Counted from the first letter of the stretch, positions 1-34,662 are shown. The stretch is DNA of 34,662 nucleotides from an uncultured Candidatus Saccharibacteria bacterium (GCA_964525175.1 CAZGFB010000001.1:1-34662); one strand, 5' to 3'. Program-made: numbers and translations. Notes: a model not told the origin generated them from the letters alone.

Positions 1-82
1 TACACTTTTCGCTTTTTGAATACAAAACGCTCAAAGTCTTGCGCTTGGGTCCCATCCCCAAGCTCACCTTCGCGGGAATGAC
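1..82. repeat. Partial copy (cut by window edge) of long-loop hairpin repeat 'element A'
   Basis: Aligns with 32139..32219, differing at about 5 positions by eye. Ends in CGCGGGAATGAC (reverse complement of the GTCATTCC repeat terminus). Contains inner hairpin CTTGGG-TCCCATC-CCCAAG (44..62). Confidence 0.85.
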
Positions 83-177
83 AGCAGGGAAGTGGTTATT
101 TGGGGATGATATAACCCTAGCTAAATACCCCTAAATATTGTCTTAAATAGCGCAATATTAAATTTTACATAAAAGTA

Positions 178-186
178 TGTTAGAAT
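178..186 (+). promoter_or_regulatory. Extended -10 promoter element (TGtTAGAAT) upstream of ppdK
   Basis: TGnTAnAAT pattern 44 nt upstream of the ppdK ATG. The same extended -10 pattern recurs upstream of many genes in the window. Confidence 0.4.
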
Positions 187-229
187 CCAAGGACGTTAAA
201 TTATAAATAACAAACAAGAAAACAGTACG

Positions 230-2992
230 ATGAAATCAACAAAATACGTGTATTCGTTTGGAGGAAAAAAGGCTGACGGAAACGGCAGTATGAAACCACT
301 TCTAGGAGGAAAGGGTGCAAACCTCGCAGAAATGAGTCGAATCGGCTTGCCGGTGCCACCCGGCTTCACAATCACAACAGAAGTTTGTGGTTATTATTAT
401 GACAACAAAAAAACATATCCAAAGACTTTAGAACAAGAAGTTAAGGCTGGTATTTCTGCTATTGAAAAAAACATGGGTGTAAAGTTTGGAAACAAAAATG
501 CTTTACCTCTTCTTGTTTCTGTTCGTTCAGGTGCACGAGACTCAATGCCTGGAATGATGGATACGATTTTAAACCTTGGTCTAAATGATGAGACAGTTCT
601 TGCTTTAGCAAAAGCAACAAACAATGATCGATTCGCATGGGACTGTTACCGACGCTTCATTCAAATGTATGGAGATGTTGTGATGGGTGTTCAAAAGCGA
701 GAAGGTGAAGATCACGAACCTTTTGAAGTTGTGATTGAAACTCTTAAACATGAAACTTATAAAGAAGATATCGACGACTCAAAACTCACAGTTGAAGATT
801 TGAAAAAAATGGTTACTCGTTTCAAAGCTTTGATTAAAGAGCGAACAGGAAAAGCATTTCCACAAGATCCATGGCAACAGCTTTGGGGATCTACTGGAGC
901 AGTTTTTGGTTCATGGATGAACGACCGAGCTTCTGTTTACCGAAGAAAATATAATATTCCAACAGAATGGGGAACAGCGGTGAATATTCAGGCTATGGTA
1001 TATGGAAACACGGGTGTTAAATCTGGTTCAGGTGTGGCCTTTACTCGAAACCCAGCAAACGGTGATAAAGAATTCTGGGGTGAGTTCCTAATTAATGCAC
1101 AAGGTGAAGATGTGGTGGCTGGCGTTCGTACTCCAGAGCCAGTTGAGAAGCTTGTAAATTATTTACCTGAAGCTTACAAAGAATTAATGAAAATTCGAAA
1201 CACTCTTGAGACTCACTTTAAAGATGTGCAGGACCTTGAGTTTACAATTCAAGACGAAAAAGTTTTCATCCTACAAACTCGAAATGGTAAGCGAACAGCG
1301 ATGGCTGCTTTGAAAATTTCTATGGATATGGTGAAGGAAAAACTTATCGATTGGAAAACAGCTATTAAGCGAAACCCAGCAGAACAACTTGATCAACTTC
1401 TAGCGCCGATTTTTGATGTGAAAGCAGAAAAATCTGCAAGAGTTATTGCAAAAGGTTTGCCTGCAGGACCAGGAGCAGCTTCTGGAAAAATTTACTTCAG
1501 TGCAGAGCGTGCAGTTATTGCAGGGGACAAAGGTGAGAAAGTCTTGCTTGTTCGAGCAGAGACAACACCAGAAGACTTGCGAGGAATGATTGCTGCCGAA
1601 GGTATTCTTACAGCGAAAGGTGGAGTTTCTTCACATGCTGCGCTTGTGGCTCGCCAAATGGGTAAAGTTTGTGTTTGCGGAGTTTCATCTTTGCAAATTG
1701 ATTACGATAAAAAGACTTTGACAGCAGGTGGTAATGTATACAAAGAAGGAGACTTCATTTCGATTAACGGAACACTTGGTACTGTTTACGCTGGTGCAAT
1801 AAAAACTGCTCCATCAGAAATTGTTCAAGTTCTTATCGATAAAACACTTAAGCCAAAAGATAGCGAAACATATCAAATGTATGCGACTCTTATGGAATGG
1901 TGTGCAAAGGCAACAAAATTGCAGGTTCGCACAAACGCAGATACTCCTGAACAAGTAGAAAATGCTTTATCGTTTGGTGCAACGGGAGTAGGGCTTGTGC
2001 GTACAGAACATATGTTCTTCGAAGGTGACCGAATTGATGCGATGCGAGAAATGATTCTTGCAGATAATCTAGAAGATCGAAAGAAGGCTTTAGCAAAACT
2101 CTTGCCATATCAAAAAGCAGACTTTGCCGGAATCTTTAAAGCATTGAAAGGCTTCCCAGCAACTATTCGCTTCTTAGATCCACCACTTCACGAATTCCTT
2201 CCTCACGAAGAAAAAGCACAAAAAGATTTGGCTTCCAAAATGAATATTTCAGTTGATAAGATTAAACATCGAATCGAAGAGCTTCACGAGTTCAACCCAA
2301 TGCTTGGTTTTCGTGGATGCCGTTTGGGAATTATCCATCCTGAAATTTCAGAGATGCAGGCACGTGCAGTATTTGAAGCTGCTGTGATGATTCAAAAGAC
2401 AGGTGTGAAAGTAAAACCAGAAATCATGATTCCTCTTGTTGGTTTCAAGAAAGAGCTTGATCTTCAAGTTGAAGTTGTGCACCGAATTGCAAAAGAAGTA
2501 ATGGCAGAAAAGAAAACAAAAGTTGATTATATGGTCGGTACAATGATTGAAGTTCCTCGTGGAGCTTTGACAGCTGATGAAATTGCACAAACAGCACAAT
2601 TCTTTAGTTTTGGAACAAACGACTTAACACAAACATGTTTGGGTATGAGTCGAGACGATTCAGGTTCTTTCATTCCTTCATATCAAGAAAGTGAAATAAT
2701 CAAAATGAATCCTTTTGCTTCTATCGACCAGACTGGTGTTGGAGCGTTGATGAAGATTGCTGTAGAGAAGGGAAATGCTACACGACCTGGAATCAAGATG
2801 GGTATTTGTGGAGAGCACGGAGGCGACCCAGCTTCAGTGAAATTCTGCCACAAGCTTGGTCTTACATATGTAAGCTGTTCTCCATATCGTGTGCCTGTTG
2901 CAAGACTTGCAGCTGCACAATCTGCTCTTGAAGACGAAGCTGTCACAGTTAAAACTGTAAAGAAGGCAGTAAAGAAAGTTTCAAAGAAGTAG
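230..2992 (+). CDS. ppdK: Pyruvate, phosphate dikinase
   Basis: 920-aa ORF with N-terminal nucleotide-binding region ([21 protein letters not shown]), phospho-His swivel motif [15 protein letters not shown] and C-terminal PEP/pyruvate domain with [11 protein letters not shown] terminator hairpin follows. Confidence 0.96.
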
Positions 2993-3010
2993 AAAACTAG
3001 GTTTAAAAAG

Positions 3011-3044
3011 AAAAATCACACAACTTCAAAATTGTGTGATTTTT
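3011..3044. terminator. Bidirectional intrinsic terminator after ppdK
   Basis: AAAAATCACACAA / loop CTTCAAAA / TTGTGTGATTTTT: a 13-bp stem flanked by an A-run and a T-run. Confidence 0.8.
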
Positions 3045-3046
3045 CT

Positions 3047-3283
3047 TTATACATGTAAAAACCCACCGAGCCAAATCTTGGCTGGTGGGTTACGAGTGAG
3101 AGTTAAAGAAGTTTGCTGAGTCTGGACCTCTTTTGCCTCTTTAGCCTTCTCAGATAAGCGCATGTGCTTTCGATCTGATGTGCTTGTTGTTGGATGCAAA
3201 TTTCGAATTCGATTTCGGCGAGCTTTAGTCTTTTCATAATGTATCTCCTTCTTCATATTAAATTCATATTCATTTTGTGTCAA
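3047..3283 (-). CDS. Hypothetical small basic protein; frame uncertain (alternative 44-aa ORF at 3103..3237 in another frame)
   Basis: The 78-aa ORF from the track runs through the terminator hairpin at 3056..3091. The alternative ORF MKRLKLAEIEFEICIQQQAHQIESTCAYLRRLKRQKRSRLSKLL has AAGGAG 7 nt before its ATG and stops about 10 nt before the terminator. No recognisable family for either. Confidence 0.3.
   Translation of the reverse strand: MTQNEYEFNMKKEIHYEKTKARRNRIRNLHPTTSTSDRKHMRLSEKAKEAKEVQTQQTSLTLTRNPPAKIWLGGFLHV
3056..3091 (-). terminator. Intrinsic terminator (minus strand)
   Basis: Minus strand reads ACCCACCAGCC-AAGATTT-GGCTCGGTGGGT followed by TTTTT (stem with a one-base bulge). Confidence 0.7.
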
Positions 3284-3346
3284 ACGATAATCTGCTTTAC
3301 ATTCCGTAATTTTTGTTTTATGTGTGGTTATCCACAGGTATAATTG

Positions 3347-3375
3347 TTGACGGTGAACGGTTGTTCACCTATACT
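3347..3375 (+). promoter_or_regulatory. Near-consensus sigma70-type promoter (TTGACG-17-TATACT) with SOS box in the spacer
   Basis: -35 TTGACG at 3347..3352, exact 17-nt spacer, -10 TATACT at 3370..3375. It reads toward the 67-aa ORF and lexA. Confidence 0.7.
3352..3369. promoter_or_regulatory. LexA operator (Cheo/SOS box, GAAC-N4-GTTC type)
   Basis: Perfect palindrome GGTGAAC-GGTT-GTTCACC. The core GAACGGTTGTTC matches the Gram-positive-type LexA box CGAACnnnnGTTCG. It is the only GAAC-N4-GTTC I found in the window, and lexA lies about 0.55 kb downstream on the same strand. Confidence 0.7.
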
Positions 3376-3482
3376 ATATATATACAAATAATTTACCCAC
3401 CAAAATTTTAATGTCATCCTACAAAATTTTCTATTCGAAAATTTAGAAGGACAAGAAAACTTAGGGGGGGGCAAGCAATCAT

Positions 3483-3686
3483 ATGAGTAGCAACACTTTC
3501 AAAAAAGCCATAGAGCAAGAGTTAAGAAAACTCAATGAAGAAATCGATAGTAAAATCGTAAAAGGTCTTTCATATATGAAGGAGTCTAAAAGGCATAAAA
3601 CTTTGTTAAGACAATTGAATAGTTTTAATCGTCATACAAGTTTATTTCAAAGATCATTCAATTTAGTAACAACATTTCTATTATAA
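3483..3686 (+). CDS. Hypothetical 67-aa protein, first ORF downstream of the SOS-box promoter
   Basis: ORF with a coiled-coil-like N-terminal half and a short hydrophobic C-terminus (FNLVTTFLL). No family recognised. Its position between the SOS box and lexA is the only support. Confidence 0.4.
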   Translation: MSSNTFKKAIEQELRKLNEEIDSKIVKGLSYMKESKRHKTLLRQLNSFNRHTSLFQRSFNLVTTFLL

Positions 3687-3724
3687 TTCAATTAATTTCA
3701 TTTCCAATTAACCTCTTCGTATTT

Positions 3725-3881
3725 GTCATTCCTGCGGAGGCAGATTCACAAGTATTTTTCTGGAGAAAAATCTTCTGAACACGACTCAGCCCGTCGGCTT
3801 CCGTCCTTGCAGTCTGGTCCCATCCCGACTTCACCAGTCTGAAAATTTAAATCATGGATTCCCGATCAGGTCGGGAATGAC
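3725..3881. repeat. Composite hairpin repeat (element B + inverted short unit)
   Basis: Starts GTCATTCCTGCGGAGG and ends GGATTCCCGATCAGGTCGGGAATGAC. Homologous in inverted orientation to 8514..8671. Confidence 0.85.
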
Positions 3882-3893
3882 ATGCGGGGAGGG

Positions 3894-3918
3894 ATTCATA
3901 ATTCTTAATTCATAATTC
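3894..3918. repeat. Single arm of the AT-rich ATTCATAATTCTTAATTC repeat family
   Basis: ATTCATAATTCTTAATTCATAATTC lies immediately upstream of the lexA ATG. The same motif forms inverted-repeat pairs at 19252..19337, 20780..20887 and 31066..31144. Confidence 0.7.
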
Positions 3919-3926
3919 TACTCATC

Positions 3927-4490
3927 ATGAACGAATATAAAAATAAAATTGTTTCTTTCTACCATCGACATCGAAGAATGCCGAGCTATCAGGAGATTAT
4001 GGACTTGGTGGGTTTTAAGTCTAAAAATGCTGTATATAAACTAATTGAAAAACTCGTAGATGAGGGTATTGTCACAAAAGATAAAAAAGGGAAACTTATC
4101 CCAAGTAACAGGCTGGATGAAATCCCAATTCTTGGTCTGGTGGAGGCGGGCTTCCCAACCACTATGGATGAGGAAATGACAGACACAATGAGTATTGATG
4201 AATATTTAATTGATCATAAAGATTCCACATATCTACTAGAAGTTAAAGGGGATTCAATGATTGATGCTGGAATATATGAAAAAGATTTGGTGATTGTGGA
4301 AAGAAAAGGTGAAGCAAAAGTTGGTGATATTGTGATAGCCGAAGTTGATGGAGGATGGACAATGAAATATTACAGAATGGACGGACATAAAGCTTATCTT
4401 GAGCCTGCTAATAAAAAATACAAACCAATATATCCAAAAGAAGGCCTGCGTATTGCAGCTATTGTGAAAGGGGTGATTAGAAAATACTAA
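3927..4490 (+). CDS. lexA: LexA repressor (S24 peptidase)
   Basis: N-terminal winged-helix region (SYQEIMDLVGFKSKNAVYKLIEKLVDEGIV), Ala-Gly cleavage site in LVEAGFP, Ser nucleophile in GDSMIDAGI and Lys in TMKYY. Confidence 0.9.
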   Translation: MNEYKNKIVSFYHRHRRMPSYQEIMDLVGFKSKNAVYKLIEKLVDEGIVTKDKKGKLIPSNRLDEIPILGLVEAGFPTTMDEEMTDTMSIDEYLIDHKDSTYLLEVKGDSMIDAGIYEKDLVIVERKGEAKVGDIVIAEVDGGWTMKYYRMDGHKAYLEPANKKYKPIYPKEGLRIAAIVKGVIRKY

Positions 4491-4500
4491 TAAATAACAT

Positions 4501-4537
4501 ACAAAAAACTCTCAGACTAATTCTGAGAGTTTTTTGT
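4501..4537. terminator. Bidirectional terminator between convergent lexA and DUF1059 genes
   Basis: ACAAAAAACTCTCAGA-CTAAT-TCTGAGAGTTTTTTGT. Confidence 0.85.
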
Positions 4538-4544
4538 ATGGGCG

Positions 4545-4733
4545 CTATTCGTGCACTTTTGATTCGAGCGTTTTCATTATCTCATCGTTGCTCATTTTCA
4601 TTTCTTTCATTTCATCTGGATGTGCATTTTTCATGTGATTCATCATTTTCATAGCCACTTCTTCTTCTGATGCACCATGAGCCTCAAAACCACAGTCTAT
4701 ATTTGGATCAATATCCTTGCATGATAGTTTCAT
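4545..4733 (-). CDS. DUF1059-like small metal-binding protein
   Basis: 62 aa. MKLSCKDIDPNIDCGFEAHGASEEEVAMKMMNHMKNAHPDE matches the C-x-D-x-G-x-DCGF...H pattern remembered for DUF1059. Confidence 0.7.
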   Translation of the reverse strand: MKLSCKDIDPNIDCGFEAHGASEEEVAMKMMNHMKNAHPDEMKEMKMSNDEIMKTLESKVHE

Positions 4734-4905
4734 AATTTTAATATATTAACTTGATAATATTATTAGCAGATTATTACTAAAAAATTACGACCTTCTAACC
4801 TAATTATTATAAATAATTAATACTGAAATTATTGTGAAGATGAAATTTAATATTTTTTGCTTTTAAAAGAGGTGGTTGTAGAATGAAAAGAGAAATGAAA
4901 TATTA

Positions 4906-4986
4906 ATTAAGAGTTGTAATCAGCCACCACGCAAGATTTATCACGCATTTGTCTTTTGAAGGTGGTGGCTGATTACAACTCTTAAT
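4906..4986. repeat. Perfect 25-bp inverted repeat with 31-nt loop
   Basis: ATTAAGAGTTGTAATCAGCCACCAC (4906..4930) and its exact reverse complement (4962..4986), in the divergent region between the DUF1059 gene and the AI-2E transporter gene. Confidence 0.9.
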
Positions 4987-5027
4987 CTGTTACATTGAAT
5001 TGCAATTTGTTATATAATATTCAGTAT

Positions 5028-6047
5028 ATGGATAATAAGAAATCACAAATATTTTTTGGTGTGGCAATAAGTATATTTTTTGTTTTGTCGGTATTTATAC
5101 TTTCGCCTTTTTTAATTACATTAGCATTGGCTTTAATTGGAGCTATCATACTTGGTCCTGTATGCAAAAAAATTACAAGGGTGTCTTTTGGTAATAAATC
5201 TGTGGGTGCAATCATAACGATATTATTGTTTTATATAATTATTTTTATTCCAGTCTCACTTGTATCGTTTCAGTTATTTAAGGAGGCTCAAGGCGTCTAT
5301 GCTTCTTTAGACACTCCTAATGCGCCAAATGTTACAGTCATCAATCGAATAATTAATGATAACCTTAATTCAATAATTCCAAATAGTGACTTACGTATTG
5401 AAAAATATATTGGCGGATTTTCTTCTTGGATAGTTTCAAACCTAGGTAATTTTTTTGCAGGAACTTTTGATATATTCTTGAAAATATTATTAGCAACAAT
5501 TGCTTTGTTTTTCTTATTAAAAGATGGTGAAAAGTTTAAGAAAAATATAAAGGATTTAAGTCCGATTTCTGATGAGGCGTATGAATACCTAACTAAATCC
5601 ATAGAGACAGCTGTTAAATCTGTTGTTTTCGGCTCTATCATTATTGCTGTGGTACAAGGTGTTGTCTCTGGAATTGGAATGAGTATTTTTGGAATTCCGA
5701 ATGCAACTTTATGGGGGACCATTTCAATTATTGCTGCATTTATACCAGGAATTGGAACAGGAATAGTTTTTCTTCCAATAATAATTTATGCATTCTTTTA
5801 CGGAACATTATTCCAAGCCATTGGATTGCTATTATGGGCTCTTATTATTGTGAACGTAATCGATAATTTATTAAGACCTTTAATCATGCATAAGTCTGTG
5901 GGTATTCATCCTTTATTTATTTTGTTTTCAGTTCTCGGTGGTATTAGTTTTATTGGCCCAACAGGATTTATTATTGGTCCTTTGGTTTTGAGTGTGCTTT
6001 TTGCATTAATTAGGGTTTATAAGATGAAGGAGATTCAGGTTTCATAA
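5028..6047 (+). CDS. AI-2E family (PerM/UPF0118) membrane transporter
   Basis: Polytopic membrane protein with the C-terminal signature region LRPLIMHKSVGIHPLFILFSVLGGISFIGPTGFIIGPLVLSV. I prefer ATG 5028 over the TTG at 4995 in the ORF track, because TATAAT at 5013..5018 lies inside the longer version. Confidence 0.8.
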   Translation: MDNKKSQIFFGVAISIFFVLSVFILSPFLITLALALIGAIILGPVCKKITRVSFGNKSVGAIITILLFYIIIFIPVSLVSFQLFKEAQGVYASLDTPNAPNVTVINRIINDNLNSIIPNSDLRIEKYIGGFSSWIVSNLGNFFAGTFDIFLKILLATIALFFLLKDGEKFKKNIKDLSPISDEAYEYLTKSIETAVKSVVFGSIIIAVVQGVVSGIGMSIFGIPNATLWGTISIIAAFIPGIGTGIVFLPIIIYAFFYGTLFQAIGLLLWALIIVNVIDNLLRPLIMHKSVGIHPLFILFSVLGGISFIGPTGFIIGPLVLSVLFALIRVYKMKEIQVS

Positions 6048-6053
6048 GTAAAG

Positions 6054-6087
6054 AAAAACACCGCTCGAAATATCGTGCGGTGTTGTG
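6054..6087. terminator. Hairpin terminator between convergent genes
   Basis: AAAAACACCGC-loop-GCGGTGTTGTG. There is an A-run on the left, giving a T-run for the minus-strand gene. Confidence 0.6.
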
Positions 6088-6105
6088 ATTGTAAGAATTC
6101 AAATC

Positions 6106-6528
6106 TTAAACATTTTCCAATTTAAATTCTCTTTCAAGTCCTGCCCTAACAAGGTTGCATAGGCTTGCTGAAGCTTCCAGGAATTTAGGGTCATCACGAC
6201 TTCTGAGTAAGTATGCTTTTTCAGTGAATCGATTATATCCATTAATTCTTTCTGGAGATGTCACAATGACTTGCTTTCCATTAAGGTGGGGTTCGAAGTC
6301 TGTGTTTTTATAACACCACAAATTCTCGCTGAGAAGGATCAGATCCGCCTCTTCGATGTGTGAAACTATCGTTAGCATGTCTGGGCGAGCCGGCTTTTCT
6401 CTGGTTGTAGTGCAAACAACAATCTGGATTTCGTGAGGTAGTCCAATAAGTCCGGCAATAAGGATTGTATTCATTGCCCAAGCGGCTTCGGTGTTGCCTT
6501 CAAGTATGAGTACTGTCGTAGATTTCAT
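6106..6528 (-). CDS. Hypothetical protein (140 aa)
   Basis: Clean ORF followed by a terminator. The N-terminus VLILEGNTEAA...ADLILLS faintly resembles a CheY-like receiver but lacks the phospho-acceptor Asp pattern. No confident family. Confidence 0.5.
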   Translation of the reverse strand: MKSTTVLILEGNTEAAWAMNTILIAGLIGLPHEIQIVVCTTTREKPARPDMLTIVSHIEEADLILLSENLWCYKNTDFEPHLNGKQVIVTSPERINGYNRFTEKAYLLRSRDDPKFLEASASLCNLVRAGLEREFKLENV

Positions 6529-6660
6529 TTTTTCTTATGGTTGAGTTCTTACAGTTCAAGGATCTATTACTGCATTTATTGATACAGTATTTTAGCCGTT
6601 TTGTAAAGCATTATGAAAATTTGATGAAGAAATGATTTTAAGTGTAATTAATATATAAAA

Positions 6661-6669
6661 TGATATAAT
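6661..6669 (+). promoter_or_regulatory. Extended -10 (TGaTATAAT) 8 nt upstream of the NRAMP gene ATG
   Basis: TATAAT at 6664..6669, ATG at 6678, no SD sequence. Implies a leaderless or near-leaderless mRNA. Confidence 0.5.
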
Positions 6670-6677
6670 TTTAATAA

Positions 6678-7961
6678 ATGTTTAAATTTAATTGGAAATA
6701 TAAAAAAATTACAAAGAGTGTGGGGCCGGGATTAATTACTGGCGCCGCCGATGATGATCCTTCAGGTATTGCCACATACAGCCAGACAGGAGCACAATTT
6801 GGTTATGGGCAACTTTGGACAGTTATTTTTATGTTGCCTTTAGTAACTGCGATTCAAGAAGCTTGCGCAAGAATCGGCGCCGTGACAGGAAAGGGGATAG
6901 CTACTGTTATTCGCGAGAATTATTCGAAAAAAGTTTTATACGTAGCTGTGTTTCTTGTTTTGATTGCAAATACTATAAATATTGGTGCGGATATCGGGGC
7001 GATGGCTGCCGCTGCGGGTTTAATTATTCCTCTTCCTTTTGTTCTTCTTGCGTTAGGCTTCACGACTTTAATTTTGGTTTTAGAAATTTTTGTTTCTTAC
7101 AAAAATTATGCAAAACTTCTCAAATGGTTGGCTCTTGCACTCTTCTCTTATGTGCTTACTGTGTTTATTGTAAAACAGCCATGGAGTGAAATTTTACATG
7201 CGACATTTGTCCCGCATTTTGAGTTTACTTTTGCGTTTCTTTTCATTATTACTGGAGTGTTGGGCACTACAATTTCTCCGTATATGTTTTTCTGGGAGGC
7301 TTCAGAAGAAGTTGAGGAGGAGCATAAGAAAAATATGATTCATAATGGTAAGCCTGCTTTGACAAAATCTTTTATGAAGTCGATTCGTTTGGATAATGCG
7401 ATTGGGATGATTTCCTCACAAATTGCAACATGGTGTATTATCGTTGTTTCCGCCACGGTACTGCATAACAATGGCGTCACAAATATTGCAACTGCTGCAG
7501 ACGCGGCTCGAGCACTCGAACCGCTTGTTCAAACATTTCCATATGCAGGCTTTTTAGCAAAGTTACTATTTGCTGTTGGGGTTATCGGATTGGGCTTACT
7601 TGCTGTGCCTGTACTTTCAGCTTCAGCTTCTTATGCAATTTCAGAGGCTTTTTCTTGGCGAGAAGGTTTAAACCAGAAATTTAAAAGAGCTCACGGATTT
7701 TATGGAGTTATTACCGTTGCAACTTTGATCGGGCTCATGATTAATTTTATTGGTATAGACCCTGTGCGAGCGCTTGTGATTACTGCTGTGATTAATGGAA
7801 TTATTGCTGTACCTCTTATTTTCTTAATTGCAAAAATTGCCTCAAATGAAAAAATTATGGGAGAGTATAAAAGTAGTAAGCTTTCAAGTACTCTTGTTTG
7901 GTTAACATTTTTCTTAATGGCCACCGCCGTGGTTGCGATGTTTATTGCGTTTTTGATATAA
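6678..7961 (+). CDS. NRAMP-family divalent metal cation transporter
   Basis: 427-aa polytopic protein with N-terminal GPGLITGAADDDPSGIATYSQTGAQFGYGQLW, typical of the NRAMP/MntH-related family. Confidence 0.88.
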   Translation: MFKFNWKYKKITKSVGPGLITGAADDDPSGIATYSQTGAQFGYGQLWTVIFMLPLVTAIQEACARIGAVTGKGIATVIRENYSKKVLYVAVFLVLIANTINIGADIGAMAAAAGLIIPLPFVLLALGFTTLILVLEIFVSYKNYAKLLKWLALALFSYVLTVFIVKQPWSEILHATFVPHFEFTFAFLFIITGVLGTTISPYMFFWEASEEVEEEHKKNMIHNGKPALTKSFMKSIRLDNAIGMISSQIATWCIIVVSATVLHNNGVTNIATAADAARALEPLVQTFPYAGFLAKLLFAVGVIGLGLLAVPVLSASASYAISEAFSWREGLNQKFKRAHGFYGVITVATLIGLMINFIGIDPVRALVITAVINGIIAVPLIFLIAKIASNEKIMGEYKSSKLSSTLVWLTFFLMATAVVAMFIAFLI

Positions 7962-7962
7962 A

Positions 7963-8083
7963 GAATTATGAATCGACACAAAATAAGGAGTGGAGCGACT
8001 ATATTTTGTGTCGTCTTCGCGAATGCGGGGATCCAGGTCGATTCTGATTTTTCAGACTGGATTCCGGCCTTCGCCGGAATGAC
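7963..8083. repeat. Composite hairpin repeat (AT-rich motif + H hairpin + two inverted short units)
   Basis: GAATTATGAAT; H hairpin CGACACAAAATA-N16-TATTTTGTGTCG (7974..8013); unit GTCGTCTTCGCGAATGCGGGGATCCAGGTC (8010..8039); inverted unit CTGGATTCCGGCCTTCGCCGGAATGAC (8057..8083). Confidence 0.9.
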
Positions 8084-8250
8084 AGACGACATTTTTTTGA
8101 ATTTTGAACATTTGGATTTGTTTCGGATTTCGAATTTAGATATACTGTATCGCCAAAATAGCTAGTAAATTAGCCAATATTAGGACATATTTAATATATG
8201 TGTTACACTCAAAAAGTCGTTTTAATAGAAACCTAACTATAAACAAAATT

Positions 8251-8406
8251 ATGACAGATGACACAAACGTAGATGCAGTTGTAGCGGATGAAGTTGTTGA
8301 AGAAACAGCTCCTGTTGCAGAAGAAATCGAAACTCCAGTTGAAGGAGAAGAAGTTGCAGAAGAGGCTCCAGTAGCAGAAGCTCCTGAAGCAGAAGTTGCA
8401 GCGTAA
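8251..8406 (+). CDS. Hypothetical 51-aa highly acidic protein
   Basis: MTDDTNVDAVVADEVVEETAPVAEEIETPVEGEEVAEEAPVAEAPEAEVAA, followed 10 nt later by a strong terminator. The ATG at 8251 is preferred over the upstream start in the track. No family recognised. Confidence 0.4.
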   Translation: MTDDTNVDAVVADEVVEETAPVAEEIETPVEGEEVAEEAPVAEAPEAEVAA

Positions 8407-8416
8407 TCTTTTTTAC

Positions 8417-8452
8417 AACAAAAAACCCTTGAGCAATCGAGGGTTTTTTGTT
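8417..8452 (+). terminator. Intrinsic terminator
   Basis: AACAAAAAACCCTTGA-GCAA-TCGAGGGTTTTTTGTT. Confidence 0.8.
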
Positions 8453-8470
8453 GTCTGAATATTGTGTTCT

Positions 8471-8671
8471 GTCATTCCGGATTTAGTCCGGAATCCAGTC
8501 TCGCACTCGCATTGTCATTCTCGACCTGATCGAGAATCCATGAATTAATTTTTCAGACTGTGAAGTCGGGATAGGACCCGACTGCAAGACCGGAGGCTGA
8601 CGAGCCGAGGTGTGGCCAGAAGATTTTTCAGTAGAAAAATACTTGTGGATTCCCGTCTCTACGGGAATGAC
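8471..8671. repeat. Composite hairpin repeat (two tandem short units + inverted element B)
   Basis: GTCATTCCGGATTTAGTCCGGAATCCAG (8471..8498), linker TCTCGCACTCGCATT, GTCATTCTCGACCTGATCGAGAATCCATG (8514..8542), then the inverted copy of element B (8550..8671) ending GGGAATGAC. Confidence 0.9.
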
Positions 8672-8692
8672 AGTATAAAGAATTAAATACCA

Positions 8693-9475
8693 CTAACCAA
8701 CCAGTCCTAGATCGGTCAAAAAAACTTTTAATTCCGCTCCTTCAATTTTTCTGTAAGTTCCTTCGGCTGTTTTTCCTAAAATAATATTCATTATTCGAAC
8801 ACGTTTTAATGTATCTACTTCTTGGAAGAGTGCAACACACATTCTACGGATTTGATGTTTTTTTCCTTCGCCTAAAGTAATTCTAAAAGTATTTTCGTTT
8901 ATGATGTCTACCTTACATGGTTTTGTCATTTCGGCTTCAATTTTAACACCTACCTCCATTTTTGCTTTAAAGCTAGAACGAAGAGGGTTTTTTGTTGTAA
9001 CAATATATTCTTTATCGTGAGCGTGTTTTGGGTTGAGTAGACGGTCTGTGACACGTCCGTCGTTTGTAAGAATGAGTAAACCTGTTGAATCTTTATCAAG
9101 TCGCCCAACAGGGAACACATCTCGAATTGCTACGTTTTGTTTTATATCAACTTCTCCGTGTTGAGGTGAGTGTGTAATAATTCCACGAGGTTTATTGTAG
9201 GCTAAGTATATATATGCTTTTTGTTTTGCACTATTGTGTACTTCTACATGGTCACCTTCATTAACTTTATCTCCAAGTACTGCGCGTGCATTATTTATAA
9301 AAACTTTTCCACGTTCAACAAGCTCATCGGCGCCTCTTCGTGTAGCATAATTTTTTAAAGCGAGATATTTATTAATTCGCATAGGGTAGAGAGGGGCGCT
9401 TGGCTCTGGAGTTAAAGACGGATTAGGTCTTTGGGTTTTGGTTATTCTTAGTTTTTTGGGCTTAATGTTTTTCAT
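8693..9475 (-). CDS. Pseudouridine synthase, RsuA/RluB/RluF family
   Basis: S4-like N-terminal region (MRINKYLALKNYATRRGADELVERGKVFINN), catalytic motif PVGRLDKDSTGLLILTNDG and C-terminal GKKHQIRRMC. The true start may be the internal Met (MRINKY). Confidence 0.9.
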   Translation of the reverse strand: MKNIKPKKLRITKTQRPNPSLTPEPSAPLYPMRINKYLALKNYATRRGADELVERGKVFINNARAVLGDKVNEGDHVEVHNSAKQKAYIYLAYNKPRGIITHSPQHGEVDIKQNVAIRDVFPVGRLDKDSTGLLILTNDGRVTDRLLNPKHAHDKEYIVTTKNPLRSSFKAKMEVGVKIEAEMTKPCKVDIINENTFRITLGEGKKHQIRRMCVALFQEVDTLKRVRIMNIILGKTAEGTYRKIEGAELKVFLTDLGLVG

Positions 9476-9576
9476 TTGTAAGATAATTTGTACATCTAAT
9501 TATAGCATTTGCAGGCAAAAAAGTCAAATCAAGCCTTTGTTTTGAGCCATATTCTTAATTTCTAAATTAAAAAATG

Positions 9577-9657
9577 CTGGATCCCCGATAGCCTTCCTTT
9601 CAGTCAGGCTTCGAGGACGACACAAAATATAGTCGCTTCACTCCTTATTTTGTGTCG
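9577..9657. repeat. Composite hairpin repeat (inverted long-loop unit + H hairpin)
   Basis: CTGGATCCCCGATAGCC...CGAGGACGAC, then CGACACAAAATA-N16-TATTTTGTGTCG (9618..9657). Inverted relative to the copy at 7974..8039. Confidence 0.85.
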
Positions 9658-9780
9658 ATTTTTAATTCCACCTTTTTAATCGTTGCTTTTTTAAATTTAT
9701 GTGTTATACTTAAGCAATCAGTTTTCGGAGAGATTCGACCTCTAAAAAATCTGTTTTAAATACATTCCAATCGTCTTTGT

Positions 9781-9853
9781 GTCATCCTCGTGTAGTCACG
9801 GGGATCCAAGTCCTGAATTTTCAGACTGGATTCCGGACTAAATCCGGAATGAC
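9781..9853. repeat. Composite hairpin repeat (two inverted short units)
   Basis: GTCATCCTCGTGTAGTCACGGGGATCCAAGTC + CTGAATTTTCAGA + CTGGATTCCGGACTAAATCCGGAATGAC. The second unit is the exact reverse complement of 8471..8498. Confidence 0.9.
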
Positions 9854-9916
9854 ACGCAAAAAGAACAATTGTGAAAGTTAATGTTTCAATAATAATAAAA
9901 TATAAAAATAATATAT

Positions 9917-10528
9917 ATGGGAGATTTTAATAAACGTGGTGGAAATAGCTTTGGCGGAGGCCGAAGCGGTGGAGGTTTTAGAGGCGGAGATTCTCGAGGT
10001 TCATCATTTGGTGGTGGACGTTCGGGTGCTCGCCCAGGTAACAGAGATTTCAGAGAATCACAGATGTTTAGTGCTACTTGTGCTGAATGTGGAAAGACTT
10101 GTGAAGTTCCTTTTCGCCCAACTGGTGACAAGCCTGTGTACTGTAGTTACTGTTTCTCAAAGCATAAAGAAGATGGTGGAGATCACCCTCGAAGAAACGA
10201 TGGACGAGAAGCTCCTCGAAGAGAAGGTGGAAACAACAGTTTTGTAAGCCGTGGACCATCTATGGATCGCGCACCAAGACCACAAGTTGATAATTCACTA
10301 GTTCTCGATCTTAAAAAGCAAATTGATATGGTAAATAGTAAGCTTGATAAGGTAATGGAAATTCTAAAGAAGGCTGATTCACAAGAAGTGAAAAAAGTCC
10401 CAGAAAACAAAGTTGATGTTAAAGCACTTTCTTCAGTTGTTAAAAAAGTTGTTACAGCCCCAAAAGCTGTAGTTGCTAAAAAAGCAGTGAAGGTTGTTGC
10501 AAAACCAGCAAAGAAAGGAAAGAAATAA
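9917..10528 (+). CDS. RGG-rich zinc-ribbon protein with Lys/Ala/Val-rich tail (likely nucleic-acid binding)
   Basis: N-terminal GGRSGGGFRGGDSRGSSFGGGRSG repeats, CxxC-x17-CxxC ribbon (CAECGKTCEVPFRPTGDKPVYCSYC) and a histone-H1-like tail (AVVAKKAVKVVAKPAKKGKK). A terminator follows. Confidence 0.7.
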   Translation: MGDFNKRGGNSFGGGRSGGGFRGGDSRGSSFGGGRSGARPGNRDFRESQMFSATCAECGKTCEVPFRPTGDKPVYCSYCFSKHKEDGGDHPRRNDGREAPRREGGNNSFVSRGPSMDRAPRPQVDNSLVLDLKKQIDMVNSKLDKVMEILKKADSQEVKKVPENKVDVKALSSVVKKVVTAPKAVVAKKAVKVVAKPAKKGKK

Positions 10529-10540
10529 TTTTTAAAATAT

Positions 10541-10577
10541 ATAAAGCTGGATTAAGCTTTGCTTAATCCAGCTTTAT
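10541..10577 (+). terminator. Intrinsic terminator
   Basis: 17-bp stem ATAAAGCTGGATTAAGC-TTT-GCTTAATCCAGCTTTAT. Confidence 0.75.
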
Positions 10578-10627
10578 ATTATGGGAAAAAGCTAGAGCCT
10601 AGCGCCTAGTGCCTAAAAGCTAAAAAA

Positions 10628-12127
10628 ATGTCCAACACCGACACAGTCTTAAGATTTCAAAAAGCGTCCTTTGAGTATGGACACAATATTCCAATTCTAA
10701 ACGAAGTGGATTGTTCTGTGCGTCGAGGGTCAAAAATTACTATCATGGGTCAGAACGGTTCAGGAAAAAGTACAATCTTTGGAATAATTACTGGAAAGCT
10801 AAAACTTGAGAATGGAGATTTGTTTATTACAAATGGCGTAACTATTGCGATAGCAAGACAGGTGATTCCACGAGATGAACTAAATTTAACCCTAAGAGAA
10901 TTCTTTGAAAAAGCCTTTGATGATTCAGTGAATGCAGGGCTTCGAAAAAGTGCTGGTAAAATATACGATATTGATAAAAAAATTGATGATGTTCTTGAGG
11001 TCGTGAATCTGAAAGGTCATGAAAAATTACATGAAAGAATTGTAGATACTTTTTCAGGAGGTCAGCAGGCACGTATTCTTCTTGCTTCTGCATTAATACA
11101 AGATCCAGATATTTTACTTCTCGATGAGCCGACCAATAATTTAGATAAAGCGGGGATTGATCATCTTACACAGTTTTTGATTGACTATAAAAAGACAGTG
11201 CTTGTGATTTCTCACGAAGCTGAATTTTTGAATAAGTTTACCGATGGTGTGCTTTACCTAGATGTGTTTACGAAAAAACTCGAACAGTATGTAGGTAACT
11301 ATTTCGACGTGTCTGAACAAATTAAAATTCGTCTTGAAAAAGAAAATAGAAAAAATGCTCAATTAGCAAAAGAAATTCAAGAGAATAAAGATAAAGCAAA
11401 CTTCTTTGCAAACAAAGGAGGCCAGATGCGACTTGTGGCTCGACGTATGCGAGAAAAAGCTGAAGAACTTGAAGATGAAAAGGTGGATATTCGAAGAGAA
11501 GACAAAACAATTCGACCTTTTATAATTCCTTCTCAGCCAGAGATGATCGGTACAATAATTGCTATTTCTGAATTTGGAATAATTAGCCCGAAGACATATA
11601 AATTAATTCATAGAAAGGCAAATGTGATACTTAAGAAAAAACAGCATTTACTTTTGCGCGGTCCAAATGGTATTGGAAAAACGACCTTACTCGAACGAAT
11701 TGCAACAAGTAATGACAATGGCTCTGTGATCTCTTCAGGTGTGAGAGTTGGGTACTATAGGCAAGACTTTTCAACATTAAATTTTGAAGATACTGTTTAT
11801 GATTCTTTAATGTCTGTAATGGAGAAAAAAATAGAAGAAACAATGCGCGCAACAGCTGCTGGTTTTTTGATTACCAAAGAAATGATTCATGCAAAAATTG
11901 GCACACTTTCTGAGGGGCAAAAAGGTTTAGTTGCGTTTGCAAGGCTCGTACTTCAAAAACCGGGGTTGCTAATCTTGGATGAGCCCACAAATCACATAAA
12001 CTTTCGCCATCTTCCAATTATCGCCGAGGCTCTAAATAAATACGAAGGCGCAATGATTCTAGTTTCTCACGTCCCTGACTTTGTTAAGAAGATTAGAATT
12101 GATGAAACGTTAGATCTTGAAAAGTAA
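10628..12127 (+). CDS. ABC-F family ATPase (two ABC domains, no TMD)
   Basis: Walker A GQNGSGKST and GPNGIGKTT, signatures FSGGQQ and LSEGQK, Walker B LLLDEPTNNLD and LILDEPTNHIN, and a charged inter-domain linker (ENRKNAQLAKEIQENKDKANFFANKGG). Confidence 0.9.
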   Translation: MSNTDTVLRFQKASFEYGHNIPILNEVDCSVRRGSKITIMGQNGSGKSTIFGIITGKLKLENGDLFITNGVTIAIARQVIPRDELNLTLREFFEKAFDDSVNAGLRKSAGKIYDIDKKIDDVLEVVNLKGHEKLHERIVDTFSGGQQARILLASALIQDPDILLLDEPTNNLDKAGIDHLTQFLIDYKKTVLVISHEAEFLNKFTDGVLYLDVFTKKLEQYVGNYFDVSEQIKIRLEKENRKNAQLAKEIQENKDKANFFANKGGQMRLVARRMREKAEELEDEKVDIRREDKTIRPFIIPSQPEMIGTIIAISEFGIISPKTYKLIHRKANVILKKKQHLLLRGPNGIGKTTLLERIATSNDNGSVISSGVRVGYYRQDFSTLNFEDTVYDSLMSVMEKKIEETMRATAAGFLITKEMIHAKIGTLSEGQKGLVAFARLVLQKPGLLILDEPTNHINFRHLPIIAEALNKYEGAMILVSHVPDFVKKIRIDETLDLEK

Positions 12128-12168
12128 TCCAAGGTCTCCCCTTGGAATTTCCAAGGGGAGACCTTGGA
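12127..12168. repeat. REP doublet (left flank of RAYT)
   Basis: TCCAAGGTCTCCCCTTGGA-ATT-TCCAAGGGGAGACCTTGGA. Each half is a 7-bp-stem hairpin and the two halves are exact reverse complements. It starts at the ABC-F stop codon. Confidence 0.9.
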
Positions 12169-12213
12169 AAAACTTGTGGTTATGTAATTAAAAGTTTGGT
12201 ATGATTATATCGT

Positions 12214-12915
12214 ATGAACAGAGCCTTTGATTTTTCGATTGATGAATTTTATCACATCTATAGCCGGGGTGTTGATAAAAGAATTATTTTTCTCGAAACT
12301 TGTGATAAAGATAGGTTTGTAAAATTACTATACCTTTGTAATGGAGACAAACCAACTGTTTTTAAATCAATCCAAGGGGAGACCTTGGATAAAATTGATG
12401 TGGGTAAAAAGATAGTTTCTATAGGTGCATATTGCTTGATGGATAATCATTTTCATATTCTACTTAAGGAAATTGAGGAGGGTGGTATCAGTAAATTCAT
12501 GATGAGACTTCTAACAGCTTATTCAATGTATTTTAATAAAAAAAATAAAAGGACAGGCTCTTTGTTTGAAAGTGAATTTAAAGCAAAACATCTTGATACT
12601 GACGAATATTTAAAATATATTCTCTCATATATACATTTAAATCCGATAAAGATGATCCAACCTAATTGGAAAGAAGATGGTATTTTTGATAAAACTAAAG
12701 CAAAATTATTTTTAGATAAGTATAATTATTCTAGCTATTCTGATTACTTAGGCGCAGAAAGGGAAGAGGGGTTAATATTAGATAAAAAAGGATTACCTGA
12801 ATATTTTGCTGAATTTAAGGTTTTTGAGGATTTTATAGATGAATGGCTGTCTTTTATTCCTGACTCAGAAATCCAAGGTCTCCCCTTGGAAATTCCAAGG
12901 GGAGACCTTGGATAG
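12214..12915 (+). CDS. REP-associated tyrosine transposase (RAYT; IS200/IS605 Y1 family)
   Basis: YHIYSRGVDKRIIF, HUH motif in AYCLMDNHFHILL, TGSLFESEFKAKHL and catalytic-Tyr motif YILSYIHLNPIK. The last ~15 codons are translated REP sequence. Confidence 0.8.
   Translation: MNRAFDFSIDEFYHIYSRGVDKRIIFLETCDKDRFVKLLYLCNGDKPTVFKSIQGETLDKIDVGKKIVSIGAYCLMDNHFHILLKEIEEGGISKFMMRLLTAYSMYFNKKNKRTGSLFESEFKAKHLDTDEYLKYILSYIHLNPIKMIQPNWKEDGIFDKTKAKLFLDKYNYSSYSDYLGAEREEGLILDKKGLPEYFAEFKVFEDFIDEWLSFIPDSEIQGLPLEIPRGDLG
12371..12389. repeat. Single REP hairpin inside the RAYT coding sequence
   Basis: TCCAAGGGGAGACCTTGGA, encoding part of SIQGETLDK, within the loop preceding the HUH motif. Confidence 0.85.
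12872..12912. repeat. REP doublet (right flank of RAYT)
   Basis: TCCAAGGTCTCCCCTTGGA-AAT-TCCAAGGGGAGACCTTGGA, same orientation as the left doublet. Confidence 0.9.
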
Positions 12916-13360
12916 AGTACAAATTAAATCTTTAGATAGTTCTTTGGTAATTGGATCTCTAGGTAGTCCTTCAGACAGTCTTAATGTTATTGGAGACGTT
13001 GCTTTTGACGTGAAGGCTCTCACAGATTCAGCGACCACCTTAGATTCCTTTAGTCTTCCTGTAACTATCACATATCAATATTTAAACGAAGATATTTCGG
13101 GATTTAATGAATCAACTTTGTGGATGTATCACTATCATGGCGGAGCTTGGGTTGCTCTTGATGATTGTCAAATAAGCACCAGCACAAAAACGATTTCATG
13201 TACTGCTCCAAATTTTTCAATCTTTTCGTTATTTGCAGAAAGAACTCAAGAATCAACACCGACACCACCAACACCATCAATATCGACTCCTTCTAGATCT
13301 CAAGGAACTTCTGTTCAAACCAGAGTTAAGAACTTAATTTCTATGGGAAATACTAAATCA

Positions 13361-13657
13361 GCAGATGATTTAAAGAAACAATATTCGTATCTATTTCCAA
13401 ATGAAAATCAAATAGACACAAAAGCAAAAGAGACTTCACTTTCCCCAGCGTTTAATCGAGATCTTAAATTTGGTATGACAGGAGCGGATGTTAAGAAACT
13501 TCAACAATATTTAAACAATAATGGATATGTCGTTGCTAAAACAGGAGCTGGATCTAAAGGAAAAGAGACGACAACATTTGGACCTGCAACACGCTCAGCT
13601 TTAATTAAATTTCAAAAGGCAAACAAAATTACACCAGCAATCGGATATTTTGGTCCA
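13361..13657 (+). repeat. 297-nt near-identical direct repeat (copy 1), PG-binding domain coding
   Basis: Aligns without gaps to 17625..17921 with about 5 mismatches by eye. Weaker similarity extends upstream to about 13295 / 17559. Confidence 0.9.
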
Positions 13658-13837
13658 GTGACAAGAGCGTTTGTGGGGAAGTAATATTATTCCAGATTTA
13701 CTTCATTATCTTTTGAAACAAAAAGTGATGCAATGAAAAGAGAATGCACAATTAAGAAACTTAAGAGGAGAGAAAAATTAAGATTATTTAAGTAGTGGCA
13801 TTATTTGTGTATTATTTTTGGTATATCGGTAAGGTTC

Positions 13838-13846
13838 TGGTATAAT
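13838..13846 (+). promoter_or_regulatory. Extended -10 (TGgTATAAT) upstream of the large surface protein gene
   Basis: TGGTATAAT 40 nt upstream of ATG 13887. Confidence 0.45.
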
Positions 13847-13886
13847 TATAGTGTGTATTTTGTTAAAAATTATTACTACAAATTAA

Positions 13887-16800
13887 ATGAATGAAAAAAC
13901 CTATATCAGCCAAAAATCTGTTCAATCTTCTAATCTAGGATACGAGAGAGAAAATAGCTCCCGTTCAAAATTTAAATTATCTTTAGTAAAAACATTTGTA
14001 ATCTTTTTTGTGTTCCTTTTATTTTTTGTAGTTCGAGTAGAAAAAATTCACGCCGCGCAAATAACAGTTTATGCTACGGCAAATGGTGTAAAATGGATGG
14101 GTACTAATGCTGGTTGGAATACAAATCCAGATGGTGTGAGTGGAACTTTTTATAGTAATCCACAAAACAATTCAACTGATACGTTTATTGTTGATCTTAA
14201 TGGAAAATCTGGAATATCTATTGATACAGACATTGTTGTAGATAAAATACAAGATTCTTCAGCTACTGCAAGCGTTTCTCTTAATGCGCCAAGAACTATT
14301 TCTGTTTTAAATGGTGGTATTTACTATTCGGGTGCTAATACAGGGGGACTTATTAGTTCAAGTTATAATTTGACAGTTCTTGGTACTGTCACGAGCGCAG
14401 TTGGTGGTAAGCGTGTGATTATTACAAGTGGGACCGCATCGTTGACAATTAATGCTGGTGTTGGAAATACGGCAGTTCTCAATCAAGGAACGAGCTATGT
14501 AATTAATCATGCTGGTAGTGGCCAAATTACAGTTATTGGAAAAGTTGTTGGTTCAACAACACTTGCTGCCATTTACGTTACTACCGCATCCAATCAGCTT
14601 TATTACAATCCAGGATATGATGTTTTTAGTGATGGAGGCGCTTCTGCTGGTGGCCGTTCTTTACAAAATACTAGTGGCACAATTGTTGCAGTTGGAAATA
14701 TATCAGGTACATCTGCGAACGGGTCAAGCATAGAAATGATTCGAAATGATGGTGGAACCTTTGAATTAATTGGAAATATAGCAATTACAGGCTCAGCAGT
14801 TCGTGGTATTTGGAACCGCACAGGAGCTGTCGCACACGTGTATGGAAATGTTGATGTGTCAGGCAGTACCGGCGCCTCTTATGGTGTTTGGAATCAATCA
14901 GTCACTACAAGCAACACAATTACTGGTAACCTAAGCAATCCAAGTGGCTCACCAACAGCTGTCGCAGCTTTTTCTAGTGCTGGAATGGTAACAATATATG
15001 GAACAAAAACTGGAAGTGGAACTGTGAACTCAGCAACTTATACTACGATGGCAACGACTTATGTTTCAGTTTCCCCGGCATCATTACCTGCCGGAGCAAC
15101 TGGATATCTCGACACTAGTATTACTGGAGTAGGGACTACTTGGAACGGAAGTGAAACCCCAACAATAAATAATAGTGTAAGTAGCATTACTGCTGTATCA
15201 TCTGGTGAATGGACTACTACAGATGGCACACATGCCACCTTGCCTTTGCAAAATAGTGCAACAAGTAGCTTTGGTGCATTTAGTATAACTATAGGTACAG
15301 CTACTTCTGGTCCACTTGCTGTTTTTTCACCCTCACATATTTTGAGTCAAACAACCGGAGCGACAAGCAATTCCTATAACTTAACAATTACAGGAATAAA
15401 TACTCTTTGGGCGATGGATATTGCAAAAGGAAATCATACAGCTTCAAATTTATTCTCTGCCTCTACTGGAGGGACAATAAGCAATGTCCTAGTATCAAAT
15501 GATAATACAGTTACTTTAACATTAGCTACAGATGCAACTCAGCGTGTAATAACTATTACAGATAATAGTACAAATCAAACAAGTGCTTTTGATACAAATA
15601 ATATTTTAACGTACGATCTTAGTCCAACCGGAGGGAATGTAAATAATTATATTATGATCGAGGGAGGTATGAGATGGGATGGTGGTCGTTGGATCAGCAC
15701 TGCGCTTACTAGTGGTGCAGGAACTGCATTGGGAGCAGTACGCTTTGTTGGAAAGATAAATAAAATAGATGGCTATATTTCTCAGACTGGTAGTGCTGGA
15801 GCTGGTAATTTGGTTATTTTAAATATTGATGGTGAAAATGGGCCCACCTATTCTGTTCCTTATGTAGTTGGTGGGGCATTCCCAAATGCATGGCTTACAA
15901 TGTTTTCTGGATTAGATGACACAGCCACACATACATATATGTTAATTTGGCCAAACGGAGAAGTTGTGGGTAACCCAACTATTGGAAAAATTCGCACGAC
16001 AGGTGGTACAGGAATCAGCACTACAGCTCTTGTTCCACGGCCTGTGCTAGCGGTTTACGGTGATTCAATTACTCAAGGTGGAGCATACGAAAGTTCGCCA
16101 CATAACTCAACACTTTATTATGCTTATTTGTTAGCAAAAAAACTCAATTATCAAGTCGTTAACTTGGGAATTAGTGGAAGTACAGTTAGCTCACTGACTC
16201 ATGGAGGTCTTAATCCAACAACAAAAAATGGTGTAAGCAGAACAGCTGATATAACTAGCCTTAACCCAAAAGCAAGTATAGTATTAATTTTATATGGTAC
16301 CAATGATGTTACCTTTAACGCTAACCAAGGAGGAACACCCACAGAGGCCAATTTTCGAGCGGACTATGCTAGCATGCTCGCTGGTATTCGTGCGGGAAAC
16401 CCAAATGCATTAATTATTTCAGAGAGAATTTTGATGACGTCGCGAGTGGATGAAGCGACTAGAAATACATGGAGCCAAACAGATATTGCAGCAGCTGTAT
16501 CAGCACAATCAGATCCAAAGATTTTATATATGCATGGTGGGTGGGATAATTATCAAGACACCACAGGTAGTGATGGAGTGCACCCTCTTCCAAGTAAAAA
16601 CCAAGATATAGCGGATGGGATGTATTCTGACATTATCTCTGCAATTTCGACAACTGATTCAATTAAAGTTGCTACAACTACATTGACCAGCAGAGGTGGT
16701 ACATCTGCAACAATTACTTCTGCGGGTGGTATTCATGGTACGGCACCATACACATATCAATGGCTGCGTAGTGCAACGAGTAGCTGGTCTGGATTTCAAG

Positions 16801-17957
16801 TTGATGGAGCTACTGCAACAACATTAAATGACACAGGTTTAAATCCTTTGTCGACATACTATTACACACTTCAAACGACAGACAGCAACGGATTTTCAGC
16901 ACTTAGTAGTCCTGTTGAGGTTGGTCCTGCTTCAAACGACGCTACTCTTTCTGATTTAGTTATAAGTCAAGGAACTCTAAGTCCGGTATTTTCTTCAAGT
17001 ACAACTTCATACACCGTTGATGTTTTAAATGACGTCACAAGTTTGACTGTTACTCCAACTGCAAATCAGGCAAATGCAACAATCACAGTGAATGGTGAGG
17101 CCGTTAATAGTGGTGAAACATCAAGCCTAATAACATTAAATGTTGGTGACAACACTGTTTTGACGGTAACACTTGCTCAGGATGAGTCAACAACCAGAAC
17201 ATATACAATAACTGTAACAAGAGGGGCTGTAATAGTTATTCCACCAACATTAACCGTTCAAGACGCTTCATTGGTTGCAACGAGTTCCGCTGTCTTTAAT
17301 GGAACTATCACAGTTGATGGATATGCCTCTTCAACTATTGTTGGTTTTAATTATGGAACAACATTAGCATATGGTAGTACAGCTTCAACTACTGGAACAT
17401 TTGGTACAGAAACTTTCTCTAAAACAGTTACAGACCTGCTTCCAAATACTCTCTATCACTTTCAGGCTTTTGCAGAAAATAGTGCAGGGGTCGGAACATC
17501 AAGTGATGCTACAACTACCACCTCAGCACTTCCTGTATCTCCGGTACAAAGCACAACCAGATCCCAGGGTAGCTCAGTACAAAGCAGGCTTAAAAACCTA
17601 ATTTATATGGGCAAAACCCAAGCGGCAGATGATTTAAAGAAACAATATTCCTATCTATTTCCAAATGAAAATCAAATAGACACAAAAGCAAAAGAGACTT
17701 CACCTTCCCCAGCGTTTACTCGAGATCTTAAATTTGGTATGACAGGAGCGGATGTTAAGAAACTTCAACAATATTTAAACAATAATGGATATGTCGTTGC
17801 TAAAACAGGAGCTGGATCTAAAGGAAAAGAGACGACAACATTTGGACCTGCAACACGCTCAGCTTTAATTAAATTTCAAAAAGCAAACAAAATTACTCCA
17901 GCAATCGGATATTTTGGTCCAAAAACACGAGGTGTGGTGGAGAAATCTGCTTTGTAA
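13887..17957 (+). CDS. Large secreted/cell-surface multidomain protein with SGNH (GDSL) hydrolase and C-terminal peptidoglycan-binding domain
   Basis: Signal/anchor segment (VKTFVIFFVFLLFFVVRVEKIHA). About 650 aa Gly/Thr/Ser/Asn-rich repetitive region (beta-helix-like). SGNH blocks GDSITQGG (GDS at 16059..16067), GISGST, YGTNDV and DGVHPLP. FN3-like segments, a cadherin-like/Big segment (ATLSDLVISQGTLSPVFSSSTTSYTVDV) and a PG_binding_1-like C-terminus. Confidence 0.85.
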   Translation: MNEKTYISQKSVQSSNLGYERENSSRSKFKLSLVKTFVIFFVFLLFFVVRVEKIHAAQITVYATANGVKWMGTNAGWNTNPDGVSGTFYSNPQNNSTDTFIVDLNGKSGISIDTDIVVDKIQDSSATASVSLNAPRTISVLNGGIYYSGANTGGLISSSYNLTVLGTVTSAVGGKRVIITSGTASLTINAGVGNTAVLNQGTSYVINHAGSGQITVIGKVVGSTTLAAIYVTTASNQLYYNPGYDVFSDGGASAGGRSLQNTSGTIVAVGNISGTSANGSSIEMIRNDGGTFELIGNIAITGSAVRGIWNRTGAVAHVYGNVDVSGSTGASYGVWNQSVTTSNTITGNLSNPSGSPTAVAAFSSAGMVTIYGTKTGSGTVNSATYTTMATTYVSVSPASLPAGATGYLDTSITGVGTTWNGSETPTINNSVSSITAVSSGEWTTTDGTHATLPLQNSATSSFGAFSITIGTATSGPLAVFSPSHILSQTTGATSNSYNLTITGINTLWAMDIAKGNHTASNLFSASTGGTISNVLVSNDNTVTLTLATDATQRVITITDNSTNQTSAFDTNNILTYDLSPTGGNVNNYIMIEGGMRWDGGRWISTALTSGAGTALGAVRFVGKINKIDGYISQTGSAGAGNLVILNIDGENGPTYSVPYVVGGAFPNAWLTMFSGLDDTATHTYMLIWPNGEVVGNPTIGKIRTTGGTGISTTALVPRPVLAVYGDSITQGGAYESSPHNSTLYYAYLLAKKLNYQVVNLGISGSTVSSLTHGGLNPTTKNGVSRTADITSLNPKASIVLILYGTNDVTFNANQGGTPTEANFRADYASMLAGIRAGNPNALIISERILMTSRVDEATRNTWSQTDIAAAVSAQSDPKILYMHGGWDNYQDTTGSDGVHPLPSKNQDIADGMYSDIISAISTTDSIKVATTTLTSRGGTSATITSAGGIHGTAPYTYQWLRSATSSWSGFQVDGATATTLNDTGLNPLSTYYYTLQTTDSNGFSALSSPVEVGPASNDATLSDLVISQGTLSPVFSSSTTSYTVDVLNDVTSLTVTPTANQANATITVNGEAVNSGETSSLITLNVGDNTVLTVTLAQDESTTRTYTITVTRGAVIVIPPTLTVQDASLVATSSAVFNGTITVDGYASSTIVGFNYGTTLAYGSTASTTGTFGTETFSKTVTDLLPNTLYHFQAFAENSAGVGTSSDATTTTSALPVSPVQSTTRSQGSSVQSRLKNLIYMGKTQAADDLKKQYSYLFPNENQIDTKAKETSPSPAFTRDLKFGMTGADVKKLQQYLNNNGYVVAKTGAGSKGKETTTFGPATRSALIKFQKANKITPAIGYFGPKTRGVVEKSAL
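17625..17921 (+). repeat. 297-nt near-identical direct repeat (copy 2)
   Basis: See 13361..13657. Confidence 0.9.
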
Positions 17958-17980
17958 TTAATGGCTAGAAGTTGAAGAAA

Positions 17981-19237
17981 TTATCTTGAAGCGTTTGTTC
18001 CCGCCACATATCCTGTGGTCCAACAAATTTGCAAACTGTAGCCACCTGAAGGGCGGTTTATATTTAGTATGTCACCTGTGAGGTAAAGATTTGGGAATAG
18101 TTCTGATTGCATAGTTTTAAAATCAACTTCTTCGAGTGCAACTCCTCCTGATGCAACGATTGCGTTTTCTGGACTTTGTAAACTTTCCACTTGCATACGT
18201 ACGTCTTTAAGTACGTGCATTAATTTAATTCGTTCATCTCTGGTGACACTATGACAGAACGTATCTCCATTTATGTCAGATTTTTTAATTACAATTTCAA
18301 CAAGTCCAGATGGTATCAGATCTAATATTGCATTTCTAAATTTCTTATTGGTATGTTTTTTGAAAATCTTTTGTAGTTCTTCGTTTAAAGAAGAAAAATC
18401 AAATTTAGGAAGAAGATCGAGGGAAATATAAACATCACCATTTGGTATTATCTCATTTATTTTTCTGCTCATGTTTAAAATAGTTGGTCCACTTACGCCA
18501 AAATGTGTGAAAAGAATTTTTCCCAATTTTGTTTCAATTTTCTTATCATCCTCTAATATAGATATTTTAACTTCCGGCAAAGTAACGCCTTGGAGTTCTT
18601 TTACCCAGCTTTCTTTTATGTTTATAGGTACAAGTGCGGAATCGGGTTTTATAATTGTGTGGCCGAGCTTTTTAAGCCATACAAAGCCATCTCCAGTTGA
18701 GCCTGTCTTTGGGTATGATTTACCACCTGTTGCAATTATGAAGGATTTTGCAAAGATTTCTTCGCCGTTTTCAAGCACAACAGATGTGACGTTTTTATCA
18801 TCACTTTTAATTTCTGAAACAGGGGAATTAGTTAGAATTTTTACATTTCCTGCTTTCATATATGAGAGAAGTACGTTTAAAACAGAAGAAGATGAATTGC
18901 TCTCTGGAAAAACTCTTTTTTCATTTTCAATCTTTGTTGGCATTCCTTTTGAGTTGAAAAAATCTAGAGTTTCCTTAACAGAAAATTGGGAAAAAGCAGA
19001 AAAAAGAAATTTTCCATTTTCTTTAAATTTATCCAAAAGTACGCGAGTATCAAATTCTGCATTAGTAACATTACATCTTCCGTTTCCTGTAATTAATAGT
19101 TTCTTTCCGAGACTTTCATTTTTTTCTATGAGAATGACTTTGGCGCCTAATTCTGCCGAACGACCAGCGGAGATCATTCCCGCTGGCCCACCGCCTATTA
19201 CTGCTACATCCCAGATTTCTTGTTTCATTGAGAGCAT
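17981..19237 (-). CDS. BaiN/RdsA (HI0933-like) NAD(P)/FAD-dependent flavoprotein
   Basis: VAVIGGGPAGMISAGRSAELGAKVILIEKNESLGKKLLITGNGRCNVTN is the family-typical N-terminus. 418 aa. Confidence 0.88.
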   Translation of the reverse strand: MLSMKQEIWDVAVIGGGPAGMISAGRSAELGAKVILIEKNESLGKKLLITGNGRCNVTNAEFDTRVLLDKFKENGKFLFSAFSQFSVKETLDFFNSKGMPTKIENEKRVFPESNSSSSVLNVLLSYMKAGNVKILTNSPVSEIKSDDKNVTSVVLENGEEIFAKSFIIATGGKSYPKTGSTGDGFVWLKKLGHTIIKPDSALVPINIKESWVKELQGVTLPEVKISILEDDKKIETKLGKILFTHFGVSGPTILNMSRKINEIIPNGDVYISLDLLPKFDFSSLNEELQKIFKKHTNKKFRNAILDLIPSGLVEIVIKKSDINGDTFCHSVTRDERIKLMHVLKDVRMQVESLQSPENAIVASGGVALEEVDFKTMQSELFPNLYLTGDILNINRPSGGYSLQICWTTGYVAGTNASR

Positions 19238-19251
19238 AGTAGCATAATGGG

Positions 19252-19337
19252 GAAGAATTATGAATTATGAATTAGGAATTATGAATGGGGAGTAAGAAAG
19301 ATGTTCGAATTTATTCTTAATTCATAATTCCTAATTC
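19252..19337. repeat. AT-rich inverted repeat (GAATTATGAATTAGGAATTATGAAT ... ATTCATAATTCCTAATTC)
   Basis: Left arm 19252..19286 and right arm 19313..19337, with about 18 bp pairing and a ~33-nt loop. Member of the family also at 20780..20887 and 31066..31144. Confidence 0.8.
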
Positions 19338-19387
19338 TATTCTAAAATTTCTTCCAAATTTTGGAATTTAGTGTATACTGTCTTCAT

Positions 19388-19513
19388 ATGGCAAAAAGAT
19401 TAAGTCAAGATATTAAAAACAAAAAATCTCGTTCAAAAAAGACACCAAAGCGTCTTGCGGCAAAGCATGCAAGAAAGGCTGTTAAAGCTGCTAAGATAGG
19501 GAAGAAGAAATAA
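19388..19513 (+). CDS. Hypothetical 41-aa very basic protein
   Basis: MAKRLSQDIKNKKSRSKKTPKRLAAKHARKAVKAAKIGKKK (not in the ORF track because of its size). TATACT lies 8 nt upstream of the ATG and a strong terminator follows 23 nt downstream. Confidence 0.45.
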   Translation: MAKRLSQDIKNKKSRSKKTPKRLAAKHARKAVKAAKIGKKK

Positions 19514-19536
19514 TTTGTTTTATATCACAATTAGAG

Positions 19537-19570
19537 AAAAAACAGGCTAAATTTTCTTAGCCTGTTTTTT
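19537..19570 (+). terminator. Intrinsic terminator
   Basis: AAAAAACAGGCTAA-ATTTTC-TTAGCCTGTTTTTT. Confidence 0.85.
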
Positions 19571-19580
19571 CTTTGATATC

Positions 19581-19589
19581 TGGTATAAT
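19581..19589 (+). promoter_or_regulatory. Extended -10 (TGgTATAAT) with no ORF behind it
   Basis: Followed by a 13-bp perfect inverted repeat (19615..19627 / 19695..19707) and then a second extended -10 (TGcTATAAT, 19753..19760) that serves the cupin gene. Confidence 0.4.
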
Positions 19590-19823
19590 TCATCCTTCAA
19601 AATTTTTATTAAGACATTATGCAATACATATTTTCATGTGTGTATATTTGTAAAATGTGAGTGTAAATATGTAATAGAAAGAAGTATGTGGGTAGTATTG
19701 CATAATGCGAAAAAGTTGTAATGAAAATTTGAGGTATTTTAATTATTTCTTTGCTATAATATATATGTAGGTAAGCAACTAGGATCGAACAACTTTTTTA
19801 TTAATAAAAACTTATAAGGATAA

Positions 19824-20228
19824 ATGAAAGGCTACAAAGACAATATAGAGAAATTAACAACAGAAAATAATAATTTTCGCAAAGTGCTATATTCTAGTAC
19901 TCATAGCCAGCTCGTGCTTATGAGTCTTCGCCCGCTTGAGGATATTGGTATGGAAGTTCATGAGGAGAATGATCAATTTTTTAGATTTGAATCTGGTGAG
20001 GGAAAAGTATTTATTGATGGAAATGAATATGATGTGAGAGATGGCGACGCCGTTGTTGTGCCAGCAGGAGCAGAGCATAATGTTATAAATACTTCTGAAA
20101 CAGAATCTTTAAAACTTTACACTATTTATTCTCCAGCACATCATAAAGATGGAATTGTTCGAGAAACAAAAGCTGACGCAATGAAAAATGAAGCAGAGTT
20201 TGACGGCGTAACAACAGAGACTAGATAA
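19824..20228 (+). CDS. Cupin domain protein
   Basis: EVHEENDQFFRFESGEGKVFIDGNEYDVRDGDAVVVPAGAEHNVIN (cupin_2 motifs), with AAGGA SD upstream. Confidence 0.85.
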   Translation: MKGYKDNIEKLTTENNNFRKVLYSSTHSQLVLMSLRPLEDIGMEVHEENDQFFRFESGEGKVFIDGNEYDVRDGDAVVVPAGAEHNVINTSETESLKLYTIYSPAHHKDGIVRETKADAMKNEAEFDGVTTETR

Positions 20229-20229
20229 G

Positions 20230-20793
20230 ATGCTTCTCAATCCAAAAATTCAAAAAGCAATTTATGTTGCTACGCATCAACATCGCCATCAAGAAAGAAA
20301 AGTGAGTGGAATGCCATATATTGTACATCCTTTTTCTGTTGCCTGGCTTTTGTCAGAGCAAACAAAAGATGAAGATATTATTGTAGCGGGCTTGCTTCAT
20401 GACGTGCTCGAGGATACAGACGGCTATGATTACAATGATATTGTGAGAGATTTTGGAGAAAGAGTTGCCGAAATTGTTTCCGAGGTAACAGAATTTAAAG
20501 ATTTGCCTTGGCATGAAAGAAAAGAGAAGTATATTAAAGTCTTTGAAAATTCATCACAAGAATCTTTGATGGTTGCAACAGCGGATAAGATTCATAATTT
20601 ATCTTCACTTTATGAGGAGATTTTGGAGACAGGAGAGAATCCCTTTGGTACTAAGTTTAAATCATATGATGAGTCAAAATGGTTTTATGAATCTGTATAC
20701 GAGGTGATGGAAAGAAGACTAGGGAATAAAATCCTTTTGGCAGAATTTAAGGAGATGTTGGAGTTGGTTTTTAAGGGTAGAATTAAGAATTAG
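20230..20793 (+). CDS. HD-domain protein, RelA/SpoT-type (p)ppGpp-hydrolase-like (small alarmone hydrolase-like)
   Basis: YIVHPFSVAWLL...GLLHDVLEDT...ATADKIHNL pattern of the HD_4/SpoT hydrolase domain. The ATG is 1 nt after the cupin gene stop. Confidence 0.8.
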   Translation: MLLNPKIQKAIYVATHQHRHQERKVSGMPYIVHPFSVAWLLSEQTKDEDIIVAGLLHDVLEDTDGYDYNDIVRDFGERVAEIVSEVTEFKDLPWHERKEKYIKVFENSSQESLMVATADKIHNLSSLYEEILETGENPFGTKFKSYDESKWFYESVYEVMERRLGNKILLAEFKEMLELVFKGRIKN

Positions 20794-20887
20794 GAATTAT
20801 GAATTATGGAAATACCGGGGCCGAATGGTCCGGCATTTTATAGTATTCTTAATCTATTCTTAATTCCTAATTCATAATTCTTAATTC
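20780..20887. repeat. AT-rich inverted repeat of the GAATTAAGAATTAGGAATTATGAAT family
   Basis: Left arm 20780..20809 overlaps the HD-gene stop codon; right arm 20845..20887. The loop contains a small GC hairpin (GCCG-AATGGTC-CGGC). Confidence 0.8.
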
Positions 20888-20952
20888 TGTTACGATTGAA
20901 TTTATGCTGTTTTTCGTGTATTATGAAATTATTATAAGTAACTTATAAAAAC

Positions 20953-21552
20953 ATGGACACAACAAAAAGAACCCCAATATCTATTTTAAAATGGTCTCTC
21001 ATTATCGGGATTGTAATAGTTCTCAATCTTTTCTATAACTACACACTCTCCCTTGTCTTTTCTGCTCCAGAATATAATACATATTGTGAACAAAAGCAGG
21101 TAAATATTTCTCCAGATACTCAAGAAAAATGTGTTGCTGAAGGCGGTGCCTGGACTCAATATCCCGCAAATGCGAATCCAAAACTAATCAACCAACCTGT
21201 TATTGTTGATCCAAACAACAACACTAACGTACTTGGTTATTGCGACCAGACATTTTCATGTAGTCAAAAATTTGAAGACGCAAGTAAAAAATACGACAGA
21301 AATGTTTTCATCACCCTTGTCGTTCTTGGCGTACTCACTTTTGTTGCCAGTTTGTTTTTTGTGAATTTTGAAATTGTTTCTGTTGCGCTTTCGATTGGTG
21401 CAGTGCTTGATTTTGTAATTGCTTCCATTCGTTATTGGGCAAGAGCAGATGATTTGATCAAAGTTTTAATTCTCGGTGTTGCTCTCGCTGTACTTATTTG
21501 GGTGGCAATTAAAAAATTTAACATCAAAGCTGAAAATGAACCCCGCGTCTAA
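20953..21552 (+). CDS. Hypothetical membrane protein (199 aa)
   Basis: N-terminal TM segment (WSLIIGIVIVLNLFYNY), a Cys-containing extracytoplasmic segment and three C-terminal TM segments. Overlaps the leuS start by 17 nt. Confidence 0.6.
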   Translation: MDTTKRTPISILKWSLIIGIVIVLNLFYNYTLSLVFSAPEYNTYCEQKQVNISPDTQEKCVAEGGAWTQYPANANPKLINQPVIVDPNNNTNVLGYCDQTFSCSQKFEDASKKYDRNVFITLVVLGVLTFVASLFFVNFEIVSVALSIGAVLDFVIASIRYWARADDLIKVLILGVALAVLIWVAIKKFNIKAENEPRV

Positions 21553-24500
21553 AGATTACGATCATAAAGAAATAGAGCCAAAGTGGCAAAAAGAATGGGA
21601 AGAGAAAGGCGCATTTAAAGCCTCGATTGACCTCTCTAAGCCTAAAAAATACGTACTCGATATGTTCCCGTATCCTTCGGGTGCGGGGCTTCATGTGGGG
21701 CATCCTCGTGGCTATATTGCCTCTGATGTTTATGCACGCTTGATGCGAACGAAAGGTTTTAACATTCTTCACCCGATGGGTTTTGACTCTTTTGGTTTGC
21801 CCGCAGAACAATATGCAATCAAAACAGGCAACAATCCAAAAATTTTTACAGATGAACTTGTAAAACAATATCGAAAACAATTAGACATAATTGGTTTTAG
21901 TTATGATTGGGAAAGACAAATAGCGACTCACAGACCTGAATACTACAAATGGACACAGTGGATTTTTTTGAAGCTATATGGATCTTGGTATAACAAAGCT
22001 CACGATAAAGCGGAAGCGATTGAAACTCTGGAAGCTATTTTTGAAAAAGATGGAAATGAAAATGTAAATGCAATTTGTGATTCTGATACAAAAATTGTAA
22101 CCGCTTCTGAGTGGAAAGAAATGGACACTTTAGCGAAACATCAATTATTGATGAAGTATCGATTGGCCTACGAAGGGATGAGCTCGGTAAACTGGTGCCA
22201 AGAGCTTGGAACAGTGCTCGCCAACGATGAAATTGTGGACGGTCCAGACGGCGCGCCTGTTTCAGAGCGTGGAGGCTTTCCTGTTGAGAAAAAAACTTTA
22301 AGACAATGGTTTTTAAGAATTACAGCTTATGCCGACAGATTGTTAAGTGGATTAGAAACAATTGATTGGCCTTCGCATATAAAAGAAATTCAAAAGAATT
22401 GGATAGGGAAATCTGAGGGTACTCAGATTAAATTTAAAATTAAAAATGAAAAATTTAAAATTGAGGCAGAAAAAGAAATAAATCTACCCAACCCTGTGTC
22501 ATCCTCGGGTACTCCCGGGGATCCAAGTCTGGATTCTTCTGTAGAAGTCTTCACAACCCGAGTAGATACTCTTTTTGGCGTCACCTATGTTGTTATTGCA
22601 CCAGAACATGAATTAGTACAAAAACTTTTAGAGTCTGTTTCAAACAAGGAGGAAGTTTTGAAATATATTGAAGAAGTAAAAAATAAAACAGCAGAAGATC
22701 GCACTGCTGAAAATAAAGAAAAAACAGGTGTGCCACTTAAAGGTGTAACAGCCGTAAATCCTGCAAATGGAGAAGAGGTGCCTGTGTGGATTGCTGATTA
22801 TGTTTTGGCTTCATACGGTACAGGTGCAGTGATGGCAGTGCCAGCTCACGATGATCGAGATTTTGCTTTTGCGAAGAAGTATGGATTGGAGATTAAGGAG
22901 GTTGTTATTTCAGAGAGGATTGATAAGAGAAATCCTCCAGTTGCCAATAAAGAAAAAGTTGAAAGAAAAAATGTTCAAGCGGTGGTATTTGATCCTAAAA
23001 CTGAGAAATATTTGTGTTTACATTCTATTAAACATCTGTGGAATACTTTTCCAATGGGTGGAGTGAACGACGGGGAAGATTTAATTGAAGCAGCTAAAAG
23101 AGAAGTTTTAGAAGAGACCGGATATAAAAATTTGATAAAAGGTAAAATTCTTGGAGGTTCCGTACGCGCTGAATATTTTGCTAAACATAAAGATCAAAAT
23201 AGAGTTTCATTCACAAATTTAGTTTATTTTGAATTAGATGGGTATAGTCAGGATGAAATTTCAGAAGAAGAAAAAGGAGAGAATGAAATATTATGGGTAG
23301 ATAAAGGCAACTTGAATTGTGATTTTATGTGTCATGCGGAAATGGATGTGTGGCTTGAGAGATTAAACAATGCTGAAGGTTCATACAACGATGACGGTGT
23401 GCTTGTAAATTCTCAAAAATTCGACAGCCTTTCTTCCGAAGAAGCACGAAAAGAAATTACGAAAGCTGTGGGTGGAAAATTTGTTACAAAATATAAAATG
23501 CGAGATGCTGTGTTTGCAAGACAAAGATATTGGGGAGAGCCGATTCCAATTATTCACGAAAAAGACGGAACGATAAAGGCTCTTTCTCCAAAAGATTTAC
23601 CGCTAGAACTTCCAGATGTTAAATCTTATGCTCCAACAGGTAATGCAGAATCTCCACTTTCAGCCGTTGAGGATTGGATGGAAAAAGGTTATGAAACAAA
23701 TACAATGCCGGGCTGGGCGGGTTCATCTTGGTACTTCCTACGATATATGGATCCTAAAAATGAAAATGCTTTTGCGAGTGAAGAAGCGTTAAAATATTGG
23801 GGGCAGGTAGATATGTATGTGGGAGGAGCTGAGCACGCAACAGGGCATCTTTTGTATTCAAGATTTTGGAATAAGTTCTTACACGATTTGAATCTTGTGC
23901 CAAATGAAGAACCTTTCAAAGTTCTTCGAAATCAAGGAATGATTCTCGGTGCCGATCATAAAAAAATGTCAAAAAGATGGGGGAATGTTGTTAATCCTGA
24001 TGATGTAGTAAATACATTTGGTGCAGATACACTTCGAGTTTTTGAAATGTTCATCGGGCCATTTGATTCACAACTTCCTTGGTCCACAGATGGTATAATT
24101 GGTTCAAGAAGATTTATTGAAAAAGTTTGGCGACTTCAGTATAAGGTTGTAGAAGATAACGGCGACCCTTCAAACTTTTTGCCATTACATCATTTGGATA
24201 CAAATGATGCAGAAAAGAATCAGACGGCAAAAACTTTTAAGGGCAAGTATCCTTACGAGCAAAGTCTCCATAAAACTATAAAAAAAGTTGGAGAGGATAT
24301 TGAATCATTTAATTTCAACACAGCAATTTCAGCAATGATGATTTGTTTGAATGAAATGGAAAAATCTGATAAAGTTTACAAAGAAGATTTCGAAAAATTT
24401 CTACAAATTCTTTCTCCATTTGCCCCACACATTACAGAAGAGATTTGGAGCACACTCGGTAAAGAGAAAATATTACAGGATTCTGGCTGGCCGGAATTTG

Positions 24501-24721
24501 ATGAAAGTAAGCTTACAAGTGAGACTGTAACAATGGTGGTACAGGTCAATGGAAAGGTTCGTGGGGAGCTAATTGTGCCTACAAATGTGGATGAAAATAC
24601 CGCATTAGAATTAGCAAAAAATTCTGAACAAGTCGCAAAATGGCTTGAAAAAGCTGAAATTATCAAGGTCGTTTTTGTCCCGGGTAGACTTGTCAACATT
24701 GTTGTCAAGGTTTCCCCTTGA
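21536..24721 (+). CDS. leuS: Leucine--tRNA ligase with extra in-frame insertions (repeat-derived peptide; Nudix domain)
   Basis: HIGH motif ([14 protein letters not shown]), editing domain ([44 protein letters not shown]), [10 protein letters not shown], KMSKS as KMSKRWGN and the C-terminal VQVNGKVRG domain. ATG 21536 ([21 protein letters not shown]) is preferred over GTG 21476. Confidence 0.95.
   Translation: [1061 protein letters not shown]
22498..22529. repeat. Short hairpin repeat unit inside the leuS coding sequence
   Basis: GTCATCCTCGGGTACTCCCGGGGATCCAAGTC followed by TGGATTC. Differs by one loop base from the intergenic unit at 32063..32093. Translated in frame as [14 protein letters not shown]. 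Confidence 0.9.
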
Positions 24722-24763
24722 CGATAATATAAATAAGTGATAAGGTGTACATATAAACATTTT

Positions 24764-25795
24764 ATGAATTCAATAACATTTAAACCAAAACAAGTAGTGA
24801 AGAGGCTTTTAACAGCTTTACCTCCACGTGCGAAGGATGTCATTATTGGACGATATGGTCTTGGAGAAGATGCTCACAAAATGACACTGGAGTCTATTGG
24901 AAAAACCTATAAAATCACTCGTGAGCGCGTGCGTCAGATTGAAAGTTATGCAATCAACGTCATTCGTAAATCAGAATTTTACAAAAAAGAACAAGCTGTT
25001 TTTGATGAACTCGAACAATACCTAAGGAAGATGGGGGGTGTAGTTCCTGAGGTAGAATTGCTAGCATCTTTAGCAAAAGATAAAAGTACTCAGAATTATA
25101 TTCATTTCTTGCTAGTTATTGGTGAATCCTTCAAGAAGGACAAAGAAGATGATGAATTCCAGCACCGATGGCATGTAGATGAGAAGCTTTCAACAAGTGT
25201 TCATGAAGCTTTGAAAAAATTATACAAAGGACTTAAGGATGACGAAATTCTTCCAGAGAGTGAAATGATTTCAGCTTTTCTAGAACATGTAAAAGAAATA
25301 AACGAAGAATATAAAAAAGAAGAGATTTTGAAGCGATGGCTTTCATTGTCTAAACTTATTGATAAAAATCCACTAGGAGAATGGGGAAGAGCGGAATCAA
25401 CAAGTATTAGAGCAAAAGGTATTCGAGATTATGCATACTTGGTTATCCGAAAGCATGGTTCACCAATTCACTTCCGAGAAGTAGCAAAGGCTATCACTCG
25501 AGTATTTGGAAAGAAGGCTCACATTGCAACAACTCACAACGAACTTATAAAAGATTCACGATTTGTATTGGTAGGACGCGGACTTTACGCTCTATCAGAA
25601 TGGGGATACCTAACAGGTATTGTCCGAGATGTTATTAAAGGCATTTTGGAAAAACATGGCCCTCTACACAAAAAAGATATCATTGATAAAGTTTTGAAAG
25701 AAAGATATGTTAAGGAAAATACAATTCTAGTCAATCTTCAAAATACAAAACATTTTAAGAAGGACAAAGAAGGAAGATACGCAACATCGAAATAA
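24764..25795 (+). CDS. Sigma-70 region-4-like HTH protein with C-terminal HARE-HTH-like domains
   Basis: LPPRAKDVIIGRYGLGEDAHKMTLESIGKTYKITRERVRQIESYAI (sigma70_r4 pattern). C-terminal IRDYAYLVIRKHGSPIHFREVAKAI...FVLVGRGLYALSEWGY resembles the RpoE-delta/HARE-HTH fold. ATG 24764 preferred. Confidence 0.7.
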   Translation: MNSITFKPKQVVKRLLTALPPRAKDVIIGRYGLGEDAHKMTLESIGKTYKITRERVRQIESYAINVIRKSEFYKKEQAVFDELEQYLRKMGGVVPEVELLASLAKDKSTQNYIHFLLVIGESFKKDKEDDEFQHRWHVDEKLSTSVHEALKKLYKGLKDDEILPESEMISAFLEHVKEINEEYKKEEILKRWLSLSKLIDKNPLGEWGRAESTSIRAKGIRDYAYLVIRKHGSPIHFREVAKAITRVFGKKAHIATTHNELIKDSRFVLVGRGLYALSEWGYLTGIVRDVIKGILEKHGPLHKKDIIDKVLKERYVKENTILVNLQNTKHFKKDKEGRYATSK

Positions 25796-25796
25796 T

Positions 25797-25832
25797 AAAA
25801 AAATACCACTCGACGAGAGTGGTATTTTTTTT
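25797..25832 (+). terminator. Intrinsic terminator
   Basis: AAAAAAATACCACTC-GACGA-GAGTGGTATTTTTTTT. Confidence 0.85.
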
Positions 25833-25849
25833 ATCTGTATCTTTGTATT

Positions 25850-25926
25850 GTCATTCCGAATTTAGTCCCGAATCCAGTCTCGCGCCCGCATTGTCATCTT
25901 CGCTGTACTCAGCGGAGATCCAAGTC
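25850..25926 (+). repeat. Tandem pair of short hairpin repeat units
   Basis: GTCATTCCGAATTTAGTCCCGAATCCAG, linker TCTCGCGCCCGCATT, GTCATCTTCGCTGTACTCAGCGGAGATCCAAGTC. Confidence 0.9.
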
Positions 25927-26234
25927 CTGCATTTTTACTAACTAATAAAATTACTCTCGGTATAAGTTTTTTGGAACACGATAAAATTCTGCTGAATTTT
26001 CTCTCTGTCCGTCGTCGCCACTCCTCCCAAGTTTCCAAAAAACTTACACCTTCGATTAATTTTAAACAACGGCTACCATTCCGATAGAGAATTAGTGGAA
26101 GCGGTGGCGGGTTGTATCTCTCGACTACGAGAAATACAGTCATTTGAATTGGCCATGCAAAAAAGCCTCTGTTGAGCTCGTTTTTGCGTGGCGGACTCGA
26201 AATACTTGTATAAATTGCATAACTATGTTATAAT
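25927..26234 (+). repeat. Conserved intergenic module C (copy 1), ending in a strong promoter
   Basis: Blockwise homologous to 34285..34590, with conserved hairpins at 26112..26139 and 26152..26192. Confidence 0.7.
26206..26234 (+). promoter_or_regulatory. Promoter TTGTAT-17-TGtTATAAT
   Basis: -35 at 26206..26211, 17-nt spacer, extended -10 with TATAAT at 26229..26234. Drives the 26311 gene. Positionally equivalent to the promoter at 34562..34590. Confidence 0.6.
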
Positions 26235-26310
26235 ATAGAGAAATAGAACAAATCAAAGTCTTGGGGTCCACGGTTGGATTTTTAGATTTTGAACAGCAGA
26301 AAGGTTAATT

Positions 26311-26628
26311 ATGAGCATTATAGGTAAAATATTTTTAGGAGTTGTTGGAATACTTGGTTTATTATTTATTGCTTTGGTTTTAGGTGCTTACACCGATAAT
26401 TCGAATAGAAATTCAAATACGAATGCCCTCCCTGAAGGAGAAACTATAGAATTCCTATATATTGGTGAAGGAGATACATTTGTTGCCAAAATCAAGGATG
26501 TAACTAGTTATCGGAAGTACAAGTTTTCCGGTGAACAACCTAAAGTTGGGAAATATCGAATTGTCGGTGTTGGAAAAGATAAGCGTGAACTTATCCCCAT
26601 CTCTGATACAACCGAAGCTTCAAAATAG
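26311..26628 (+). CDS. Hypothetical small membrane-anchored protein (105 aa)
   Basis: N-terminal TM helix (IIGKIFLGVVGILGLLFIALVLGAY), AAAGG SD-like sequence, and two terminator hairpins downstream. Confidence 0.55.
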   Translation: MSIIGKIFLGVVGILGLLFIALVLGAYTDNSNRNSNTNALPEGETIEFLYIGEGDTFVAKIKDVTSYRKYKFSGEQPKVGKYRIVGVGKDKRELIPISDTTEASK

Positions 26629-26646
26629 CCAGCATCATCATTTTTC

Positions 26647-26680
26647 AAAGTCGTGTCCATTCGTGGCACGACTTTTTCTT
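26647..26680 (+). terminator. Intrinsic terminator (first of two in tandem)
   Basis: AAAGTCGTG-loop-CACGACTTTTT. Confidence 0.7.
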
Positions 26681-26688
26681 TTGATTGT

Positions 26689-26737
26689 AAAATACTGATA
26701 CACTTTTAAGGTCTTGAAAAGTGCATCAGTATTTTTT
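26689..26737 (+). terminator. Intrinsic terminator (second of two in tandem)
   Basis: AAAATACTGATACACTTTT-loop-AAAAGTGCATCAGTATTTTTTT (one mismatch in a 17-bp stem). Confidence 0.7.
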
Positions 26738-26809
26738 TGGGACTTATTCCTGAATCTTAAATCATAAATCTTAAATCATCAAAAATTATTTTGCTTCGCT
26801 TCTAATTTT

Positions 26810-26818
26810 TGATACAAT
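26810..26818 (+). promoter_or_regulatory. Extended -10 (TGaTACAAT) 7 nt upstream of ATG 26826
   Basis: TACAAT at 26813..26818 and TTTGCT at the -35 position. No SD. Confidence 0.5.
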
Positions 26819-26825
26819 ATACCTA

Positions 26826-28088
26826 ATGAACGGGTCAAATGATCTTTTGATAACATCACTACAATATATTTTTCTTGTTGCTCCTTTGTGGTTGCCTGCT
26901 GTTTTGGCGTATGTGTTTTGGCATATGTTTGTTCGATATAATCGAAAGAAGTTTTTTGCTGCACAAAAATATGCACTTTTAGAAATTCGTGTTCCAAAGG
27001 AAGTCGCAAAATCTCCAGTGGCAATGGAATTATTTCTAAATACTGTATGGCAAACAAGTGGGGAGAGTACATGGTACGATAGAAATTTTTTGGGTAAAAC
27101 TCGAGCGTGGTTTTCTTTAGAAATTGTTTCCGTCGATGGTTTTATTCATTTTTATATTTGGACAAGAGCAGCTTTTCAAAAACATATCGAGTCACAAATA
27201 TATGCTCAATATCCGGGCGCTGAAGTTTCTTTTGTTTCAGATTATTCAAAAATGATTCCTGAATTTGATCCAAGTATTTATGGAATGATGGGTACAGAAT
27301 ATACTCTAACAAAAGCAGATCCGTATCCAATAAAAACATATGTTGATTACGGTCTTCATGAGACAGCTACAAAAGAGGAGCAAAAAGTTGATCCGATTTC
27401 TCAGGTTTTAGAATTTATGGGTCAGCTTGGAAAAAGTGAACAATTTTGGTTCCAAATCATTTGTCGTGCTCATAATCCAAAAGGAGAAGATCCTGATTTT
27501 TCAAAACGTATTTGGTGGAAGCCTCAAACATGGAATAAAAATAAGGATAATTGGAAAGAAAACGCTACTAAAATCGTAAAAGAAATACGAAGTGAGAACA
27601 CTTCAAAATATAAAGACCCTATGACAGGTAAAGAGCAGGATGGCTTTCCAAATCTTACAAAAGGGCAGATGGAAATAATTTCTGCACTTGAAAGAAGTGT
27701 TTCAAAGCCTGGATTTGATATTGGTTTACGTTCGATTTATATTGCTCCAAAAGATAATTTTAATGGTACAAATATTGCAGTACAAATGTCTCTTTTGAAA
27801 CCATTTAGTTCTCCAACTTTGAATGGTTTTAAGCCAAAGAACAACACGTCCTTCGACTATCCTTGGCAAGATTGGAATAATATTCGTGCAAATAAATTAA
27901 AAAAGGATTTGCTATATGCCTATCAAAAACGCGCATACTTTTTCGCTCCAAACAAAGAAGCTCATTGTGTTTTGAATGCTGAAGAACTAGCAACGATTTA
28001 CCACTTCCCAGGAACTGTTGTTCTTACACCAACTCTCGGAAGACTATTGTCAAAGAAAGCTGAACCACCATCGAACTTGCCGATATAG
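26826..28088 (+). CDS. Conserved-looking hypothetical protein with N-terminal membrane anchor (420 aa)
   Basis: N-terminal TM segment (ITSLQYIFLVAPLWLPAVLAYVFW), then a Trp/Lys-rich soluble domain (LLEIRVPKEVAKSPVAMELFLNTVWQ..., FSLEIVSVDGFIHFYIW...). Family not recognised with confidence. mltG starts 2 nt after its stop. Confidence 0.7.
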   Translation: MNGSNDLLITSLQYIFLVAPLWLPAVLAYVFWHMFVRYNRKKFFAAQKYALLEIRVPKEVAKSPVAMELFLNTVWQTSGESTWYDRNFLGKTRAWFSLEIVSVDGFIHFYIWTRAAFQKHIESQIYAQYPGAEVSFVSDYSKMIPEFDPSIYGMMGTEYTLTKADPYPIKTYVDYGLHETATKEEQKVDPISQVLEFMGQLGKSEQFWFQIICRAHNPKGEDPDFSKRIWWKPQTWNKNKDNWKENATKIVKEIRSENTSKYKDPMTGKEQDGFPNLTKGQMEIISALERSVSKPGFDIGLRSIYIAPKDNFNGTNIAVQMSLLKPFSSPTLNGFKPKNNTSFDYPWQDWNNIRANKLKKDLLYAYQKRAYFFAPNKEAHCVLNAEELATIYHFPGTVVLTPTLGRLLSKKAEPPSNLPI

Positions 28089-28089
28089 T

Positions 28090-29079
28090 ATGGATTATTT
28101 TTCTAAACACTCATTAATAATAAAAGATTTTATTAAAGCTTATAAAAAAAGTATTCTTATTTTAATTGCCTTTCTAATTTTTTCTTTCTGTGTTTTGTTT
28201 TTTGTTTCCGCTCCGTCAAACCAAAAATCAAAACATGATGTAAATATTTCAAGCGGGCTTTCACTTATGCAGGTTTCGTTATTATTGAAAGATAATAATA
28301 TCATTCGCTCAAGTGAGATTTTCAGAGCTGTGGTAATTCTTCTTGGTGGAGAAGGTTCTATCAAGGCTGGTCCATATTTATTTGATGGGACTGACAATGT
28401 GTTTAAAATTGCAATTAGGATTATTAAAGCTGATTACGGTGTGCCGGTAAAAAAAGTCACAATCATAGAGGGTATGCGAGGCAGAGACTTGCTTAACCTT
28501 TTTGGTTCTGAATTTACGAATTTGGATAAGGTTGAATTTGAGAAAGAAGTACTTTCTCGCGAGGGTTACCTTTTCCCAGATACATATTTTATTCCTCTTT
28601 CTTCTTCCTCAAGCGACATAATTAAAATGCTATCAGATAATTTTGATAAACATCTAAAAAATATTGATTTAAATAAATCTAAAACTTCGAAAGAGTTAAA
28701 AGAAATATTAACTATGGCCTCGATCATAGAAGGTGAGGCGATGAAGGATGAAGATAGAAAAATTATTTCAGATATTTTATGGAGACGTATCGAAATTGGT
28801 ATGATGCTTCAAGTTGATACCGTATTTATGTATATAAACGGAAGAGCCTCGTCAGAAATTACTAAAGCAGATTTAAAAATTGACTCTTTGTATAACACAT
28901 ATCTTTACAAAGGCCTTCCGCCAACCCCTATAAGCAACCCCGGAATTCTTGCTATTAAAGCATCTATGTTCCCAACACCAAATAAATATTTGTATTATCT
29001 TTCAGACAAAGAAGGAACAATGCATTATGCAGAGACCTTTGCTGAACATAAAAATAATATAAGTAAATATTTGAAATAA
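28090..29079 (+). CDS. mltG: Endolytic murein transglycosylase MltG (YceG-like)
   Basis: N-terminal TM anchor, GYLFPDTYFIP, ILTMASIIEGEA (catalytic Glu region), LQVDTVFMYING and YNTYLYKGLPPTPISNPG. ATG 28090 is preferred over the overlapping upstream start. Confidence 0.9.
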   Translation: MDYFSKHSLIIKDFIKAYKKSILILIAFLIFSFCVLFFVSAPSNQKSKHDVNISSGLSLMQVSLLLKDNNIIRSSEIFRAVVILLGGEGSIKAGPYLFDGTDNVFKIAIRIIKADYGVPVKKVTIIEGMRGRDLLNLFGSEFTNLDKVEFEKEVLSREGYLFPDTYFIPLSSSSSDIIKMLSDNFDKHLKNIDLNKSKTSKELKEILTMASIIEGEAMKDEDRKIISDILWRRIEIGMMLQVDTVFMYINGRASSEITKADLKIDSLYNTYLYKGLPPTPISNPGILAIKASMFPTPNKYLYYLSDKEGTMHYAETFAEHKNNISKYLK

Positions 29080-29120
29080 AGTTAATTATTGATAATGAAA
29101 ATTTAATTTAAGGTTTATAT

Positions 29121-29152
29121 CAAAAATGCTATTGTTTACGATAGCATTTTTG
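29121..29152. promoter_or_regulatory. Palindrome S1 (CAAAAATGCTAT-TGTTTACG-ATAGCATTTTTG); also a plausible mltG terminator
   Basis: 12-bp arms with a T-run after the hairpin. The core TGCTATTGTTTACGATAGCA recurs at 29216, 29703 (inverted) and 29748 (inverted). Confidence 0.6.
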
Positions 29153-29215
29153 ATATTTTATAAAATTTATATATACAAATATATAAATATAATATATATA
29201 TATTACTACCTAGGA

Positions 29216-29235
29216 TGCTATTGTTTACAATAGCA
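29216..29235. promoter_or_regulatory. Palindrome S2 (TGCTATTG-TTTA-CAATAGCA), candidate operator of the TrpR-like gene
   Basis: Perfect 8-bp arms. It overlaps the -35 position of the TATAAT at 29253..29258, which sits 6 nt before ATG 29265. Confidence 0.55.
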
Positions 29236-29264
29236 AATATTTTTTATTGGTTTATAATTATTCT

Positions 29265-29684
29265 ATGAAGAATCTCACTAATATTAGGATTGACAAAAAT
29301 GTTTATAATAAAATATATGGTCAATTTGTTTCCTCGTTGATTTGTCTGGATAATAAGGAAAAGAGTATATTATTTGTGAATGAATTATTTACTGAATCCG
29401 AAAAAATGATGCTAGCAAAAAGATTGGCTATCATAATAATGCTTAAAGAAGGATTATCAAACCGCGTAATCAGTAATTCTCTCAATGTTAGTCCCGCCAC
29501 TGTTACAAGAGCTTCTGTCGCTCTAAAAAGGAATTCATATAACATTATTGATGATTTCTTTGGGGATAAAGAAACAAGAAGAAAGATAATCAAAAAGATT
29601 CTGATTTTAAGACACGAACTTTTACCAACTCGGCCTAGAGGGGCCAGTTTTGAATACTTACGAAATAATAAGTATCCAAAATAG
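29265..29684 (+). CDS. TrpR-like (YerC/YecD family) HTH regulator
   Basis: LFTESEKMMLAKRLAIIIMLKEGLSNRVISNSLNVSPATVTRASVALK matches the Trp-repressor-like helix pattern. ATG 29265 is preferred over TTG 29247. Confidence 0.7.
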   Translation: MKNLTNIRIDKNVYNKIYGQFVSSLICLDNKEKSILFVNELFTESEKMMLAKRLAIIIMLKEGLSNRVISNSLNVSPATVTRASVALKRNSYNIIDDFFGDKETRRKIIKKILILRHELLPTRPRGASFEYLRNNKYPK

Positions 29685-29702
29685 AATCTGTGAATATAAA
29701 TA

Positions 29703-29724
29703 ATGCTATCGTAAACAATAGCAT
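29703..29724. promoter_or_regulatory. Palindrome S3 (exact reverse complement of the S1 core)
   Basis: ATGCTATCGTAAACAATAGCAT, 19 nt after the TrpR-like stop codon. Confidence 0.55.
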
Positions 29725-29747
29725 ATTAGAATTCATCATCTGGTGAA

Positions 29748-29767
29748 TGCTATCGTAAACAATAGCA
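29748..29767. promoter_or_regulatory. Palindrome S4
   Basis: TGCTATCGTAAACAATAGCA. Confidence 0.55.
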
Positions 29768-29890
29768 AATTTTAGAATGGAGATAAGAGAAATAAAGGGG
29801 CCTAATTAAAGTGTTTTGGATTTAGGACAAAATAACAAATAATGAACCGCTTTAGCTTTTGGTTAAATTTATGTTATAACTATTGGATTA

Positions 29891-31066
29891 ATGCAGAATT
29901 TAAAAGGTAAAAAGATATATGTTGGTCTTTCTGGTGGAGTGGATAGCTCTGTGGCTGCGGCTCTTTTGCTGGAAGCTGGCGCTCTCGTGACGGGAGTCTT
30001 TATAAAAGGCTGGTATCCGGAATTTTTGAAATGTGACTGGAAGGAAGAGAGGCGAGATGCGATGCGTGTGGCTGCACATTTAGGAATACCATTTTTGACT
30101 TGTGATGCGGAAGAGGCATATAAAAAGAATGTGATTGATTATATGATTTCTGAATATAAAGCAGGGCGAACTCCTAACCCAGATGTGATGTGTAATAAGT
30201 ATGTAAAATTTGGAACATTCTTTGATTTTGCTATGGAGCGTGGTGCGGATTTTGTGGCGACAGGGCACTACGCTCGCTCCGCTCGAATTAAAAATGAAAA
30301 ATTGACACAAAACAACGAGCGAAGCGACTATGTTTTGTGTCATCCTCGCGAATGCGGGGATCCAGGTTCGGATTCGGATGCTCAGCTATTGAAAGGGGAG
30401 GATGGGAATAAGGATCAGAGTTATTTCTTGTGGGCAGTATCAAAAGATCAATTAGAAAAAACTCTTTTCCCGATTGGAGAAATTGATAAATCTGAAGTTA
30501 GAAAAATTGCTAGAAAATATAAACTTTTTACTGGTGAAAAAAAAGACAGCCAAGGTTTATGTTTTCTTGGTAAGGTTGATTTGGATGAATTTTTATCTCA
30601 TTATATTCCAAAAAATAAAGGAGATGTCTTAAATAAAGACGGTGAAGTAATTGGCCATCATGACGGTGTGCATCTATACACATTGGGAGAAAGACATGGA
30701 TTTACTGTCACAAAAAAAGGCATAGAAGATAAGCCGAACTATATTGTTGCAAAGGACATAGAAAAAAACACACTTACCGTCTCTGATTCAATTATCGAGA
30801 TTCAAAAAACCTCCTGCTCTGGTGTTATTCTTCGTGAGGTGAATTGGATCATAAAACCGGAGTTAAATAAAGAATATATGTGTCGAGTTAGATATCGACA
30901 ACCACTTTTTCGATGCTCGGTTCATCGTGAGGCTAAGCCTCACGATGTAGAAGGTTGTATTGTGAATTTTGTGAACAAACAAGATTTTGTATCAACTGGC
31001 CAATCTCTGGTTTTGTATGACGGGGATATTTGTTTGGGAGGAGGAATAATTGAGGGTAGAATATAG
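29891..31066 (+). CDS. mnmA: tRNA-specific 2-thiouridylase MnmA with in-frame repeat insertion
   Basis: PP-loop VGLSGGVDSSVAA, EYKAGRTPNPDVMCNKYVKF, ATGHYAR, KDQSYFL, KKDSQGLCFLG and C-terminal GQSLVLYDGDICLGGGII. Confidence 0.93.
   Translation: MQNLKGKKIYVGLSGGVDSSVAAALLLEAGALVTGVFIKGWYPEFLKCDWKEERRDAMRVAAHLGIPFLTCDAEEAYKKNVIDYMISEYKAGRTPNPDVMCNKYVKFGTFFDFAMERGADFVATGHYARSARIKNEKLTQNNERSDYVLCHPRECGDPGSDSDAQLLKGEDGNKDQSYFLWAVSKDQLEKTLFPIGEIDKSEVRKIARKYKLFTGEKKDSQGLCFLGKVDLDEFLSHYIPKNKGDVLNKDGEVIGHHDGVHLYTLGERHGFTVTKKGIEDKPNYIVAKDIEKNTLTVSDSIIEIQKTSCSGVILREVNWIIKPELNKEYMCRVRYRQPLFRCSVHREAKPHDVEGCIVNFVNKQDFVSTGQSLVLYDGDICLGGGIIEGRI
30304..30367. repeat. H hairpin + short hairpin unit inside the mnmA coding sequence
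   Basis: GACACAAAACA-N16-TGTTTTGTGTC (30304..30341) and GTCATCCTCGCGAATGCGGGGATCCAGGT (30339..30367). Homologous to the intergenic composite at 7974..8039. Translated as ...TQNNERSDYVLCHPRECGDPG... Confidence 0.9.
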
Positions 31067-31144
31067 AATTATGAATTAAGAATTATGAATTCATTAAGAG
31101 GCGTGCTTCTGTTTTGTCCATTCTTAATTCCTAATTCCTAATTC
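31066..31144. repeat. AT-rich inverted repeat of the GAATTATGAATTAAGAATT family
   Basis: Left arm 31066..31094 begins at the last base of the mnmA stop codon. Right arm 31120..31144 ends 6 nt before TATAAT at 31151..31156. Confidence 0.8.
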
Positions 31145-31162
31145 TTGAAGTATAATACTTCT

Positions 31163-32002
31163 ATGACCCCAGAAACATACATCAAAAAATCGTCAGGCGT
31201 ACTAGAATTGTTTAACAAAGCTAAGCTCATTGACTCCCTAGAAAAAGCGGGAGCCTCAATGTTTGTTGCAGAAGATGTCGCAAACAAAATTGAAGAAAAA
31301 TTAAAAGAAGGAATGCCTACCTCAATGATTTATTCTCAATCATTCAAACTTCTCCGTAAAAAGGAAAGTCGACCAGCTATTCGATATTCACTTCGCCGAT
31401 CGATCGCAGATTTAGGTCCAACAGGATTTCCGTTTGAAGATTTTATTGGGGAAATATTTAGAGAGAAAGGTTTTAATATTATAAATGACTTAATGGTGCA
31501 AGGAAAATGTATTGAGCATGAAATAGATATTGTTGCACATAATGAAGACCATTTAATAATGACAGAAATTAAATTTCATAATCAGCTCATGCTAAAGTCT
31601 GATGTGAAAGTTGCTTTATATATCAAGGCTCGTTTTGATGACTTAGAAGGTGTTGATTTTGTAATTGATGGAAAGAAAAGAAAGATGACACAAGGTTTAC
31701 TTTTGACTAATACAAAATTTACTGAACATGCTATTAAATTTGGTGCTTGTGCGGGTGTAAATATGATCGGTTGGAACTACCCTGCAAAAGGTAATTTGCA
31801 CGATCTTATTGAAGAGACAGGTCTTCATCCACTAACATGCCTCACTACACTTTCAGGAAGAGAGAAAAAAGTGCTTTTGGAAAAAGAGATTGTTACATGT
31901 AAAGCTCTTAAATTGAAGAAAGAAGTTTTGATTGAAATGCAATTGTCGGAGGGTAGAGTAGCTAGGGTGTTGAAGGAGATAGAAGAAGTCGCATCGTTTT
32001 AA
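31163..32002 (+). CDS. ATP-cone domain + PD-(D/E)xK (Mrr-like restriction endonuclease fold) protein
   Basis: The N-terminus IKKSSGVLELFNKAKLIDSLEKAGASMFVAEDVANKIEEKLKEGMPTSMIY resembles an ATP-cone. The central FEDFIGEIFREKGF...HEIDIVAH...IMTEIKFH gives a D...E-x-K nuclease motif. ATG 31163 preferred. Confidence 0.7.
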   Translation: MTPETYIKKSSGVLELFNKAKLIDSLEKAGASMFVAEDVANKIEEKLKEGMPTSMIYSQSFKLLRKKESRPAIRYSLRRSIADLGPTGFPFEDFIGEIFREKGFNIINDLMVQGKCIEHEIDIVAHNEDHLIMTEIKFHNQLMLKSDVKVALYIKARFDDLEGVDFVIDGKKRKMTQGLLLTNTKFTEHAIKFGACAGVNMIGWNYPAKGNLHDLIEETGLHPLTCLTTLSGREKKVLLEKEIVTCKALKLKKEVLIEMQLSEGRVARVLKEIEEVASF

Positions 32003-32036
32003 ATGTTCTAAATGTTCAAGTTGTTCTAGGTGTTCT
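32001..32036 (+). repeat. Four tandem 9-nt repeats (ARRTGTTCW)
   Basis: AAATGTTCT AAATGTTCA AGTTGTTCT AGGTGTTCT, starting inside the stop codon of the nuclease gene. Confidence 0.8.
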
Positions 32037-32062
32037 AAATGAGAAAGAATTCGATCCTTTCT

Positions 32063-32264
32063 GTCATCCTCGGGTAATCCCGGGGATCCAAGTTTGAATT
32101 CAGAATTTTCAGACTGGATTCCTGCCTTACAGGCACTGTACACTTTTCGCTTTTTGAATACAAAATGCTCAAAGTCTTGCGCTTGGGTCCCGCCCCAAGC
32201 TCACCTCCGCAGGAATGACAAGCGGGCTCAGACTTGGATCCCCGCTGAGTACAGCGAGGATGAC
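32063..32264. repeat. Full-length composite hairpin element (short unit + long-loop unit containing element A + inverted short unit)
   Basis: Left end GTCATCCTCGGGTAATCCCGGGGATCCAAGT (32063..32093). Right end is the inverted unit ACTTGGATCCCCGCTGAGTACAGCGAGGATGAC (32232..32264). The interior CTGGATTCCTGC...GCAGGAATGAC encloses the ~81-nt element A (32139..32219). Confidence 0.9.
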
Positions 32265-32315
32265 AAACAAGCGACCTTTATAATTTCCTAAAATCTGGTA
32301 TAAATAGAGGACTTG

Positions 32316-32417
32316 TCCCGTTAGAAGTTTACCATAGGTACAGCTTGGATCTTCGGGATAATTTAGTTAAATAAATGAATTAGTGTAAATATATTAATAA
32401 GTAAACTTCTAACGGGA
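32316..32417 (+). promoter_or_regulatory. alaS leader: 17-bp perfect long-range inverted repeat ending at the A of the start codon
   Basis: TCCCGTTAGAAGTTTAC (32316..32332) pairs with GTAAACTTCTAACGGGA (32401..32417) around a 68-nt loop. Extended -10-like TGgTATAAA at 32296..32304 lies just upstream. Confidence 0.6.
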
Positions 32418-34162
32418 TGAACTCAAACGAAATTCGACAAAAATTCTTAAGTTTTTTTAAAGAGCGGGGGCACGCGGTTATTCCTTCCGCCTCGCTAATT
32501 CCAGAAAACGATCCTTCTGTACTCTTCACCACAGCTGGTATGCACCCTCTGGTGCCATATTTACTCGGAGAGAAGCATCCGTTAGGGGCAAGGCTCACAG
32601 ACGTCCAAAAGTGCGTCAGGACAGGGGATATTGATGAAGTGGGTGATTATGCACACCACACTTTTTTTGAAATGCTCGGTAACTGGTCCTTGGGTGACTA
32701 TTTTAAAAAAGAGGTGATAGCTTGGAGTTATGAATTCTTAACATCTCCAGACTATCTTGGTTTAGACAAAAATCGAATTGCTGTTTCAGTATTTGAAGGT
32801 GATGCAGATGCACCCTTTGATCAAGAAGCTTATGATGCATGGAAAAATTTAGGAATTAGTGAAAAAAGAATTGCAAAACTTCCAAAGAAAAATAACTGGT
32901 GGGGTCCTGCTGGAGAAGCTGGTCCTTGTGGTCCTGACACCGAAATGTTTTATTGGGTAGGGAGCCCTGAGGAAGTTCCAGAAAGTTTCAACGATGACAA
33001 TGATCTTTGGCTTGAAATTTGGAATGACGTTTTCATGCAATATGATAAATCAAAGGAAGGAAAATTTTCTGAATTGCAACAAAAAAATATCGATACCGGA
33101 ATGGGTCTTGAAAGAACCCTTGCTGTTGTAAATGGTTTGGATGATAACTATAAAACTGAATTATTCTGGCCGATCATAGAAAAGATTGAAAGTCTTTCTG
33201 GTAAAAAATATGATGATGATAAAAAAGCAATGCGAATTATTGCTGATCACATAAAAGCTTCTGTGTTTATTTTGGGTGACAATATGGGTATTGCTCCCTC
33301 AAACTCTGGGCAAGGCTATGTTTTGCGCAGGCTCATAAGACGAGCTGTTCGATATGGCAAACAATTAGGAATGGCTTCTTTTACAGGAGATGTTGCTAAA
33401 GTTGTGATTGAAATTTATAAGGATGTCTATCCGGAACTTATAAAGAATCAGGATTTTGTTTTGAATAATCTTTCTCAAGAAGAAGAGAAATTTGAAAAGA
33501 CTTTGGAAAAAGGTTTGAAAGAATTTGAAAAAGGAATTAGTCCTTTTGTGCTTTTCACTACTTATGGTTTTCCATTTGAAATGACTAAGGAATTGGCGAT
33601 GGAAAAAGGGGTTGAGATAAATGAAGAAGAATTTAATAATGAATTCAAAAAACATCAGGAGCTATCCCAAACTTCATCCGCAGGAATGTTTAAGGGTGGA
33701 CTTTCGGATTCTGGAGAGGAAACAAAAAGACTCCATACCGCTACACATCTTTTGCGACAAGCACTAGAAAATGTTCTTGGCGAAACCATTGTTCAAAAGG
33801 GAAGTAATATCAACGCTGAAAGACTTCGTTTTGACTTTGCATTTTCTCGAAAACTGACAGATGAAGAAAAACAAAAAGCTGAAGATTTAGTAAATGAAAA
33901 AATTAAAGAAGCTTTGCCAGTTCATCGAGTCGAGCTTCCAAAGGAGGAAGCTATAAAGACTGGTGCTGTACATTCATTTAGCGACAAGTATGGAGATGTT
34001 GTTTCTGTCTATTATATTGGGGATTCTATTGAAACAGCTTTCTCAAAAGAATTCTGTGGCGGTCCGCATGTTTCAAATACAAGCGAACTAGGGAAATTTA
34101 AAATTGCAAAAGAAGAAGCTGTATCTGCGGGAGTACGAAGAATTAAGGCTGTGTTGGAATAA
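32417..34162 (+). CDS. alaS: Alanine--tRNA ligase, compact form (no C-Ala domain)
   Basis: FLSFFKERGHAVIPSASLIP, FTTAGMHPLVPYLLG, HHTFFEMLGNWSLGDYFK, DTGMGLERT and the editing-site motifs HTATHLL and CGGPHV. It is only 581 aa and ends right after the editing core. Confidence 0.92.
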   Translation: MNSNEIRQKFLSFFKERGHAVIPSASLIPENDPSVLFTTAGMHPLVPYLLGEKHPLGARLTDVQKCVRTGDIDEVGDYAHHTFFEMLGNWSLGDYFKKEVIAWSYEFLTSPDYLGLDKNRIAVSVFEGDADAPFDQEAYDAWKNLGISEKRIAKLPKKNNWWGPAGEAGPCGPDTEMFYWVGSPEEVPESFNDDNDLWLEIWNDVFMQYDKSKEGKFSELQQKNIDTGMGLERTLAVVNGLDDNYKTELFWPIIEKIESLSGKKYDDDKKAMRIIADHIKASVFILGDNMGIAPSNSGQGYVLRRLIRRAVRYGKQLGMASFTGDVAKVVIEIYKDVYPELIKNQDFVLNNLSQEEEKFEKTLEKGLKEFEKGISPFVLFTTYGFPFEMTKELAMEKGVEINEEEFNNEFKKHQELSQTSSAGMFKGGLSDSGEETKRLHTATHLLRQALENVLGETIVQKGSNINAERLRFDFAFSRKLTDEEKQKAEDLVNEKIKEALPVHRVELPKEEAIKTGAVHSFSDKYGDVVSVYYIGDSIETAFSKEFCGGPHVSNTSELGKFKIAKEEAVSAGVRRIKAVLE

Positions 34163-34172
34163 ATACGCATTT

Positions 34173-34284
34173 GTCATTCCGGCGAAGGCCGGAATCCAGT
34201 CTCGCATCCTCTGTCATTCTTATGTACTCATGGGAATCCAAGTTAATCCGCATTGTCATCTTCGAGTACTCTCGGAGATCCAAG
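34173..34284 (+). repeat. Tandem array of three short hairpin repeat units
   Basis: GTCATTCCGGCGAAGGCCGGAATCCAG (34173..34199), GTCATTCTTATGTACTCATGGGAATCCAAG (34213..34242) and GTCATCTTCGAGTACTCTCGGAGATCCAAG (34255..34284), with 12-13-nt linkers. Confidence 0.9.
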
Positions 34285-34590
34285 TTCGTATCTTTAATTT
34301 ACAAAATCTTTCTCGGTGAAAGTTTTGTGTCGCACGGATATTTTTCTGGTGAAAAATTCCTCGAGCTCGCGCCGTCGCGCTCGCTAGGCTCCCCAAAACT
34401 TCCACGCTCAACAATTTTGTAAATACATTCGAGAGCTTCTTTTGCTGGTGGGGAGGTGGTGGAGGTAGTGGGCTGTATTTTTCGATTACAAAAATACAGG
34501 CTGTTTTATTGTGCCGAAAAAGCCTCTGCTGAGGGCTTTTTCGGCACGGGAATTCATGGGCTTGCATAAATCAGTAAAACATGCTATAAT
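34285..34590 (+). repeat. Conserved intergenic module C (copy 2), ending in a strong promoter
   Basis: Blockwise homologous to 25927..26234. Hairpins at 34473..34499 (10-bp stem) and 34511..34547 (14-bp stem). Confidence 0.7.
34562..34590 (+). promoter_or_regulatory. Promoter TTGCAT-17-TGcTATAAT
   Basis: -35 at 34562..34567, 17-nt spacer, extended -10 with TATAAT at 34585..34590. Confidence 0.6.
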
Positions 34591-34605
34591 ATAGTTTGAT
34601 TCAAA

Positions 34606-34662
34606 ATGAGCCTCCTTACCCCCAAATACGAATATCAGGAAAGTTTACTGATAATGATTCGA
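34606..34662 (+). CDS. Possible 5' end of a gene running off the window (MSLLTPKYEYQESLLIMIR...)
   Basis: ATG 15 nt downstream of the promoter -10, open to the window edge (19 codons only). Confidence 0.25.
   Translation, partial: MSLLTPKYEYQESLLIMIR

What the first reader, a model, noticed from the sequence alone, without database searches (positions are those of the whole stretch)
32063..32264. Modular, nested palindromic repeat family occupying most larger intergenic regions
The basic unit is about 28-33 nt: GTCATYC + 5-8-bp stem + 3-5-nt loop + stem + GRATCCAR. I count at least 18 units. Loci: 3853, 8010, 8057, 8471, 8514, 8643, 9577, 9781, 9826, 22498, 25850, 25893, 30339, 32063, 32232, 34173, 34213, 34255. 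Units occur (a) in head-to-tail arrays with a 40-43-nt period and conserved 12-15-nt linkers (TCTCGCnCnCGCATT). They also occur (b) as inverted pairs joined by CTGAATTTTCAGA. In form (c) the loop is expanded by 80-120-nt modules (element A at 1..82 and 32139..32219; element B at 3725..3845 and 8550..8671). The 32063..32264 copy shows the full nesting, with inverted GTCATCC...GGATGAC ends like a MITE. Translations of these repeats produce the pseudo-ORFs in the track (VIPAKAGIQ, SFRRRPES, WIPAFAGMT). From memory, similar peptides pollute annotations of other bacteria. No cognate transposase is visible, and the RAYT at 12214 is flanked by a different REP.
Basis: seen in the sequence. Interest (0 to 1): 0.6.

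Follow-up and report, generated by a model that had tools for sequence, protein, structure and literature searches.

The report
Ssn-linked hairpin repeats in a CPR genome
The repeats are real and belong to a known family, the TGTC/CGTC-tagged hairpins called dRS3, NTS or SRM that a small single-strand DNA nuclease (Ssn) recognises; here they fill a tiny Patescibacteria genome, sit in frame inside essential genes, and flank the nuclease gene like the ends of a mobile element.

Summary
All 18 listed loci carry TGTCAT-stem-loop-stem-ATCCA hairpins. The 767-kb genome holds 186 units, and four of five sister genomes hold 76-234.

The family is already described. These are CGTC/TGTC-tagged REPs (Di Nocera 2013), the same as Neisseria dRS3/NTS and the "Ssn-related motifs" of Chenal 2025. 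The 27-mer GTCATTCCCGCGAAGGCGGGAATCCAG fits the NTS consensus exactly and occurs unchanged in more than 120 genomes of many phyla.

It is a 94-aa GIY-YIG protein, 55% identical to the single N. meningitidis homologue, and it is flanked by these hairpins. Within the genus, repeats and gene co-occur; G005 has neither. Across 300 genomes of the phylum the odds ratio is about 17.

- Neighbouring units: 50 tags-outward pairs, 0 tags-inward.
- The ssn cassette sits at different loci in sister genomes.
- At one orthologous site the gene is replaced by non-coding cargo.
- Fifteen units lie in frame in 11 Pfam-confirmed genes (LeuRS and MnmA in the window), with variable occupancy between species.

Verdict: a new member of a known kind. 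That Ssn drives the spread is inferred, not shown.

The parts
32063..32264 (.). Composite element of the finding. It reads SRM(+) 32063-32090, linker, SRM(-) 32115-32219 with module A in its loop, then SRM(-) 32235-32264. The TGTC tags face outward.
   Evidence: The ssDNA fold is -51.3 kcal/mol, z -7.75. The composite is absent from the orthologous spacer of G001 and G002, and G003 carries a different SRM trio there.
32115..32219 (-). SRM unit whose loop is expanded by module A (about 80 nt).
   Evidence: A twin copy lies at C3:23766-23870. Module A has 6-10 copies.
1..82 (-). Truncated copy of the module-A-expanded unit at the contig start; the assembly breaks inside a repeat.
   Evidence: D12: 1-58 against 32139-32196, 95%; D17.
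3725..3881 (.). Tags-outward pair: a degenerate SRM(+) at 3725-3750, module B at 3745-3845, and SRM(-) at 3855-3881.
   Evidence: (I1, I4).
7958..8083 (.). A 53-nt hairpin module (7958-8010), then a tags-outward pair: SRM(+) 8010-8035 (GTCGTC variant) and SRM(-) 8058-8083.
   Evidence: (D5, I2, I12).
8471..8671 (.). Head-to-tail SRM(+) units at 8471-8497 and 8514-8540, module B in reverse at 8550-8647, and SRM(-) at 8646-8671.
9577..9668 (-). Variant SRM(-) with an expanded loop (9577-9621), adjoining the reverse copy of the 53-nt hairpin module (9612-9668).
   Evidence: I2, I3.
9781..9853 (.). Tags-outward heterodimer: SRM(+) of 28 nt at 9781-9808, an 18-nt linker AGTCCTGAATTTTCAGAC, and SRM(-) of 27 nt at 9827-9853.
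22498..22525 (+). SRM in frame inside leuS. It encodes VSSSGTPGDP at aa 341-350, just before the editing domain.
   Evidence: At the same site G001 has no SRM and G002 and G003 have an in-frame tags-outward dimer.
25850..25922 (+). Head-to-tail pair: an imperfect SRM at 25850-25876 and a 30-nt SRM at 25893-25922.
   Evidence: (D13, I8).
30287..30364 (+). Hairpin module plus SRM (30339-30364) in frame inside mnmA, adding about 31 codons.
   Evidence: (D5). G005 has an empty site; G001 and G002 have a 39-nt SRM insert.
34173..34282 (+). Head-to-tail array of three SRMs (34173-34198, 34213-34240, 34255-34282), followed by further repeat modules to about 34600.

Best explanation
The units are TGTC/CGTC-tagged REP hairpins, known as dRS3 or NTS in Neisseria and as 'Ssn-related motifs' (SRM) more widely. 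In single-stranded DNA, SRMs are the binding and cleavage sites of Ssn, a roughly 94-aa single-domain GIY-YIG endonuclease. This genome encodes Ssn on contig C9, between two SRMs.

Shown here:
- the motif matches the published consensus;
- an Ssn homologue is present and is flanked by SRMs;
- repeat and gene co-occur;
- the stem covaries and keeps a strand-specific T-G wobble;
- neighbouring units almost always have their tags facing outward;
- single units, pairs and the ssn cassette are present or absent at orthologous sites in sister genomes;
- some copies are tolerated in frame inside essential genes.

Inferred:
- SRM-ssn-SRM is the autonomous form. Tags-outward pairs carrying genus-specific non-coding cargo (modules A and B and others) are its MITE-like derivatives.
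- Ssn cuts a few nucleotides 5' of the tag whenever the hairpin extrudes in single-stranded DNA, for example during replication, repair or DNA uptake. In a tags-outward pair this places one cut at each outer boundary, on opposite strands. Host repair or copying then does the rest.
- At the host level the system may also limit or shape recombination of incoming single-stranded DNA, as shown for Neisseria.
For: Motif.
- GTCATTCCCGCGAAGGCGGGAATCCAG fits CGTCATTCCCGCGMAVGCGGGAATCYRG.
- The units have an 8-9-bp stem that opens with A-T and T-A, a 4-5-nt loop and a CCA tail, as defined for CGTC REPs.

Protein.
- C9:685-966 is an intact 94-aa GIY-YIG ORF: PF01541 at 49.8 bits against a 22.6 cut-off.
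- It is 55% identical (tblastn E 1e-27) to the only homologue in an N. meningitidis genome, and that homologue is itself NTS-flanked.
- SRM(+) lies 24 nt upstream and an inverted SRM starts 6 nt after the stop codon.

Sister genomes.
- G001-G004 have ssn at 64-89% identity. In five of the six sister copies an SRM in the outward-facing orientation lies within about 50 nt of both ends or of one end; three of those copies have identical SRMs on both sides.
- G297, from a different family of the phylum, shows the same SRM(+)-ssn-SRM(-) layout.

Co-occurrence.
- Unit counts in the genus are 178, 172, 107, 234 and 76 in G000-G004, and 0 in G005. G005 also lacks a close ssn.
- In the phylum sample, 44 of 57 genomes with at least 5 SRMs have Ssn, against 41 of 243 of the others.

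Architecture.
- There are 50 tags-outward pairs, 9 tandem pairs and 0 tags-inward pairs.

Mobility.
- The cassette of G001 lies between orthologues of G000 C7:16620 and C7:16790, where G000 has none.
- The G002 cassette is orthologous to a G000 pair at C25 that carries non-coding cargo.
- The composite at 32063-32264 is absent from G001 and G002.
- Occupancy varies at the MnmA and LeuRS sites.

Strand specificity.
- A T-G wobble at stem position 5 is kept in 14 of 15 distinct 28-mers and in 7 of 7 distinct 30-mers.
Against: - No biochemistry was done on this Ssn, and no transposition intermediate or target-site duplication was seen. The sister genomes are only 70-89% identical in DNA, so exact junctions could not be read.
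- A GIY-YIG nuclease leaves no covalent intermediate and cannot join strands by itself, so the copying step is unexplained.
- 13 of the 57 SRM-rich genomes in the phylum sample lack a strong Ssn hit, among them G126 with 72 units (78% complete). Conversely, 41 genomes with Ssn have few SRMs of this exact pattern.
- The ssn of G001 carries an in-frame stop, yet G001 has 172 units.
- Related genomes are not independent, so the odds ratio overstates the association.
Confidence: 0.85

Rival explanations
1. The units are REP/REPIN elements moved by a RAYT (IS200/IS605-type Y1 transposase), like the GTAG-tagged REPs of Pseudomonas or E. coli.
For: Two Y1_Tnp genes exist, at 12214-12915 in the window and at C15:8120-8812. 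The inverted-pair organisation resembles REPINs.
Against: The tag is TGTC, not GTAG. The window RAYT is flanked by its own perfect 42-nt inverted repeats (ATCCAAGGTCTCCCCTTGGA...), which have only about 6 loci in the genome. The C15 copy has no SRM within 2 kb. The 2013 survey found no RAYT flanked by CGTC repeats in any species.
Confidence: 0.04
2. The hairpins are mainly host regulatory structures, such as terminators, mRNA stabilisers or protein-binding sites. They would be kept by selection and spread only by recombination, with Ssn association incidental.
For: 78% of units lie in the 16% of the genome that is non-coding. 61 of the 80 SRM-bearing spacers lie between co-directional genes. 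Stems covary. REPs elsewhere act as RNA elements.
Against: Median distances are similar to the upstream stop (67 nt) and to the downstream start (82 nt), so there is no terminator-like placement. Units are present or absent at orthologous sites, and one genus member, G005, has none. Fifteen units sit inside coding sequence. The exclusive tags-outward pairing and the ssn cassette are not needed for a terminator role. This role could still be a secondary effect.
Confidence: 0.08
3. The hairpins are integration targets for IS110/Piv-type recombinases, as dRS3 is for Neisseria filamentous prophages, and multiply for that reason.
For: IS110-family genes are present in the genome at C97 and C15. IS110 elements often target REPs, and dRS3 is cited as the target of a phage recombinase.
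Against: Neither IS110 locus has SRM halves at its borders. There are only two such loci against 186 units. Being a target does not explain multiplication.
Confidence: 0.03

Closest known systems
NTS / SRM repeats with Ssn GIY-YIG single-strand nucleases (Chenal et al., Nat Commun 2025, PMC11893778)
   Same: The core sequence is identical. Both form a hairpin with an unpaired 5' GTC and a 3' C. The nuclease is a 94-aa single-domain GIY-YIG protein whose gene lies between inverted repeats. Repeat number and gene presence go together.
   Different: The host is an ultra-small Patescibacteria genome rather than mainly Pseudomonadati; that paper's text does not mention CPR. The tag is TGTC rather than CGTC. 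Density is about one unit per 4 kb. Four length classes coexist (26, 27, 28 and 30 nt). There are in-frame copies in essential genes. No activity was tested here.
CGTC-tagged REP superfamily (Di Nocera, De Gregorio, Rocco, BMC Genomics 2013, PMC3733652)
   Same: The 8-9-bp stem begins with A-T and T-A, the loop is 4-5 nt, and the tail is CCA. TGTC is a recognised tag variant. HH (tags-outside) dimers dominate. Intragenic copies are enriched in replication and repair genes.
   Different: That survey listed five phyla, none of them CPR, and concluded that no dedicated enzyme exists. Here the Ssn gene is found flanked by the repeats.
Neisserial intergenic mosaic elements (NIMEs: RS modules flanked by dRS3; from my own knowledge of Parkhill et al. 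2000)
   Same: Lineage-specific modules of 50-150 nt are bounded by the same hairpin and build mosaics in intergenic regions.
   Different: The module sequences are unrelated and specific to this genus. Module B was found in none of 300 other genomes of the phylum.
Rickettsia palindromic elements RPE-4 and RPE-6 (equal to CGTC-4 and CGTC-1)
   Same: Palindromic repeats are inserted in frame in protein-coding genes that stay intact.
   Different: The host lineage differs. Here the same gene site carries different unit combinations in sister species.
REPIN/RAYT systems
   Same: Inverted pairs of REP hairpins are the likely unit of movement, with a single-copy enzyme gene flanked by the same hairpins.
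   Different: The enzyme is a GIY-YIG nuclease, not an HUH tyrosine transposase. The tag is TGTC, not GTAG.

Membership tests
NTS/SRM-Ssn system (Chenal 2025) | The repeat matches the NTS consensus CGTCATTCCCGCGMAVGCGGGAATCYRG or the SRM degenerate pattern. | tested here: met
   8 exact copies of GTCATTCCCGCGAAGGCGGGAATCCA and many one-pair variants. The SRM regex hits 54 times against 0-3 in simulated genomes. The first base is T rather than C in 183 of 184 units.
NTS/SRM-Ssn system (Chenal 2025) | The genome encodes a homologue of N. meningitidis SsnA (tblastn E < 1e-10): a small single-domain GIY-YIG protein. | tested here: met
   C9:685-966 is 94 aa and scores 49.8 bits on PF01541. It is 55% identical, E 1e-27, to the single hit in an N. 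meningitidis genome.
NTS/SRM-Ssn system (Chenal 2025) | The ssn gene is flanked by the repeats on both sides. | tested here: met
   In G000, SRM(+) lies at C9:634-661 and an inverted SRM, with a module inserted, at about 972-1105. Three copies in G003 and G004 are flanked on both sides by identical SRMs.
NTS/SRM-Ssn system (Chenal 2025) | The protein binds and cuts the forward hairpin only in single-stranded DNA. | not testable with these tools
   This needs purified protein. The indirect hint is the conserved T-G wobble, which pairs on one strand only.
CGTC-tagged REPs (Di Nocera 2013) | An unpaired CGTC/TGTC tag, an 8-9-bp stem starting A-T/T-A, a 4-5-nt loop and a CCA tail. | tested here: met
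   168 of 186 units have 8 or 9 paired positions, and A-T and T-A are invariant.
CGTC-tagged REPs (Di Nocera 2013) | HH (tags-outside) dimers predominate, TT dimers are rare, and HT dimers are few. | tested here: met
   50 HH, 0 TT and 9 HT among neighbours 250 nt or less apart. The definition of HH was checked.
REP/RAYT (REPIN) systems | A GTAG tag and a RAYT gene flanked by the same REPs. | tested here: not met
   The tag is TGTC. Both Y1 transposase genes are flanked by other sequences.
MITE (non-autonomous derivative of an IS) | Terminal inverted repeats shared with an autonomous element, no coding capacity, and presence/absence polymorphism. | tested here: met
MITE (non-autonomous derivative of an IS) | A target-site duplication and mobilisation by a transposase. 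| tested here: inconclusive
   The flanks in sister genomes are too diverged to read junctions. The partner enzyme is a nuclease, not a known transposase.

The most novel reading that the evidence does not exclude
SRM-ssn-SRM may be an autonomous mobile element of a kind not yet demonstrated. It would be moved by a GIY-YIG single-strand nuclease together with host repair, with no transposase. It would be currently active in this Patescibacteria genus. Its tags-outward dimers would capture genus-specific cargo and repeatedly remodel surface loops of essential enzymes such as aminoacyl-tRNA synthetases, DnaE, LigA, RecJ and Fpg.
Probability: 0.35. Interest if true: 0.7.

Novelty: new member of a known kind. 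Interest (0 to 1): 0.45.

Why it matters
- It extends the Ssn/SRM pair to the Candidate Phyla Radiation. About a third of 300 sampled genomes carry the hairpin, and this genus is at the top of the range at about one unit per 4 kb.
- The compact genomes give an unusually clean view of the system. The gene is a 0.35-kb cassette between identical hairpins. It sits at different loci in sister species, and one genus member lacks both gene and repeats. That is the comparative evidence that was missing for the idea that NTS-ssnA-NTS behaves like an insertion sequence.
- For annotation, these repeats generate spurious ORFs, break assemblies (the window starts inside one), and add 10-30 residues to essential proteins.

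Tried and rejected
- Rfam at gathering thresholds found no family in the window, and ARAGORN found no tRNA.
- Pfam on the repeat-borne ORFs 25862-26143(-), 34256-34567(-), 34171-34422(+), 31853-32143(-) and 7700-8092(-) gave no hits, so they are pseudo-ORFs and not hidden ssn genes.
- The PDB sequence search returned only distant UPF0213 GIY-YIG proteins and no Ssn structure. NCBIfam has no Ssn model.
- Only 4 of 120 random NTS loci from other phyla have an Ssn gene within 8 kb. This is expected when there are many repeats per gene.
- N. polysaccharea and N. lactamica genomes gave no Ssn hit; only N. meningitidis did.
- No supplementary files of the 2025 paper are held. Earlier notes of this scan returned nothing.
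- A search for loop-expanded units requiring exact 8-nt arms found only 7, so most module insertions have degenerate arms.
- The IS110 and second RAYT loci were inspected for split SRMs and none was found.
- The C88 ORF (722 aa), which I first took for PriA, has no Pfam hit, and its SRM lies near the N-terminus. I therefore did not count it as an in-gene copy.
- Searches were malformed requests and returned errors; one search was valid but found no match.

Full report
**What is in the window**

The window is the whole of contig C1 of a 767-kb, 98-contig, 36% GC genome. The nearest named relatives of its AlaRS are Patescibacteria MAGs, at 62-63% identity, followed by Magasanikbacteria and Uhrbacteria. 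Every genome in its order is 0.5-0.9 Mb, so this is a CPR bacterium.

- GTCATYC occurs 22 times against 7.1 expected.
- The claimed identical copies are identical (I10 and I12).
- The arrays, the inverted pairs with the CTGAATTTTCAGAC linker, and the units with module-expanded loops are all present.
- The composite at 32063-32264 folds in single-stranded DNA into nested hairpins in which the outer units pair with each other (-51.3 kcal/mol, z -7.75).

**Census of the genome**

A census that requires only the flanks plus at least 7 paired positions finds 186 units on 57 contigs. Of these, 108 are 26 nt, 18 are 27 nt, 43 are 28 nt and 14 are 30 nt. A flank-only pattern gives 178.

In units defined by their flanks alone, the inner stem positions covary:
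- pair 9-18 is C-G 21, G-C 7, T-A 3, A-T 1;
- pair 11-16 is C-G 20, T-A 11;
- paired cells exceed every one of 500 shuffles for the 26-mers.

The 28- and 30-nt types keep a T-G wobble at the fifth stem position (14 of 15 and 7 of 7 distinct sequences). This wobble can pair only on the tagged strand. It therefore points to a single-stranded, strand-specific functional form.

**Identity of the repeat**

The exact 27-mer GTCATTCCCGCGAAGGCGGGAATCCAG occurs in more than 120 genomes. These include Proteobacteria, Planctomycetes, Dehalococcoidia, Nitrospirae, Gemmatimonadetes, a Rickettsia endosymbiont and several Patescibacteria.

A full-text search for the core sequence led to Chenal et al. 2025 (PMC11893778).
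- That paper defines the Neisseria Transformation Sequence CGTCATTCCCGCGMAVGCGGGAATCYRG, which contains dRS3, and a degenerate 'Ssn-related motif'.
- It shows that SsnA, a 94-aa GIY-YIG protein whose gene is typically flanked by the motif, binds the hairpin. SsnA cuts just 5' of it, and only in single-stranded DNA.
- The three bases before the palindrome matter for cutting, and the C after it matters for binding.

The window's units keep exactly these bases.

Di Nocera et al. 2013 (PMC3733652) had already classed the same hairpins as CGTC-tagged REPs.
- Their definition: TGTC accepted as a tag variant, an 8-9-bp stem starting A-T/T-A, a 4-5-nt loop and a CCA tail.
- Tags-outside 'HH' dimers predominate.
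- They are equivalent to dRS3 and to Rickettsia RPE-4 and RPE-6.
- Intragenic copies are frequent in replication and repair genes.
- No dedicated transposase was found.

Every one of these structural features is met here.

**The cognate gene**

The genome has three small GIY-YIG ORFs.

The one at C9:685-966 is 94 aa (YVYILASKYNGTLYIGVTNDL...). It has an SRM(+) 24 nt upstream. An inverted SRM, interrupted by a module-B-like insert, starts 6 nt after its stop codon. It is 55% identical (tblastn E 1e-27) to the single homologue in an N. meningitidis genome, which itself lies between NTS copies.

The other two ORFs (C11, C34) belong to a different GIY-YIG subfamily and are not SRM-flanked.

**Co-occurrence of repeat and gene**

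| Genome | SRM units | Close ssn |
|---|---|---|
| G000 | 178 | yes |
| G001 | 172 | yes (in-frame stop) |
| G002 | 107 | yes |
| G003 | 234 | yes (three copies) |
| G004 | 76 | yes |
| G005 | 0 | no; only a 42%-identical paralogue |

G001-G004 have ssn at 64-89% identity.

Across 300 genomes sampled from the phylum, 105 have at least one unit. Of the 57 genomes with five or more units, 44 have an Ssn hit at E <= 1e-17, against 41 of the other 243. The odds ratio is about 17. Related genomes are not independent, so this is indicative only.

**Architecture**

Among neighbouring units no more than 250 nt apart, 50 pairs have the tags outward, 9 are tandem and none has the tags inward. Linkers run from 0 nt, giving perfect 52-nt palindromes, to about 170 nt. 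Many pairs join a 26/27-nt unit to a 28/30-nt unit.

In the sister genomes, five of the six ssn copies have an SRM in the outward-facing orientation within about 50 nt of one or both ends. In three copies the two flanking SRMs are identical to each other but differ between copies. G297, from another family of the phylum, has the same SRM(+)-ssn-SRM(-) layout.

The gene cassette and the non-coding pairs therefore share their ends, as an insertion sequence and its MITEs do.

**Evidence for movement**

1. The composite of the finding is absent from the orthologous spacer upstream of alaS in G001 and G002. G003 has a different trio of units there.
2. The G001 ssn cassette, whose upstream SRM and promoter-like stretch are nearly identical to those of G000, lies between orthologues of G000 C7:16620 and C7:16790. 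G000 has no cassette there. G000's own cassette is at the C9 site, which it shares with G004.
3. The G002 cassette is orthologous to a G000 tags-outward pair at C25:4340-4664, whose cargo is about 220 nt of non-coding modules.
4. The cargo modules are genus-specific. Module B has about 36 copies in G000 and many in G001-G004, but none in 300 other genomes of the phylum. The hairpin itself is pan-bacterial. This resembles Neisserial mosaic elements.

**In-frame copies**

By my ORF census, 145 units are intergenic, although 84% of the genome is coding, and 36 lie inside ORFs.

Fifteen units lie inside eleven Pfam-confirmed genes: ileS, dnaE, leuS, ligA (two units), pheT, recJ (two), murD, mnmA, fpg (two), truB (two) and recO. 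They are read through as peptides such as VIPAEAGIH, SSSGTPGDP and LDSRLRGND.

At the mnmA site:
- G005 has the short native loop.
- G001 and G002 have a 39-nt insert, one unit plus a linker.
- G000 has a 93-nt insert, a hairpin module plus a unit.
- All inserts are multiples of three.

At the leuS site:
- G001 has no unit.
- G002 and G003 have an in-frame tags-outward dimer.
- G000 has a single unit.

This repeats the Rickettsia RPE phenomenon in a different phylum. It also matches the 2013 remark that replication and repair genes are frequent hosts.

**Rivals**

- The two Y1 transposase genes and the IS110-family genes are not bordered by these units.
- A purely regulatory role does not account for the polymorphism, the in-gene copies or the cassette, although units between co-directional genes may well affect transcripts.
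- An assembly artefact is excluded by in-frame copies in conserved genes and by the sister genomes.

**Limits**

- Ssn activity, the copying step and the target rule are inferred, not shown.
- The sister genomes are too diverged for base-level junctions.
- 13 SRM-rich genomes in the sample lack a strong Ssn hit.

**Verdict**

It is a member of a known family whose partner enzyme was identified in 2025. The new elements are the host lineage, the density, the in-frame insertions in CPR housekeeping genes, and the comparative evidence that the ssn cassette and its derivatives move.

Noticed in passing
window 32316-32417; also C11:2771-2873, C34, C24, C8, C33, C13, C26: A second MITE-like element of about 102 nt, with terminal inverted repeats TCCCGTTAGAAGTTTAC...GTAAACTTCTAACGGGA and 8 copies. 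Here it lies between the -10-like TATAAATAG and the alaS start codon, and it is absent from G001, G002 and G003. One copy lies next to the C11 GIY-YIG gene of the other subfamily, whose own ends carry CCCCGTTAGAGA/TCTCTAACGGGG. This may be a second nuclease-hairpin pair.
   Followed up: partly
window 12127-12915: A RAYT-like Y1 transposase ORF (Pfam Y1_Tnp 34 bits; NCBIfam REP_Tyr_transpos 39.5 bits, below its cut-off). It is bracketed by perfect 42-nt inverted repeats at 12127-12168 and 12872-12913. The repeat has only about 6 loci in the genome. A second copy of the gene is at C15:8120-8812.
   Followed up: partly
window 21476-24721 (leuS), aa 497-609: The LeuRS ORF carries a NUDIX domain inserted after the editing domain (PF00293, E 1.5e-11). 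The sister LeuRS ORFs are similarly long.
   Followed up: no
G000 C17:4402-8181 (ileS), aa 549-712: The IleRS ORF carries an inserted histidine-phosphatase domain (PF00300, E 1.3e-33). This is a second aminoacyl-tRNA synthetase with a foreign enzymatic domain.
   Followed up: no
window 3894-3933, 19243-19363, 20771-20895, 26746-26785, 31050-31166: AT-rich runs of AATTC(A/T)TAATTC units (GAATTATGAATTAAGAATTA and its complement) lie next to many gene ends and starts, often as inverted pairs.
   Followed up: no
window 25940-26250 and 34290-34600: Two similar regions are built from further repeat modules. The first 130 nt of 34290-34600 recur at C88, C9 and C13. Each region ends in a near-identical promoter-like TTG.ATAAAT...TATAATATAG. 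No Rfam family matches.
   Followed up: partly
window 13295-13594 and 17559-17858: A 300-nt direct repeat (93%) duplicates the peptidoglycan-binding C-terminus of ORF 12839-13684 at the end of the 1356-aa ORF 13887-17957.
   Followed up: no
window 8120-8145; G000 C7:16640-16780; C25: Another short palindromic motif, GAATTTGTTTCGGATTTCG(T)GCTTCGAATTT, recurs in spacers and as cargo inside SRM pairs.
   Followed up: no
G000 C11:11736-14534 versus C5:14835-18101: There are two dnaE copies that look about 90% identical by eye. The C11 copy ends in a repeat-derived tail. This may be strain heterogeneity in the MAG or a decaying paralogue.
   Followed up: no
G001 C75:434-715 (L135): The ssn of G001 has an in-frame TAG although the genome holds 172 units. 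It may be a recently inactivated nuclease with persisting repeats.
   Followed up: no
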